Assembly (NCBI GenBank): GCA_963705505.1
Contig: CAVPJU010000006.1
Span: forward strand, 64,001 to 128,000
Direction: 5' to 3'
From: an uncultured bacterium
GTDB lineage: Bacteria; Desulfobacterota_D; UBA1144; Nemesobacterales; UBA2774
DNA length: 64,000 bases
The notes beneath the pieces were generated by a model. That model saw nothing but the letters and a program-made list of their open reading frames with translations. It made no database searches and was not told where the DNA came from. Below, piece after piece: positions 1 to 64,000 of this stretch. The position numbers and the translations under genes are program-made. How positions within the stretch are numbered: position 1 is the first letter of the stretch; every line of letters starts with the position of its first letter.

Positions 1-262
1 GAAGCTTGAACTCCCCCTTTAAATCCTCAGCGAATTTAATTATATCCTCACCCCTTTTACTCACACTGCCGTCGCTCCTGTAGGGAACGCCGACGAGGAG
101 CTCCGCGGGGGCGTACCTGTCGATTAATTTGCCGAGCTCGGCTTTATCGTATCCGATGTCCTTTCTCCTGATCGTGGCAACACCGTTAGCCGTGATTCCG
201 AGCTCGTCGCTCACGGCGACGCCTATAGTTTTCGTACCGACGTCTAGGGCCAAAGTTCTCAT
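1..262 (-). CDS. ruvX: Holliday junction resolvase-like / pre-16S rRNA nuclease RuvX (YqgF); 3' end runs off the window
   Basis: Not in the ORF track. Manual translation from ATG at 262 gives MRTLALDVGTKTIGVAVSDELGITANGVATIRRK...LLVGVPY, the YqgF N-terminal motif. Confidence 0.9.
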   Translation of the reverse strand, partial: MRTLALDVGTKTIGVAVSDELGITANGVATIRRKDIGYDKAELGKLIDRYAPAELLVGVPYRSDGSVSKRGEDIIKFAEDLKGEFKL

Positions 263-272
263 GCGTTCTCGA

Positions 273-1226
273 TTATCCATTCAATTGAAATCCGCATACA
301 AAGCTCCGGTAGAGTCTCAAAAGGTATATAACAGGACCGGATTTCTTTTCACCGGAATTATCATCGTCCGGACTTGTATACGCAAATAAATCTATTGCAG
401 TATAAGTCTTCAATCTGTTCCTCCAGCCGGGGAGGAATCTCTTCTCGTTTCTCTCAGGAGGGGAATTCTTGACACGCCTTGCGAGCATGGTCTCGGCTGT
501 GGCGGCGAATTCACGGACCGCTTCCGGACCTTCCTCATTTCCACTCATATTTTCAAGCACCTGGAGCAAGCCCCATCCTTCACCCTTGTACCGTTCCGTC
601 TCGGCAGTACCCTCCCCCTTGAAATTCACATAATCAACCAACGCGTAGATACCCATCGGGGAGCCGGCGACCCGGTAGAACTGCTTTCTTATATTGCTCC
701 TTGATTCCTCGGGCGCCGCCTTCAGCATCTTCGGGAGGCTTTTTTCAAGCCGACGCGCTATGAACAGTGACTGCAAGGGGATCGTTTCTATCAGGAATTT
801 TCTGAGAGACACCATTTTCGGCGAATCGAAGTCGTTATAGAACTCACGGCGGGAGCTCCACGGCAGATCGAATGCCGGAAGCTCGTTCATCCATTCGGGG
901 GCAGGCGCTCCTTTCGATTTTATAAATTCGAAGACAGATGGGAATGTCTCAATAAAAGGGTATTGCTTGCCCTCCGGATACCATAAAAAGTGGCCTATGC
1001 CCAGCGATGCGAACTCTTCTCCCTCGTTCCATGCCGTAAGGTTTTCCACTTTCCCGCCGCATTCGTTCCTGAATATCAGCATACCGATTTTCTCAAGCTC
1101 TCCGGGCGGTATCGAGACACAATCAGGCTCGCATGAGGATAGGAGAAATGCGGCTGCCAAAACAACGCTTATTATTTGAACTGAATTACGGATGGATTTT
1201 ACTCGTATCGTCAAAGGTTTATTCAT
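273..1226 (-). CDS. Conserved hypothetical lipoprotein, possibly lysozyme-like
   Basis: 317-aa ORF with a hydrophobic signal and LLSSC lipobox; motifs NECGG, SLGIGHFLWY, ALVDYVNFKGEG, LPGWRNR. Confidence 0.7.
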   Translation of the reverse strand: MNKPLTIRVKSIRNSVQIISVVLAAAFLLSSCEPDCVSIPPGELEKIGMLIFRNECGGKVENLTAWNEGEEFASLGIGHFLWYPEGKQYPFIETFPSVFEFIKSKGAPAPEWMNELPAFDLPWSSRREFYNDFDSPKMVSLRKFLIETIPLQSLFIARRLEKSLPKMLKAAPEESRSNIRKQFYRVAGSPMGIYALVDYVNFKGEGTAETERYKGEGWGLLQVLENMSGNEEGPEAVREFAATAETMLARRVKNSPPERNEKRFLPGWRNRLKTYTAIDLFAYTSPDDDNSGEKKSGPVIYLLRLYRSFVCGFQLNG

Positions 1227-1327
1227 TCTTACTCAATCACGAATAAAACCCGGCTATGTTAAAACGACAAGGAGCGCTAAACCCGGAATTAAGGCTCAAT
1301 CTCGTAACCAAGGAAAAATCGCAAATC

Positions 1328-1549
1328 TCAGCGGTAAATATGCTGTTTCAGGGATTTAGGGTCAGAGATCCGTTCGAATACTTCGCCGCACTTATCACAT
1401 TCGTACCTGACTTCAACGGGAGGATGACTGATACCGAACCCGACGAGAATCCATCCCCAGACCGAGTAACTCGGCTTGGGTACTATCCACGGATGGCTCC
1501 TCGTATAGCCGCATCTGCATTTTTTCTGATCTGTATTTTCTGGACTCAT
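1328..1549 (-). CDS. Small putative zinc-binding membrane-associated protein
   Basis: 73 aa; CRC...H and CDKC flank a hydrophobic segment (YSVWGWILVGFGI). Confidence 0.6.
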   Translation of the reverse strand: MSPENTDQKKCRCGYTRSHPWIVPKPSYSVWGWILVGFGISHPPVEVRYECDKCGEVFERISDPKSLKQHIYR

Positions 1550-1906
1550 AGCGAATTATAATATGCAGTTATTGTAACGGGTTTATACGCCTATTCAAAT
1601 CTTATTAATATCGTCTCGATCAAACTCTTAGTGATTCAGGAGGGTTTTATTGTGACTCCCTCCGAAATCGGGCAGGCCGTTTTAATCCTTTTTAATATAA
1701 TACCTCATTATAGGCCTCGTTTCAGAGCGCCGGGCAGCTTCAATAAACCCCGCTTCTTAAAGCCCGAATAGAGACCCGTATAAACGAAAACATCGATAAG
1801 GGAATGAAAATCCGGCTTAAGCGAACTTTTTAGCATGAGATATGCAATTTTAGAAGAATTTTACGCTGCTGCAATATTACACTATAAATTTTCCATCAAA
1901 AGAATT

Positions 1907-2332
1907 CTATTCCGGAGCGGGGCTCAAAGACTTTCTCAATTTCTTCAGCTGACCGCGGTACTTTTTTCTTTTCATTCTTTCTTCCTTCGATTGAGCGGTG
2001 GGCCTGGTCTTGCGCCTCTTCCTGGGTTCGACCGCGGCTTTCCTTATCAACTCGGTCAAACGCCCTATCGCGTCGCTGCGGTTCTTCTCCTGAGTCCTGT
2101 ACCTGCGCGCTTCTATAATCAGAATACCCTCGTTAGTGACTTTATTTCCCGCTATCTTTATCAGCCGGCTTCTAATATCAGGGGTAAGGCTCGGGGAATT
2201 TGCCGCATCGAACCTGAGCTCTACCGCAGTCGCAACCTTGTTCACGTTCTGCCCGCCGGGGCCCGAAGAGCGGACAAAATCGAGCGTAATCTCACTCTCG
2301 TCAAGGGATATGCGTGGTGTAACTCGTATCAT
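1907..2332 (-). CDS. arfB: Alternative ribosome-rescue peptidyl-tRNA hydrolase ArfB (YaeJ)
   Basis: RSSGPGGQNVNKV (GGQ motif), RTQEKNR, basic C-terminal tail with RRKTRPT. Confidence 0.95.
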   Translation of the reverse strand: MIRVTPRISLDESEITLDFVRSSGPGGQNVNKVATAVELRFDAANSPSLTPDIRSRLIKIAGNKVTNEGILIIEARRYRTQEKNRSDAIGRLTELIRKAAVEPRKRRKTRPTAQSKEERMKRKKYRGQLKKLRKSLSPAPE

Positions 2333-2498
2333 ATCTAGAATTTATGCGCTCCTCTACGATAAATCAAGGAACTGGCAGCCCGCTCCCGCGGCTCATTACA
2401 CGTTCCCGAGGAGTCGGCAGACGGCTATAGGGTTGAATCAACGTGAAGCAATCGTTCAAGGGGTGTTTTACTGCAGGAGATAAAAGCCCGGGGGTAAG

Positions 2499-2533
2499 AA
2501 AAAGAGCGGCGGGATTATAGCATCCCGCCGCTC
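2499..2533 (-). terminator. Rho-independent terminator of amtB
   Basis: Perfect 12-bp stem GAGCGGCGGGAT/ATCCCGCCGCTC (2504-2533) followed by a T tract on the minus strand, just after the amtB stop. Confidence 0.85.
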
Positions 2534-2551
2534 CGGATTCGATGTCATTAA

Positions 2552-3942
2552 TTATTCGTCTGTAAGTCTGACTCCATGCTCGGGAGTACCATAGCCCTGA
2601 GACAATTGAAACCCTGAATAAGCTTCTTCTCCGTGCTCGCCGAGGTCGATTCCTCCGATTTCTTTTTCGGAAGACACTCTGAGGCCCATTACAGCCTTGA
2701 GGACGGCCAGAATGATCATTGTGCCCACGAACGAGAATACCCAGGTAGCCACGACGCCTACAAACTGTATCCACAACTGCCCGGGATTGCCGTAAAAGAG
2801 GCCGTCGCGCCCGGCGGAATTTACGGCGGTAGTCGCGAATAATCCGGTCGCCAAAGCACCCCACGTCCCGCCTATGCCGTGCACTCCAACTACGTCCAGG
2901 GAATCGTCATAACCGAGCTTCGGTCTCAGGTTGACGGCGAGGAAGCAGAATATTCCGCCGCCGAGCCCGACAATTATTGCCGCCATAGGAGTCACGAAAC
3001 CTGCTGCAGGCGTTATTGCCACGAGACCCGCCACAGCTCCCGAGGCCGCTCCGAGGACGGTGGGCTTGCCCCTGACGATCCATTCATAAATACCCAGCCG
3101 AGAACCGCTGCCGCGGTTGCGGTATTCGTCGTAACAAATGCAGTACTCGCCAGTCCGCTTGCCGCAACCGCGCTTCCGGCGTTAAATCCGAACCAGCCTA
3201 CCCAGAGCAGCGAGGCGCCGATGACACTATAAGGAAGAAAATGAGGCGCCATAGGCTCGCGTCCGTATCCGATCCTCTTTCCGAACATTAGCGCCGCCGC
3301 GAGAGCTGCGGCACCGGAGCTGATATGCACTACGGTTCCGCCCGCGAAATCCAGAGCCCCCATAGCCCCTATCCATCCGCCACCCCACACCCAGTGCGCA
3401 AGCGGATCGTAAATGATTGTTGTCCAGAGAAGGACGAAGACGATGAATGTGCTGAATTTCGCGCGCTCCGCAAAGGATCCCGTGATAAGAGCCACGGTTA
3501 TTACGGCGAACGTCAGCTGATAGACCATGAAAAGGTTATGAGGTATGGTCGTAGCCCATACTGTGGAGGGTTCACCCGTGACCCCGTTTAAACCCAGCCA
3601 ATCGAGACTCCCGATGATATGGGATATATCGGGTCCGAAAGCAAGGGTATAACCTATGATAACCCATTGTATGGAAACCAATGCCGTAATGAAAAAGCTG
3701 TGCATGAAGGTCCCGAGAGCGTTCTTGGAGCGAACCAGGCCTCCGTAAAAAAGGAATAGCCCCGGGATCGTCATCATCAAAACCAAAGCCGAAGATACGA
3801 GCATCCAAGCGGTATCACCCGTATCGATCTTAGGGCCGTCCTGCGCATGGGATAACCCGGGCGCTGACAAACATACTAAAAACACGAATAACGGGTAAAA
3901 GCAAAGCCTTATAATTTAACTCTAGAAGCCAACCTTTCTCAT
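2552..3942 (-). pseudogene. amtB: Ammonium transporter AmtB, frameshifted (probably a sequencing error)
   Basis: ORFs 3013..3885 and 2552..3034 carry Amt motifs (DTAWML, DFAGGTVVH, WVGWFGFNAGS, GLVAITP, DDSLDVVGVHG). Adding one base near 3085 restores WVFxEWIVRGKPT. The ATG with a good Shine-Dalgarno is at 3942. Confidence 0.9.
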
Positions 3943-4103
3943 TGTAAATCCTCCTTTGTGTGACGTAAAATCATCTAAAATTTTTATATTCAACTGTAAT
4001 TACTGGTATTTTGGGTTCACACAGACTACAAAAACGAATCCCGGAATTCCAGGACGTCATTTTTCATTTTTTTTGCGGAACCTCTAGCCTATTCTATAGT
4101 AAT

Positions 4104-4119
4104 TGCAAACAACATACCA
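4104..4119 (-). promoter_or_regulatory. Sigma54 (-24/-12) promoter of amtB
   Basis: Minus strand reads TGGTATGTTGTTTGCA, i.e. GG-N10-GC, about 160 nt upstream of the amtB start. Confidence 0.75.
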
Positions 4120-4180
4120 CTTATCGAATAAATTATGATTCAATAAACTAGGGAGTTATAGAAAGGGATTGAGATTTCAA

Positions 4181-4218
4181 TGCCTAAAAGTTAAGCAACA
4201 TATTCTAAAAATTGAACA
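4181..4218. promoter_or_regulatory. Putative tandem NtrC-type enhancer sites
   Basis: TGCCTAAAAGTTAAGCA (4181-4197, TGC-N11-GCA) and a weaker copy ATTCTAAAAATTGAACA starting 21 bp later, upstream of the sigma54 site. Confidence 0.5.
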
Positions 4219-4447
4219 TTCAAACTTTAAGGTATGCGGCAGCTATATTTCACAGAGATTCGAATATTATTTGGCAGAATAAACTGATTTAAATAAGGTT
4301 CCGGCGAAATGGCAGTCGGATTTGTCCAGACTACAGAGGTGAGTCCGGCACACAATAGACCCGGTTGCCGAACCGCAAACAGCAGGAATGCTTACTGGTC
4401 AAAAATTAATTCCGGGATTTAGATACATAATATATTCTATGTATATT

Positions 4448-5449
4448 CTATTTCGTCAGACTGACGACTACCCTTCCCTTTTGTTTCCCATGAAGGATTA
4501 GTTCTATGTGTTCATCGAGTCCGGAAAGAGAAATTTCGGTCGAAATGATATCCAGCTTCTCTATTTTCCATTCGTTTGCTATCTTATCCCAAACTTTTTT
4601 TCTGACATCCATCGGGCAATACGCGGAATCGATACCCACGAGAGAGACCCCTCTCAATATGAACGGATAAACATTCAGAGGCAGATCGGCGGAAGCCACG
4701 TTCCCGCAGCAGGTGACGACACCGTGCTGTCTGGCGGATTTGATTGCAGTTGCAAGTATCTCTCCTCCGACGGTATCCACGACACCGGCCCACCTGGCTT
4801 TCAACAGGGGCCTGCCGGAGCTATCTTTGGCGTCCTCCCTGCTGATCACCTCTTTAACTCCGAGGTCGATGAGAAACTGCTTCTGATCCGCCTTCCCAGT
4901 GGAAGCCACGACGTCGTAGCCCGATTTCGCGAGAATGCCCGAAGCTATGCTCCCGACACCCCCTGTCGCGCCCGTTACCAGCACCTCGCCCATTTCGGGA
5001 TTCACACCATGCTCCTCCATTTTATAAACGGAGAGAGCAGCCGTAAACCCCGCCGTACCGTAAACCATGCTCTCCCTGAGAGAAAGACCCTTGGGAAGTT
5101 TTACGACCCAGTCGGCAGGTACCCTTATATACTCGCCGTACCCGCCCGAAGTATTCGCTCCGAGGTCATACCCGGTGACTAGTACTTCCTCTCCCGGCTT
5201 GAGATTAGCCGAAGCGCTCTCCTCAACGATACCCGCAGCGTCGACTCCGGGCGTGTGGGGGTAATTCTTCGTAACACCTCTGTTGCCTGTCGCTGAAAGG
5301 GCGTCTTTATAATTCATGGAAGAATAATGAACCCGGATCAGCACATCCCCCGCAGGCAGATCATCGATCGGCCTCTCCTTAATAGTCCTCGCGAATTTAT
5401 TTTCCTCAGTCTCCTCGACTACGAGTGCCCTGAACGTCCGTCCGCTCAT
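4448..5449 (-). CDS. yhdH: YhdH/AcuI-family MDR oxidoreductase (acrylyl-CoA reductase-like)
   Basis: YSSMNYKDALS, GTAGFTAAL, VLVTGATGGVGS, PFILRGVSLVGIDS. Alternative start at 5455. Confidence 0.9.
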   Translation of the reverse strand: MSGRTFRALVVEETEENKFARTIKERPIDDLPAGDVLIRVHYSSMNYKDALSATGNRGVTKNYPHTPGVDAAGIVEESASANLKPGEEVLVTGYDLGANTSGGYGEYIRVPADWVVKLPKGLSLRESMVYGTAGFTAALSVYKMEEHGVNPEMGEVLVTGATGGVGSIASGILAKSGYDVVASTGKADQKQFLIDLGVKEVISREDAKDSSGRPLLKARWAGVVDTVGGEILATAIKSARQHGVVTCCGNVASADLPLNVYPFILRGVSLVGIDSAYCPMDVRKKVWDKIANEWKIEKLDIISTEISLSGLDEHIELILHGKQKGRVVVSLTK

Positions 5450-5640
5450 AAACATCCCTCCCGGATTAAGTCATATAATAGTCTGAAGCGCGACATCATA
5501 GTTTCGCGCTTTCCAGTCGTCCATAACAATATGACCGAATCTTCGGCAAGAGCAAACGGGGAGAGGGCCCCGGCTATCCCGAATAATTTCTTGTTGATTG
5601 GAATCAATAGCGGTGATATTATATGTATATACAAAATCAA

Positions 5641-5742
5641 GTCCTGATCCGAAAAGGCAAACCATTTGAAAAGATGGGACGCAAAACCCAAGACCTAAGG
5701 GCGTGATCGAGCCTAGGGTAGACTGGTTACCGAAATGGGGAC
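5641..5742 (+). ncRNA. c-di-GMP-I (GEMM) riboswitch
   Basis: GGCAAACC-ATTT-GAAA-AGAT-GGGACGCAAAACC...CCTAA...GGTTACCGA matches the Vc2-type GEMM consensus (GAAA tetraloop and receptor). G20, A47 and C92 equivalents at 5656, 5683 and 5730; P1 GTCCT/GGGAC. Confidence 0.92.
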
Positions 5743-5809
5743 GCACTTGGCAATACGCCGTAATTTCTTCTTCCTCTCGGATATGGGAACTGTAACAGGG
5801 GGTTACAAA

Positions 5810-7432
5810 GTGAGCTACTCCGCCAGATTGTTCGTGCTTTTTATTTTGTCGATAGTTACAGCCTATGGTACACGGGCGGTGGAACTCACCACGGTTAAAG
5901 TAGCGGGGGGCTTCACCGAGCCCCTATTTTTAACATCCCCGCCAGGCGACACGGCGCGGCTCTTCGTCGTCGAGCAGAACACCGCTCAAATAAAAATAAT
6001 TAAGAACGGGGTAGTGCTCGGCACGCCATTTCTAAATATCGATCCCAAAGTCGGAAGCGGCGGCGAGAGGGGGCTTCTGGGACTCGCTTTTCACCCGAAT
6101 TATGCGAGTAACGGCTATTTCTACGTGAACTATACGGACAACTCCGGCAACACGGTGATCGCGCGATATCACGTCTCGGGCAACCCCGATATAGCCGACC
6201 CGAACAGCGAATTGGTACTCATGACCGTCGTGCAGCCGTTCAGCAACCACAACGGCGGAATGCTCGCCTTCAGTCCTAACGATGACGATCTCTATATCGG
6301 CCTCGGGGACGGCGGGGATTCTTATGATCCCGGAAACAGGGCCCAGGACGGTCAGACTGAGCTGGGTAAAATCCTGAGAATAGACGTCGGCAACGGAACT
6401 GCATTCTCCGCCCCCGCGGACAACCCTTTTAACAACGACCCGTCGGTCCTCGACATAGTATGGTCTTTAGGTGTCAGAAACCCGTGGAGGTTCAGCTTCG
6501 ACCGTTTAAACGGCGACCTGTATATAGCGGATGTGGGGCAGGGATCGAGGGAGGAAGTGGACTGGCAGTCGGGTGACAGCCAGGGCGGTGAAAATTACGG
6601 CTGGCGCTGTATGGAAGGAAAGGAGTGCACCGGCCTTTCGGGATGCACATGCAATTCTCCCGAGCTGACGATACCGATCTTCGATTACACGCACTCAGGC
6701 GGGAACTGCTCTATAACCGGAGGCTATGTTTATAGAGGCCCGGCAATACCTGCAATCGACGGCACTTATTTCTTTGCCGATTTCTGTACCGGGAGGATAT
6801 GGTCGTTCGTCCGGAGCGGTAACAGTGTCTCGCAATTTACAGAGCGTACGGCGGAGCTTAAACCAATAACGGGAGAAACCATAAATAACATCACATCTTT
6901 CGGCGAGGACGATAAAGGGGAGATATATATTGTGGACAGGGACGGCGAGATATTCAAAATAGCAGATAAAAGCACCCTGCCGGTCCCTACACCTGTTCCG
7001 ACACCGGTACCGCCGGCTCCGACTCCCGCACCTCCGCCTTCAGGGAGTGGAACGCTGTCTGCGTTTAGCCCCGGAACTGCCGGCGCAAGGAATTCAATAA
7101 CGGTAACGGGCGCCCCGCGCGGCTCTACCGTGCGATTCTACTATTCCACCCTTACCGGTAAGACGACAATTACAAGCGGCGTCTGCAAAGGGAAAGCGCT
7201 TGACCTGAGGAGCCCGGTATCTCTGGGTACAGCCGTTGCGAATTCAACAGGGAAAGCCACTTTAAATGTCTCTCTATCGAGAACCCTGGGCGGAAGAACC
7301 CTATACATTCAGTCGAGGGTCGAGACTTCGGCTTCCTGCAAAATTACAAATCGGGTAAGCCAGACAATCAAGAAAGCAACAGGGGGTTCTACGGGCGGCG
7401 GAACAATCCCGGGATTCCCGATTTTCAGGTGA
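5810..7432 (+). CDS. Secreted PQQ-dependent sugar dehydrogenase-family (GSDH) beta-propeller with a Pro/Thr linker and C-terminal beta domain
   Basis: GERGLLGLAFHP, NHNGG, GDGG, GVRNPWRFSFD, DVGQ, NYGW. GTG at 5810 follows AGGGGG and begins a signal peptide; the track start at 5735 lies inside the riboswitch. Confidence 0.88.
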   Translation: MSYSARLFVLFILSIVTAYGTRAVELTTVKVAGGFTEPLFLTSPPGDTARLFVVEQNTAQIKIIKNGVVLGTPFLNIDPKVGSGGERGLLGLAFHPNYASNGYFYVNYTDNSGNTVIARYHVSGNPDIADPNSELVLMTVVQPFSNHNGGMLAFSPNDDDLYIGLGDGGDSYDPGNRAQDGQTELGKILRIDVGNGTAFSAPADNPFNNDPSVLDIVWSLGVRNPWRFSFDRLNGDLYIADVGQGSREEVDWQSGDSQGGENYGWRCMEGKECTGLSGCTCNSPELTIPIFDYTHSGGNCSITGGYVYRGPAIPAIDGTYFFADFCTGRIWSFVRSGNSVSQFTERTAELKPITGETINNITSFGEDDKGEIYIVDRDGEIFKIADKSTLPVPTPVPTPVPPAPTPAPPPSGSGTLSAFSPGTAGARNSITVTGAPRGSTVRFYYSTLTGKTTITSGVCKGKALDLRSPVSLGTAVANSTGKATLNVSLSRTLGGRTLYIQSRVETSASCKITNRVSQTIKKATGGSTGGGTIPGFPIFR

Positions 7433-7565
7433 TAATAAAACGGCTGGACATAACGAATACGAGGGTATGAGGTCCTATAAGGTCCGGGCTCGAATGTCCG
7501 GGTATCGTAAGGGATTGTAAGCGGCCTTTTTTTATAATTCGTATCTCAATCCGATCCCTGGCGCG

Positions 7566-9488
<1,923 letters not shown>

Positions 9489-9611
9489 TTAATGCAAATT
9501 AAATACCCCCGGCCCGATAAAACTCCTAAATGATAGTATAAAAGTTATGGCGGTAAAGCGCAATGAAAGCCCGAATTTGTGAACGTTCAAGCGTCCTGTA
9601 AACTAATCGGC

Positions 9612-10649
9612 ATGTCTGATTTAGTATTGGGGATAGAGACTTCCTGCGACGAAACGGCTGCAGCCGTGATCGAGGGCGGAAGGAAGGCGCTCTCGAACGT
9701 CGTCGCGTCTCAGGTGGATATTCATAAGGAATACGGCGGCGTAGTGCCGGAGATTGCGTCGAGAAAGCACGTCGAGCTTATACTGGCCGTAATAAAGAAA
9801 GCACTGACGGCGGCAGGCAAGGACGCGGAAGAGCTTCGAGGGATTGCGGTTACGAACGGACCGGGGCTAATCGGCGCCCTCATGGTGGGGCTTTCGACCG
9901 CAAAGGCTTTCGCATACGGCCTCGGCGTCCCGCTCATCGGCGTGAACCACCTGGAAGCCCATCTGTCGGCTGTGCATCTGGAGCACGACGTGGAGTTCCC
10001 GTTCGTGGGCCTGGTCGTTTCGGGAGGACATACGAGCCTCTATCTGGTAAAGGACTACACGGAATTCGAGACGCTCGGAAAAACCAGGGACGACGCCGCG
10101 GGGGAGGCTTTCGATAAGGCCGCGAAGCTCCTCGGGCTCGATTATCCGGGCGGAGTTGCGATAGACAGGCTCGCAAAAGAGGGGGACCCGGAGGCGATCG
10201 CCTTTCCGAGACCGTTCAAGAGCTCCTCGTCCCTCGATTTCAGCTTCAGCGGGCTTAAGACCTCTCTCGTGTATTATCTGAGGAAGCATCCTGACCCCGA
10301 TGACGCGCAGCTGAAAGACATATGCGCCTCCTATCAGGAAGCGATAGCCGAAACGCTCGCTGACAAAACGCTGCTTGCGGCAAAAGAGTACGGCGTCAAA
10401 TCCGCCGTTATTTCAGGCGGAGTGGCGTGCAATTCCCGGCTGAGAACGATCGCAGGGGAAAGGTTCGGGGAGGAGGGGATAACGCTCCACATACCGTCGC
10501 CCGTATACTGCACCGACAATGCTGCAATGATAGGGGCGCTCGGCGCAATGAGACTAAGACAAGGGGAAACTTCCGAGCTGAATATAAATCCCTATTCCAC
10601 TTCCCGGCCTAAGTACATCAGGGGAAAGGGAATGGTAAAAAACTCATAA
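9612..10649 (+). CDS. tsaD: tRNA t6A threonylcarbamoyltransferase TsaD
   Basis: LGIETSCDETAAA, GGVVPEIASRKH, NHLEAH, SGGHT, DFSFSGLKT, CTDNAAMI. Confidence 0.97.
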   Translation: MSDLVLGIETSCDETAAAVIEGGRKALSNVVASQVDIHKEYGGVVPEIASRKHVELILAVIKKALTAAGKDAEELRGIAVTNGPGLIGALMVGLSTAKAFAYGLGVPLIGVNHLEAHLSAVHLEHDVEFPFVGLVVSGGHTSLYLVKDYTEFETLGKTRDDAAGEAFDKAAKLLGLDYPGGVAIDRLAKEGDPEAIAFPRPFKSSSSLDFSFSGLKTSLVYYLRKHPDPDDAQLKDICASYQEAIAETLADKTLLAAKEYGVKSAVISGGVACNSRLRTIAGERFGEEGITLHIPSPVYCTDNAAMIGALGAMRLRQGETSELNINPYSTSRPKYIRGKGMVKNS

Positions 10650-10661
10650 CACGCCCGCTTA

Positions 10662-10964
10662 TCAGTACTCATAATCGACTACAGCCCTGTCCGAGCGAAT
10701 CTCGCCCACGAAACCGACGATTTTCAGATGCTCCGGATGGTTCTGATACGCTTCAAGCCCCTCCCTGTCCTCAAACTCGGAATATAAAACCACGTCGAAG
10801 GCGGCCGGGGATGTATTAAAATTAATCCCGACCTCGACGGCGACTATCTCCTCTATCACTCCGTCGAGCGCCTCGAGCGCAGCTTTCAGTTTTCCCGCGT
10901 TCTCCTCTTTAGAAGCTCCGGCAGCGAAATCCTTGAGCCTCCACATCACGATGTGTTTGATCAT
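10662..10964 (-). CDS. Dabb (stress-responsive A/B barrel) protein
   Basis: MIKHIVMWRLK...YQNHPEH...RAVVDYE; ATG at 10964 preceded by GGAGG. Confidence 0.88.
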   Translation of the reverse strand: MIKHIVMWRLKDFAAGASKEENAGKLKAALEALDGVIEEIVAVEVGINFNTSPAAFDVVLYSEFEDREGLEAYQNHPEHLKIVGFVGEIRSDRAVVDYEY

Positions 10965-11187
10965 AGATGCCTCCAGCCTGATCGATACGATACTGCCCCA
11001 TAGCAATCGGAAAACCGTCATTGACAGTTTTGATTTTTTGTAAGGAGCAAATAGAATTATAGTACTGAAGATAATATTCCTTTACAAAGGGGAAGAAGGA
11101 AGACCGCTTAAATCCCGAAGTGATATGACCGACGGCTAAACTATATTATAAACGAGAGTATTCGTACGCATCCGGGGAGAGAACACG

Positions 11188-13254
11188 TTGGCAGTGACTG
11201 AAAGCGAAGAAGCAAAAAAAGGGAAGAGGACACAGGACCTCAGGATCGTAGGGTGGCTCTATTCTTTTACGGGACCTCACCGGGCTCTCATGGTCATTGC
11301 CCTCATATTGATGATCCTGAGCGCGCTCCTAGAGCTCGCAGTACCTTACATAACCAAGATCGCGGTCGATAAGTATATCTATCCTTCATGGGGAATCGCC
11401 AATTTCAAAGATAACGAAAGGGATAAGACATTTGAACAATCCATAAGGGACAAATACGCTTCTCTGGTAATACCTCTCGGCGGGAACTCATACCTCGTCG
11501 ATATGTCCGGACTCGATAACGCCGACAGGACCAACCTCGAAAAGCTCGGAATGGTCACGAAAGAGAGATACCTTGTTATAAACCAGAGGGACACCAATGA
11601 GGACAAGCTCGTCAGGCTAAGGGAAATCATAAAAAGGAACGGCGGGCTTTTTAAGAAAGCCGATGATATTTACTATATTGACTATGCCGCTCTCAAGGAG
11701 CTCGGCAGGAACGACCTCCTCATCCTGAGGAGCGACGAAATAAGGGAAGTGATTATCCTTTCGGCTCTGGTATTCGCGTGCCTGACCGGAATCTTTATAT
11801 TCAGCTCGCTCTTTACATACCTGCTCAACTACTCGGGGCATAAAATAATGCATAAGATGAGGACGGACGTATTTTCTCATATATTGAGCCTGCCCCAGTC
11901 TTTTTTCGATAAAAACCCGGTCGGCAGGCTCACGACAAGGGTGACTAACGACATTAACGCCATTAACGAGATGTACACATCCGTAGCCGTCCAGTTCTTT
12001 AAAGACGTTCTTGTGGTCATAGGCGTCTTGGTAGTCATGTTCTATATGAACAGAGAGCTCACTCTCTTCGTCACGCTCTTCACAGTGCTCATGATGTTTT
12101 TCGCGGGCCTTTTCAGGATGAAGCTCAAGACCGTATATAGAGACGTCAGAAGGTCGATCGCCAAGTTAAACGCGTTCGTTCAGGAGAGTGTAAGGGGAAT
12201 CGTACTGATAAAGCTTTACAACAGGGAAATGGAAAATTTTGAAAAATTCAAAGAGACGAACAGGGAGAACTTCAAGGCGAACATGGACCAGCTATGGGTG
12301 TATGCGACCTTCAGACCGTTTATCGAATTCATGAGCGTGTTCACAGTCGCGTTTATACTATGGTACGGAGGACTCAGCGTGCTCAAGCTCGAACTCACAC
12401 TGGGCGCGCTCATCGCGTATCTCTACTACGTGAGAATGCTGTTCCGTCCGATCATGGAGCTCGCGGAAAGGTATAACATATTTCAATCCGCCACGGTCGC
12501 GAGCGAAAACCTTTACGAACTCGTAAACGTGGCACCGGAGCAGAAAGAGGGTATAAGGGAAGCTGTCGTAAAGGGCCAGCTTGAATTTAAAAACGTCTGG
12601 TTCTCATACAACGACAAAGACTGGGTCCTCAGAGACGTATCTTTTGCGATAGAGCCCGGAGAGACCGTGGCGCTAGTCGGGCTTACGGGATCGGGCAAGA
12701 CAACGATCGTCAATCTGATACTCAAATTCTATGACGCGCAGAGGGGACAGATACTGTTCGACGGCACTGACATAAGGGAGATCAGCACCGAGTTCCTGAG
12801 AGGGAACATCTCTGCTGTATTCCAGGACCTCTTCTTGTTCGGTAAGAACATATCCGATTCCGAAGACGACGGCTTCTCGAAGGCGATACAGATAGACCAG
12901 ATAAAGACTAACGGGAATACTATATCTTCAGGGGAAAAGCAGCTCGTCTCACTGGGACAGGCGTTTTCCAAAAGCTCGAAATTCCTTATACTCGACGAAG
13001 CGACTTCGAATATAGACGCCAGGATCGAAAGGAATATTCAGAAGGCGCTCAGGAACGAAGCGCGGGACCAGACTACGCTGATTATCGCTCACAGGCTCTC
13101 GAACGTAAGACACGCCGACAGGATCATGGTTATACATAAGGGCGAGATTTCAGAAACGGGCACGCATTCGAGCCTTCTTTCAAAAAAGGGGATATATTAC
13201 AACCTCTACGAGCTGCAAAACGAGATACAACGCTTTTCCCTGTTATCGGACTAG
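11188..13254 (+). CDS. ABC exporter half-transporter (MdlB-like) with a large loop insertion and degenerate NBD
   Basis: FFDKNPVGRLTTRVTND, Walker A GLTGSGKT, signature ISSGE, Walker B LILDE, IAHRLS. Confidence 0.92.
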   Translation: MAVTESEEAKKGKRTQDLRIVGWLYSFTGPHRALMVIALILMILSALLELAVPYITKIAVDKYIYPSWGIANFKDNERDKTFEQSIRDKYASLVIPLGGNSYLVDMSGLDNADRTNLEKLGMVTKERYLVINQRDTNEDKLVRLREIIKRNGGLFKKADDIYYIDYAALKELGRNDLLILRSDEIREVIILSALVFACLTGIFIFSSLFTYLLNYSGHKIMHKMRTDVFSHILSLPQSFFDKNPVGRLTTRVTNDINAINEMYTSVAVQFFKDVLVVIGVLVVMFYMNRELTLFVTLFTVLMMFFAGLFRMKLKTVYRDVRRSIAKLNAFVQESVRGIVLIKLYNREMENFEKFKETNRENFKANMDQLWVYATFRPFIEFMSVFTVAFILWYGGLSVLKLELTLGALIAYLYYVRMLFRPIMELAERYNIFQSATVASENLYELVNVAPEQKEGIREAVVKGQLEFKNVWFSYNDKDWVLRDVSFAIEPGETVALVGLTGSGKTTIVNLILKFYDAQRGQILFDGTDIREISTEFLRGNISAVFQDLFLFGKNISDSEDDGFSKAIQIDQIKTNGNTISSGEKQLVSLGQAFSKSSKFLILDEATSNIDARIERNIQKALRNEARDQTTLIIAHRLSNVRHADRIMVIHKGEISETGTHSSLLSKKGIYYNLYELQNEIQRFSLLSD

Positions 13255-13274
13255 CCGGACGGCGCTTCCGCAAA

Positions 13275-14483
13275 ATGGACACCATGGAATTTATCTCCTT
13301 AGAAGAACAAACGGAACAAGTCGCGGCATATCTGAGAAGAAGGGAGGACTTCACGGGGCACGACCTCGGTATAGTCGTCTCCCCATACCGCATCTCCCCC
13401 CTCGGAGCGCACATAGACCACCAGGGCGGACCCGTGCTGGGGATGACAATCGACGCCAGAACGCTCCTCGCATTCATACCGAATAATGAGAAAAAAGTCC
13501 GCCTATACAGCATGAATTACCCCGGAGTCGCCGAATTCGCCATCGACAATGTCAAGACCCCGGCGAGGGACGACTGGGGAAGATATGCGATGGGGGCTGC
13601 GAAGGTGATGAACGATCTTGGCGGCGTAGAGACGGGGTTTACGGGCGCTCTTTACGGGACACTGCCCGCCTGCGGGCTCAGCTCCTCCGCATCCTCGGGG
13701 CTCGCCTGCCTGAGGGCGCTCGCGTTCGTTAACCGTATCAAACTATCGCCCGGGGACTACGTCGAGCTCGACCGGAGGATAGAGAACGATTATTTGAAGC
13801 TCTCAAACGGCATCCTCGACCAGTCATCGATCGTCTACGGTAAAAAAGACAATCTTATATACATCGATACGAACACCGGGAATACGGCCGGGTATCCGAG
13901 ACCGGAAAGATCCGAAGCGTTCAGGATCATGATCGCCTACTCGGGCATACCGCGCGAGCTCACCTCCTCCGGGTTTAATACGCGGGTCGAGGAATGCAGA
14001 AAGGCTGCCGGGCTGCTCGGCATAATGGGAGGGCTGAGGTCGGCAAAAACGCTCTCTTACGTACCTGAGAAGGTGTACCGGGAAAAATCGGAAAAGCTTC
14101 CCGATGAGCTCAGAAGGAGGGCGGTCCATTATTTTACGGAAGTCGAGCGTGTAACCATGGGAGTAGCCGCCTGGAAGATCGGCGACATGGAAACTTTCGG
14201 AAAGCTCATGAACGAATCGTGCGAGAGCTCGTTCGTGAATTACGAAGTCGGAAGCCCCGAGCTCATATACCTCCAGAAAATTGTAAGCTCGACCGGAGGG
14301 GTTTACGGGAGCAGACTGAACGGCGGTGGCTACGGGGGCTCGCTGACCGCATTCGTAAGGAAAGATTTCTCCCGCGAATCCGCAGAGGGGATATTAGAAC
14401 AGTACACGAACGCGTACCCGCAGCTCACAGAGAGCGCCCGGGTATATTTTGCGGAACCCGACGACGGGCTAAGGCTATTATGA
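13275..14483 (+). CDS. GHMP sugar kinase, galacturonokinase (GalAK)-like
   Basis: PYRISPLGAHIDHQGG, GLSSSAS, IENDYLKLSNGILDQ, GSRLNGGGYGG. Confidence 0.85.
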   Translation: MDTMEFISLEEQTEQVAAYLRRREDFTGHDLGIVVSPYRISPLGAHIDHQGGPVLGMTIDARTLLAFIPNNEKKVRLYSMNYPGVAEFAIDNVKTPARDDWGRYAMGAAKVMNDLGGVETGFTGALYGTLPACGLSSSASSGLACLRALAFVNRIKLSPGDYVELDRRIENDYLKLSNGILDQSSIVYGKKDNLIYIDTNTGNTAGYPRPERSEAFRIMIAYSGIPRELTSSGFNTRVEECRKAAGLLGIMGGLRSAKTLSYVPEKVYREKSEKLPDELRRRAVHYFTEVERVTMGVAAWKIGDMETFGKLMNESCESSFVNYEVGSPELIYLQKIVSSTGGVYGSRLNGGGYGGSLTAFVRKDFSRESAEGILEQYTNAYPQLTESARVYFAEPDDGLRLL

Positions 14484-15256
14484 TAGCGATCCTATTATGC
14501 GCCGGCTTTGCCACGAGGATGGAGCCTCTTACAAAAGATACACCGAAGGCCCTGCTGGAAGTCGGGGGGAAACCCGTCATCGACCACTTAATCGGGCAAA
14601 TCCTGGAGCTAAGCAATTTGGATTCGATCTACATCGTGACGAACGACCGCTTCTTCAAACACTTTCTTGACTGGGGTGAAAGGAGCGAGGGGGCGATAAC
14701 GGAAAGAGGGATAAGCCTTCACATATATAATGACGGCGTCGAAAGCCCTGAAAGAAGACTTGGCGCTGCGGGCGATCTGGGATTCATGGTGAGCTCCCTC
14801 CCCGAAAACAAAGGGGCGCTCGTCGCGGCGGGAGACAATATCTTTCGCTTCCCGCTCAAGCCCTACTGGGAAATATTCATGAGGGAAGATAAAAGCTATG
14901 TGCTCGCACTCAAAACTCAAGACACGGAAAAGCTCAGAAGGACCGGAGTGCTCGAGCTTGGTCAGGATGACCGCGTAGCGGCTTTTCATGAAAAGCCCGA
15001 GAACCCCCCATCGAGCTTTGCCTGCCCTGCCCTTTATTTTCTTAAACCCCGCTCGCTCGATCTGGTTCATGAGTATCTGTCGTCACCCGATGCCAGAGAC
15101 GAAATCGGATATTTCATATCATACCTTGCCAAGCATGACGTTATACATGCATTCCGGGTCGAGGGGGAGGCTATAGACATAGGGACGATAGAGTCCTACG
15201 AGAGAGCTAAAAAAATCCTGTCCGAAGAGCCGGTCATATGTAGAGAAAGAAAGTAA
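14480..15256 (+). CDS. Sugar-phosphate nucleotidyltransferase
   Basis: MIAILLCAGFATRMEPLTKDTPKALL, AGDN, FHEKP, DIGT. ATGA overlap with the kinase stop places the start at 14480 rather than 14219. Confidence 0.9.
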   Translation: MIAILLCAGFATRMEPLTKDTPKALLEVGGKPVIDHLIGQILELSNLDSIYIVTNDRFFKHFLDWGERSEGAITERGISLHIYNDGVESPERRLGAAGDLGFMVSSLPENKGALVAAGDNIFRFPLKPYWEIFMREDKSYVLALKTQDTEKLRRTGVLELGQDDRVAAFHEKPENPPSSFACPALYFLKPRSLDLVHEYLSSPDARDEIGYFISYLAKHDVIHAFRVEGEAIDIGTIESYERAKKILSEEPVICRERK

Positions 15257-15309
15257 CTCGCAGGCACCAATCTATATTTTATCTTGATTCGCCTTCGTGA
15301 ATTTTGTAA

Positions 15310-15330
15310 ATATTTAGGTATGCTAAATAT
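15310..15330. promoter_or_regulatory. Palindromic operator upstream of the MarR gene
   Basis: ATATTTAG-GTATG-CTAAATAT, ending 12 nt before the ATG. Confidence 0.7.
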
Positions 15331-15342
15331 GAGGAAGACCAT

Positions 15343-15960
15343 ATGTCCATTTTTGATCCCGTTTACAGGCAAAAAAATATAGGCGGACAGATAACCAGAA
15401 CCCTATTCCATATCGGCCAGGCGGTCAAGAACATATTCTGGGATAAAAGCAGGCTGGAGCACCTTACCCCCGCGCAGGTCAAATCCCTGCTCTTCATTAA
15501 TTACACGAGAAAAGACGCTATTACGATAGGGAATATAGCCAGGTATCTGACCTGTACGCCCGCAACCGCAAGCGGGGTAATCGACTCGCTCGAAAGGAAA
15601 AACCTTATATTGAGGTCAAGGGACACGACAGACAGGAGAAGGGTGCATTTATCGCTAACGCCGGATGGGGAAAGGGTCGTCGGCGATATCGAAAATATAG
15701 GTTATGAAATGGAAGAAATCATAAGGGAATTCGATCCCCGGGAACAAAAGATCCTGGAACAGCTTTTACTTAAGATCTCGGAAAAGCTTGCGGAAAGGGG
15801 CCTGATTTTTTCGGGCGACATCTGTACCGAGTGCTGTTTTTTCAAGCGGGACAGTCACTTAGGAGAGCTTAAGCCCCACTATTGTGAAAACCTTCACATA
15901 CTTCTGAGTGAAGAGGACATATGTATGGAATGTCCCCACTTCAAAAAAACTCTCAATTGA
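15343..15960 (+). CDS. MarR-family regulator with a C-terminal Cys-rich domain
   Basis: wHTH features (LTPAQ, TPATASGVIDSLERK, DRRRVHLSLT) plus CTECCFF...HYC...CMEC. Confidence 0.9.
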   Translation: MSIFDPVYRQKNIGGQITRTLFHIGQAVKNIFWDKSRLEHLTPAQVKSLLFINYTRKDAITIGNIARYLTCTPATASGVIDSLERKNLILRSRDTTDRRRVHLSLTPDGERVVGDIENIGYEMEEIIREFDPREQKILEQLLLKISEKLAERGLIFSGDICTECCFFKRDSHLGELKPHYCENLHILLSEEDICMECPHFKKTLN

Positions 15961-15981
15961 AATCATAAAATTTTTTAGTAT

Positions 15982-16020
15982 TATTATTTAGGTAACCTAA
16001 ATAATAGGTATACTAAATAT
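15982..16020. promoter_or_regulatory. Tandem palindromic operators upstream of the sigma factor gene
   Basis: Perfect TATTATTTAGGT-A-ACCTAAATAATA (15982-16006) overlapping a second copy TAGGTATACTAAATAT; same core as 15310-15330. Confidence 0.75.
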
Positions 16021-16047
16021 CGTGATTATATTGAGATCGCCAATACC

Positions 16048-17163
16048 ATGAAGCTAAAACAACTAGCGGACATAGACGAGGAAAGCACCCTGACCGATTC
16101 GGATTTCAGCCCCGAGGGCGTTTCCGATGAGGAATTTGATCCCGGCCAGGATGAAGAGACGGAAGGCGTTGATGAGCCTCAAGCCCGTTTCTTCAACAAT
16201 AAGAGAGACATAACAGACCAGAACTACAGGCTACTTTACGCTTATTTCAAAGAACTCAACGATGAGACTCTTCTCAGCAAGCGCGATGAGGCTGTTCTCG
16301 CAGCAAAGATTAAGCTTTGCGAAAGCAGGGCAAAAAAAATCGCCGGGTTTCTAAATAAAAAGAGTGCCAGGAAGAATGGGAACCCCTCGTGGCATGAAAC
16401 CGTACTCGATGCGCTCGGCAGGTCCTATACAGCCAGGTCCAAACACTTTCAGGATAAGTTCATCAAGTCCAATCTGAGACTCGTAATCGAACTCGCCAAT
16501 AAATACACCGGGAGGGGGCTCCCTCTGACGGATTTGATCCAGGAAGGGAACATAGGGCTGATGAAGGCGGTAACGAAATTCGATCATACGAAAGGGTTCA
16601 AGTTCTCCACATATGCATCGTGGTGGATACACCAGTCTCTATCGCGGGCCGTCATGGAGCAGACGCACGTGATACTGATCCCGGTCTATCTCCAGGAGCT
16701 TTCAGCCAAGGTCTTCAGGGCAAAGGCGAAGCTGGAGCACAATACCGATAAGAATGCCGTGCCCGAACAGATCGCAAAAGAGGTGAATATGCCTCTCGAT
16801 GCCGTAACCACGATCTTGAAGGGGAACGATCTCGTAGTCCCTCTGGAGCTGCTGCCGGGAAACGAGGATTCCAAATCCTACCTCGACATAACTCCCGACC
16901 CCGACTCCAAGAGGCCCGAGTTTTATCTGACCATGAGATCGATCTACGATGAGGTAAGGGACTCGTTAGGCCTGTTATCCGAGAGAGAAAGGGACGTCCT
17001 CAAAATGAGGTTCGGTATCGATTATGAAAACGACCATAAGCTGGAACAGATAGCGGACAAATACGGCCTCAGCAGGGAGAGGATCAGGCAGATCGAAAAG
17101 GACGCGCTAAACAAACTGGCCGGGTCCGGGCGCAGCCATGTGTTGAGGGAATTCCTGAACTAA
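16048..17163 (+). CDS. Alternative RpoD/RpoS-like sigma70 factor lacking region 1.1
   Basis: SNLRLVI, DLIQEGNIGLMKAV, KFSTYASWWI, SRERIRQIE. Confidence 0.93.
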   Translation: MKLKQLADIDEESTLTDSDFSPEGVSDEEFDPGQDEETEGVDEPQARFFNNKRDITDQNYRLLYAYFKELNDETLLSKRDEAVLAAKIKLCESRAKKIAGFLNKKSARKNGNPSWHETVLDALGRSYTARSKHFQDKFIKSNLRLVIELANKYTGRGLPLTDLIQEGNIGLMKAVTKFDHTKGFKFSTYASWWIHQSLSRAVMEQTHVILIPVYLQELSAKVFRAKAKLEHNTDKNAVPEQIAKEVNMPLDAVTTILKGNDLVVPLELLPGNEDSKSYLDITPDPDSKRPEFYLTMRSIYDEVRDSLGLLSERERDVLKMRFGIDYENDHKLEQIADKYGLSRERIRQIEKDALNKLAGSGRSHVLREFLN

Positions 17164-17288
17164 GTACTCCTGCTTTAAAACTTCAAGTAACTAAATCGCA
17201 GCAGGAAATAACTCTAGTAATATCCGGCTCTGAACATATCCGATTGAATTTGATTTAATCCGGGTGCGTGGATTAGGAACCAAAGGGT

Positions 17289-18230
17289 TTATGATGCCGT
17301 CCTGAATTGAATCGTATCCGGGAACGGGAACCTCGTGTGCTCTTCCTTGCCGTCCAGCTCCTCCACTTCATCGGCCCCGAATTCTCTCAGGCGGGAAATG
17401 ACCTCGAGGACTACCGTTTCTGGGGTCGAAGCGCCCGAGCTCAGGCCGACAACCATGTCATTCCTGAACATGCTCCTGTGTAGGTTATCAGCGCCCTCGA
17501 TGAGATATGCGTCTTTTACTCCGCTCGCCTTCGCGACCTCCACGAGGCGGTTCGAATTCGAGCTTTCGGGCGAGCCCATTATGAAGATAATATCCGACTG
17601 CGCGGCAAGGGCCTTAACCGCGTCCTGCCTGTTCTGGGTAGCGTAGCAGATGTCGAGCTTCGAAGGGCTCACTATTTTCGGAAACCTTCTCTTCAGTACT
17701 TCGAGTATGTCTTTAGTGTCGTCGACGCTCAGCGTCGTCTGTGTCACATAGGCGACCATATCGGGGTTCTCGAGGACAACCTCTTCTGCTTCCGCGACCG
17801 ATTCCACGACGACGACTCTCTCGGGAGCCTCTCCGCTGGTGCCTATCACCTCGACGTGATTTCTATGCCCGATGAGTATAATCGTGTAGCCCATATCGGC
17901 ATAATGCCTGACTTCGTTGTGCACCTTCGTCACGAGCGGACAGACCGCATCGACGACCTCAAGGCTCCTCCTCTCCGCCTCTTCGCGGACGGCGGGACTG
18001 ACGCCGTGGGCGCTGAATATTACCTTTGCCCCTTTCCGGTCGACCTCCCTGAGCTCTTCCACGAACCTGACCCCTTTATTCTTGAGGGACTCCACCACGC
18101 GCTTATTATGGACTATGGCATGGCGTACGTATATCGGGGGCCCATACATCTCGAGCGCGCGCTCGACAATTTCTATCGCGCGGTCCACACCGGCGCAAAA
18201 GCCCCTCGGTTTGGCAACTATGACACGCAT
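17289..18230 (-). CDS. ispH: 4-hydroxy-3-methylbut-2-enyl diphosphate reductase
   Basis: PRGFCAGV, SAHGV, CPLVTKVH, DICYATQNRQ, SSNS, GASTP. Alternative start at 18236. Confidence 0.97.
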   Translation of the reverse strand: MRVIVAKPRGFCAGVDRAIEIVERALEMYGPPIYVRHAIVHNKRVVESLKNKGVRFVEELREVDRKGAKVIFSAHGVSPAVREEAERRSLEVVDAVCPLVTKVHNEVRHYADMGYTIILIGHRNHVEVIGTSGEAPERVVVVESVAEAEEVVLENPDMVAYVTQTTLSVDDTKDILEVLKRRFPKIVSPSKLDICYATQNRQDAVKALAAQSDIIFIMGSPESSNSNRLVEVAKASGVKDAYLIEGADNLHRSMFRNDMVVGLSSGASTPETVVLEVISRLREFGADEVEELDGKEEHTRFPFPDTIQFRTAS

Positions 18231-18357
18231 AAACATTCTCCCTCAATAATAATACTCTATTCCGGGGGGTCTTCACAGCCGAAAGCCTGTAACCGTCTAC
18301 TTATGTTTAACTGAAACCCCTATAAGCGATATTTGCAGCTTACAAAATAAACTGTGA

Positions 18358-19182
18358 CTATAGCATAATGCAATCTTCCAGAAACGAGTAAAACTCCTCT
18401 CTTTTATCCAACATTATCCAGTGAGACGCCACATTAAATTCCTTATATTCCAGATCATTTCTAATTAAAAACCTCCTTGCAGAATCCATAACCGGTCTTG
18501 TCCCGACACAAAAGATCTTAGGTATCACTAATTCTTTATAAGCGACGGATATCTCGTTATTTCCTTCCCGGTCTTCGGATTCAAACCTGCTGCATATCTC
18601 CACTGCCGTTTGGGCAAAGGCTTCGGGGGCACACTCGGTTACGGAATCAAAATATTTTATAGTCGAAGGGCTTTCGAAATCCTCAAGGAGATTCTTTTTA
18701 AACCCGCCTTCGTGGAGCCATTTGCCGAATTTTCTCATATCATGATTAAAATCCTCCAATACCCTGACGGCATTTATCGATTCGATTAGAGTGTCCCGTG
18801 CAATGCCTCCTTCGACATTCACAAACTTTTTAATCCTCCCATGATTATCATCACCGCATATTAACGCCCCCAGAATACCTCCGTAAGAATGACCGACTAA
18901 AATTATATCTTTCAGATCAAAGCGGCTTATTAGCTCCCGGAGAATTTTCATCTGACACGAAAATGAATAATCCGGGTTCTTCTTAACTTTTTCACTTTTA
19001 CCGAATCCGAGCAGATCCGGGACGATAATATTGTATTTACCCGGCATGCCGAAGGCGTCGAAGAAACACCTCCCGGACTCGCCTATTCCATGAATGAATA
19101 AAATCGGGGTGCTGCTGCGCTCATTTATCCTGTACCTGATAAAAATTTTGTGACCCAGCAAATTTATAAGTTCCGCTTTCAT
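18358..19182 (-). CDS. Alpha/beta hydrolase
   Basis: FIHGIG, PDLLGFGKS, GHSYGG nucleophile elbow, C-terminal SHW. Confidence 0.88.
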   Translation of the reverse strand: MKAELINLLGHKIFIRYRINERSSTPILFIHGIGESGRCFFDAFGMPGKYNIIVPDLLGFGKSEKVKKNPDYSFSCQMKILRELISRFDLKDIILVGHSYGGILGALICGDDNHGRIKKFVNVEGGIARDTLIESINAVRVLEDFNHDMRKFGKWLHEGGFKKNLLEDFESPSTIKYFDSVTECAPEAFAQTAVEICSRFESEDREGNNEISVAYKELVIPKIFCVGTRPVMDSARRFLIRNDLEYKEFNVASHWIMLDKREEFYSFLEDCIML

Positions 19183-19346
19183 GGTCAGTTCCCCGGTTAG
19201 ATTATTTTGAGGAGGAATTGTATCTTAATTCCCCGTTATGAATCGGCTCTTCCATTTTATATATAATTGTAGTATGGATTTTATTAACCGGGTTCCCGTA
19301 AAATTTCCATGATTGCCGGAACAAATCAAAAAACGAGGGTAACAGG

Positions 19347-20129
19347 ATGAGATTAAAAGATAAAGTAGCGATTATCACCGGGGGATCTTCCGGTATCGGG
19401 AAAGCTATAACGCTCGGATTTGTGAAAGAAGGGGCCAAAGTCGTAATAGCCGCGCTGCATGAGGAACCGTGCATGGAGGCCGTAAAGGAAGTGGAGGATA
19501 TCGGAGGCGAGGCTATGTATTACACGCTTGATGTCTCCGACCTGAGCAAGCATCGGGAATTAATGGATAAGACGATAAATAAATTCGGCAGGGCGGATAT
19601 ATTGGTGAATGACGCCGGTTATGCGAGGCGGGAGACCGTATTCGATGTGACACCCGAGAACTGGGACAAGATGATGGACATAAACCTGAAAAGCACTTTT
19701 TTTCTGTCTCAGAGTTTCGCTAAACAGGTCATCAAGCAGGGGACTCCCGGAAGGATAATAAATATCGGCTCCGTAGCGGGCGCGATGGACATGCACCCGA
19801 TCTCGATTGCCTACCACGCGGCAAAAGGGGCAGTAATCAACGTGACGAGAGTGATGGCGGTCGATCTCGCCCCTTACAACATAACGGTTAACTGCATAGG
19901 CCCGGGTTCCACGATCACGCCGCTGTCCGCATCAAAAAATCCCGAATACGATGATTACATGACACAGGGGATCCCCGAAGGAAGGAGGGGGAAGCCCGAG
20001 GATATGGTGCCGCCCGCGGTGATGTTCGCCACTGACGAAGCCGCTTATATTACGGGCCAGACTATATTCGTCGAGGGCGGGGCAATGTCCATTTATCTCG
20101 GGAAAAGCGAGCCCGATTTTAAAGCCTGA
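19347..20129 (+). CDS. SDR-family oxidoreductase
   Basis: TGGSSGIG, YHAAK, VNCIGPG, YITGQTIFVEGG. Confidence 0.92.
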   Translation: MRLKDKVAIITGGSSGIGKAITLGFVKEGAKVVIAALHEEPCMEAVKEVEDIGGEAMYYTLDVSDLSKHRELMDKTINKFGRADILVNDAGYARRETVFDVTPENWDKMMDINLKSTFFLSQSFAKQVIKQGTPGRIINIGSVAGAMDMHPISIAYHAAKGAVINVTRVMAVDLAPYNITVNCIGPGSTITPLSASKNPEYDDYMTQGIPEGRRGKPEDMVPPAVMFATDEAAYITGQTIFVEGGAMSIYLGKSEPDFKA

Positions 20130-20133
20130 CCCT

Positions 20134-20733
20134 TCAGTCCGGGTCGAGAATGATGTCCGCTTTCTTTCTGTGCCCGTCGAAGTATGGAAGGTAGCCGTCA
20201 AAATATATCTTCCTTTTCTCGAGCCAACCCCGATGATCGAGATGACGTCCTGACTCGTCTCTCGCCTCGGCTCTCGCGAGTGCAACCTCCGGGGGCGTAT
20301 CTATAAAAACCCTCAGGTCGATAAGCCCGTCGAACTCTTCATCGAACGAAAACAGCCCCTCGAGGATCAGATACCGGCAGCTCTCCGCATCTATTGTGAT
20401 CCGGCCGTCGATATCCCCGCTTTGAACGTTATAGAGACCCGAAACATCGAATATTTTTTTCTTCGCGGCGGAGAGGAGCGTAGCTTTTACCTTGCCGATA
20501 TCGTACCAGTCGCGCAAATGTATACCTCCCTCCTCAATTTTACGCTCCCAAAGCGACCTGGGCACGCAAACAAATAAATCCATTGATATCAGTAGGGCGT
20601 CAGGCGAGAGAGCTTCGTGCAGCTTCTCCCCGTCGTAGCTCTTGCCGCTCCCTATCGTACCTTCGAGCGCGATAACATACGGGAAGCTCCTGGCGCGTCC
20701 GCGAATCTCCGTGACCAACTCTCCTAACTCCAT
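20134..20733 (-). CDS. Uridine kinase-like P-loop kinase
   Basis: IALEGTIGSGKS, ISMDLF, ILEGLF, LARAEARD. Confidence 0.78.
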   Translation of the reverse strand: MELGELVTEIRGRARSFPYVIALEGTIGSGKSYDGEKLHEALSPDALLISMDLFVCVPRSLWERKIEEGGIHLRDWYDIGKVKATLLSAAKKKIFDVSGLYNVQSGDIDGRITIDAESCRYLILEGLFSFDEEFDGLIDLRVFIDTPPEVALARAEARDESGRHLDHRGWLEKRKIYFDGYLPYFDGHRKKADIILDPD

Positions 20734-20751
20734 TACTCATACTATATATCT

Positions 20752-21495
20752 TTAGATTATTCCGAGCAACTTTAACGCTATAATAAAAATCGCAAGGACC
20801 ATAACATAGCGGACCACCTTCTCCCCGCCTTTTATAGAAAAACGCGCCGCCCACCATCCGCCTATTGCGCTCCCGGCCGCGAGACTCAGGCCGAACATCC
20901 AGTTCACGTTGCCGGTCCATATGAATATGATCAGCGTGGGAATAGTAAATAACATGGTAATGAACACCTTATGCATATTCACGCGGATGAGATTCATCCT
21001 CAGCATATGATATAGCGCCGCCATTATCAAAAAACCGACACCCACCTGTATGAAACCCCCGTAAAAACCTACGGCGAACATTACCGGGTATATGAGCCGG
21101 GACCTCCTTTCCCCGCTGGTAATAACTTCGAATTTCTGGGGGATAAGCATGGACACGATTATACCGATCATAACGAGGCCGAGGATACGGTCGAACCACT
21201 CGTTGCTTATCTTGAGCGATACAAGCGCCCCCAGCACCGCCCCCGGAAGCGTAAGGGCTGCGAGCTTCATGCTCTTTTCGATTTCCGAAATTTTTTCCTG
21301 GCGGTATGAGAGTGTGGCGGATATGCTCTGGAGCAGTATCCCTATACGGTTGGTGCCGTTTGCTACCGAGCTGTCGAGCCCGATAAAAATCAGGGCCGGA
21401 AGTGTGAGGCTAGAACCGCCCCCGGCCATGACGTTAATTACCCCGGCAACAATCCCCACACAGAAGAGAATCAGAATCTCCAGATATTCAGGCAT
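20752..21495 (-). CDS. TauE/SafE (TSUP) family transporter
   Basis: AGGGSSLTLPAL, ANGTNR, GFYGGFIQVGVG; multiple transmembrane helices. Confidence 0.9.
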   Translation of the reverse strand: MPEYLEILILFCVGIVAGVINVMAGGGSSLTLPALIFIGLDSSVANGTNRIGILLQSISATLSYRQEKISEIEKSMKLAALTLPGAVLGALVSLKISNEWFDRILGLVMIGIIVSMLIPQKFEVITSGERRSRLIYPVMFAVGFYGGFIQVGVGFLIMAALYHMLRMNLIRVNMHKVFITMLFTIPTLIIFIWTGNVNWMFGLSLAAGSAIGGWWAARFSIKGGEKVVRYVMVLAIFIIALKLLGII

Positions 21496-21640
21496 GTTCT
21501 CCGCGCGATCGAGTCATTTATAGTGATGAGCGAACCGGGGCTTATTATGCTTATTGTTCCCGTTATTCTGATTGACATAATACTCGCCATCGTGGGATAA
21601 TGACAAGAAAAATTTTTTATAAATTAATCGTCCCGCCACT

Positions 21641-22966
21641 ATGCTTGAAAGACTGTTCAACTTAAAGGAGCAGGATACGACTCCCGGCCGCGAGGTCGTA
21701 GCCGGGCTTACGACATTCATGACAATGTCGTACATCATCTTCGTACAGCCCGCAGTGATGGGAGCCGCCGGGATGGACCCGGGGGCCGTCATGGTGGCGA
21801 CATGCCTCGCAAGCGCTCTCGGCACAGTGCTCATGGCCTTACTCGCAAACTATCCGATCGCCCTCGCGCCCGCGATGGGGCACAACTTCTATTTCACCTA
21901 CATAGTCGTGCTCACGCTCGGTTATTCCTGGCAGCACGCCCTGGGAGCGGTATTTATCGCGGGGCTCGTTTTTATTCTGCTTTCCACGGTAGGGCTCCGG
22001 GAAACGCTCATGAACGTCCTCCCCGGCTGTCTCAAGAGCGGAATTCCCATAGGCATAGGACTCCTGATCGCACTCGTCGGGCTCGAATGGTCGGGCATAG
22101 TCGCCGGGCACGCGGTAACGTATGTCACGCTCGGGGACATTACGGCGACTCCGACACTCGTAGCCATACTGGGACTCGTTATCATGGCCGTTCTTTTAGT
22201 GCGCAGGGTGAGGGGCGCTATACTCATCGGAATCCTGGCGACGGCGATAGCGGGACTCCTTACAGGGATAGTGGAATTCAAAGGCGTCGTTTCCGCACCG
22301 CCTTCGATAGCTCCTACGCTGTTAAAGCTCAGTATCCCGAACGTATTTAAAGACCCGCACATGATTACGGTGATATTCGTTTTCCTATTCCTGTGTCTTT
22401 TCGACACCGTAGGGACACTGACAGGAGTGAGCCAGCAGGGGGGACTTATGAAGGATGGAAAGCTGCCGAGGGCGAGGCAGGCTCTGCTGTCAGACGCTAT
22501 ATCAATATGCGGCGGAGCGGTGCTCGGCACGTCCACCGTTACGAGCTACATAGAAAGCGCATCGGGTATCTCCGCGGGAGGGAGGACGGGGCTTACGGGA
22601 ATTGTGGTGGCGGTACTGTTTTTGCTCGCGGTATTTTTCAGTCCGATAGTGCAGATGATAGGGGCCGGGTATCACACGGGCGGCGGAGTGACGCTCTATC
22701 CAGTCATCGCCCCGGCATTAATAATCGTCGGGTGCATGATGTTCAGGAACATCGTTCACATCGAGTGGGAGGACTATACGGAATCGATACCCGCGTTCCT
22801 GACGCTCGTGATCATGCCGCTCGCATTCAGCATCACGGAAGGCATATCTTTCGGGGTGATCTCGTATGTGCTCCTCAAGGTCATAAGCGGTAAGGGGAAG
22901 AGGGTGCACTGGCTGCTATATCTTTTCGCCGTGCTCTTCGTCGCCAGATATATTTGGCTTAAATGA
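21641..22966 (+). CDS. NCS2/AzgA-family purine permease
   Basis: AGLTTFMTMSYI, ALAPAMG, YIESASGISAGGRTGLT. Upstream TTGACA-N18-GATAAT promoter. Confidence 0.93.
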   Translation: MLERLFNLKEQDTTPGREVVAGLTTFMTMSYIIFVQPAVMGAAGMDPGAVMVATCLASALGTVLMALLANYPIALAPAMGHNFYFTYIVVLTLGYSWQHALGAVFIAGLVFILLSTVGLRETLMNVLPGCLKSGIPIGIGLLIALVGLEWSGIVAGHAVTYVTLGDITATPTLVAILGLVIMAVLLVRRVRGAILIGILATAIAGLLTGIVEFKGVVSAPPSIAPTLLKLSIPNVFKDPHMITVIFVFLFLCLFDTVGTLTGVSQQGGLMKDGKLPRARQALLSDAISICGGAVLGTSTVTSYIESASGISAGGRTGLTGIVVAVLFLLAVFFSPIVQMIGAGYHTGGGVTLYPVIAPALIIVGCMMFRNIVHIEWEDYTESIPAFLTLVIMPLAFSITEGISFGVISYVLLKVISGKGKRVHWLLYLFAVLFVARYIWLK

Positions 22967-23045
22967 GGCCCGCGCAGGAATTGTTAATACCGTATGAAGC
23001 CGGTTTTTATTTCCTATATTCAGAGTAAACTGTAATATAATTTTC

Positions 23046-23966
23046 ATGAAAACCGTAACCATAGCCCTCATCCAAAGTAAAGTCTCCAAAGACGTCCGGT
23101 CTAACGTCGCCAAAACAATCAAGATGATCGAACAGGCGGCTGGAAAAGGGGCCGAGATCATCGCCCTTCAGGAGCTCTTCCAGACCCCTTATTTCCCGCA
23201 GTGGGAAAAAATGAAGAAAGACGATTACGCGGAAAGTCTCAAAGGCTTTACCGTAGGGGAGATGAAAAAGGCGGCCAAGGAATTAGGCGTGACGATCATA
23301 GTACCCTTTTACGAAAAAAAGAAACGGAAATATTTCAACACCGCGGTCGTTATCGGCAAGAACGGAAAACTCGAGGGCCGGTACCATAAAATCCATATCC
23401 CCCAGGACCCGGGCTTTTACGAAAAGGAGTATTTTGAAGGGGGCAGGTCGGGTTACACGATTTTCGAGGCGGGCAAAGTAAAGTTCGCCGTCCTAATCTG
23501 TTACGACCAGTGGTTCCCCGAAGCCGCCCGCATGGCCCGCTTGAACGGCGCCCAGATAATCTTTTACCCGACCGCCATAGGCAAAATCATCGGATACGAC
23601 GCCGAAGGCGACTGGCATGACGCCTGGGAAACCGTGCAGAGAGGGCATGCGATCTCCAACAGCGTCTATGTGGCCGCCGTTAACCGCGTCGGCCAGGAAG
23701 GCAGGATGGTATTCTGGGGGCAGTCCTTCATTTCGGACCCCTTCGGCAAGATATTAAAACGCGCTTCCTCAACGAAAGAAGAAACTATAGTCATAAAGCT
23801 CGACCTCGAACGAAACGAATTTTATTCCGAAGGCTGGGGGTTTTTACGCAACCGCAGGCCCGATACATACAAAGGGCTCGCCTCCGGCAAGCTTGTTAAA
23901 AAATCCAGGAAACTCGCAAACGTCGCGCATTATAAAAACATGAAAAAGGCGCTGGGTCAGAAATAG
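23046..23966 (+). CDS. aguB: N-carbamoylputrescine amidase (nitrilase family)
   Basis: LQELF, YHKIHIPQDPGFYEK, ICYDQWFPE, YPTAIG, RNRRPD; adjacent to aguA. Confidence 0.88.
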   Translation: MKTVTIALIQSKVSKDVRSNVAKTIKMIEQAAGKGAEIIALQELFQTPYFPQWEKMKKDDYAESLKGFTVGEMKKAAKELGVTIIVPFYEKKKRKYFNTAVVIGKNGKLEGRYHKIHIPQDPGFYEKEYFEGGRSGYTIFEAGKVKFAVLICYDQWFPEAARMARLNGAQIIFYPTAIGKIIGYDAEGDWHDAWETVQRGHAISNSVYVAAVNRVGQEGRMVFWGQSFISDPFGKILKRASSTKEETIVIKLDLERNEFYSEGWGFLRNRRPDTYKGLASGKLVKKSRKLANVAHYKNMKKALGQK

Positions 23967-23976
23967 TCCGCCGTTT

Positions 23977-25008
23977 ATGAATGATCAAAATAAGCTGAAG
24001 TACCGCATGCCCCCCGAGTGGGAGCCGCACTCAGCCGTATGGCTCGCCTGGCCCTACGACGAAATTACATTTCCCGGGAGAGTGGAAAAAGCGGAAGCCG
24101 CCTTCGTAAAAATCCTGAACGCTATTCATAAGAGTGAGCAGGCGGAGCTCCTGGTATTGGATCGAGATATGAGAGACAGGGCTTATGAGATGCTCGCAGC
24201 GGCAGGTATTGATATGGCCAGGATAAATTTTTATACCACGGACTACGCCGACGTGTGGCTCCGGGATACGGGACCGACCTTCGTTAAAGACCGCGCGGGC
24301 AGAGCCGTGATTATCAAATGGCTATTCAATGCGTGGGGCAATAAGTTTGAGGAGTTGCTTAAAGACGGCGCAATCCCGCAAAAAATCAGCGAATGGAAAG
24401 ACTTGCCCATCAGGAAACCCAGGGCCGTCATCGAGGGCGGGGCGATCGACGTGAACGGCATGGGAGTGTGTCTCACCACAGAGCAGTGCCTCCTCAACGA
24501 AAACCGGAACCCAGGCAAATCAAAGGCGGATATAGAAAAATACCTCCGGGATTACCTGAGTATCACAAAAACCGTATGGCTTAAGGAGGGCCTCGTTAAC
24601 GACCATACCGACGGACATATAGACGAAATCGCCCGTTTCGTAGCGCCCGATAAAATTGTCTGCGCGTATGAAGACGATAAAAACGATGAAAATTACCAAA
24701 TACTTCAGGACAACTATAAAACCCTATCGCAAGCAACAGATGTCAACGGAAAACCGTTTGAAATCATCAAGCTCCCGATGCCGCACGTGCGGTACGACGA
24801 CGGGAGCAAGGCTCCCGTCTCATACACCAATTTTTACATAGGCAACACGGTAGTCCTTGCGGCTACATTCAACGATGAAAACGACGAAGAGGCGCTCGAA
24901 ATCCTTCGAGGCTCTTTTCCCGGACGCGAAGTCGTCGGTATCGACTGCAGCGATATAATCTACGGAGGAGGCGCGATACATTGCATTACTCAGCAGCAGC
25001 CGGAATAA
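23977..25008 (+). CDS. aguA: Agmatine deiminase
   Basis: MPPEWEPH, WLRDTGP, EGGAIDVNG, TDGHID, GGGAIHCITQQQP. Confidence 0.95.
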   Translation: MNDQNKLKYRMPPEWEPHSAVWLAWPYDEITFPGRVEKAEAAFVKILNAIHKSEQAELLVLDRDMRDRAYEMLAAAGIDMARINFYTTDYADVWLRDTGPTFVKDRAGRAVIIKWLFNAWGNKFEELLKDGAIPQKISEWKDLPIRKPRAVIEGGAIDVNGMGVCLTTEQCLLNENRNPGKSKADIEKYLRDYLSITKTVWLKEGLVNDHTDGHIDEIARFVAPDKIVCAYEDDKNDENYQILQDNYKTLSQATDVNGKPFEIIKLPMPHVRYDDGSKAPVSYTNFYIGNTVVLAATFNDENDEEALEILRGSFPGREVVGIDCSDIIYGGGAIHCITQQQPE

Positions 25009-25186
25009 ATTTTGACAACGATTTATACGACTATAAAATATTTCCGGGTCGAAACGTTAGAACCGGAAGTATTTGTTTCCGCAGGAAAAAAATTAATTCC
25101 ATCCCGAGCTGCTTGATAATTCCCCGTAAGTGAATATATACGGGGATACGTATCTGAATTCGGGACGGTAAAGGAGAAATCGTAAA

Positions 25187-26215
25187 ATGGCTAAGACAAA
25201 AACCAGCAAAAAAGAGCTGTTGAAAGAAGCGATCAAGCACGTCGACATAAAGAAGATCGACGGCAAGCAGATTATCGACGCCTACCGCGGCATGTCTTTC
25301 TCTTCGAGGGACACCGCGAGGGCAGCCGACATATTCAACATGAACCTCGCGGACAAGAACGCCTCCGTGTGGCTGACCCTGGCGGGCTCCACATCGGCAG
25401 GCGGCTGTATGCAGGTGTACGTCGACATGGTCGAGAATAACATGGTGGACGTTATAGTGGCCACGGGGGCTTCCATAGTGGATATGGACTTTTTTGAGGC
25501 CCTCGGCTACAAGCACTACGCGGGCACTCCTCATATAGACGACGGCATGCTCAGGTCTTTATACATCGACCGCATTTACGATACGTTCATCGACGAGGAA
25601 GAGCTTCAGGCCTGCGACAAGGCCGTAGCGAAAATAGCGGATACCCTCGAGCACCGCCCGTACTCGTCGAGGGAATTCATATGGGAGATGGGGAAATGGC
25701 TGACCAGGCACGCAAAGAAGAAAAATTCCCTCGTACAGGCAGCTTACGAGCATAATGTGCCGATCTTCTGCCCGGCGTTTACGGATTCCTCGGCGGGGTT
25801 CGGCATGGTCTTCCATCAATGGAATAACCCCGATTCGCACGTGTCTATAGACAGCGCCAAGGATTTCCTAGAGCTTACAAAGATAAAGGTTGCATCCAAA
25901 GAAAGCGGACTGTTTATGGTGGGCGGAGGAGTGCCCAAGAACTTCGCTCAGGACACCGTAGTCGCCGCCGAAGTGCTGGGGCTCGACGTGCCTGTGCATA
26001 AATATGCCGTGCAAATTACAGTGGCTGACGTGAGGGACGGCGCCTGCAGCTCATCGACGCTCAAGGAAGCGTCTTCCTGGGGCAAGGTCAGTACCGTTTA
26101 CGAGCAAATGGTCTACGCCGAAGCCACAACCGTCGTGCCGTTAATCGTCGCAAACGCGTATCAAACGGGGAAATGGAAGCAGAGAAAGCCGAGGAATTTC
26201 GCCAAGATGTTCTGA
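25187..26215 (+). CDS. Deoxyhypusine synthase-like protein (SpeY-type homospermidine synthase)
   Basis: IDRIYDT, PIFCPAFTDSSAG, GGGVPKNF (catalytic Lys), DVRDGACSSSTLKEASSWGK. Confidence 0.9.
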   Translation: MAKTKTSKKELLKEAIKHVDIKKIDGKQIIDAYRGMSFSSRDTARAADIFNMNLADKNASVWLTLAGSTSAGGCMQVYVDMVENNMVDVIVATGASIVDMDFFEALGYKHYAGTPHIDDGMLRSLYIDRIYDTFIDEEELQACDKAVAKIADTLEHRPYSSREFIWEMGKWLTRHAKKKNSLVQAAYEHNVPIFCPAFTDSSAGFGMVFHQWNNPDSHVSIDSAKDFLELTKIKVASKESGLFMVGGGVPKNFAQDTVVAAEVLGLDVPVHKYAVQITVADVRDGACSSSTLKEASSWGKVSTVYEQMVYAEATTVVPLIVANAYQTGKWKQRKPRNFAKMF

Positions 26216-26255
26216 GACATTGAGGCCTCCGCGGGGAACAACTAACGCGGGGACC

Positions 26256-26990
26256 CTAAAGCCAGGGAGCGGCCGCCTTATCGACGTACCATTCGAGCAT
26301 GCCGTCTCCCGGGTGAACCATGGACGCGGGATACGGAAGCGGCTCCGTGGTCTTTTGCAGTATCTCCTTGAGTATCTTCTCCTTCCCCTCACCAGCTACG
26401 AGGAACGAAACCCTCTTTCCGCTGTCGAGAACCGGAAAAGTAACGCTCACCCTCTTCTGCCCGGTCTGCGGATGTGTCGCGACGACGCATATCTTCTCTT
26501 TCTCTTTCAATGTTGGCGCGCCGGGGAATAACGAAGCGGTGTGCCCGTCTTCGCCCATGCCGAGGAATATCCAGTCAAACCGGGGAAAGCCGTTTCCGCC
26601 TGACGGAACGTTGTCTTTTATCTCCTTCCCGTAACGAGCCGCCTCTTCATCGGGCGGGTTTTCACCAAGTACGCGGTGGATATTGGCCGGAGGGATTTTG
26701 ATATGGGACAGGAGCGCGAGGTTAGTCATTTTATAATTGCTCTCGTCGTTATCGGGAGGGACGCACCGTTCATCGCCCCAGAAAAAAACAACCTTGTCCC
26801 AGGGCAGACTGTCGCGGTAAGGAGGCGCGGCAAGTATTTCAAAAAAGGCTTTCGGGGTATGTCCGCCGGAGAGCGCGACTTGAAGAACCTCCCCACCGGA
26901 GGCTTTCTCCCGCAAGGCTTTCTTAAAATCCTCTGCAAGGCGCTTCGCCAGTCCGCTTATATCATCGAAGAGATAAACTTCCTTTTTCAT
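26256..26990 (-). CDS. pgl: 6-phosphogluconolactonase
   Basis: LSGGHTP, WGDERCVP, SNY, LGMGEDGHTASLFP. Confidence 0.96.
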   Translation of the reverse strand: MKKEVYLFDDISGLAKRLAEDFKKALREKASGGEVLQVALSGGHTPKAFFEILAAPPYRDSLPWDKVVFFWGDERCVPPDNDESNYKMTNLALLSHIKIPPANIHRVLGENPPDEEAARYGKEIKDNVPSGGNGFPRFDWIFLGMGEDGHTASLFPGAPTLKEKEKICVVATHPQTGQKRVSVTFPVLDSGKRVSFLVAGEGKEKILKEILQKTTEPLPYPASMVHPGDGMLEWYVDKAAAPWL

Positions 26991-27029
26991 TTTATCTTCC
27001 TCTATTCACGACAACTAACCCACTCGTCC

Positions 27030-28568
27030 CTATTTCAGCTCGTAAAAATCCCCGTCCGTGGTCAGATGGTCGGACGGATACCTCCAGTCCTCATCGGGAG
27101 AATCGAAGATGTGCCTCGCCTCCGGGGGCCCCCACGTACCGGCTGGATAGCCGAAAAGCTTTATTTCCGGGTCATCCTCCCACGCAGTGAGTATCGGGTC
27201 GACGAACTTCCAGCACGCCTCCACGGCGTCCGCGCGGGCGTAATGAGTGGCATCGCCCATGATGCAGTCGAGTATCAGGCGCTCGTACGCTTCGGGGATG
27301 TAGGCGTCGGCAAGCTCGGAATAATGGAAGTCCATCCCCACTTCTTCTATATCGAACCCGGCGCCGGGCTTCTTCATACCGAACCTGAGCAGTATCCCCT
27401 CGTCCGGCTGTATCCGTATTATGAGCTGGTTAGGCTTGGCGGAGCACAGCTCCTCCTGCGTGAAAAGATGGTGCGGCGTCTTCTTGAATTCTATGACGAC
27501 CTCGCTCACGCGGGAGGGCAGGCATTTTCCTGTCCGGAGGTAAAAGGGCACGCCGCCCCACCTCCAGTTATCGATATAAAGCTTGAGCGCAACGAAAGTC
27601 TCCGTCATCGAATCGTGGGCTACGTCTTTTTCCTGCCTGTATCCGAGCACCTTCTTGCCGTTGATCACCGACTCCGTGTACTGCCCCCTCACGGCGTACC
27701 TGTCAACGTCCTCGGGCTTGATGGGTCTCAGAGACTGAAATATTTTGATGGACTCATTACGGACATCGGTTGCGTCGAAGAATGACGGGGGCTCTATCGT
27801 GACTGTGCCCAAAACTTGCAGAAGATGGTTCTGAATCATGTCCCTGAGCGCGCCGTAGTGGTCGTAATACCCTCCCCGCTCCTCGACTCCGATCGTTTCT
27901 GCTGCCGTGATCTCGACGCGGCTTACGTAATTCCTGTTCCAGAGAGGCTCGAAAATGCCGTTTGAGAACCTCAATGCGAAAATGTCCTGCACGGTCTCCT
28001 TACCGAGATAATGGTCGATCCTATATATCTGGTCTTCCTTGAAGATCCTCTGCAGGTCGTGATTTAGAGCCTGCGCGGACTGCAGGTCCCTGCCGAACGG
28101 TTTTTCAACGATTATCCGTCTCCAGGAGGAGCCTTTGCCTTCCTTATCGAGCCCTTTTTTACCGAGGTTCTTTGCGATAGCCGCGTATAAGCTCGGCGAG
28201 GTGGACAGATAGAAGATATAATTGCCGCCCGTTTTCTCGGCGGCATCGACTTTGGAGAGCTTATCCTTGAGATCGTCGTAGTGGTTGACATCGGTCGCGT
28301 CCATAGCTTGATAGTAAATATGCTTTGAAAAGGGGTCCAGCTGCTTCTGCTCCGATTTTTTGATACCGGCGTACGTTACGATGTCTTCAATAATTTTTTT
28401 CCTGTACGCATCGTCGGTGAAAGGCGATCTGCTCGTGCCCAGTACGGCGAAATTTTTGGGAAGGAGCCCCTGTCTGAAAAGGGCGTAAAGAGCGGGCATG
28501 AGCTTACGCTTGGTCAGATCCCCGGACGCCCCGAAAATCGCGATTATACAACCGTTCTCCTGTGCCAT
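27030..28568 (-). CDS. zwf: Glucose-6-phosphate 1-dehydrogenase
   Basis: GASGDLTKRK, EKPFG, RIDHYLGKE, YLRTGK. Confidence 0.98.
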   Translation of the reverse strand: MAQENGCIIAIFGASGDLTKRKLMPALYALFRQGLLPKNFAVLGTSRSPFTDDAYRKKIIEDIVTYAGIKKSEQKQLDPFSKHIYYQAMDATDVNHYDDLKDKLSKVDAAEKTGGNYIFYLSTSPSLYAAIAKNLGKKGLDKEGKGSSWRRIIVEKPFGRDLQSAQALNHDLQRIFKEDQIYRIDHYLGKETVQDIFALRFSNGIFEPLWNRNYVSRVEITAAETIGVEERGGYYDHYGALRDMIQNHLLQVLGTVTIEPPSFFDATDVRNESIKIFQSLRPIKPEDVDRYAVRGQYTESVINGKKVLGYRQEKDVAHDSMTETFVALKLYIDNWRWGGVPFYLRTGKCLPSRVSEVVIEFKKTPHHLFTQEELCSAKPNQLIIRIQPDEGILLRFGMKKPGAGFDIEEVGMDFHYSELADAYIPEAYERLILDCIMGDATHYARADAVEACWKFVDPILTAWEDDPEIKLFGYPAGTWGPPEARHIFDSPDEDWRYPSDHLTTDGDFYELK

Positions 28569-28628
28569 CTTGCTTTCCTCTCGATCTAATTCGATTTTGT
28601 TATTGATCAGCCGATGTGAAATCCTCTC

Positions 28629-29534
28629 CTACTTACTATCCTTTTTCTTAACCGCGTGCCCGCCGAACTGGTTCCTGAGCGCGGCAATGGTCTTCATGGC
28701 GAAGGAATCCGTATCCCTCGATTGAATCCTCGCCAGAAGCGACGCGGTGATTATCGGCGCCGGGACGTTCTGATGAAGCGCAGCCTCGACGGTCCAGCGT
28801 CCCTCGCCGCTGTCCCATACATAGGGCTCGAGGTCAGATAGCGTTGGGTCGGCTTTGAATACGCGCTCTGCCAGATCGAGAAGCCAGGAGCGTATAACGC
28901 TACCGTGCTTCCATACCCTGCTTACGGCGCGGAGGTCCAGGTTGAACGGCGAGGTGTGAAGCACGGCAAAGCCTTCGGCATAAGCCTGAAGCAACCCGTA
29001 TTCGATCCCGTTGTGGACCATCTTCACATAGTGGCCCGAGCCTACCGGGCCGCAGTAGAGATAGCCGTACTTAGGCGCAAGGGTCTTGAAAATGGGCTCG
29101 ACGTAATCACATGCGGCTTTATCCCCGCCGTACATGAGGCAATACCCCTCTTTCAATCCCCATATACCGCCGCTGGTTCCGCAGTCTATGAAATGGATCC
29201 CCGTCGGCTCAAGCGCTTTTGCCCTTTTCTGTGAGTCCTGCCATTCGGAGTTCCCGCCGTCTATTATGATGTCTCCCTTCTTGAGATACTTTTTGAGCTC
29301 TCTTATGTTCTGGTCGACGGGCTTGCCCGAAGGGACCATGAGCCACACGACCCTGGGTTTGGGGAGCTTCTTTACGAGGTCTTCAATGGTGTCCGAGGGT
29401 ATCGCCCCCTTCTTCGCATACTCCTTGACCGGGTCTGGGGTCAAGTTCCAGACGACGACCTCGTGACCGTCTAGGAGAAGACGCTCCGTCATGTTCCCAC
29501 CCATCTTTCCGAGTCCTATCATTGCTATCTTCAT
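28629..29534 (-). CDS. gnd: Decarboxylating 6-phosphogluconate dehydrogenase, short type
   Basis: GLGKMG, IDGGNS, KMVHNGIEY, SGEGRWT, RNQFGGH. Confidence 0.96.
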   Translation of the reverse strand: MKIAMIGLGKMGGNMTERLLLDGHEVVVWNLTPDPVKEYAKKGAIPSDTIEDLVKKLPKPRVVWLMVPSGKPVDQNIRELKKYLKKGDIIIDGGNSEWQDSQKRAKALEPTGIHFIDCGTSGGIWGLKEGYCLMYGGDKAACDYVEPIFKTLAPKYGYLYCGPVGSGHYVKMVHNGIEYGLLQAYAEGFAVLHTSPFNLDLRAVSRVWKHGSVIRSWLLDLAERVFKADPTLSDLEPYVWDSGEGRWTVEAALHQNVPAPIITASLLARIQSRDTDSFAMKTIAALRNQFGGHAVKKKDSK

Positions 29535-29609
29535 TACTCCCTCCTGAAATATTTTTGTATTTTCTGATTAATATTAATTCCGTTTCTCAAATCGTAACAT
29601 CAACAACTC

Positions 29610-30266
29610 TCACTGTACACTGTCGAGCAGGGCTTTTATGTTATCCCGCACGGTACCCTTATCGTTATAGACGCTCGATCCGGCGACCAGGACCGACGCG
29701 CCTGCGCGGACGATCTCATGCACATTGCCGATATCTATACCGCCGTCGACCCCTATCGGGACATCGAGCCCCTTTCTATCGAGCAATTCTTTTAACGCAC
29801 GTATCTTATCGAGCTGGCTCCATATGAATTTCTGTCCGCCGAAACCCGGATTGACGCCCATGACCTGGACAAAATCCGCAAGCTCGAGGACCTCTCCGAT
29901 AGCGGAGGGAGGGGTCGCGGGATTGAGAGTTACGCCCGATTGTATCCCCAGCTCCCTTATAGATTCCAGCACGCGGTGGAGGTGGTAGCACACCTCCTGA
30001 TGGACGATGATGCGGTCGGCTCCCGATTGAGCGAATAGATTTATGTATTTCTCAGGCTCGACGATCATAAGATGTACGTCCAGCTTCAATTTCACGAGCG
30101 GTCTTATGGCAGCGACGACTCCGGGGCCGAAGTTAATATTCGGGACGAAACGTCCGTCCATCACGTCTATCTGAATCCACGTTACGCCCGCGTCCTCGGC
30201 TTCCCTCACTGCCTCGCCTAACTTTGTAAAGTCAGCGGATAAAATCGAAGGCTCGATAATTACCAT
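29610..30266 (-). CDS. rpe: Ribulose-phosphate 3-epimerase
   Basis: PSILSADF, DVMDGRFVPN, DVHLMI, NPGFGGQ, VDGGI. Confidence 0.97.
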   Translation of the reverse strand: MVIIEPSILSADFTKLGEAVREAEDAGVTWIQIDVMDGRFVPNINFGPGVVAAIRPLVKLKLDVHLMIVEPEKYINLFAQSGADRIIVHQEVCYHLHRVLESIRELGIQSGVTLNPATPPSAIGEVLELADFVQVMGVNPGFGGQKFIWSQLDKIRALKELLDRKGLDVPIGVDGGIDIGNVHEIVRAGASVLVAGSSVYNDKGTVRDNIKALLDSVQ

Positions 30267-30304
30267 GATTCTCCACTCAGCAAGAGCTTTTTGTTCCGGG
30301 GCCC

Positions 30305-31030
30305 CTAAGAATCCTTACGCTTCTGATACCTTATCCCGTGCGAAGTCGCGACGATGACCTCGCTCGCCGTCCCTATGAACAGACCGTACTCCGCTATCCC
30401 CGCTTTCTGTCCGAGCTTGAAAGCAAGCTCATTAAGATCACGGATGGGTCCGAACTTACCGTCAATTATATAGTTATTCTGGTCTGTGGTGTAAGGAGAT
30501 CCGTTCTCCTTCATACGTAAAACTGCCTCAGCGCCCAGGGACGTGAGGAAATTCGCAACCGGCTTCCAGGCAAACGGGATCACCTCTATAGGCACGGGGA
30601 AGTGAGTGCCCAGCACAGGGGAAAGCTTGCTCTCATCCACGATCATCACGTTGCGCCTGCTCGACTGGGCGAGAACCTTCTCCCGGAGAAGCGCGCCGCC
30701 CCCGCCCTTTATCAGATTGAGGTCGGGATCGACCTCGTCCGCTCCGTCTATCGTGAGGTCTATTTCCTGTCTCTCGTCAAACGAGGTCACGGGAATGCCG
30801 AGCTCTTGAGCCCTTTTTTCAGTCTCCCGGGAACTCGGAATTCCGATAATATCTTTGAGCCTTCCGTCTTTCAGCCTCGCGGCTATCTCTTCAAGCGCGT
30901 ACCTGGCCGTGGTCCCCGTGCCCAGCCCGAGCACCATTCCCGGGCGGATGAGGTCGACCGAGCTTATGCCAGCCTCTTTTTTCAGCCTATCCTGAAGCTT
31001 TTTCTGATCCGGAGTGGGAGAATCGCTCAA
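30305..31030 (-). CDS. rpiA: Ribose-5-phosphate isomerase A
   Basis: GLGTGTT, DGADEVD, IKGGGGALLREK. Confidence 0.97.
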   Translation of the reverse strand: MSDSPTPDQKKLQDRLKKEAGISSVDLIRPGMVLGLGTGTTARYALEEIAARLKDGRLKDIIGIPSSRETEKRAQELGIPVTSFDERQEIDLTIDGADEVDPDLNLIKGGGGALLREKVLAQSSRRNVMIVDESKLSPVLGTHFPVPIEVIPFAWKPVANFLTSLGAEAVLRMKENGSPYTTDQNNYIIDGKFGPIRDLNELAFKLGQKAGIAEYGLFIGTASEVIVATSHGIRYQKRKDS

Positions 31031-31782
31031 CCGGCTTTCTCCTTATGTGAATTGAGGTTGCTAATAAACCCTTTGGCCGCATCAAGGAGCTCCACCGGGT
31101 CATCAACTATACGAAGGAGCGCCGATGGCGGAAGCGCGTGAACACCCTCTCTCGTGAAATCGGTCGTGACGGCGATACAGTTCATGTCCGCACCAAGCGC
31201 CGCCTTCACCCCCGAAGCCGAATCTTCGATAACCAGGCTATCGTGATGGGTGACTTTCAGCTCATTCGCAAGCAGTACGTATATCTCGGGATCGGGCTTT
31301 CCGTGCTCGACGTCCTGAATCGTGGCGATGAAATCGAACTCGGACCTTATACCGAGAACATCAAGCACGCGGTCAGCTTCCTCTCTGTGAGACATCGTGC
31401 CGAGCCCCGTGGGGTACCTTTCGTCCCGCGCCCATTTGAGAAGCCCAAGATTGTAGGGGCAGAGGTGCTCCTTTAATATTTCCGGGTCGGATATCATTTT
31501 GAAATACGTGTCGAGCCTTATATCGACGTAAGCCTGCCACGGCGTACGCACACGGAATTCCTTCATTCTCGCCCTTGCCGCGCTCTCGAGGTTAAACCTT
31601 TTGAGAAGCCCTTCGGCAACCTCTTTACGGGAGAGCCCGACGTAGTCCTTGAATGCTTCTATTACTTCGTCTTCGGTCAATGATTTATCGAGCTCGACCG
31701 CAGCCCTGGCGTAGGACTTCGCCTTGAGTACCTCCGTCTGCACGAGCGTGCCGTCAAGATCGAATATCAGCGCCTTAATCAC
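31027..31782 (-). CDS. HAD-family phosphatase (beta-PGM-like)
   Basis: IFDLDGTL, GKPDPEIY, IEDSASG. Confidence 0.9.
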   Translation of the reverse strand: MIKALIFDLDGTLVQTEVLKAKSYARAAVELDKSLTEDEVIEAFKDYVGLSRKEVAEGLLKRFNLESAARARMKEFRVRTPWQAYVDIRLDTYFKMISDPEILKEHLCPYNLGLLKWARDERYPTGLGTMSHREEADRVLDVLGIRSEFDFIATIQDVEHGKPDPEIYVLLANELKVTHHDSLVIEDSASGVKAALGADMNCIAVTTDFTREGVHALPPSALLRIVDDPVELLDAAKGFISNLNSHKEKAG

Positions 31783-31793
31783 TTTTCCTTCTG

Positions 31794-34619
31794 TCAGAGA
31801 ATTTTTGCAAGCCTCTTTATGCCGCTTATCACGTCTTCGCCCAGATGAAACGTTATGACCTTGCGTTTCCCGTCCAGGAGCGCCTGACGGTCGCCGAGGG
31901 CCTCCGCATCTATGAATACTCCGAACGTTATGGACGAGGCCTTCTTGCCGGGCTCATCGGGAATAGGGATGTCCTCAGGCTTATCGGAGGTGAACTGAAT
32001 AAAAAGACCGTTCCCCGCGTCCCCCTTGTGGAGCTGCCCGGTGGAATGTAGGAACCTCGGCCCGAACCCTACGGTCGTGGCCAGACGGTACTGCCTCTGG
32101 ACTTTGTTCCTCAGTTTCTGGAGCGCGTCGTATGTCTCGTCCGTGGGCTTGACGTATGCCTGGAACGCAACGTAGCTCCTGCCCTTGGATTCGTCCCTGC
32201 CGGGTTTGGCGTAGGAGAGGAACTTTTTAAGTGCCTGCTCGAGGCTCGTAGCCCTGAAATCGGAATAAACCGTTATACCGCTTTCCTTGAGGGTCGGCTT
32301 TATCACGGGGAGCTTGCCCTTTTTCTGATATTCGGCGATCATCTTGCGGGCGAGCACCTTTGCGGCCTCCACGTTCGGCTGGTTGAAGGGATGAATGCCT
32401 ATGATCATCCCCGCTATCGCGATCGCCATCTCCCACCTGAAGAACTCTCCCCCTAAGTCGTAAATATCTTTTAAGTTGATGTGCACTACCGGATGGCCCG
32501 CCTTTTCGAGAGCCTTGACCTGCCTGTCGTACGTATCGTCGTGCGCGAGGCGGAGGTATACGAAGAGCCTGTCGTTCGCGTAAAACTCGGGCTGGGCAAG
32601 GGGTTCCCTGTCGACAGGGAGAATCCCTTTTCCGTCCTTGCCGGTGCTCTCGGCTATGAGCTGCTCGACCCAGGAGCCGAAGCCCTGTATGGGAGGAGAG
32701 GCGACGAGCGTTACCTTGTCGTGACCCGCCTTGGCGAGCTCGCCGAGTATAGCGCCCAACCATGCGCCCGAGTTGTCCCCGTCGACAGCGGGGTTGCAGC
32801 TTTCGTTGTTATGGAGCATCGTAACGGCTCTCGATAGGAGCAGATTCAGATCGACTCCCTGAAAAGCTGCGGGGGGAATGCCGACGAACGAGAGCGCCGA
32901 ATAGCGTCCGCCGATGTTGGGGTCGTTTAAAAAGGTCTTTCTGAATTTGAGCTCGTTCGCGATCTTCTGAAGTCCGCTCCCCGGGTCCGTGATGGCTATG
33001 AAATGCCGCCCGGCCTCTTTCTTCCCCACCTCTTTTAAAACCTCGTTATAGAAATATTTCATAAACGAAAGAGTCTCGGCGGTGCCTCCTGATTTCGTAG
33101 AGACGATGAACACGGTCTTTGACATATCGAGCCTTCGCCTCTCCGCAAGCACGGCTCCGGGATCGGTGCTGTCCAGGACCGCGACATCGAGATACCCCTT
33201 TTTGACGCCGTAGGTTTCCCGGAGTACCAACGGGGCGAGGCTCGAACCGCCCATCCCGAGGAGGAGGACGTTCTTGTAGCCGTCAGCCCTCACTTCATCC
33301 ACGACTTTTCTGATTCCCGGAAGGGCGTCAACCATGACCTCGGGTATGTGGAGCCAGCCGAGGCGGTTACTTATCTCGGTCGGGTCGTCTTCCCAGACGA
33401 GGTAATCGAAATTCCATATTTTCTGGATGATATTGTTGTCTCTTATGTTCTCGAGAGCCTTATCGACTGCGGGCTGAAATGCGCCTAACGAAGCGGAATA
33501 CGGTTTTTTGCCCGAAAGTATCTGCTCCTTTTTTTCCTCTATGCTCGACATGAGAGTCTTGAAGGAGTCCGCGAATTGATCCACTCCATCCTTGAGCAGC
33601 CGGTTTGTCACCGCCTTTAAATCTATTCCGAGCTTCCCGAGCTTCGCTATATCCTGCTCTGCCTGCTTCACCCCTCTCGTGAGCGTGAGAGCGGCCTTCC
33701 CGTGATCCCTGAAGTTCTTATATGTGGCAGGGGGAACGGTATTTACAGTGTCGGGCCCTATGAGCTCGTCAACGTATAGCGTATCGGAATAAGCGGGGTT
33801 TTTGGTGCTCGTGCTCGCCCAGAGACACCTCTGCACCCTGGCTCCGGCGTCGGCGAGCTTCTTCCAGCGCTTGCCCTTAAACGTGTTTCTGAACTCGTCA
33901 TAGGCGAGCTTTGCGTTCGCGATTGCGATCCTGCCCTCAAGACCTGTTTTACCGATTTTCTCCAGTTCGGGGTCTATGGCAGTATCGACCCTGCTTACGA
34001 AAAAGGACGCGACAGAGGCGACCCTGTCGACCTTGTGCCCTTTGAATACCGAGGGGCCTTCGGCGGCGAGCTTTTCGAGACCCTTTATGTACGCCTCGGA
34101 CACCGCCCTATACTGCTCGAGGCTGAACATCAGTGTTACGTTCACGTTTATACCGGCGCCGATGAGCTCCGTGATCGCGGGTATGCCCGCTTTGGTCGCA
34201 GGGACTTTGATCATCACGTTCGGGCGCCCCAGCGCGACGAAATATCTCCTCGCTTCCTTGATAGTGTTCTTCGTGTCGTTGGCCAGAGTGGGGCTGACCT
34301 CCAGGCTTATAAACCCGTCCCTGCCGTTCGTCTCGTCGTATAGCGGCCTGAACAGATCGGCAGCCATCGCAATGTCCTTTAAAGCGAGCGCCTCGTATAT
34401 CTCGTTTACGGATTTATTCTCCGCTACGAGAGCCTTGAGGTCTTCGTCGTAATCCGAGCTTCCGGCTATAGCTTTTTCGAGGATCGAAGGGTTCGAGGTT
34501 TCTCCTCTCAAGCCCTCGTCTATCAAAGCCTTGAGCTCTCCCGAGGTGATGAAAGACCTCCTGATATAGTCGTACCAGATCGACTGGCCGAGTTTATTTA
34601 GATCCTTGATTCTGGACAT
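31794..34619 (-). CDS. Bifunctional transaldolase / glucose-6-phosphate isomerase fusion
   Basis: N-terminal Tal motifs ([25 protein letters not shown]) and C-terminal PGI motifs (GMGGSS, SKSGGT-like, [24 protein letters not shown]) in one 941-aa ORF. Confidence 0.95.
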
Positions 34620-34692
34620 TGTCTATCTCCCGTTATCAACAAGTTATTCAATTCAAAGGAAACGAATCACGACAACAATTCTTAAATCTACT

Positions 34693-36759
34693 TTATTTTT
34701 TTACGGATTTTTTATTTTTCTTTTTGTCCCCGTACGCAAGAACCTCTTTTGCTTTCGCCACGACGTGGTCGACCGTGAACCCGAACTCGGGGAGGAGGTC
34801 GCCTATCGGAGCGGATTCTCCGAATGTGCTTATGCCTATTACACCGCCCTGGTCGTAGGAACCCACATACCTCCGCCAGCCGAATGTGGAGCCTGCTTCC
34901 ACGGAGACCCTCGCCCGCACGGAGGAGGGGAGGACCTCCTCCCAGTACTCCGCTCCCTGCATCTCGTAAATAGACCAGCAGGGCATGCTTACGACACGCG
35001 CCTTTATCCCCTGTTTTTTGAGCTCCTCGTAGGCACCGAGGCATAACTGGACCTCGGAGCCCGTGCCTATCAGTATTATGTCGGGCTTCGGCTTACTGTC
35101 GGCAAGGATATAAGCGCCCTTCAAAGCGCCTCCGGCAGGGGCGTATACGCTCCTATCGAAGGTGGGGACGTCCTGTCTTGTCAGAATCAACGCGACGGGA
35201 CGGTTTTTCACTTTCATTATGTACTTCCACAATACGCTCAATTCGTTGGCGTCTGCGGGCCTTATCACGTCGAGGTTGGGAATGGCCCGGAGAGACGCCA
35301 GGTGCTCGATAGGCTGATGGGTGGGGCCGTCCTCTCCCAATCCGATACTGTCATGGGTGAATATAAAAATGACTGGATTCTGCATAAGGCAGGCGAGTCT
35401 GAGCGGGGCCCTCATATAATCCGAGAACACGAAATAGGTGGCCGTGTAGGGCCTCAGCTTGCTGAGCGCCATGCCGTTTGCGGCGGCGGCCATGGCGTTC
35501 TCCCGTATTCCGAAGTGAAAGTTCCTGCCGTCGTACACCCCCTTCTCGAAGCTGCCCGCGCCTTCTATGTAGGTTTTTGTCGAAGAGCCGACATCGGCAG
35601 CTCCCCCGAGGAGAAAGGGATACACGGGGACGATAGCATTCAGTATCTTGCTGTTGGCGGAACGCGTCGCGGGGCCCTTCGGGTTTGCGGGAAATACCGG
35701 CAGGCATTTCTCCCACCCCTCGGGCATTTCATGGTTCTGCATCTGGCGGAACTGCTTGGCAAAGTCGGGATATTCGCGTTCATACGAGCTGAATTTCTTA
35801 TTCCATTCGTCTTCGTTAACCGCTCCTTTCCTTATAACCGTCTCTCTATATTGCTTCACCTCTTCAGGCACATAGAATTTCTTGTCGGGGTCCCAGCCGT
35901 AATTTATTTTCGTCTTCCGTATCTCCTCGTCGCCGAGGGGCTCTCCGTGCGCGGCGGAAGTATCCTGTTTATTCGGGCTGCCGTAACCGATATGGCTGTC
36001 GACTATGATAAGGGAAGGCTGCTCGTTCTCCTTGAACGCCCTCTCTATAGCCTCAGCCAGCATCTCGAGGTCGTTCGCATCGCCCACGCGCTGAACGTGC
36101 CAGTTGTATCCCATGAACCTGGCGGCCACGTCTTCGCTGAACGCCAGCGCCGTATGTCCCTCGATGGTTATGTGGTTGTTATCATAAAACCAGATGAGGT
36201 TGCTCAGACCCAGGTGCCCCGCAAGAGAAGCGGCCTCGCCCGATATGCCCTCCATCATGCACCCGTCGCCGTCGATCGCGAATATGTTGTAATTGACGAT
36301 CTCGTGCCCGGGCTTGTTGAAATAAGCAGCGAGCCACCTCTCGGCTATCGCCATACCCACCGATGTGGCGACGCCCTGGCCGAGGGGTCCCGTGGTCGTC
36401 TCGACACCGGGGGCGAGCCCGTACTCGGGGTGACCGGCACACTTGCTGTGGAGCTGTCTGAATGTCTTTATGTCATGGAGCGACAAGTCGTAACCGGTAA
36501 TGTGAAGAAGGCTGTAAAGAAGCATCGATGCATGACCGTTTGAAAGAACGAAGCGGTCACGGTTGGGCCAGTCGGGGTTTTTCGGATTGAATTTCATGAA
36601 CTTATCCCAGATCGTGAACGCAACGGGAGCAAGGGCCATCGGTGTGCCCGGATGACCCGAATTAGCTTTCTGCACCGCGTCCATGGACAGAGTCCTTATG
36701 GTGTTGATTATCAGCTGCTCGAGCTTGTCTCTGTTTATCTTCGGCATCGATTCCATCAT
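34693..36759 (-). CDS. tkt: Transketolase
   Basis: SGHPG, TTGPLGQG, GDGCMMEG, THDSIGLGEDGPTHQP. Confidence 0.98.
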   Translation of the reverse strand: MMESMPKINRDKLEQLIINTIRTLSMDAVQKANSGHPGTPMALAPVAFTIWDKFMKFNPKNPDWPNRDRFVLSNGHASMLLYSLLHITGYDLSLHDIKTFRQLHSKCAGHPEYGLAPGVETTTGPLGQGVATSVGMAIAERWLAAYFNKPGHEIVNYNIFAIDGDGCMMEGISGEAASLAGHLGLSNLIWFYDNNHITIEGHTALAFSEDVAARFMGYNWHVQRVGDANDLEMLAEAIERAFKENEQPSLIIVDSHIGYGSPNKQDTSAAHGEPLGDEEIRKTKINYGWDPDKKFYVPEEVKQYRETVIRKGAVNEDEWNKKFSSYEREYPDFAKQFRQMQNHEMPEGWEKCLPVFPANPKGPATRSANSKILNAIVPVYPFLLGGAADVGSSTKTYIEGAGSFEKGVYDGRNFHFGIRENAMAAAANGMALSKLRPYTATYFVFSDYMRAPLRLACLMQNPVIFIFTHDSIGLGEDGPTHQPIEHLASLRAIPNLDVIRPADANELSVLWKYIMKVKNRPVALILTRQDVPTFDRSVYAPAGGALKGAYILADSKPKPDIILIGTGSEVQLCLGAYEELKKQGIKARVVSMPCWSIYEMQGAEYWEEVLPSSVRARVSVEAGSTFGWRRYVGSYDQGGVIGISTFGESAPIGDLLPEFGFTVDHVVAKAKEVLAYGDKKKNKKSVKK

Positions 36760-37180
36760 GCTTCTCCTTACTAATACATTTTGAGAACGTTTGTTAATCC
36801 TGTATTAAGACCAAAAAATAGTATACGGATTCGGGCGCCGGGCTCGTTTTATTTTAAACGACCGCCGCCGGGTATCCGGGGGCGGCTTCGAATCCCTCAC
36901 GCGGCGGAAACATGCTCTCGGAACTAATACCCTCTTCGGAGTGAATCTCTACGCCGGGGATTAAATTGTCTCCGCGATTAAGCGGAAAGGAGATATAAAT
37001 TCGGAAGTGATTTTCAGCTCCGGGGGGATTATTCACTTTCCCTTGTATTAAGTGCCGAAGAGATTCCCTACGAAACAAGATTCAACCTCGAACAAGCGGA
37101 GTCTAATATTGCGGAAACGAAGAATTTGCTTTCTGCCATTATCACATATCGAATCCGATATTGCAAGAAAAGCCTTGATT

Positions 37181-37951
37181 TTAAAGCTCGGAAGCGAGCG
37201 CGGCGCCGATGATACCCGCGTCGTTAAGCATCTTCGCAGGGACTATCTTGGCTCTAACTTGTATATACGGAAAGAACTTGTCCGACTTTTTGCTGATACC
37301 CCCTCCGATAATTATCAGGTCGGGGGAGAGAAGCTTCTCCATATGCTGTAGATATTTATTCACCCTTTTCCCCCACTTCTTCCAGCTGAGCCCCTCTATC
37401 TCCCTGTGAATCTCGGCCGCCCGCTTCTCCGCATCTTCCCCGTCTATTTCTATATGTCCGAACTCCGTGTTCCGGACGAGATGGCCGTCAACGAAGAGAG
37501 CCGAACCTACTCCCGTCCCCAGGGTCACCATGAGAACGACCCCCCCGCCGTGCAGGTTATATTTTTTCCCGGCGCCGAACTTCATCTCGGCGAGACCCGC
37601 GGAATCCGCATCATTTATGACGGCAGCCCTGCAGGGGGAAATTTTCTCTATCTGGTCCCTGATATTCACCCCTATCCATTTCTTGGACAGGTTCGCAGCC
37701 GTGTAAACCTCACCGCTCTTCATTACGCCGGGGAAACCGCACCCGAGTGCGCCCTCCCATTTCCAGTGGTCGATTATGCCTTTTATAGCCGCGAGCATGC
37801 TTTTAGGGGTCGCCGGATGGGGGGTATCGACGCGGTACCTCTCATCCAGAAGGACTCCCTTCTCGATATCGACGGGGGCGGATTTGATGCCCGTCCCTCC
37901 GATGTCTATTCCGAGTACGGGGGATTTTAATTGAACCGGTTTTTTAGCCAT
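37181..37951 (-). CDS. ppgK: Polyphosphate glucokinase (ROK family)
   Basis: GIDIGGTGIK, TPHPATP, NDAD, TLGTGVGSA, NTEFGH, NDAGIIGAA. Confidence 0.88.
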   Translation of the reverse strand: MAKKPVQLKSPVLGIDIGGTGIKSAPVDIEKGVLLDERYRVDTPHPATPKSMLAAIKGIIDHWKWEGALGCGFPGVMKSGEVYTAANLSKKWIGVNIRDQIEKISPCRAAVINDADSAGLAEMKFGAGKKYNLHGGGVVLMVTLGTGVGSALFVDGHLVRNTEFGHIEIDGEDAEKRAAEIHREIEGLSWKKWGKRVNKYLQHMEKLLSPDLIIIGGGISKKSDKFFPYIQVRAKIVPAKMLNDAGIIGAALASEL

Positions 37952-38137
37952 GTCTCCGCCTTTGCCCAGATGTTTTCTTTCCTTATTCTACACCAATTCG
38001 GTATAAGATTTAAAGAAAGGGGTATATTTTCCCCGGGATCGAAAGAGCCGTGAACCGGGCTTAGCCGTATGCACCCCGTGTGCTATACTCTCGATATCTA
38101 AAATCACGGCGCACGATCGCATAACGCATAAAGAATC

Positions 38138-38852
38138 ATGAAAAAAGCGGCTTTGATAACCGGGGGCGGGACGAGATTAGGCAAAGCTATGGCGCTCGCT
38201 CTGGCTGAGCTGGGGTACGACATCGCCTTACACTATAACAGCTCGGAGAATCACGCCAAGAAGACAGCGGAAGAGATAAAAGCCATAGGAAGAAAGTGTG
38301 AGATATTCAAAGCCGACCTGTCTAATACCAAGGGCATTAAACACTTGACGGTGCGGGTATTCCGCGCGTTTCCAAACTGCTCGCTTCTCATAAATAACGC
38401 GTCGATCTTCGAAGACAGAGATTTTATGGAAGTCACAGAGGAATCGTTCGACCGGGAATTCGCTCTCAACTTCAAGGCTCCTTTCTTCCTGTCCCAGGAA
38501 TTCAGCAGGCGGAAGTCAGCGGAAATAATAGTCAACATGCTCGATACGAGGGTTTCCAAAATCGAGCCCGGACCACTTCGTTTACAACCTGAGCAAGAGA
38601 GCGCTCCGCGACTTTACACTCATGGCGGCTAAGGCTCTGGGGCCTAAAATACGTGTCAACGGAATCTGCCCCGGGCCTATGCTCCCCCCGCCGGGCAAAG
38701 ACATGAAATATCTCAAGCGTATATCAAAAGACACGCCCCTCGGAAAACCGGGGCATCCGGACTTCGTAATAACGGGATTAAAATATATAATCGAGAACAC
38801 GTACGTAACCGGAGAATGCCTCTTCATCGACGGGGGTCAGCACCTCGTCTGA
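38138..38852 (+). pseudogene. Pteridine reductase (FolM/PTR1-like SDR), frameshifted (probably a sequencing error)
   Basis: TGGGTRLG, HYNSS, INNAS. Removing one base at about 38567-38571 restores DHFVYNLSK (YxxxK) and joins ORF 38622..38852. Confidence 0.85.
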
Positions 38853-38864
38853 GGGAACAAGACC

Positions 38865-39212
38865 GTGATAATAAAGATCGAGAACCTGAGATTACGGACC
38901 GTCGTCGGTATCTTCGAGTGGGAGAAGAAGGTCAAGCAGGATATCGTAATAAATATTGAGATCGAGTTCGACGGCACAGAAGCCATAGAGAAGGACGATA
39001 TCGAGTTCACGGTCGATTATAAGTCCATCACGAAAAAAATAATATCCGAAATCGAGGGGAGAGAATTCAATCTCATAGAAAAGATCGCCGGAGACGTCGT
39101 TAAGATAATTCTCGAAGACGGGAGGGTCCGGAGGGCTACGGCAAAGGTCGATAAGCCTGGGGCGCTCCGCTTCGCGGATTCCGTCTCCGTCATACATTCA
39201 GAATCGAGATAA
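38865..39212 (+). CDS. folB: Dihydroneopterin aldolase (FolB/FolX family)
   Basis: VGIFEWEK, TVDY, LIEKIA, KPGA. Confidence 0.88.
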   Translation: MIIKIENLRLRTVVGIFEWEKKVKQDIVINIEIEFDGTEAIEKDDIEFTVDYKSITKKIISEIEGREFNLIEKIAGDVVKIILEDGRVRRATAKVDKPGALRFADSVSVIHSESR

Positions 39213-39230
39213 CCCGCCGGTATCTTACAT

Positions 39231-39622
39231 ATGAAAACCAACAGGGCTGTAATAGGACTCGGCTCCAATATTAATCCCGAAGAAAACATTCGCAAGGCAA
39301 AAGAGGAGATAGCTTCCGTATTGAAACTCGTAAAATCATCCTCATTCGTCGAAACGGAGCCCGTCGGGTTTAAGGAGCAGGATAAGTTCCTGAACGGGGC
39401 TCTCCTCATCGAAACCGATATGGACACCGGGGGCTGAAATCATGGTTAAAGAGCCTGGAGGTAAAACTGGGAAGAGCAAAGACGGACAACAGGGACGGAC
39501 CCAGGACTATAGACCTCGACATACTCGTTTGGAACGGAAAAGTGGTAGATCAGGAAGTCTATGAGCGGGAGTTCTTAAGAGAGTCTATCAAAGAAATCCT
39601 GCCAGAGCTCGATTTATCTTAA
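39231..39622 (+). pseudogene. folK: 6-hydroxymethyl-dihydropterin pyrophosphokinase, frameshifted (probably a sequencing error)
   Basis: IGLGSN, ETEPVG, FLN. One more G in the G5 run at 39429-39433 continues into LKSWLKSLEVKLGR...GPRTIDLDIL, with a stop at 39622. Confidence 0.9.
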
Positions 39623-40161
39623 CCCTGCCTCTTCATCAATTCATTGGACGGCAGACTCGGGTCGAGGACCTTACGTGCTGTTTCCGCTCCCGCTACCGGC
39701 AAATTATCCGCGCTTAATACACCTATTTGAACGAGCACCGTAGCCTGGTCCCAGTAAATATGCTCGCTTGAAATTTTGCCGTCCTTAAACCCGACTATTA
39801 CGACAAGCGGAAGCTCGACCTTTTTTCCTGTCGGAGGTATGCCGGGCAGCATCCAGGGCATTTCCATAATATGTGTGAACTTGAAAATAAGCTCATCGAC
39901 TACGGTGTCGCTGCCGACAGTGCGTGAAACCAGGACGAGTTCGGTATCCGGAGACTGGAACGGAATAAAGTGTTTCGAATAAAAATCGCGGACGTTTTCC
40001 CTGCCGCAGCCCCCGGTCATTACAGGCACGTGATTAACGTGAGGCTCATCGGTCATAGTCCGCATGGTTTCCTCCACATCCTTGGTCTCGAACTCGCACA
40101 TGGTATGCTTTCCCCAAATATCCACCATCTCTTGCTGCTCCGGCGTAAGCTTATTACTCAT
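39619..40161 (-). CDS. SnoaL-like/ester cyclase (NTF2-fold) protein
   Basis: HVNHVPVMTGG, VVDE, WMLPGIPPTG, EHIYWDQATVLVQIG. Confidence 0.85.
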   Translation of the reverse strand: MSNKLTPEQQEMVDIWGKHTMCEFETKDVEETMRTMTDEPHVNHVPVMTGGCGRENVRDFYSKHFIPFQSPDTELVLVSRTVGSDTVVDELIFKFTHIMEMPWMLPGIPPTGKKVELPLVVIVGFKDGKISSEHIYWDQATVLVQIGVLSADNLPVAGAETARKVLDPSLPSNELMKRQG

Positions 40162-40264
40162 TAAACACCTCCCTACCAGTTATGCTCGAATTCTATACTA
40201 TATTCCCTTCATCCGGCTATGCTCAACAAAAAAATCGGGCCGGATCCGGAATTAAATGACACCT

Positions 40265-41005
40265 TCATGAATTCTTCAGGACCCCGAGCGTCTTGTTCAT
40301 GTGATCGTAGTGCGACCCTTTCCAGTAAATTTTGCCACAGTCCGAGCAAATGAAGAATTCGTCGAAGTAAAGGACCGTTTTGGGCTCGAGCCTTTCGAGT
40401 ATCTTTTCCTTCTCGACCGGTACGATAACGCCGTTACACTCTAGGCACCTGTTGAAAGGTTTGATAAGCGAATAGAGACCGAACCTTCTAAGCACTTCTG
40501 TTATCTGCGTTCCGGGATCGTCCGACCTGAGCCAGTAGCCGTGGACTATTGCCTTAAACCTCAGGAGGCGGCGGTCACGGCTGAGCACGATGCGGTTCTC
40601 TCTCTCCGCGAGCCCGGCAACATCGTGATCCGTGTAATCGTTCCTGTAACGAGCATCGAACCCGAGCATCCGCAGGAGCCTCGCAAGCTTCCCGAGGTTG
40701 ACGTCCACGATAAACACGGGGCAGGGATCGCCCCGCAAGAGCACCTTGGAAGGAGCGGCTGAACCCGAGGATACCGGGTATACGGTTACGTCGTCCCCGT
40801 CCCTAAGGTGGTAACCGAACCCGACGGAGGTGCCGTTCACAACTATGGTATCCACTTCGGTGTGAGGGACTCCGATCGCCTCGATCGCATCTTTGACGGA
40901 AGGGTTTCGGTCGAAACCGTAATGTAGCGGGAACTCAATATCGGAGCCGGCAAAGAAATCACGCAACTCCCCTTCAAAATGAAAAAGCGCTTTATATTCA
41001 GGCAT
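40265..41005 (-). CDS. Ubiquitin-like plus Mut7-C (PIN-like) RNase domain protein
   Basis: SVKDAIEAIGVPHTEV, DVNLGKLARLLRMLGFD, LSRDR, RCLECN...CSDCGKIYWKGSH. Confidence 0.9.
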   Translation of the reverse strand: MPEYKALFHFEGELRDFFAGSDIEFPLHYGFDRNPSVKDAIEAIGVPHTEVDTIVVNGTSVGFGYHLRDGDDVTVYPVSSGSAAPSKVLLRGDPCPVFIVDVNLGKLARLLRMLGFDARYRNDYTDHDVAGLAERENRIVLSRDRRLLRFKAIVHGYWLRSDDPGTQITEVLRRFGLYSLIKPFNRCLECNGVIVPVEKEKILERLEPKTVLYFDEFFICSDCGKIYWKGSHYDHMNKTLGVLKNS

Positions 41006-41061
41006 TAATTAACCCTGATGTTTATTTGCAGATAATTATATCCGGCGGAACAGCCGATAGC

Positions 41062-42726
41062 TCAGAGGAAGATATTTGAAAGATATTCCGTGAGGTCGCT
41101 CTTGCTCGCGGGCTGGTTCCTGAACCCGATGTAGCCGTCCGGGCGAATGAGATAGAGGCTCGATTTCGCGGCGCCGAAATCGCCGTGCATGAGGTCTCCC
41201 TCGTCCGTCCATACGGAGCTAATTTGCATGAGATCAGGCGGAAGCCCCTTGCAGCCGACGATTAAATGAGGCTTAATAAGACCAATAAACTCTTCGTCGA
41301 TAGTGGCGAGTATTTTTCTGAGCTCGTCGAATTCCATATCCTCGGGCTCCGCACCCGTGAAGATCAGGAGCTCATGCTCCGCCCCCTTAAAAAGGTCATA
41401 AAGCTGTATTCCGCTTTTGCCGTCAAGGCTGAGAAGCGTGTAGTCCCCGACCCTCTCTCCGGCTTTAAGATCATGGTGGTGTTTATGATCCCCGGGAATC
41501 TCCCCCGACCGATACCACCTCTCATCGACTATCGGGCTTTCCCCGTAGTTGATCTCTATCTGGGACAAGGTCGTGAGTATCCTTTCCTGAACCGCGTCGA
41601 GCTTCGACAGCGTGCCAACGAGCTTATTCCGTATAGCGCTCAGAACAGGGTTATGTATCCCGACCATCCTGGTAGCCATGTCCGTCAAGCCGACCACGCC
41701 CTCTCCGACGCGGTGTCTTTCCGCATTGTAGCTATCGAGGAGGCTTTCGGGCGAGCTGCCCTTGAGCACCAGAGCGAGCTTCCACGCAAGGTTATACGAG
41801 TCCTGTATCCCCGTATTCATCCCCTGTCCGCCGATAGGGCTGTGTATGTGCGCGGCGTCTCCGCATAAGAAGACCCTCCCTTCGCCGTATTTATCGACCA
41901 TGCGGTGATGGAGCTTGAAGTAGGCAAGCCAATTGGGATCGCTCACGCTTTTATAGTCGATCTCCCTCTCGCTCATGAGCCTCCTGACATCCTCGATCGT
42001 CGGCTCGGGCAGCCCTTCGTCCACATGAGCATCGGGCAGCTCGAACATTAGTCTCCCCCTGTCGCTGTAAAGCGGGAAATAGGCCGTCACTCCCCGTGGA
42101 TGTATAAAGACCGACAGGTGATGGAGGGGGTAGCTCCAGTCGAGGTTGCAATCTGCCAGGAGCCAGTAATTGGGGTAGGGGGCGCCCTTGAACTCGAGGT
42201 CGAGAACGTGACGTGACGTGCTGTGAGCCCCGTCGCACCCAGCTATGTATTTGCAATCGACAAATTCCTCGGAGCCGTCCTTTAACCTTAAGCGGGCAGC
42301 GATCCCGCTATCCGTCCGCTCGATCCCCAGAAGCTCTTTCTCGCGCTCGACCTTGACGCCGTAGGATTCCAGATGCTCGTTCAATATCCTTTCGGTGTCG
42401 CTCTGCGCAAGGATGAGGAAAAAGGGATATTTGCTTTCGAGTGTGTCGAAAATGACATGCGCCAGGGGTTTCCCGTGATTGTACATATCAAAGCCGTTAC
42501 AGATGTTGCCCTTTTTGAGCACCGTGTCCACGATGCCGATGTTCTCGAAGAGCTCGAGAGTCCGGGCGTGTATTCCGAAAGCCTTCGATTTATCCGAAGG
42601 GGCCGGGGCCTTGTCTATGATTCTTGGCGTGATTCCGTGCCTTGCGAGCTCGCATGCCATCGTAAGCCCGGTCGGTCCCGCGCCTACCACGAGCACGTCT
42701 GCGTGTGAGTCATTGGAAGCTGTCAT
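41062..42726 (-). CDS. FAD-dependent aromatic monooxygenase (PheA/TfdB family)
   Basis: GAGPTG, GCDGAHS, GDAAHIHSPIGGQGMNTG, C-terminal IRPDGYI. Confidence 0.92.
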   Translation of the reverse strand: MTASNDSHADVLVVGAGPTGLTMACELARHGITPRIIDKAPAPSDKSKAFGIHARTLELFENIGIVDTVLKKGNICNGFDMYNHGKPLAHVIFDTLESKYPFFLILAQSDTERILNEHLESYGVKVEREKELLGIERTDSGIAARLRLKDGSEEFVDCKYIAGCDGAHSTSRHVLDLEFKGAPYPNYWLLADCNLDWSYPLHHLSVFIHPRGVTAYFPLYSDRGRLMFELPDAHVDEGLPEPTIEDVRRLMSEREIDYKSVSDPNWLAYFKLHHRMVDKYGEGRVFLCGDAAHIHSPIGGQGMNTGIQDSYNLAWKLALVLKGSSPESLLDSYNAERHRVGEGVVGLTDMATRMVGIHNPVLSAIRNKLVGTLSKLDAVQERILTTLSQIEINYGESPIVDERWYRSGEIPGDHKHHHDLKAGERVGDYTLLSLDGKSGIQLYDLFKGAEHELLIFTGAEPEDMEFDELRKILATIDEEFIGLIKPHLIVGCKGLPPDLMQISSVWTDEGDLMHGDFGAAKSSLYLIRPDGYIGFRNQPASKSDLTEYLSNIFL

Positions 42727-42912
42727 ACGAGTCTCCTCAAGCGCATGATGTTGTCACTTCAATCAAAATAATTCAGGAATCCATAACAATTCGACAGAGT
42801 GTGTCGATATAATCAAATTATACATCCCGGAGAACGCCCGGTGAAATAAATGACGGATGAAGGAGGGCCTTCGGATTCGTATATCTGAGATTTAATCGGA
42901 GCCGCTTCCTTT

Positions 42913-43962
42913 TTACTTCAGGAACTGTTTCAGGGGGCCCTGGGGATTAATCATCCCTTTGAGATCACTGTAGCCGACGAGAACAAAATACGGCCCTTCG
43001 ACGTAAGGGCCCACTGCATACGGGGCGAAAGCGAACGTGATACCCCGGGGAGAGACAGCGAAAACGCTCAGGTCACCGGCCTTAAGCTCCTTCAATTCCC
43101 CGTTCAATACCCATCCGGCCTTCTGCTTTCTGAGATCGCCTATGCAATAACCGGAGAGTGCTTTTATAAAATCCGAATTGGGCTTAAAAAGGTCCGGCAA
43201 ATTCAGAAGTAATGCCTTGCCGTCCTTTATCCAGTAATTCGAAGACATGTATAAGGTATTACCGTGGGCGCCGCCGGTGTAGGAAAAGACCTCCCCTGAG
43301 AGACTGACCAATTCAGGCGAATAATATTCAATCGAGTAGCTGTAGTCTTCCTGCCAGCCGCCGGCAGAATCCCGAGTGGTGAAAAAATCCTCCGCTTCTT
43401 CCGCGAATTTTTTTCTTTCCGAGGCGGCTCCTTTCTCCAGTCTGTCCGTTATTTCACGGAAAGCCTTGGTGTCCGATAAAAAGTAAGGGTACATATAGGA
43501 CGCCTCATATTTACCTCCCCCGTTTGCATTCGTTGAAACGAAGTCGGCGACCTTAGTGAGCTTAAAGGGTAACGTCGTGAGTCCGTTCGCCTTTGACCAC
43601 TTACCTTCTATGACCTTCCCGAAATCCTTCCCGTCACCGCGGACCGTCCCCGTAAAAGTTCCAGTTTTGCTCCCCTTTTCATCCTGCTCCACGAGCGTAA
43701 TTGCAGAGGAGTTGTAGTCCGCCTCCCCGGTAAGAGCAATCGGGATGCCGACTTTGTCATACATATACGATCCAGAAGCGTCTCCCGAGTCAATTATCAG
43801 CTCCATCTGCACGTCGAGATTATCCCCTATGGTCCCGACGTAGTAATAACGCGATTCCCCTCCCTGCTTGTCCTGCGCCGGCAGGGGTAAACAAAAAAAA
43901 TTACAAAGAGCTATGGAAAATACGAGAATTAAAGCCGGCTTAGAGAGCCTCGACATTATCAT
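42913..43962 (-). CDS. Secreted DUF3298/RsiV-like protein
   Basis: Signal peptide; YTGGAHG, LPDLF, FAPYAVGPYVEG. Confidence 0.8.
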   Translation of the reverse strand: MIMSRLSKPALILVFSIALCNFFCLPLPAQDKQGGESRYYYVGTIGDNLDVQMELIIDSGDASGSYMYDKVGIPIALTGEADYNSSAITLVEQDEKGSKTGTFTGTVRGDGKDFGKVIEGKWSKANGLTTLPFKLTKVADFVSTNANGGGKYEASYMYPYFLSDTKAFREITDRLEKGAASERKKFAEEAEDFFTTRDSAGGWQEDYSYSIEYYSPELVSLSGEVFSYTGGAHGNTLYMSSNYWIKDGKALLLNLPDLFKPNSDFIKALSGYCIGDLRKQKAGWVLNGELKELKAGDLSVFAVSPRGITFAFAPYAVGPYVEGPYFVLVGYSDLKGMINPQGPLKQFLK

Positions 43963-44087
43963 CTTTCACCCCCGGGAGGTCGATCAAGAACGATTATAGA
44001 ATATTACGCTCAAAGCAATAAGGTGTACATCGTCCCCGGAGACTTGCTTCTTTTTGTCGCTAATTATCGGAATCTGTCATACCGCCC

Positions 44088-44106
44088 TTTGACAACTTTT
44101 GTCAAA
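44088..44106. promoter_or_regulatory. Palindrome, candidate enhancer-binding-protein site
   Basis: TTTGACAA-CTT-TTGTCAAA, about 105 bp upstream of the sigma54 site. Confidence 0.5.
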
Positions 44107-44211
44107 AAAGTACAAAAAATTTACCGCTTTTCCCCGTTTAATATATACATGCACCATTTCGATATTTATATTATGCAATAATCAGAGCAAGTTGTATCGT
44201 ATCATTACATT

Positions 44212-44227
44212 TGGCACGCGCATTGCA
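44212..44227 (+). promoter_or_regulatory. Consensus sigma54 promoter
   Basis: TGGCACGCGCATTGCA matches TGGCACG-N4-TTGCW exactly. Confidence 0.88.
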
Positions 44228-44298
44228 TAATATCGGATTAAGTTTTGTAGCAAATTAATGAGTTGATTCCAGAATCGAATTTGCGGAGTCACGAGAGA

Positions 44299-44433
44299 AT
44301 GGAAAGTTTGAAACAAAACGTATCGATTGACTTAAAGCTGGCCATAACATATTCCCCATCCTCTAAAGGGTGGATCCTTGAAGAAATTCATGGGTTCACC
44401 CTTATTTCATCTCCTGACTTTATCACCGGATAA
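44299..44433 (+). CDS. Small ORF (44 aa), hypothetical
   Basis: MESLKQNVSIDLKLAITYSPSSKGWILEEIHGFTLISSPDFITG; preceded by GGAG/GAGAG; directly downstream of the sigma54 promoter. Confidence 0.5.
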   Translation: MESLKQNVSIDLKLAITYSPSSKGWILEEIHGFTLISSPDFITG

Positions 44434-44449
44434 ATTTAGGTATTCACTA

Positions 44450-45235
44450 TCATTCACTATTCCCTATATTGAGGGAAAGAACTTTCATCATTTCTTCGTG
44501 AATGCCGCCATTGGACGCGAGGATTTCCTTTACATAGATGCTGTAATCCCCGCCCGTCAAATTCGTTACCCTGCCCCCCGCTTCCTCTACGATCAGAACC
44601 CCCGCAGCCGTGTCCCAGGGGTTAAGGCCGAGCTCCCAGAATCCGTCGAACCGGCCGCAGGCAAGGTAACAGAGGTCAAGCGCCGCCGAACCGTCCCTTC
44701 TCACCGATCTTGCCCTCCTGATGAAATCGGCGAAGTGCTTCAGATTCTCCTCGACCATCCTGATATCGTCATGAACGAAACCTGTGACGAGGTGGCCCTC
44801 GTCGAGGCGCACGGCACCGGTTACGTGTATCGCCTCTCCGTTCAAAAAAGCCCCGCTGCCGAACTCAGCCGAAAACAACTCGTCTTTAATCGGGTCGTAG
44901 ACCAGGCCCGCCCTCACAACGCCTTCGATCTCAAGCGCTATGGATACGGAAAAAAAAGGGTAGCCGTGGGCGAAATTGGTAGTGCCGTCGAGCGGGTCTA
45001 TTATCCACACGTATTCGGAATTTGCCGACTGCCTGCCCGACTCTTCCGCAAATATGTCGTGGGAGGGGAAACTCCTCTTTATGCAGTCGATAATAATTTC
45101 CTCGGCCTGCTTATCGACTTCGGTCACGAGGCTGTTCTTGCCTTTATAGGTTATTTCTTTTACCTTCCCTGATTTTTCCCTTAAAAGCTCCCCCGCCTCC
45201 CTTGCGGCTTTTTCAGCGACTTTTATATATATCAA
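44450..45235 (-). CDS. suhB: Inositol monophosphatase family protein
   Basis: LVTEVD, WIIDPLDGTTNF, GSAALDL, WDTAAG. Confidence 0.92.
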   Translation of the reverse strand: MIYIKVAEKAAREAGELLREKSGKVKEITYKGKNSLVTEVDKQAEEIIIDCIKRSFPSHDIFAEESGRQSANSEYVWIIDPLDGTTNFAHGYPFFSVSIALEIEGVVRAGLVYDPIKDELFSAEFGSGAFLNGEAIHVTGAVRLDEGHLVTGFVHDDIRMVEENLKHFADFIRRARSVRRDGSAALDLCYLACGRFDGFWELGLNPWDTAAGVLIVEEAGGRVTNLTGGDYSIYVKEILASNGGIHEEMMKVLSLNIGNSE

Positions 45236-45402
45236 GACATACTCCTGAGTGGGATGATTTTATAAAAAGCTCTGATAATCTATGCTTAATCAAAGATTCC
45301 GACTCTGTGAGCGGGAACCTTTCTTGACGAACCGGGCGTACACATTACCCCTATTTCGAATACCAGGATATTTATTCGAAGACCGCGGCTCAATACCGAG
45401 GA

Positions 45403-45606
45403 TCAATCAGCAGGCGTTTCCGGTATTATTATCCAGCCCAATATGTAGACAATCACAGCCGTACCGAGAGTAAAAAGCGCGATCAAGGCAAATATGAGTC
45501 TTATCAGAGTGGGATCGATTGAAAACATCTCGCCGAGGCCGCCGCATATGCCCCCTAACATCCTGTCGGTTCTCGAACGGTAGAGCTTCTTTATATTATC
45601 AGCCAT
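45403..45606 (-). CDS. PspC-domain protein
   Basis: KKLYRSRTDRMLGGICGGLGE...IDPTLIRL...WIIIP. Confidence 0.92.
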   Translation of the reverse strand: MADNIKKLYRSRTDRMLGGICGGLGEMFSIDPTLIRLIFALIALFTLGTAVIVYILGWIIIPETPAD

Positions 45607-45868
45607 GGTTCACCCCCGAATTGAATTATAAAGGAGTATACCTAAATATAACGCCCGGATTATCTATTTTAATTGAACCTTAATGCGGATACGCCCCATA
45701 TAAGAATTCACGGGACCTCGTCTACGGAAAAAACATTTACCATGAATTATAGGCTTATTGTTTATCATTGCCGCTGAGCTATAATAATCCGGGCGGCGAT
45801 GCCGGAGCGTCGCGAATTACGGGTTTAAGGTTCGATACCCAAGAGAAAATTACGAGGAGAGTCAGCAT

Positions 45869-46291
45869 ATGAGTGGTTCACTGAAGCCCGGAATGACTTT
45901 CGAGTTCGATTTCACAATACCGGAGTCGAAAACCGTTCCGTACATATATCCCGAATCAGAGGAATTCCAGATTATGCCGAAAGTCTTCTCAACGGGGTTC
46001 ATGATAGGCCTTATCGAATGGGCGTGCGTCAGGTTCGTCAACAACCACATCGACTGGCCGCGTGAGCAGACCGTCGGCATAGACGTGAATCTGAACCATA
46101 CGGCCGCGACCCCTCCCGGATTGACCGTAAACGTGAAAGGGGAGCTCATCGACGTTGACGGCAGGAAACTGACGTTTTCTATTGTCGCTCACGACGGTAT
46201 AGACGTGATATCGGAGGGGACGCACCAGAGATTCATAGTCGACGCCGAGAGGTTCAGAGCCAGAGTCGAGAAGAAAGCGAAACCGGAATAA
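45869..46291 (+). CDS. Fluoroacetyl-CoA thioesterase FlK-like hot-dog protein
   Basis: YPESEEF, VFSTGFMIGLIEWAC, HTAATPPG, GTHQR; Thr-Glu-His catalytic set present. Confidence 0.88.
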   Translation: MSGSLKPGMTFEFDFTIPESKTVPYIYPESEEFQIMPKVFSTGFMIGLIEWACVRFVNNHIDWPREQTVGIDVNLNHTAATPPGLTVNVKGELIDVDGRKLTFSIVAHDGIDVISEGTHQRFIVDAERFRARVEKKAKPE

Positions 46292-46352
46292 CGGGACCGC
46301 GCACAATTTTCACATTTTAAGCGCGCCATTCCGATTGCCGGATGCAGGTGCA

Positions 46353-47096
46353 ATGAATAAAAACGATACTGCAAATAAGAAAATAGATACATCCGCCGTA
46401 AAAGCTCTTACATTCGATGTTTTCGGGACAGTCGTAGACTGGAGGTCTTCGATTATCAGGGAATGCAGTCTCCTCGGGAAATCGAAGGGGATCGAGGCGG
46501 ACTGGCCCCGGTTCGCCGACTCCTGGCGCGCGGGCTACGCCCCCGCCATGAACCGCGTCCGCACGGGCGAGCTGCCGTGGATGAGCATCGATTCCCTTCA
46601 CAGGATGGTACTCGAGAAACTCCTTCAGCAATTCGGTATCGAAGGTCTATCCGAGAGCGAGAAAGACGACCTCAACCGGGCATGGCACAGGCTCACACCC
46701 TGGCCCGATTCAGTCGAAGGGCTCGAAAGGATTCGGAAAAGATATGTTACCGCAACTTTATCAAACGGAAATATCTCGCTTCTCGTAAACATGGCGAAAT
46801 ATGCGGGGCTCACCTGGGACTGCGTGCTCTCTTCAGAGCTTGCGAACCATTATAAGCCCGATAAGGAGGTATATCTGACGGCGGCAGGATTGCTCGGACT
46901 CGAGCCTGAGAACGTCATGATGGTCGCCGCGCATACGGATGATCTTCTGGCGGCAAAGGCCCTTGGTTTCAAGACCGCTTTTGTCTGGAGGCCTCTTGAG
47001 TTCGGTCCCCCGGGCGAGACTGAGGAAAAAGAAGAGATGCCGTTTGATATAGTCGCCCGTGATTTCAACGACCTCGCAGAAAAGCTCGGAGCATGA
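46353..47096 (+). CDS. Haloacid dehalogenase type II
   Basis: FDVFGTVVDW, LSNGN, YKP, MMVAAHTDDL. Confidence 0.9.
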   Translation: MNKNDTANKKIDTSAVKALTFDVFGTVVDWRSSIIRECSLLGKSKGIEADWPRFADSWRAGYAPAMNRVRTGELPWMSIDSLHRMVLEKLLQQFGIEGLSESEKDDLNRAWHRLTPWPDSVEGLERIRKRYVTATLSNGNISLLVNMAKYAGLTWDCVLSSELANHYKPDKEVYLTAAGLLGLEPENVMMVAAHTDDLLAAKALGFKTAFVWRPLEFGPPGETEEKEEMPFDIVARDFNDLAEKLGA

Positions 47097-47201
47097 TTTC
47101 CGATAAAATTATTTTCCGGGCAGTCAATTAATCCGATGCTTTTATAACTTCAGCAGAACCCGAATCATATATATTGTCACAGGCGGATACGTCCCCGGTG
47201 T

Positions 47202-48923
47202 CTATTCGAAAGTCTGAATTTTATAGAGACCCGCGTATATGCCGTTTTTTTCCATAAGCTCTGCATGGGTCCCGTATTCAACGAGCCTCCCCTTGTCGAA
47301 CACCGCAATGGAATCGAACCCGCTTATAGAAGGGACCCGGCTTGAGATAGCGAGCAAAGTCCTTCCCTTCATTTCCCTTCTGAGATTCTTCAGTACCATG
47401 CTCTCGGTCTTGAGATCGAGCGAGGAAAATACATCATCGAGAATGAGCACGCTCGGCTTAAGGAGAATCGCCCTCGCGATCGCGATCCTTTGCCTCTGCC
47501 CTCCCGAAAGGCTGAGACCCCTCTCGCCGACCCTGGCGTCGAACCCGCCCGGGAAATCTAGGATTTCATCATATATCTCGGCGACCCTGGCGGCTTTCTC
47601 GATGTCGGCATCGGTGATATCCGGGTCCATGAAAGAGATATTATCCTTCACGGTGCCGCTGAATACGGTCGTTTCCTGGGGGACGTATATTATCCCTTCC
47701 CTCAAGCTGTCCTTTTTTATTTTTCTGACGTCGATGCCGTCGACAAACATCGTATTTTCAGGCGGCTCTTCAACCCTGGTGAGGAGCTGAAAGAGCGTGC
47801 TCTTACCCGATCCCGTTGCCCCTGTGAATCCTACGGCTTTACCGGCCGGTATAGTGAGTGTTATGTTTTTAAGCGCCCTCTTCCCGTTATATGAGAAGCT
47901 CAGGTCCCTCAACTCGATATTCCCGTCGATTTCGACCTCGACGGTGCCCGACTCCGCGGGAGACTGCGGCTTGACGAGGAGTATGTCGTTTATCCTGTTG
48001 AGCGAAGCGTTCCCTCTCTTGATTATGTCGACCGCCCAGCCCATGGCCATCATGGGCCACGCGAGCATCGTCAGATAAACGAGGACGGCGGCGAAATCAC
48101 CAAGTGTGATATTGAGCGTGATGGTGTCTATCCCTCCGAGCCAGAGGAAAATAACGGTCGCGATCGCGGCAAGGTACGTAATTACGGGCTGATATACTCC
48201 CCATATCTTTATCAGGTGCAGGTTCTTTCCCAAATAATCATAGCTCGAAGTCTCGAAGTCTTTTTCTTCCTCACGCTCCCTCACGAACGCCTTAACCACC
48301 TTTATCCCGGATATCGATGCCCTGGCGCTCTCGGTGAGCACCGAGAATGAATCCTGTACCTTCTGGAACCTTTTCTCAATCATTTTGCCGAACCTGAGGA
48401 TGATAAAGCCTAATATGGGAAAAGGGATAAAGGCGTATAAGGTGAGCTGCGGGGATATGTACAGCATCGCGCCGAAGATAAATATAAGAAGAAAGACTCC
48501 GTCGTAAGCTATGAGCACGCCGAGACCGCAGGCGAACTTCAGGGTTTCGATGTCGTTCACCGTGTGGGCCATCAGGTCCCCGACCTTTCTTTGTGAAAAG
48601 AAGTCAAAATGCAGGCTCTGGAGGTGTGAAAAGAACTCGTTTCGGAGCGACTGCTCTATCTTCCGCGCCGCGCCCATTATGAAATATCTCCAAAAAAACC
48701 TGAATACGGACATGGCGACAGCTATCAGCAGCAGCAGCAGGCCATATTGTGAAATATCGCCTAAGCCCGCGCCTTTGAGCGTCAGGGTGTCGACTACCCT
48801 CTCTACGATCAACGGGATGGAAAGCTGGCAAAGATCCACCAGGGAAAGAGCCACAAGCCCCGCAAGAAAAGCATATTTGTATTTCAGAAGTAATGAAAAA
48901 AGGGTCTTCTTTCTATCCATCAA
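47202..48923 (-). CDS. ABC exporter half-transporter (MdlA-like)
   Basis: GDLMAHTVND, WPMMAMGW, GATGSGKS, LSGGQRQR, degenerate Walker B ILDD, and an H-loop without His (ISSR). Confidence 0.93.
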   Translation of the reverse strand: MMDRKKTLFSLLLKYKYAFLAGLVALSLVDLCQLSIPLIVERVVDTLTLKGAGLGDISQYGLLLLLIAVAMSVFRFFWRYFIMGAARKIEQSLRNEFFSHLQSLHFDFFSQRKVGDLMAHTVNDIETLKFACGLGVLIAYDGVFLLIFIFGAMLYISPQLTLYAFIPFPILGFIILRFGKMIEKRFQKVQDSFSVLTESARASISGIKVVKAFVREREEEKDFETSSYDYLGKNLHLIKIWGVYQPVITYLAAIATVIFLWLGGIDTITLNITLGDFAAVLVYLTMLAWPMMAMGWAVDIIKRGNASLNRINDILLVKPQSPAESGTVEVEIDGNIELRDLSFSYNGKRALKNITLTIPAGKAVGFTGATGSGKSTLFQLLTRVEEPPENTMFVDGIDVRKIKKDSLREGIIYVPQETTVFSGTVKDNISFMDPDITDADIEKAARVAEIYDEILDFPGGFDARVGERGLSLSGGQRQRIAIARAILLKPSVLILDDVFSSLDLKTESMVLKNLRREMKGRTLLAISSRVPSISGFDSIAVFDKGRLVEYGTHAELMEKNGIYAGLYKIQTFE

Positions 48924-49155
48924 GATCGAACTTTCGTGGTCAGGATATTATTTAAAGCAGGTTAACAGCATTTTAGTATACCTGAAGGGGCGGGGCGAAT
49001 ATTTCCGGCCCCGGAGGTCCCCGTTTTGGAGACTAAAGTCGGCCGGGCTCTTGATAATATGCCCGTCACGTGATCATCGCCCCGAAGGCGGACGTATTGA
49101 CGTGGATTCATAAAAAAATGATGTTTCAATCCCTGGATATTGAAAAAATCGACTG

Positions 49156-49761
49156 TCAGGGCATGGACTTAATGCCTTTTCCCGATTCACCCATTTTCAA
49201 TGCTTTCCCGTCGGGGGAGTATTGAGCCCAGAACCAGTTTATATCCTGCGGATCATTCCCGCCTAAATTTATCATCGCCGAGATTGTTTGAAGCTGGTCC
49301 TGATCGTCGTATCTTTCCTTAACCACTATCGAGCCCGGAGGAAGAGACTTTGAATGACTTTGTATCGCGTTATCAGCCAGATCGTTTATATAAGTTTTAA
49401 CATAATGTTTCTTTTTCTCGGAGTCCTTATTTAAACTATGTGCGGCGGGTAGCTCTTTCCAGTGTTTGTATTCTTCGGTCTGCATCTGATTCCAGAGCTC
49501 GGTCGCTATCTCGGCAGGGGCTTTCTTATTCAGCTCCTCGACCTGCGCTTCATGCATTTCCTTGCTCTTTTCGGCAACATCTTCAACCGCTTGCTCCGCT
49601 TCCTTTCCCGCCTTATCGGCTGTCTCGGAAACATCTTCTTTTACCCGTTCCGTAGTTGAAGTTTCTTTTTGAGTATCGGATTTATTGTCGGACTTCTCGC
49701 ATCCGGCATAGATTAAGCAAAGCGCAAAAAGCACCACGGCTAGGAAACTCGAAGCTCTCAT
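49156..49761 (-). CDS. Lipoprotein with a cytochrome P460-like domain lacking CxxCH
   Basis: IYAGC lipobox and charged linker, then YKHW, TYINDLA, PPGSIVVKE, NWFWAQYSPDG. Confidence 0.6.
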   Translation of the reverse strand: MRASSFLAVVLFALCLIYAGCEKSDNKSDTQKETSTTERVKEDVSETADKAGKEAEQAVEDVAEKSKEMHEAQVEELNKKAPAEIATELWNQMQTEEYKHWKELPAAHSLNKDSEKKKHYVKTYINDLADNAIQSHSKSLPPGSIVVKERYDDQDQLQTISAMINLGGNDPQDINWFWAQYSPDGKALKMGESGKGIKSMP

Positions 49762-49976
49762 ATACTCCTCCGTTCTTTTTTGTGTGATAATTCTATCATC
49801 ATGATTTTAAAAAATCCAAGTTTTATTGTGTATTCGGGCAGCAGTGTTATTTACCCGGTATCCCGATAGTCATTGCCCGATGCGTCCCGAATGAGCCCGG
49901 AAACCCGCCCGCGGAACCCGTCGCGTACCCGTTCAAAAGGGGGGATATCGGTTCCGGGGCTTCGAAAAAAAACCAC

Positions 49977-50025
49977 TTGACAAAAATTTTGAGATATACT
50001 AATATCTGATGACTGACTAGTCAGT
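49977..50025 (+). promoter_or_regulatory. Sigma70 promoter and TetR-type operator
   Basis: TTGACA (49977)-N17-TAATAT, then the perfect palindrome ACTGACTAGTCAGT (50012-50025). Confidence 0.75.
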
Positions 50026-50050
50026 TCAATACTTAAGTGATGGGTTAAAG

Positions 50051-50710
50051 ATGGCTAAACCGCATAAATCAATTAAAGAGCAGGCCTCTCCGCGTACGAG
50101 GCAGTTGAGAAAAACCGGACGAAAGGAGGAGATCATAAAGGCCGCGGCTAACCTCTTTTCACAGAAGAGCTATCACGACGTCACGATGGACGATATAGCG
50201 GAGAAAGTCGGCGTCGCCAAGGGGACGATTTACCTCTATTTCGATTCCAAGGAGAACCTCTATCTGGAAATACTGGAGGAAACCTACGAAGAAATCGAGT
50301 CGATACTAGAAAGGGAAACAGCCAAAAGCGACTCCGCCCCCGAGAAGCTCAAGAAAGTCCTCGGACTTATCTTCAATTTCTATCTTCAGAATCTGGATGC
50401 GTTGCGTATCCTGAGCAGGGACGAGACTCACCTGATCAGAGAGCATTTCGAATTCACCGAGCACTGGCGCCTCAGAAGAATAAAGCTATATCGAAAAATT
50501 TTGGAAAAAGGAATAAACGAAGGGTCGTTCCGCCATTCCAACACGGAGCTTACAGCCCTCATTATTTTCGGGCTTGTCAGGTCCGTGATGTTTTATTACA
50601 AAACGGATGACAGCGCGGAAGATATCGCGGAAGAGGTATATTCGATGATTTCCGGGGGAATCCTGGTCCCCCGTTTCGAAAAGACCGAAGCCGCGAGTAT
50701 GTACAAGTAA
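50051..50710 (+). CDS. TetR/AcrR-family regulator
   Basis: IIKAAANLF...TMDDIAEKVGVAKGTIYLYFDSKENL. Confidence 0.95.
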   Translation: MAKPHKSIKEQASPRTRQLRKTGRKEEIIKAAANLFSQKSYHDVTMDDIAEKVGVAKGTIYLYFDSKENLYLEILEETYEEIESILERETAKSDSAPEKLKKVLGLIFNFYLQNLDALRILSRDETHLIREHFEFTEHWRLRRIKLYRKILEKGINEGSFRHSNTELTALIIFGLVRSVMFYYKTDDSAEDIAEEVYSMISGGILVPRFEKTEAASMYK

Positions 50711-50748
50711 GGATTTAAAAATCATTCATCAATAAGGAGGTATTACAA

Positions 50749-51933
50749 ATGGCAGTCTCATATCCTTTCAGCTCAAAGATCAGCCATTTTGTTCCACCGA
50801 AGCAATGGGCCAGCATGAGGGTCGCCCGGGAGCTGGAGAAAAAGACCGGGCAGAAGATTATTCATTTTGAGAAAGGGGATTATCAGGGTCCTGATTTCGA
50901 TACCCCCGAACACGTGCTCCAAGCTACAGTGCAGGCGCTCAGGGACGGTTATGTCAGGTATGATCCGGGTCCCGGTCTCCCGGAACTCAGGGAAGCCATA
51001 GCGGCCGAGATGACGAGCCGCGGGAGAAAGACAAAACCCGAAGAGGTCATTGTGACTGCAGGAGCCAAGCACGCCCTGACCATGTCTCTCCTCACGTTCC
51101 TGGAAGAGGGGGACGAAGTGATTTTCCCGAATCCGGGCTATCCGCCCGACGAAGTGTGGGCAAAATACGTTAGAGCGAAAATCAATCATACGCCGCTTAC
51201 CAAACCCGACTGGCAGTTCGACATGGAAAAGCTCGAAAGCCTGATCACGCCGAAAACGAAGCTCCTTATCATCAACACCCCGCAGAGACCTAACGGGCAC
51301 CTCGTCGAGAACCCGGAGGAGATTGCCGAGCTCTGCTTCAAGCACCCGAATTTGATGGTCATATCGGACGAGATTTTTTCGCATGTGACCTACGACAAGC
51401 CGCACAGAACGATATCCGCAGTCCCGGGTATGGCCGATAGGACGATAGTGATCGATACTTTCTCCAAAACATACGCTATGACCGGCTGGAGGATAGGCTG
51501 GGCAGTAGCCCCTGTACCCGTCATCGACAAGCTCTCAATTTTCCTCCAGGACTCGATAACTAATGTCGCGGCATTCATTCAAAAAGCGGCCTATGCCGCA
51601 ATGTCGGGGCCGCAGGACTGGACCATCGAGAAGACCAAGCTGCTGAAGAAGAAGAGGGACAGAATGGTCGCGGGGCTGAACTCGATCCCCGGAATTCAGT
51701 GCGATTCGCCTGACGGGGCGTTCTACGCTTTCCCCGATATTACCGGAACGGGTTTAACCTCGCAGGAATTCACCGACCGCCTCGTTGAAACGGCCGGCGT
51801 AGCAGTCGTCGCAGGGACCGCGTTCGGCAGTCAGGGAGAAGGCTATGTTAGGGTCACCTACGCATGTTCCGACGCTGACATAGACGAGGGAATAAGAAGG
51901 ATAAAAACAGCGGACCTCAAAAAGACCGCTTAA
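50749..51933 (+). CDS. PLP-dependent class I/II aminotransferase (AspC-like)
   Basis: GLPELREAIA, SDEIF, FSKTYAMTGWRIG, GAFYAFP. Confidence 0.93.
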   Translation: MAVSYPFSSKISHFVPPKQWASMRVARELEKKTGQKIIHFEKGDYQGPDFDTPEHVLQATVQALRDGYVRYDPGPGLPELREAIAAEMTSRGRKTKPEEVIVTAGAKHALTMSLLTFLEEGDEVIFPNPGYPPDEVWAKYVRAKINHTPLTKPDWQFDMEKLESLITPKTKLLIINTPQRPNGHLVENPEEIAELCFKHPNLMVISDEIFSHVTYDKPHRTISAVPGMADRTIVIDTFSKTYAMTGWRIGWAVAPVPVIDKLSIFLQDSITNVAAFIQKAAYAAMSGPQDWTIEKTKLLKKKRDRMVAGLNSIPGIQCDSPDGAFYAFPDITGTGLTSQEFTDRLVETAGVAVVAGTAFGSQGEGYVRVTYACSDADIDEGIRRIKTADLKKTA

Positions 51934-51944
51934 TTGAAGATTAC

Positions 51945-52022
51945 CGGAGACAGACTTTTATCCCCGGCCGTGTTCACGTTTCAGGCACGCGGGATAAAAG
52001 TTTGTCTCCGCCTTTATTTTTC
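51945..52022 (+). terminator. Long hairpin, probable terminator
   Basis: 20-bp stem (51945-51964 with 51991-52010, one G-U pair) followed by CCTTTATTTTT. Confidence 0.6.
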
Positions 52023-52086
52023 AAACACCCCTGAAAACGAAAATATTATTGCAAATTGCCGTTAAATTGATAAAACTAGATTTATC

Positions 52087-52935
52087 ATGAAATCCGCCGC
52101 AAGAAATATTAAGAAAAGGCTGACAGTTAATTTTCTTTTAATCGCATTTGTTTTTATTTTATCCGGCGCAGTCATTATAGCCTGTTACAAAGCGCCCGTT
52201 ACGGGGAGGTCTCAGTTCATCATCCTCTCCCAGTCGGAGGAGAACCAGATGGGCCTCGCCGCGTTTCAGGAAGTCCTCAAGACGGAGCAGGTATCTAAGA
52301 ATGACCAGTACAACGAGGCTGTAACCAGAGTGGGCATGCGGATCGTCGGAGTCGCCGATACGCCTCATTACAATTGGGACTTCAAGGTGCTGAATGACGA
52401 CGAGCAGATAAACGCTTTCGCCCTCCCGGGGGGAAAGGTAGGGGTATATACGGGTATCCTGCCTGTCGCAATGAACGATGCCGGACTCGCAACGGTAATG
52501 GCTCATGAGATCGGGCACGTCGCCGCACGCCACGGGGCAGAGCGCGTTTCGACGGATGTGCTCGCCCAGATAGGCGCCGTGGGACTGAGCACGGCTCTCG
52601 GCGGAAGCGACCCGTGGGTGACAGCCGCGGTTATGCAGGCGTACGGGGTAGGCGTCACGGTCGGGGGGATATTGCCATTCAGCAGGACCCAGGAAGCGGA
52701 AGCCGACCACATAGGACTCATATACATGGCTGAGGCGGGTTATGACCCGAGAGAAGCCATAGCGTTCTGGGAGAGAATGGACGCAGCCGTGAAAGGAAAA
52801 CCCCAGCCTCCGGAGTTTCTGTCCACACACCCGGGCTACGGGACGAGAATAAGCAATCTGAAAAAATGGCTGCCCGAAGCGCTGCCCCATTACGAGCAAT
52901 CGAAAAAGGCCCCCAATAATACTATTGCCAAGTAG
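52087..52935 (+). CDS. M48-family metallopeptidase lipoprotein
   Basis: IIAC lipobox, INAFALPGG, HEIGH, EAEAD, FLSTHP. Confidence 0.92.
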   Translation: MKSAARNIKKRLTVNFLLIAFVFILSGAVIIACYKAPVTGRSQFIILSQSEENQMGLAAFQEVLKTEQVSKNDQYNEAVTRVGMRIVGVADTPHYNWDFKVLNDDEQINAFALPGGKVGVYTGILPVAMNDAGLATVMAHEIGHVAARHGAERVSTDVLAQIGAVGLSTALGGSDPWVTAAVMQAYGVGVTVGGILPFSRTQEAEADHIGLIYMAEAGYDPREAIAFWERMDAAVKGKPQPPEFLSTHPGYGTRISNLKKWLPEALPHYEQSKKAPNNTIAK

Positions 52936-53006
52936 AGCCGGAAACGGGACCCGGGACCAGCTTTGCAAACCGGCCCGAAGACACGCGGCTCCGGCCTGGG
53001 ACTTAA

Positions 53007-53663
53007 ATGACAAAAAGAGAGCGGATAGAGAAATTTTACGAGGAGCTCCACAGAAAATTCGGCCCTCAGAGATGGTGGCCCGCGGAGACGGCGCTCGAAT
53101 GCATTCTGGGAGCCATACTTACACAGAACACGTCGTGGAAGAACGTCGAGAGGGCGCTTGAAAACTTGAAGAGAGAGAACCTCATTTCGGTCGAAAGCCT
53201 GAATTTAATAACCGCAGAGGAGCTCGCGGCCCTCATCCGCCCATCGGGTTACTACAATCAGAAAGCGCTTAAGATCAAAAATTTCGTATCGTTTTTGGTC
53301 AGGGAATACTCAGGCAGCCTGGACAGGATGTTTGCCGTGGATAAGTCACTGCTGAGAGAGAAGCTGCTGGGTATAAGAGGGATCGGGCCCGAGACTGCGG
53401 ACAGCGTCATGCTTTACGCGGGGGCGATACCGGTGTTCGTCGTCGATGCGTACACGTGGAGGATACTGTCGAGGCACGGGCTCGTGCCCGCGGAAACCTC
53501 GTATGACGAAATTCAGGAGCTATTTACGGACTCGTTAAAGGAGGACGCGGGGGTTTTTAACGAATACCACGCACTCCTGGTGAAGGTGGGTAAGGAGCAC
53601 TGTAAGAAGCGCGGCCCGGTATGCGGAGGATGCCCCCTCGAATACGACCCTCATACGGTATAA
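53007..53663 (+). CDS. Endonuclease III-like HhH-GPD protein
   Basis: GAILTQNTSW, GIGPETAD, FVVDAY, C-terminal Cys cluster. Confidence 0.9.
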   Translation: MTKRERIEKFYEELHRKFGPQRWWPAETALECILGAILTQNTSWKNVERALENLKRENLISVESLNLITAEELAALIRPSGYYNQKALKIKNFVSFLVREYSGSLDRMFAVDKSLLREKLLGIRGIGPETADSVMLYAGAIPVFVVDAYTWRILSRHGLVPAETSYDEIQELFTDSLKEDAGVFNEYHALLVKVGKEHCKKRGPVCGGCPLEYDPHTV

Positions 53664-53723
53664 ATGCGGACCCCGTCATAATGCTGCGTTCGTGTCGGCT
53701 GGTATGGAAGGTAAATTCGCAGG

Positions 53724-54077
53724 CTAATTCAGCCCGGTCTTAGCGGCGTCGACGACGGCCTTGAAGCTCTCGGGCTCCCTTATCGCCATTTCCGAAAGGG
53801 TTTTTCTGTCGAGCTCGATCCCGGCCTTCTTCAAAGACCCCATAAACGCGCTGTAGGAAAGACCGTACGGCCTGACAGCGGCGTTTATCCTCACAATCCA
53901 GAGCTTTCTGAAATCCCTCTTCTTAAGCTTTCTGTGCCTGAAAGCATAGGCCATGGCGCGTATAACGGTTTCTTTCGCCCTTCTTATATTATTCTTTCTT
54001 CTGCCCCAAAAACCTTTTGCGAGCTTGAGGACGCGCTTTCTCCTCTTTCTTGAAGCTACCCCTCTTTTTATTCTCAT
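53724..54077 (-). CDS. rplT: 50S ribosomal protein L20
   Basis: [22 protein letters not shown]. Confidence 0.98.
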
Positions 54078-54152
54078 CTTTATCTCCCGTCTTTTATATC
54101 GTCACCAGTGAACTGACGCTCAAAGCAGCCAGACCCTGCTGACAAGTATTGA

Positions 54153-54356
54153 TTATTTATACGGAACGTATGACCTTATCCTCCTGGCCACCGCGCCCTC
54201 TTCAATCTTCGAGGAAACCAACCTTCTCATGCGCTTTCTTCCCTTCTTCTCGTTTGAATGGCTTTTGCCGCCGCTCGACCTCTTTATCTTACCGCTCGCT
54301 GTAACCCTGAACCTTTTAGCGGCGCTCCTGTTCGTTTTAACCTTCAGTTTTGGCAT
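54153..54356 (-). CDS. rpmI: 50S ribosomal protein L35
   Basis: KTNRSAAKRFRVTASGK; lies between infC and rplT. Confidence 0.95.
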   Translation of the reverse strand: MPKLKVKTNRSAAKRFRVTASGKIKRSSGGKSHSNEKKGRKRMRRLVSSKIEEGAVARRIRSYVPYK

Positions 54357-54900
54357 TTTCTCTCCCGCCTTGCGAGGTTTTCTTCGGTGATATCACCATT
54401 ATAAGATTTTTTCCTTCAAGCCTTGGGGGCATATCTATCCCGCCGATGTCGGCCACCCTTTCTATAATTCTGTTTGCGAGCACTCTGCCCAGCTCCGGAT
54501 GAACTATCTCTCTGCCCCTGAAAAATATCCTTATCTTCGTTTTATTATCGTCCTCCAGAAACTCCCTGATCCGGTTTATTTTAACATCAAGGTCATGGTC
54601 GCCGATATTAGGACGGAATTTCAACTCCTTTATAGTCTGCGTTTTCTGTCTCTTCGCATTCGCTTGTTTTTTCAGCTCATATTTATACTTACCGTAATCC
54701 ATCAGCCTGCACACGGGAGGATTCGCGTTGGGTGCGATCTCAACGAGGTCGACGCCCTTTTCTTCAGACATGCTGAGAGCTTCCCGGAACGGAACAACCC
54801 CAAGCTGTTCTCCGGTCTCGGAGATAAGTCTCACTTCCCTTGCTTTTATCCTTTGATTTACCCGAATTTCGGCTTCTCTACCTTTAGTCCCTTTAACTAT
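54337..54900 (-). CDS. infC: Translation initiation factor IF-3, non-canonical ATA start
   Basis: DLVEIAPNANPPVCRLMDYGKY, FFRGRE. The frame extends upstream through RVNQRIKAREV to ATA at 54900, preceded by GGAGG. Confidence 0.93.
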   Translation of the reverse strand: MVKGTKGREAEIRVNQRIKAREVRLISETGEQLGVVPFREALSMSEEKGVDLVEIAPNANPPVCRLMDYGKYKYELKKQANAKRQKTQTIKELKFRPNIGDHDLDVKINRIREFLEDDNKTKIRIFFRGREIVHPELGRVLANRIIERVADIGGIDMPPRLEGKNLIMVISPKKTSQGGRENAKTEG

Positions 54901-56831
54901 TGCCGTTCAACCTCCCTCCATGTATGAGGATCAAGTTCAATTGCTATGTGGTTTAAAAACTCATCTATCGTCATCGAAGGTAAATTCTTGCCTCCGAGCT
55001 TCCTCGGAGCCACAGTCCCCGATTCCGCTTCATTCTTACCGATTACGAGCAGATAGGGAACTTTCTCAAGCTGCGCCTCTCTGACCTTCAATCCGAGCTT
55101 TTCGTTCCTCGTGTCGCTCTCGACCCTTATCTTTCGCGCTCTCAATGTCTTATAGAGCTGCTCCGCATATTGAGCCTGCTCATCCCCTACAGTCGCGATA
55201 CGCACCTGCACGGGACTGAGCCAGAGCGGAAAGGCGCCGCCGTAATGCTCTATCAATACACCGAAAAACCTTTCCATAGACCCGAATATAGCGCGGTGAA
55301 TCATAATAGGCTGATGACGCGCGTTATCTTCCCCGACGTAGCTCATATCGAACCTTTCGGGAAGGTTAAAATCTACCTGAACTGTGGAGCACTGCCAAGC
55401 TCTGCCGAGAACGTCTTTTATCTTGAGATCAATCTTCGGTCCGTAGAACGCACCCCCGCCTTCGTCCACCTCGTATTTTAGCCCCTTTTTATCGAGAGCA
55501 GTCCTCAGCGCCTCCGTGGCCCTGTCCCATACCTCGACACGCCCGACGAATTTCTCAGGCCTGGTAGAGAGGTAAACCTCATATTCGTCAAAGCCGAATG
55601 TCCTCAGGAACAGGATTGTCAGGTCGAGGACGCCCAGGACCTCTTCTTCCATCTGATCGGGCCTGCAGAAAATATGGGCGTCGTCCTGGGAGAAACCCCT
55701 TACCCTCAGGAGCCCGTGAAGCACGCCAGAGCGCTCGTAGCGGTAGACGGTGCCTATTTCAGCCCACCTGAGCGGGAGGTCCCTGTAGCTCCTTATGCCC
55801 GTTTTATATATCATGATGTGAAAAGGGCAGTTCATGGGCTTTATCTGGAATTCCGTATTCTCGACTTCCATGCGGGGATACATGTTTTCATTGTAGAACT
55901 CGAGGTGGCCGCTCGTTTTCCATAGGTCTATTTTTGCTATGTGAGGCGTATAGAGGAGCTCGTAATCGCAGCGCTCGTGCTGGTCGCGCCAGAAATCCTC
56001 GATCACCCGCCTTACCCGCGACCCTTTCGGATGCCAGAGCACGAGCCCCGCTCCGGTCTCCTCCTGAATCGAAAACAGGTCGAGCTCTTTGCCGACCTTT
56101 CTATGGTCGCGTTTTTTGGCCTCTTCGAGCTTGTCCAGATACTCTTTTAATTCCTTTTTATCCCAGAAGGCGGTGCCGTAAATCCTCTGGAGCATGGGGT
56201 TCTTCTCGTCCCCCCTCCAGTAGGCGCCCGCGATACTGAGGAGCTTGAAAGCCTTGACGTAGCCGGTCGAGGGCGCGTGCGGCCCTCTGCAGAGGTCGTG
56301 CCAGCCGCCCTGCTCGTAAATGGTTATCTGCTGGTCGGAAGGGAGGTCGTTCACGATCTCGACTTTATAGTTCTCCCCCTCGGCGCTAAATATATCGATA
56401 GCTTTTTCCCTCGATACTTTTTTCCTGACGAGCGGTTTTTTCTGCTCGACTATCTCCCTCATCTTATCTTCTATCTTTTCGAGGTCTTCGGGAGTAAAGC
56501 CTCTGGAGTATTCAAAGTCGTAGTAAAACCCGTTCTCTATCACGGGGCCGATCGTGACCTTGGCCTCCGGGAAGAGGGACTGCACCGCTTCGGCCATTAT
56601 ATGAGCGGCCGTGTGTCTTATGAGGGCGAGGCCCGCCTCAGAGCCCGTCCTTACGGGCTCAAGCTCGGAGTCGGAATCAATCTCGAACCAGAAATCCACA
56701 AGCTTGCCGTTTACCTTAGCGCCTACGGTGCCGTTCTGTATTCCGATCGAATTTATTATCTCCCCTACGGTCGTACCTTTAGGAAAGGTTCTTTCCGCCC
56801 CGTCCGGAAGGTTTATATTTACTTCTGCCAT
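54897..56831 (-). CDS. thrS: Threonine--tRNA ligase
   Basis: RHTAAH, DLCRGPH, RDHRK, KPMNCP, FYGPKID. Confidence 0.98.
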   Translation of the reverse strand: MAEVNINLPDGAERTFPKGTTVGEIINSIGIQNGTVGAKVNGKLVDFWFEIDSDSELEPVRTGSEAGLALIRHTAAHIMAEAVQSLFPEAKVTIGPVIENGFYYDFEYSRGFTPEDLEKIEDKMREIVEQKKPLVRKKVSREKAIDIFSAEGENYKVEIVNDLPSDQQITIYEQGGWHDLCRGPHAPSTGYVKAFKLLSIAGAYWRGDEKNPMLQRIYGTAFWDKKELKEYLDKLEEAKKRDHRKVGKELDLFSIQEETGAGLVLWHPKGSRVRRVIEDFWRDQHERCDYELLYTPHIAKIDLWKTSGHLEFYNENMYPRMEVENTEFQIKPMNCPFHIMIYKTGIRSYRDLPLRWAEIGTVYRYERSGVLHGLLRVRGFSQDDAHIFCRPDQMEEEVLGVLDLTILFLRTFGFDEYEVYLSTRPEKFVGRVEVWDRATEALRTALDKKGLKYEVDEGGGAFYGPKIDLKIKDVLGRAWQCSTVQVDFNLPERFDMSYVGEDNARHQPIMIHRAIFGSMERFFGVLIEHYGGAFPLWLSPVQVRIATVGDEQAQYAEQLYKTLRARKIRVESDTRNEKLGLKVREAQLEKVPYLLVIGKNEAESGTVAPRKLGGKNLPSMTIDEFLNHIAIELDPHTWREVERQ

Positions 56832-56847
56832 AATCTCCGATACTTTG

Positions 56848-56922
56848 TGGTGAGCACGGCAGGATTTGAACCTGCGACCTCTTGCGTGTCAGGCAAGCGC
56901 TCTCCCCCTGAGCTACGCGCTC
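56848..56922 (-). tRNA. tRNA-Val(GAC)
   Basis: GAGCGCGTAGCTCAG...CTTGC-CTGACAC-GCAAG...GGTTCAAATCC...CTCACCA; CCA is encoded. Confidence 0.97.
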
Positions 56923-57016
56923 AATAATTACGAGAACCCTTAATTTTCTTATATAAAACAATAGCTGTCAAGATAAGGGAGGGGCATATTTTGCCGCCCT
57001 GTTTATAATACCTGAC

Positions 57017-57904
57017 TTATATTACGATCTCCTCGACCTTCTTACACAGCCGGACGAAGGGATGTTCCTTCAGCTGCCCGAGCAGCGAGGCAAATTTCGG
57101 CAGGAACGGCTTTGTCTTCCATTCAAAATAGCTCCGGTATAACGCTTCATCCCGGGAAACATCGAGGAGGTACCGGGCAAGCGATTCAGGGCTGTCCCAC
57201 TCGGACGCATTGATAAAGCATTTGTCGCCGGGGGCAAAATCGCCTATATTCGGAGCGCCCAGATAGACGGGCACAGAGCCCGCAAGTAAGGGATCGTAGA
57301 ATTTCTCGGTCACATAGTCCCGCGCAATAGCGTTCTCGAAAGCAATCGTAAACTTGTATCTCGAAATCGTATCCAATTTGAACTGGTGTCCGTAATCGTC
57401 GCCGGACGGCATGTTCGGAATCATCCGCCCGTACGAATGGACATCGAGAACGTTCATCATTCTTATCAGATACTGCAGCCTCCCGCTTTTATTGACATGA
57501 CTCGAGATGAAGGCATTCACGATCTTCCCCGGCTCCTTTTCCGGGACAGGCTTACGTGAAAGCACTGCGAAGTCACGCGGAAGGTACGGGGAAAAAATAT
57601 CCGCATCCAGACGGTGAGACATTCTCAGGTCGAAGCGGCTCATAAAAGCGGGATCGCTCATGTGAGGGTAATGAGCCTCGCACTCCACATACCAGGCGAC
57701 CCAAACCTGTCCGCTCTTTTTAACGACCCCGCCGTCCGTGAACATGGCGGGCGGGAGCGTAGGCAGATGGAATACGACCGCTGCTGCTTTGTCCATGAAA
57801 CGCCTCTCCATTGTAATGACGTACCTCTCCGGCAATTCATTCACCGGATAAACGAGAGGATCATGCCACATACGATTGTAAAAGAGTATTATTTTTCGGT
57901 CCAT
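57017..57904 (-). CDS. GT10 alpha-1,3/4-fucosyltransferase-like protein
   Basis: YKFTIAFENAIARDYVTEKFYDPLLAGSVPVYLG is the GT10 motif. Confidence 0.9.
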   Translation of the reverse strand: MDRKIILFYNRMWHDPLVYPVNELPERYVITMERRFMDKAAAVVFHLPTLPPAMFTDGGVVKKSGQVWVAWYVECEAHYPHMSDPAFMSRFDLRMSHRLDADIFSPYLPRDFAVLSRKPVPEKEPGKIVNAFISSHVNKSGRLQYLIRMMNVLDVHSYGRMIPNMPSGDDYGHQFKLDTISRYKFTIAFENAIARDYVTEKFYDPLLAGSVPVYLGAPNIGDFAPGDKCFINASEWDSPESLARYLLDVSRDEALYRSYFEWKTKPFLPKFASLLGQLKEHPFVRLCKKVEEIVI

Positions 57905-58105
57905 TTATTCCGAGCCGCGCTTTTAGTCATAATTCTATGCCATCCGTGTTGCTATGTCCAAGCATTTTAACTCCCTTCTCTTTCCTAAGGGCGCGGGTTC
58001 GAGTCCGCGCAATAAGGCCGCGAACATCGTCAGTACTGCATGCGTGGACCGGCCCATTTTCATTGATATAAGGGCAAAGTCTTGGTAACATTACTGGGTA
58101 GCAGT

Positions 58106-58179
58106 TGGGGCGTCGTCTAACGGTAGGACTCAGGCCTTTGGAGCCTGCTGTGGTGGTTCGAGTCCACCCGCCCCAGCCA
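58106..58179 (+). tRNA. tRNA-Gln(TTG)
   Basis: TGGGGCG...CAGGC-CTTTGGA-GCCTG...GGTTCGAGTCC...CGCCCCAGCCA. Confidence 0.96.
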
Positions 58180-58226
58180 GTGGACGAAGAAATATTCCTT
58201 ACCCCGATTTCTATTTGTGAACTCTG

Positions 58227-60386
58227 ATGACATCCGAAAACACCTCTAATCTCAATCCGTCCCAGGCGGAAGCCGTAAAACATGCGGGCGGGCCCGTCCT
58301 CGTGCTTGCCGGCGCGGGCTCCGGAAAAACGAGGATCATAACGGAGAGAATCGCATATCTGATAAACGCGAGAGGGGAGCACCCGTCCAATATACTGGCG
58401 GTCACATTCACCAACAAGGCGGCAAACGAGATGAAGGAGAGGCTCAACCGTTTGATCGCGCACCGGACAAAGAGCCTCTGGCTCGGGACCTTCCACTCCC
58501 TATGCCTCAGAATTCTGAAGAGGGAAATAAAACACCTGAGCGGGTTCAGACAGGACTTCGTAATCTATGACGACGGGGATCAGATAAAGCTGATAAAGGA
58601 GTGCATGAAGCGTCTTGAGATCGGGGAAAAGGAGATCGAGCCCAGATCGGTAAGGTCGAAGATAGACAGCGCAAAGAATAAAGGGCTCAATCCGGGCGAT
58701 GTGGGGAGAGACATTTACGACGAGAATGTCTCCAAAATTTACGAGCTCTACGAGCAGGAGCTCAGAAGATTAAATGCGCTCGACTTCGGGGACCTGCTTT
58801 ATATCACCGTGAGGCTCTTTCAGGAAAAACCCGACGTGCTGCGCCATTATCAGGAGATATTCCACCACATGCTCGTCGACGAGTACCAGGATACGAACCA
58901 TACGCAGTATAAGATTGTCGAGCTCCTATCCAGGAAACACAGAAACATATTCGTGGTCGGGGACGACAACCAGTCGATTTACGGCTGGAGGGGAGCCGAT
59001 ATCGCGAACATACTGAACTTCGAAAAGGATTACCCCGATGCGAGGGTTATCAAGCTCGAAAGGAATTACAGGTCGACAAAAACAATACTGAACGCGGCCA
59101 ACGGGTTGATCCTGAAAAACAGGAACAGGCACGATAAAAACCTATGGACCGAAAACCCGGAAGGGGAGAAATTACATTACTACACAGCGCATGACGAAAG
59201 AGACGAGGCGAGACACGTAGTATCACAGATCGAGTCAGAGGTTAGGGGGGGCGGCTATTCCTACAGGGACACGGCGGTATTCTTCAGGACAAACAACCAG
59301 TCGAGGACGATCGAGGACGAGCTGGTCCGAAAAGGGATACCGTATACGATAGTGGGGGGGATAGGTTTTTACCAGCGCGCGGAGATTAAGGACATACTTG
59401 CATACCTGAGGGTGATCGCGAACCCGCTCGATGACCTGAGCCTCCGCCGCATCGCGAACGTGCCCCCGCGCGGGATCGGAAGGGGAACGCTCGACAAACT
59501 CGACGAGCTCTCGAAAAATGAAGGCTCATCGCTCTTCGATGCGATGCATAAGGCCGTACGAGAGAATATTCTCCCCGCGAGGGCGGCTTTAAACCTCGAG
59601 AAGTTCCTCGGCCTGATGAACCGGCTCACAGGATTCGCCGAAAAGTATGAAATAGGAAAGCTCCTCGACCTCGTGCTTCAGGCTACAGGGTATCTCGACA
59701 TACTGGAGAAGGAAGAGGAGAAAAGGGAAAACGTCGGGGAGATACTGAACCTGGCGGCGGAATTCGAAAAGGAGGCGGAGAGGGCTACCCTGCATGACTT
59801 TCTCGACTCCGTCTCACTCGCAAGCGACGTGGACAGCTACAACGAAAAGGACGACAGGGTCCCGCTTATGACCCTTCACAGCGCGAAGGGACTCGAATTC
59901 CCGGTGGCCTTTATCATCGGGCTCGAAGAAAACCTCATACCGCATTTCAATTCCGCGAAGGAGGGGCAGGTTGAGGAAGAGAGGAGGCTCTTATACGTAG
60001 GGCTCACGAGGGCGAAGGAGAAGGTCTATCTCACGAGTGCTGTGAAGAGAAGGGTGTTCGGCAAGGAGGAGAGACCCGCGCCATCGAGATTCATAACGGA
60101 AATACCCGAGGAGCTCCTCGTATGGAAAAACTATTACGGCGGCTCATATAGTGAAACCCCACGGTCAGATTACTATTCAGAAACGAGAGACAGCGGCGGG
60201 GAGCGAAAAAAGGGCGGGAGCACCGATAACGGAAATAGATATAAAGTCGGACAGAGGATAGAGCATCCGTCATTCGGACAGGGGACCATAAAGAGGGTCG
60301 AGGGGACGGGGGAGGAAGCCAAAGTCACGATATCTTTTCCGGGCTACGGTTTAAAAAAGATTATCGCGAGCTATCTGGAGGGATAG
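58227..60386 (+). CDS. pcrA: UvrD/PcrA DNA helicase
   Basis: AGAGSGKT, TFTNKAA, VDEYQD, NYRS, TLHSAKGLEF, and a C-terminal Tudor-like HPSFG. Confidence 0.95.
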   Translation: MTSENTSNLNPSQAEAVKHAGGPVLVLAGAGSGKTRIITERIAYLINARGEHPSNILAVTFTNKAANEMKERLNRLIAHRTKSLWLGTFHSLCLRILKREIKHLSGFRQDFVIYDDGDQIKLIKECMKRLEIGEKEIEPRSVRSKIDSAKNKGLNPGDVGRDIYDENVSKIYELYEQELRRLNALDFGDLLYITVRLFQEKPDVLRHYQEIFHHMLVDEYQDTNHTQYKIVELLSRKHRNIFVVGDDNQSIYGWRGADIANILNFEKDYPDARVIKLERNYRSTKTILNAANGLILKNRNRHDKNLWTENPEGEKLHYYTAHDERDEARHVVSQIESEVRGGGYSYRDTAVFFRTNNQSRTIEDELVRKGIPYTIVGGIGFYQRAEIKDILAYLRVIANPLDDLSLRRIANVPPRGIGRGTLDKLDELSKNEGSSLFDAMHKAVRENILPARAALNLEKFLGLMNRLTGFAEKYEIGKLLDLVLQATGYLDILEKEEEKRENVGEILNLAAEFEKEAERATLHDFLDSVSLASDVDSYNEKDDRVPLMTLHSAKGLEFPVAFIIGLEENLIPHFNSAKEGQVEEERRLLYVGLTRAKEKVYLTSAVKRRVFGKEERPAPSRFITEIPEELLVWKNYYGGSYSETPRSDYYSETRDSGGERKKGGSTDNGNRYKVGQRIEHPSFGQGTIKRVEGTGEEAKVTISFPGYGLKKIIASYLEG

Positions 60387-60408
60387 AAGGATTGCAGGGT
60401 TAGAATAA

Positions 60409-60442
60409 GAGATTGCTTCGTCACTCCGTTCCTCGCAATGAC
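60409..60442. repeat. REP/RPE-like palindromic element, single half copy
   Basis: GAGATTGCTTCGTCACTCCGTTCCTCGCAATGAC resembles the widespread GAGATTGCTTCG...CTCGCAATGAC intergenic repeat (recalled from memory). Confidence 0.65.
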
Positions 60443-60478
60443 AGACGAGAAGCGTGGAATGGAAGCGGTTCACAAAAA

Positions 60479-61949
60479 CTAAGACGAGCAGCTTATGATG
60501 AGTTTCCGCGCCCAGGCGGGAGCGGGCTCGGCGTAGTTATCGAACTCCGGCTGTTCGGCGAAAGGATTCCTGAGCAGAGTGTGAACGCGCTCTATTTCCG
60601 AGTAATCATTCTCATCAACTGCTTTCCTAATCGCCTGCTCGGCGATGTAATTTCTCAGAATGTATTTCGGATTAACCGAATCCATCTCTTTCTTTCGCTC
60701 CCGGTCAGTGCTTTCCTCGATTCTCAAACGCTCGGCATATAAAACCGACCACCCGTCAAACAGAGATCCGTCATTAAACACTGATGCAATGCGGTTATTA
60801 GAGTCCGGATTGTCTTTCGAGAAATCGCTCAAACGCCTGAAGAAATTCGTATAGTCTGCTCTCCCGTCTTTTAAGATCTCAAGGAGTCTCCCGACAATGT
60901 CACCGTCTCCGGCGGCGGATCTCCTTAAAACCCAGCTTCTTCCGCATAATTTGAAGATAGCTGTCTTTGTAACACTCCTTATACCCCGAAAGGATTTCCT
61001 CAGATTTGTCCGAAGCAACAAGCGGGCTCAAAGACTGGGCGAGCTTGCGGAGGTTCCAGAGCGCTATGGGAGGCTGATTGGAATATGAATACCTCCCGAA
61101 ATGGTCGGAGTGGTTCGGGACGTAATCGGGCTCATACTCCTCCATAAAGCCGAAGGGGCCATAATCGATCGTAAGCCCCAATATGGACATATTATCCGTA
61201 TTCATTACCCCGTGTGTAAATCCGGAGGCCTGCCAGAGAGCCATGAGCTTTGCCGTCCTCTCCGTAACGTCCTTGAGAAAAGCGGCGTATTTATCGTCTC
61301 CCTCTATAAGATGAGGGAAATGGTTTTCTATGACATAGTCGGCAAGGAGCCTCACATGATCGTTGCGGCCCGTGTAATAAAAAGCCTCGAAGGAGCCGAA
61401 GCGCACATGGGTTTCCGCGATCCTCAGCATCATTGCGCCTCTCTCGGAGGTTTCGCGCTCCACTCTTTCATCGCTCCCGACGATTGTGAGGGCTCGGGTC
61501 GTGGGTATCCCGAGTCCGTGCATAGCTTCGCTGCAAAGATACTCCCTGACCGCCGACCTCAGCACAGATCTCCCGTCAAAGACGCGCGCGTATCTCGTTC
61601 TGCCCGCACCCTTTAAATGGAGGTCCCGCTTCTCCCCCGCCGAGTTCCTCACCTCGCCAAGGAGAATCGCCCGTCCGTCCCCGATATCGGGATTGTAAAC
61701 GCCGAACTGATGACCCGTGTAATACATGGCGATAGGCTCCGAGCCCGGGAGCAGCTTCTTACCCGAGAAGTAATCGAGAAATTCCGGCTTATTAGCCTCC
61801 TCGGGGTCAAGGCCGATCAGTGCCGCGGCATCGGGGTTGAAGCTCACGAGGCGGGGATTCCCGAACGGGGTCGGATTCACCCGCTCGTAGAAATCTTCGG
61901 GCAGCCTTGTGTAAGTGTTGTCGAAGCTAAGCTCGTCTAATTTCCGCAT
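60479..61949 (-). pseudogene. selO: Protein adenylyltransferase SelO (YdiU), frameshifted (probably a sequencing error)
   Basis: YTGHQFG, GDGRA, HGVMNTDN, DYGPF. One extra base near 60920 separates the C-terminal part (DYTNFFR, NPKYILRNY, SCSS). Confidence 0.9.
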
Positions 61950-62074
61950 TGAGTTAAGATAAAAGAAAAATAAATTTATTTTAGGGAGTTAGTATCCTTC
62001 CGGCGATCATTGTATATTTAATCCCGGCATCCGCAGAGCTTCACGTTAACATCAGGGACTGTATATAAGATTAT

Positions 62075-62362
62075 ATGAAACACAGAAAGAACAAAATAAA
62101 ACGACAGCACAGTATAATCAAAGGGCTCGGGAGCTATCTCGAAACCTATATTTCCCCGCTCGAGTTTGTAGAGTCTATTATCCCCGGAGAGATAAAGGTC
62201 GGGAAAAAACCCGGAGAAAACCTGGTCGTCCGTTACAAGTACAGCACCGTAAGCGGAGCCAAGCTCATTGCGCGGAGCGGAACATCGGTACAGGAGGTCT
62301 TTGTGGTGACGAGCGACCCGGAGGGACTAAAAGGAATTATTGAAAGCTCACAAGCCGCCTGA
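62075..62362 (+). CDS. DUF2103-like protein
   Basis: HSIIKGL, IIPGEI, SGAKLIARSGTSVQEVFVVT. Confidence 0.75.
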   Translation: MKHRKNKIKRQHSIIKGLGSYLETYISPLEFVESIIPGEIKVGKKPGENLVVRYKYSTVSGAKLIARSGTSVQEVFVVTSDPEGLKGIIESSQAA

Positions 62363-62365
62363 GCG

Positions 62366-64000
62366 TCAAACCAGCCTCAGACAATTTTTGCCCAGAAGCC
62401 TTTCTACATCGTGAATAAAGCCGTCCCTGACATCGACCCGTGCATCGCCGACCTCGATTACCGCCTCTCCGTCATCGGTAGCCAGGTGTATGTGGACCAG
62501 TGAATCACCCGGGTAATTAGAAAAGATATCTCTCAGATGAAGGAAGCTGTCCCTTCCGGAGTTCTCTCCGCCGAGGCTTATGTGCACTGTCGAGCCGTTT
62601 CTTAACGCCTTTAACGGCAGAATTTCCGTAGCTCTCATCTTGACCCTTTCCTCGCTCGGCTCCAATATCCCCTTAACTATGACAGGCTCTACTTTATCCT
62701 CGAGGAGCGGCAGCGACTTTCTCAGAAGGTCGTTGAAAATCACGACCTCGACCGAGCCCTTTAAATCCTCAAGCACCATATTGCCGAATATGCCCGAGCC
62801 GTTCTTCGTGTGCTTAACGGTGAGCGAGCGCACTACTCCGGCTACCGAGACTTCGCGCCTCTCTTTTAATTCGGCAAGCGTCTCCGTATCCGTATTCTCG
62901 ACCGATCTCGTAATTTCGGATGCATACTTCGACATAGGGTGACTCGTAACGTAGAAACCCAGCACCTCCATCTCATACGTCAGCAGCTCTTTTTCGTCCC
63001 ATTCCTGAGCTTGAGAGAGCTGAGGCAGGGAAACAGAATCGTTCAGCGCAAAAAGGGAGTGCTGCCCTTCGACGGAGCTCTTCTGCTTCAGGGAGGTGTA
63101 GTTGAGCAGGGTGTCGAGAGATTCGATAAGGCTCGCCCTCCCGATAGAGATGGAATCAAAGGCCCCGCTCTTGATGAGGCTCTCGAATGTCCTTCTGTTG
63201 AGTTTTCGCGCTTCGACGAGCTCACAGAAATTATAGATCGAATCGAACGTCCCTTTCTCCCGCCTGGCTTTTATTATCGCTTCGACCGTGCCCTCCCCCA
63301 CGTTCTTTATCGCCGAAAGGCCGAACCTGATGCTGCCGTTGTATGCGGTAAAACCGGCGAGGCTAACGTTTACATCGGGGGCGAGTACGGGAATCCCCAT
63401 CTGCTTGCATTCCGTGATGCTCGATATGACTTTATCAGTATTGCTTGATTCCACGGACATGAGCGCCGCCATGAATTCGGCCGGGTAGTGAGTTTTAAGA
63501 TACGCGGTCTGGTACGTGATCAGCGCATACGCGGCGCTGTGGCTTTTGTTGAAAGAGTACTCCGCAAATTTCTCCATCGCGTCGAATATCTCTTTGGCCT
63601 TTTTATCCTTTATACCTTTTCGTTTCGCCCCTTCGAGGAACCTTTCCCTCTGCGCCTTCATCTCTTCGGGCTTCTTCTTGCCCATTGCGCGCCTTAGGAG
63701 GTCGGCCTCGCCGAGACTGTACTCGGCGACGACGCTCGCCGTACTCATTATCTGCTCCTGATAGACGAAGAGCCCGTAAGTATCGCGGAGTATTTCCTCG
63801 AGCTCGGGGAGGGGGTACTGAGTCTTTTTCCTCCCGTGCTTGCGGTCTATGTATTCGTCCACCATACCGCTGTCGAGCGGCCCAGGCCGGTAGAGAGCCA
63901 GCACAGCGATTATGTCCTCGAATCCCGAAGGCTCGAGGTTGATCATGAGCTCTTTCATTCCGGAGGACTCTATCTGGAAGATACCGCGCGTCCTGCCGCT
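62366..64000 (-). CDS. dnaE: DNA polymerase III alpha subunit, 3' part
   Basis: ALYRPGP, VYQEQ, LRRAMGKK, FNKSH, GLSAIKNVG, OB fold; the frame is open to the window edge. Confidence 0.97.
   Translation of the reverse strand, partial: SGRTRGIFQIESSGMKELMINLEPSGFEDIIAVLALYRPGPLDSGMVDEYIDRKHGRKKTQYPLPELEEILRDTYGLFVYQEQIMSTASVVAEYSLGEADLLRRAMGKKKPEEMKAQRERFLEGAKRKGIKDKKAKEIFDAMEKFAEYSFNKSHSAAYALITYQTAYLKTHYPAEFMAALMSVESSNTDKVISSITECKQMGIPVLAPDVNVSLAGFTAYNGSIRFGLSAIKNVGEGTVEAIIKARREKGTFDSIYNFCELVEARKLNRRTFESLIKSGAFDSISIGRASLIESLDTLLNYTSLKQKSSVEGQHSLFALNDSVSLPQLSQAQEWDEKELLTYEMEVLGFYVTSHPMSKYASEITRSVENTDTETLAELKERREVSVAGVVRSLTVKHTKNGSGIFGNMVLEDLKGSVEVVIFNDLLRKSLPLLEDKVEPVIVKGILEPSEERVKMRATEILPLKALRNGSTVHISLGGENSGRDSFLHLRDIFSNYPGDSLVHIHLATDDGEAVIEVGDARVDVRDGFIHDVERLLGKNCLRLV

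Follow-up and report, generated by a model that had tools for sequence, protein, structure and literature searches.

A kinase and nucleotidyltransferase gene pair that may activate free hexuronic acids in an uncultured bacterium

Which sugar is the substrate of the kinase and nucleotidyltransferase (NTase) genes that overlap at this locus, and do their products form a pathway? The genes come from a Dadabacteria genome and lie within the window (the whole stretch of 64,000 nucleotides that was analysed). An earlier note on this DNA had read the kinase as 'plant-type galacturonokinase-like' and had proposed, with the NTase, a uronate salvage route from GalA through GalA-1-P to NDP-GalA. The features of the locus are as follows.

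11188..13254, + strand: ABCB-type half-transporter, 688 aa, directly upstream of the kinase (Pfam ABC_membrane and ABC_tran)
13275..14483, + strand: GHMP sugar-1-kinase ORF, 402 aa, containing PYRISPLGAHIDHQGG and ENDYLKLSNGILDQ
13380-13430, + strand: SPYRISPLGAHIDHQGG, residues 36-52 of the kinase translation
13383..13430, + strand: sugar-binding signature PYRISPLGAHIDHQGG, with Arg39, Ala45 (the GalK Glu position), His46, Asp48, His49 and Gln50
13782..13823, + strand: ENDYLKLSNGILDQ, residues 170-183, with the catalytic-base Asp182 (from the alignment; E170 and D182 are invariant)
13974..13976, + strand: codon for Phe234, where GalK and the plant GalAK-type protein have the sugar-binding Tyr
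14322..14342, + strand: GHMP motif III, GGGYGGS, without the Arg (GAGFRG in the plant-containing clade)
14480..14483, + strand: ATGA, in which the stop codon of the kinase overlaps the start codon of the NTase
14480..15256, + strand: sugar-1-phosphate nucleotidyltransferase (P0002), 258 aa, of the 'type A' kinase-linked family (Pfam NTP_transferase PF00483, 7e-27)

The kinase has three Pfam domains, all above cut-off (GalKase_gal_bdg, PF10509; GHMP_kinases_N, PF00288; and GHMP_kinases_C, PF08544), and is matched by the P. furiosus galactokinase 1s4e over residues 34-399 (E 1.6e-40). These domains, together with R39, D182 and a GLSSSA motif II, place it in the GHMP/galactokinase superfamily. 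Because its homologues are 399 aa long and align from residue 3-4 of our sequence, the real start is probably the ATG at 13284 (Met4). The ORF coordinates bear out the ATGA overlap between kinase and NTP transferase described in the earlier note: the NTase ATG is at 14480 and the kinase TGA at 14481-14483. There is no terminator-like site between the ABC, kinase and NTase genes, and the ABC gene is probably in one operon with the other two.

The active site of the kinase departs from that of canonical galactokinases. When aligned to solved galactokinases, the signature falls at the GEHTDY position, with the GalK Glu changed to Ala45 and DYN changed to DHQ; the replacement of GEHTDY and CGIMDQ by PYRISPLGAHIDHQGG and ENDYLKLSNGILDQ was thus correctly recognized from the DNA alone. 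An alignment of 53 family members shows no variation at P37, R39, P42, G44, A45, H46, D48, H49, Q50, E170 or D182. The sugar-binding Glu of GalK is Ala in all 85 rows of the Ala45 clade and is kept in all 14 canonical rows. At position 234 the 85 Ala45 rows have Tyr (51), Phe (32) or Leu (2). In our kinase the canonical combination of the GEHTDY Glu with a Tyr at the SxYN position is replaced by Ala45 and Phe234. None of the five NCBIfam galactokinase equivalogs reaches its cut-off (NF003705, 204.9 against 385; NF003006, 197.5 against 443; TIGR00131, 178.9 against 226.65; NF003472, 156.1 against 499; and NF001816, 98.7 against 509). In two trees the Ala45 sequences (78 of 96 rows in the first, 128 of 134 in the second) group together, separated from canonical GalK at an SH-aLRT of 100, and the kinase, which carries the superclade signature P-x-R-x-x-P-x-G-A-H-x-D-H-Q, clusters with them. 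Judged by its sequence, it is not a canonical galactokinase but a member of a large and well-separated Glu-to-Ala 'GAHxDHQ' (galacturonokinase-like) superclade.

This superclade includes a Camellia sinensis protein named galacturonokinase (UniRef100_V9QNR1), to which the kinase is 39% identical, in comparison with 32% to a canonical GalK. The Camellia protein has SPYRICPLGAHIDHQGG and NGILDQ, which supports the plant motif that the earlier note had given for Arabidopsis. The likeness to NGILDQ is not diagnostic, however, because canonical GalKs have G-I-(L/M)-D-Q and the Lactococcus GalK has NSGILDQ. One clade of 59 rows (SH-aLRT 99) contains the kinase and another of 56 rows (SH-aLRT 97) the plant proteins, a split that recurs in both trees. 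In addition, Phe234 and GGGYGGS of the kinase align with Tyr and GAGFRG in the Camellia protein. The description 'plant-type galacturonokinase-like' therefore holds as far as the kinase is not a GalK and has the Glu-to-Ala and DHQ changes in common with the plant protein, but the kinase falls in a sister clade of plant GalAK and is not plant-type in the strict sense. Phe234 and the lack of an Arg in motif III suggest that the clade of our kinase differs from the plant enzyme in its preference between C4 epimers or in carboxylate binding.

The NTase has the marks of the RmlA/GalU fold, namely a G-x-G-T-R-type loop, a downstream Lys, GDN, EKP and a C-terminal Asp. Across 23 family members the conserved elements include CAGFATR (AGxATR), K23, AGDN (D119/N120), EKP (E171-K172) and D233, and by sequence comparison the catalytic residues are intact in both enzymes. 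Among solved proteins the NTase is closest to those of the RmlA, GMPPB and UGPase kind (3hl3 against the family profile, E 2.5e-24). None of the listed NCBIfam models for a named specificity (GalU, RmlA, ManC, GlmU, MurU and others) matched at cut-off, the best being AglF at 86.1 against 400. The motif xNDGxxxNxxRLGA lacks the Gln typical of RmlA/GalU-type enzymes, a residue that usually reads uracil or thymine, and this speaks against the pathway proposed below. A search for longer, fused forms of the NTase gave five matches, with no eukaryotic glucuronokinase fusion among them.

The pairing of the two genes extends far beyond this genome. We examined the 80 loci of the best metagenome matches, out of about 500 or more; 69 of these loci had an intact kinase ORF and 52 enough downstream DNA to be evaluated. 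There is an NTP_transferase gene by the kinase in 41 of these 52 loci and none in 11. It is the next gene in 35 loci, one gene further on in two, fused in frame in three (L084, L085 and L098) and directly after the kinase match in one (L115). L115 was rejected as a fusion, as it is an over-extended NTase ORF following the kinase match. A 4 bp ATGA-type overlap is also found in 15 of the 35 loci where the NTase is the neighbouring gene. The position after the kinase is filled by at least three lineages of NTase, with a mutual identity of only about 20%, and the pair adjoins in other phyla too (L020, L021, L023 and L024). Within the phylum the genes are adjacent in all 18 genomes that have both. 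Some long 'fusions' (P0206, P0212, P0217, P0202 and P0220) hold truncated kinase parts and may be read-through or chimeric gene calls; these were used as neighbourhood hints only.

Hexuronate-type neighbours are present in all three major kinase clades, including that of our kinase. A glucuronate isomerase gene (UxaC, above cut-off) adjoins L055, L059 and L099 and a tagaturonate epimerase gene (UxaE) adjoins L055, L057 and L021, the last of which is also accompanied by a GntR-FCD regulator, a mannonate-oxidoreductase-like SDR and a LarA-type hexonate epimerase. TRAP DctP/Q/M genes occur with L082, L023 and L126 (and in the read-through or fused calls P0212 and P0289), MFS_2 (GPH family) transporters with six loci, and UDP-glucose 6-dehydrogenase (Ugd) beside L105 (and in the fused call P0206). 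Comparative genomics thus supports a uronic-acid substrate and a pathway from kinase to NTase.

Taken together, the data lead us to propose, with modest confidence, that the kinase and NTase form a two-step module for the activation of free hexuronic acid. The kinase would phosphorylate D-galacturonate and/or D-glucuronate at C1 with ATP, the loss of the GalK sugar-binding Glu and the change of DYN to DHQ reshaping the C6 pocket for a carboxylate. The translationally coupled NTase would then convert the uronate-1-phosphate and an NTP, probably UTP, to an NDP-uronate, which may be used for glycan or envelope synthesis. In textbook accounts bacteria make UDP-GlcA and UDP-GalA with UDP-glucose dehydrogenase and a 4-epimerase. 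The query genome (93.6% complete) has no GalT that we could find, so there is no Leloir context, and searches of it found no uronate catabolism genes, including no uronate isomerase and no TRAP binding protein; the role would therefore be in salvage or recycling rather than catabolism. Elsewhere in the genome there is a UDP-glucose-dehydrogenase-like gene, the sole other pointer to uronates, which passes only the broad model TIGR03026 (TuaD, 504 against 700 bits). A MIOX search of the genome gave no match, and its control query was likewise silent.

The assignment of a uronate as the probable substrate is based on homology and gene neighbourhood. The salvage route outlined in the earlier note gains from the conserved coupling and the hexuronate clusters, but its choice of GalA over GlcA or both goes further than these data, because the kinase belongs to the sister clade and has Phe234 and GGGYGG in place of the plant Tyr and GAGFRG. 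The view that such a route was not characterized in bacteria agrees with the searchable literature (subscription journals lay outside its coverage), where searches for bacterial galacturonokinase, glucuronokinase or uronate-1-phosphate work gave only plant, animal, chemoenzymatic and metabolomics papers. The same literature had no match on galacturonic Y250F or galactokinase Glu43/Tyr236/Asp46.

The salvage logic could also apply to another sugar, either a pentose or 6-deoxy sugar without O6 (L-arabinose, D-xylose or D-fucose) or an amino or N-acetylated sugar acid. Removal of the Glu would fit sugars without a C6 hydroxyl as well, and the kinase has neither the Tyr nor the motif-III Arg found in the clade with the plant protein. 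There is a published bacterial precedent in ScGalK/ScGPUT, a UDP-xylose salvage pair that takes D-xylose to UDP-xylose and whose kinase is described as a promiscuous galactokinase (PMC11267548). Additionally, a 20-row subclade within the major clade of our kinase has YdjC, PIG-L, BadF-type ATPase, aminotransferase (DegT) and epimerase neighbours, and this neighbourhood, in which MFS_2 genes also feature, looks more like amino-sugar metabolism. Against this, the invariant A45, H49 and Q50 are common to the plant protein named galacturonokinase, the UxaC, UxaE, TRAP and Ugd neighbours are spread over all three major clades, and there are no pentose genes beside the pair in the loci examined. We regard a different sugar as unlikely, though it deserves serious consideration beside a hexuronate.

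A second alternative concerns the ABC gene. This encodes a half-transporter with an insert of about 120 aa between TM1 and TM2, and among solved proteins it is closest to P-gp, TmrAB, TM287/288 and BmrD/YheH (300-370 bits), with MsbA at about 240 bits. The name 'MsbA' was rejected since exporters of the ABCB/TmrAB/BmrD type score higher. The ABC gene lies ahead of the kinase in 19 of the 25 genome loci, among them the divergent L010, L011, L014 and L019 with differing other flanks, so the Dadabacteria kinase might work mainly with the exporter, its sugar-1-phosphate not going to an NDP-sugar and the NTase being accessory. The NTase is missing in 20 of the 38 kinase-bearing genomes of the phylum, and when five of these were searched with P0002 there was no close substitute (best match, 38 bits), which indicates that the kinase can persist without this NTase. 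In the family to which the query belongs, 30 of the 32 genomes have the kinase but only 10 of 32 the NTase. The kinases of the NTase-less lineages keep their catalytic motifs and have common changes at near-invariant positions (R282W, E240A and R347A). Outside the query lineage, however, the ABC gene is absent and the NTase is the constant partner. In the sole genome of the query's genus without the NTase, L009, the kinase is substituted at invariant positions, which suggests decay. We also know of no pathway with another use of free uronate-1-phosphate, and the chance that the exporter is the main partner appears slim.

Finally, a divergent but ordinary galactokinase whose galactose-1-phosphate would enter an Isselbacher-type route through a UDP-sugar pyrophosphorylase is very improbable: the best named matches are galactokinases, and P0002 might be a general UDP-hexose pyrophosphorylase as no canonical GalU was found in the query genome, but the equivalog scores, the consistent Glu-to-Ala change with its fully supported split and the absence both of galactose genes near any family member examined and of a detectable GalT all count against it.

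The hexuronate module that we favour can be compared with known systems. Its kinase resembles canonical GalK of the Leloir pathway in fold, in motifs I-III and in having the catalytic Arg and Asp, and differs in its equivalog scores, in the loss of the Glu and Tyr sugar contacts, in its separate clade and in the lack of a GalT in our searches. Plant GalAK (EC 2.7.1.44) is likewise a GHMP enzyme derived from GalK with the Glu-to-Ala and DHQ changes (PYRICPLGAHIDHQGG in Camellia), and is set apart by the clade, position 234 and motif III differences given above. The Arabidopsis enzyme was reportedly the subject of biochemistry and mutagenesis by Yang and co-workers in 2009, and is said to follow the same two-step logic of kinase then pyrophosphorylase as the proposed pair. 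Its partner is an unlinked broad-range UDP-sugar pyrophosphorylase (USP) of another family, whereas the partner here is a small dedicated RmlA-fold NTase, next door or fused in relatives. Other bacterial salvage pairs of an anomeric kinase and an NTase are AmgK/MurU, Fkp and HddA/HddC. These and ScGalK/ScGPUT also bypass de novo nucleotide-sugar synthesis with a kinase followed by a nucleotidyltransferase, but they act on other substrates and, in the portions of the texts that we compared, have no Glu-to-Ala GalAK-type kinase. Zebrafish DrGKUP is described as a glucuronokinase fused to a short bacterial-type nucleotidyltransferase for UDP-uronate salvage (PMC3938481). It resembles the proposed pair in physically joining a uronic-acid 1-kinase to an NTase, and the query family has three natural kinase-NTase fusions of its own.

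A wider reading would join these observations: the Glu-to-Ala kinase and NTase would be an ancient and widespread bacterial entry route for hexuronates from which plant GalAK descended, the Phe234/GG clade would take GlcA or both C4 epimers, and a link to a BmrCD-like ABC exporter would let the Dadabacteria route supply or recycle an acidic envelope glycoconjugate. As a whole we think this combination improbable. The descent of plant GalAK is suggested because bacterial GFRG-type sequences surround the plant proteins in the tree, and if correct it would mean that the plant pectin-salvage kinase originated among bacteria. The Phe234/GG clade would, if the reading is true, contain the first glucuronokinase of the GalK lineage. 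If the module itself is correct, it would be a missing branch of bacterial hexuronate metabolism, beside the isomerase pathway with which it often clusters, and would offer compact enzymes, naturally coupled or fused, with which to make NDP-uronic acids in one pot. The clade-level differences (Phe234, the absent motif-III Arg, the exporter linkage and the repeated NTase loss) provide testable determinants of specificity. The module would also account for hundreds of genes annotated 'galactokinase'. A protein atlas look-up returned generic names only; relatives are called 'galactokinase' by NCBI and the JGI automatic annotation names close homologues 'galacturonokinase'.

The kinase and the sugar-1-phosphate nucleotidyltransferase (NTase) genes lie directly behind an ABC half-transporter gene, from which the kinase is separated by a gap of 20 nt:

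11188-13254, forward strand: ABC half-transporter gene, upstream of the kinase
13275-14483, forward strand: kinase P0001, 402 aa
14480-15256, forward strand: NTase P0002, 258 aa

The ATGA that opens the NTase gene contains the kinase stop codon, TGA (14481-14483), which bears out the overlap described in the earlier note, and the kinase motifs SPYRISPLGAHIDHQGG and ENDYLKLSNGILDQ are present in P0001 exactly as stated there. P0001 has the Pfam galactokinase signature and both GHMP domains; P0002 has the NTP_transferase domain. Kinase homologues are 399 aa long, with alignments that begin at residue 3-4 of the query, and almost all have Met4, so that the true start is probably the ATG at 13284. 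No terminator-like site was found between the ABC, kinase and NTase genes. Downstream of the pair are a MarR gene and then an rpoD-like gene, and the rest of the window is housekeeping (ThiC, TsaD, IspH, a pentose-phosphate cluster, ThrRS and others).

P0001 is no canonical galactokinase (GalK), in line with the earlier note. All five NCBIfam galactokinase equivalogs match it far under their cut-offs (e.g. 204.9 versus 385 bits). Its closest solved relatives are galactokinases (1s4e, 1.6e-40; 1pie, 1e-38), and their GEHTDY aligns with GAHIDH of P0001, which puts Ala45 in place of the GalK Glu and DHQ in place of DYN. Catalytic Arg39 and Asp182 are retained, and Phe234 sits at the Tyr of GalK S-x-Y-N. 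In Lactococcus GalK the sugar is reportedly bound by Arg36, Glu42, Asp45, Asp183 and Tyr233, a numbering consistent with the 1pie alignment. This is the only GalK-family gene in the 2.88-Mb genome (93.6% complete), in which no GalT was found.

Searched exhaustively, 1.84 billion representatives yielded 8807 matches at E ≤ 0.001, of which 657 reach E ≤ 1e-30. The top 150 matches and the query make up the examined set of 151, of which 110 are 340-500 aa long. Among these 110, position 45 is Ala in 85, Glu in 14 (canonical GalK) and other or misaligned in 11. The Ala45 rows have His49 (82/85) and Gln50 (83/85), with Tyr (51), Phe (32) or Leu (two) at position 234. Ten representatives were looked up for names. 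P0169, from Camellia sinensis, bears the name galacturonokinase, and its motifs, SPYRICPLGAHIDHQGG and NGILDQ, back the plant galacturonokinase (GalAK) motif given in the earlier note; P0171 is from a streptophyte alga. The query is 39% identical to P0169 over 386 residues and 32% identical to a canonical bacterial GalK. Several close homologues are called 'galacturonokinase' or 'galactokinase/galacturonokinase' by JGI; NCBI names are 'galactokinase' or 'galactokinase family protein'.

Two trees were made, both by quick searches without bootstraps and with incomplete resolution at the deeper forks. The first (LG+G4, 96 rows) left out 14 fragmentary or misaligned rows (P0123, P0126, P0148, P0194, P0199, P0200, P0214, P0218, P0222, P0223, P0226, P0232, P0236 and P0250) and places all Ala45 sequences in a single 78-row clade (SH-aLRT 100) separate from GalK. 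The second (134 rows) added locus-derived kinases without L113 and L115, and its 128-row superclade contains three supported groups: a 56-row clade (SH-aLRT 97) that contains the plant proteins and in which motif III is nearly always GFRG, GYRG, GFKG or GFNG; a 59-row clade (SH-aLRT 99) without the motif-III Arg, which contains the query; and a 7-row clade (SH-aLRT 96). The query's own subclade has nine rows from Dadabacteria/Thermodesulfobacteriota (SH-aLRT 98). By sequence, then, P0001 is GalAK-like and lies outside the plant clade. The earlier description as 'plant-type galacturonokinase-like' holds for the Ala45 superclade shared with the Camellia protein but not for plant-clade membership. 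In contrast with the plant-containing clade, the query has Phe234 and GGGYGG, two differences at positions that probably matter, and its clade departs from plant GalAK at likely specificity positions. In a study of Arabidopsis GalAK, Tyr-to-Phe at the position equivalent to 234 reportedly let the enzyme use glucuronate (GlcA) too; if this is right, the query's clade may, by analogy, take GlcA or both epimers. Both trees, neither rooted nor tested for topology, nest the GalAK-type proteins of plants and the streptophyte alga among bacterial GFRG-type sequences, as would be consistent with plant GalAK having come from bacteria.

The pairing with an NTase is conserved. An NTase follows the kinase in 11 of 25 genome loci (L002-L008, L010, L011, L014 and L019) and is missing in seven with enough sequence (L009, L012, L013 and L015-L018). 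In other phyla (Thermoanaerobaculia, Sulfomarinibacteraceae, Anaerolinea) an NTP_transferase gene directly follows the kinase in L020, L021, L023 and L024. A scan of metagenomes hit at least 598 stretches, with 514 confirmed relatives, and the best 80 were kept; 69 of these 80 have an intact kinase ORF, and 52 were evaluable, having a fused ORF or 750 bp or more of downstream sequence. Among those 52, the NTase is present in 41, as the next gene in 35, one gene further on in two (L087, L100), in frame with the kinase in three (L084, L085, L098) and directly after the kinase match in one (L115). It is absent in 11 (L057, L061, L073, L097, L104, L108, L110, L119, L121, L122 and L124). The 4-bp overlap of the window recurs in 15 of the 35 adjacent-NTase loci, taking the longest ORFs. 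The neighbourhood check proposed in the earlier note favours coupling. The partner NTases belong to at least three lineages. Type A is P0002-like (34-59% identity to P0002), has the motifs L-(C/A)-A-G-(F/Y)-A-T-R and x-(N/D)-D-G-x3-N-x2-R-L-G-A-x2-D-L, and partners kinases with and without the motif-III Arg; types B and C are about 20% and 21% identical to P0002. The in-frame proteins are natural fusions of a Glu-to-Ala kinase to a type B NTase, 619-629 aa long, on three independent metagenome contigs:

L084, 325-2214: kinase-type B NTase fusion
L085, 2510-4375: kinase-type B NTase fusion
L098, 981-2840: kinase-type B NTase fusion

The repeated pairing with different NTases and the natural fusions argue that the kinase product is an NTase substrate. 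The locus is a real, conserved bacterial kinase-NTase module whose putative function is most likely activation of a hexuronic acid.

Hexuronate genes recur next to the pair in all three kinase clades. The L055 kinase shares 47% identity with the query and belongs to the same major clade; divergently upstream are UxaC, the glucuronate isomerase (634.6 bits against a cut-off of 387), UxaE and a putative hexonate epimerase of the LarA type, and downstream are two GFO/IolG-like oxidoreductases. There is UxaC (585.9 bits) with a mannonate-oxidoreductase-like SDR in L059, UxaE in L057 and UxaC (519.6 bits) in L099, which is of the GFRG type. The order in L021 is kinase, NTase, GntR-FCD, UxaE, mannonate-oxidoreductase-like SDR, LarA-like, and in L082 kinase, NTase, TRAP DctP, a DctQ-sized ORF, DctM. 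L023 has GntR-FCD and DctP/Q, and L126 a DctP fragment. Two proteins, P0212 (DctM joined to kinase) and P0289 (P0002-like NTase joined to DctP), have the look of read-through gene calls across TRAP neighbours. L105 has an upstream UDP-glucose 6-dehydrogenase gene (658.6 bits versus a cut-off of 757; TIGR03026 passed). MFS_2 transporters (glycoside-pentoside-hexuronide family) lie upstream of the kinase in L024, L067, L070, L072, L085 and L089. This is guilt by association, without a background-frequency control, and is not proof of a hexuronate substrate. The 20-row MFS_2 subclade also has YdjC, PIG-L, BadF-type ATPase, NAD-epimerase and DegT genes, which count against a uronate substrate for every member and may indicate an amino or N-acetylated sugar. 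A recurrent cluster of MFS_2, YdjC, PIG-L deacetylase, NAD-epimerase, kinase, type B NTase, BadF-type ATPase and a ceramidase-like gene is found in L024, L065, L069, L070, L075, L076, L078 and L134; its substrate may be an amino or N-acetylated sugar in place of a plain hexuronate.

In the window's own genome neither UxaC nor TRAP DctP was found, so a catabolic role for the pair is unlikely there. A UDP-glucose-dehydrogenase-like gene lies elsewhere in the genome (TuaD, 504 versus 700 bits; TIGR03026, 450 versus 189.8), and no GalU scored above cut-off. The simplest reading is salvage or recycling that feeds a pool of NDP-uronate, which de novo synthesis can also supply. The five PF00483 NTases are two ManC-like proteins, GlmU, an inositol-1-phosphate cytidylyltransferase-like protein and P0002. 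The cytidylyltransferase-like gene adjoins a CDP-alcohol phosphatidyltransferase-like gene (L039, G000:C3:315516-317617), an arrangement known from di-myo-inositol-phosphate or inositol-lipid synthesis, and an OlsC-like lipid hydroxylase gene is next in line.

The literature searched, outside which most subscription journals fall, gave no description of a galacturonokinase or glucuronokinase of this family from bacteria, or of its NTase partner, in agreement with the earlier note, which knew of no characterised bacterial route; overall, its observation is upheld and its interpretation in part, as to the conserved module but not the plant clade. Three papers describe known analogues: a zebrafish glucuronokinase-NTase fusion (PMC3938481), Arabidopsis GlcAK, whose GHMP family is not related to this one and is said to be present in 'a few bacteria' (PMC2823444), and a route from Solitalea that makes UDP-xylose with GalK and a uridylyltransferase (PMC11267548).

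Across 120 genomes of the phylum (thresholds E ≤ 1e-60 for the kinase and E ≤ 1e-25 for the type A NTase), the kinase is present in 38: 30 of 32 in family f1 plus the window's own genome, 6 of 15 in f2, the single f5 genome and none of the 71 others. The type A NTase is present in 19, of which 18 also have the kinase, always adjacent; G014 has the NTase without the kinase. Twenty of the 38 kinase-bearing genomes lack the NTase, and searching five of these with P0002 gave a best match of 38 bits. Within the query's genus, the NTase of G082 (L008) is interrupted by in-frame stops and the kinase there carries A45G (GGHIDHQ), and L009 has lost the NTase and has a kinase changed at invariant or near-invariant positions (GLGSSA, GIADQ, R347G, G350R). 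The module appears, from these sequences, to be decaying in some close relatives, which fits a coupled function in this genus. In the NTase-less genera (L012, L013, L015-L018) the catalytic motifs are kept, and R282W, E240A and R347A are shared at otherwise near-invariant positions and may reflect a functional shift. This shows that the kinase can persist without the NTase outside the query's genus, which none of the proposed explanations fully covers.

The ABC gene precedes the kinase in 19 of the 25 genome loci and also in L056 and L086. The linkage holds in divergent loci whose other flanks differ, where a second ABC gene (572-575 aa) lies upstream. The protein resembles the ABCB-type exporters P-gp, TmrAB, TM287/288 and BmrD/YheH (300-370 bits) more closely than MsbA (about 240 bits). 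It has an insert of about 120 aa between TM1 and TM2 (residues ~60-185), and the BmrD/YheH matches (7m33_D, 8t1p_D) begin at residue 167, past most of the insert. A 573-aa ABC protein far off at 47202-48923 (reverse strand) is a possible partner half-transporter; in L010 and L011 both half-transporter genes are in tandem.

Several other genes in the window were noted:

3013-3885, reverse strand: ammonium transporter ORF, spanning 1-242 of 399 of the Pfam model
26256-36759, reverse strand: compact pentose-phosphate cluster, with a 941-aa fused transaldolase-phosphoglucose isomerase and then transketolase
37181-37951, reverse strand: ROK ORF, spanning 2-162 of 294 of the Pfam model
38138-38632, forward strand: SDR ORF, spanning 1-122 of 195 of the Pfam model
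57017-57904, reverse strand: GT10-family (fucosyltransferase-type) glycosyltransferase, amid housekeeping genes
60479-61949, reverse strand: SelO (protein adenylyltransferase), as two overlapping ORFs (60900-61949 and 60479-61021)

The split of SelO points to a pseudogene, a frameshift or a fault in the assembly, and the partial ammonium transporter, ROK and SDR genes may be truncated or frameshifted.
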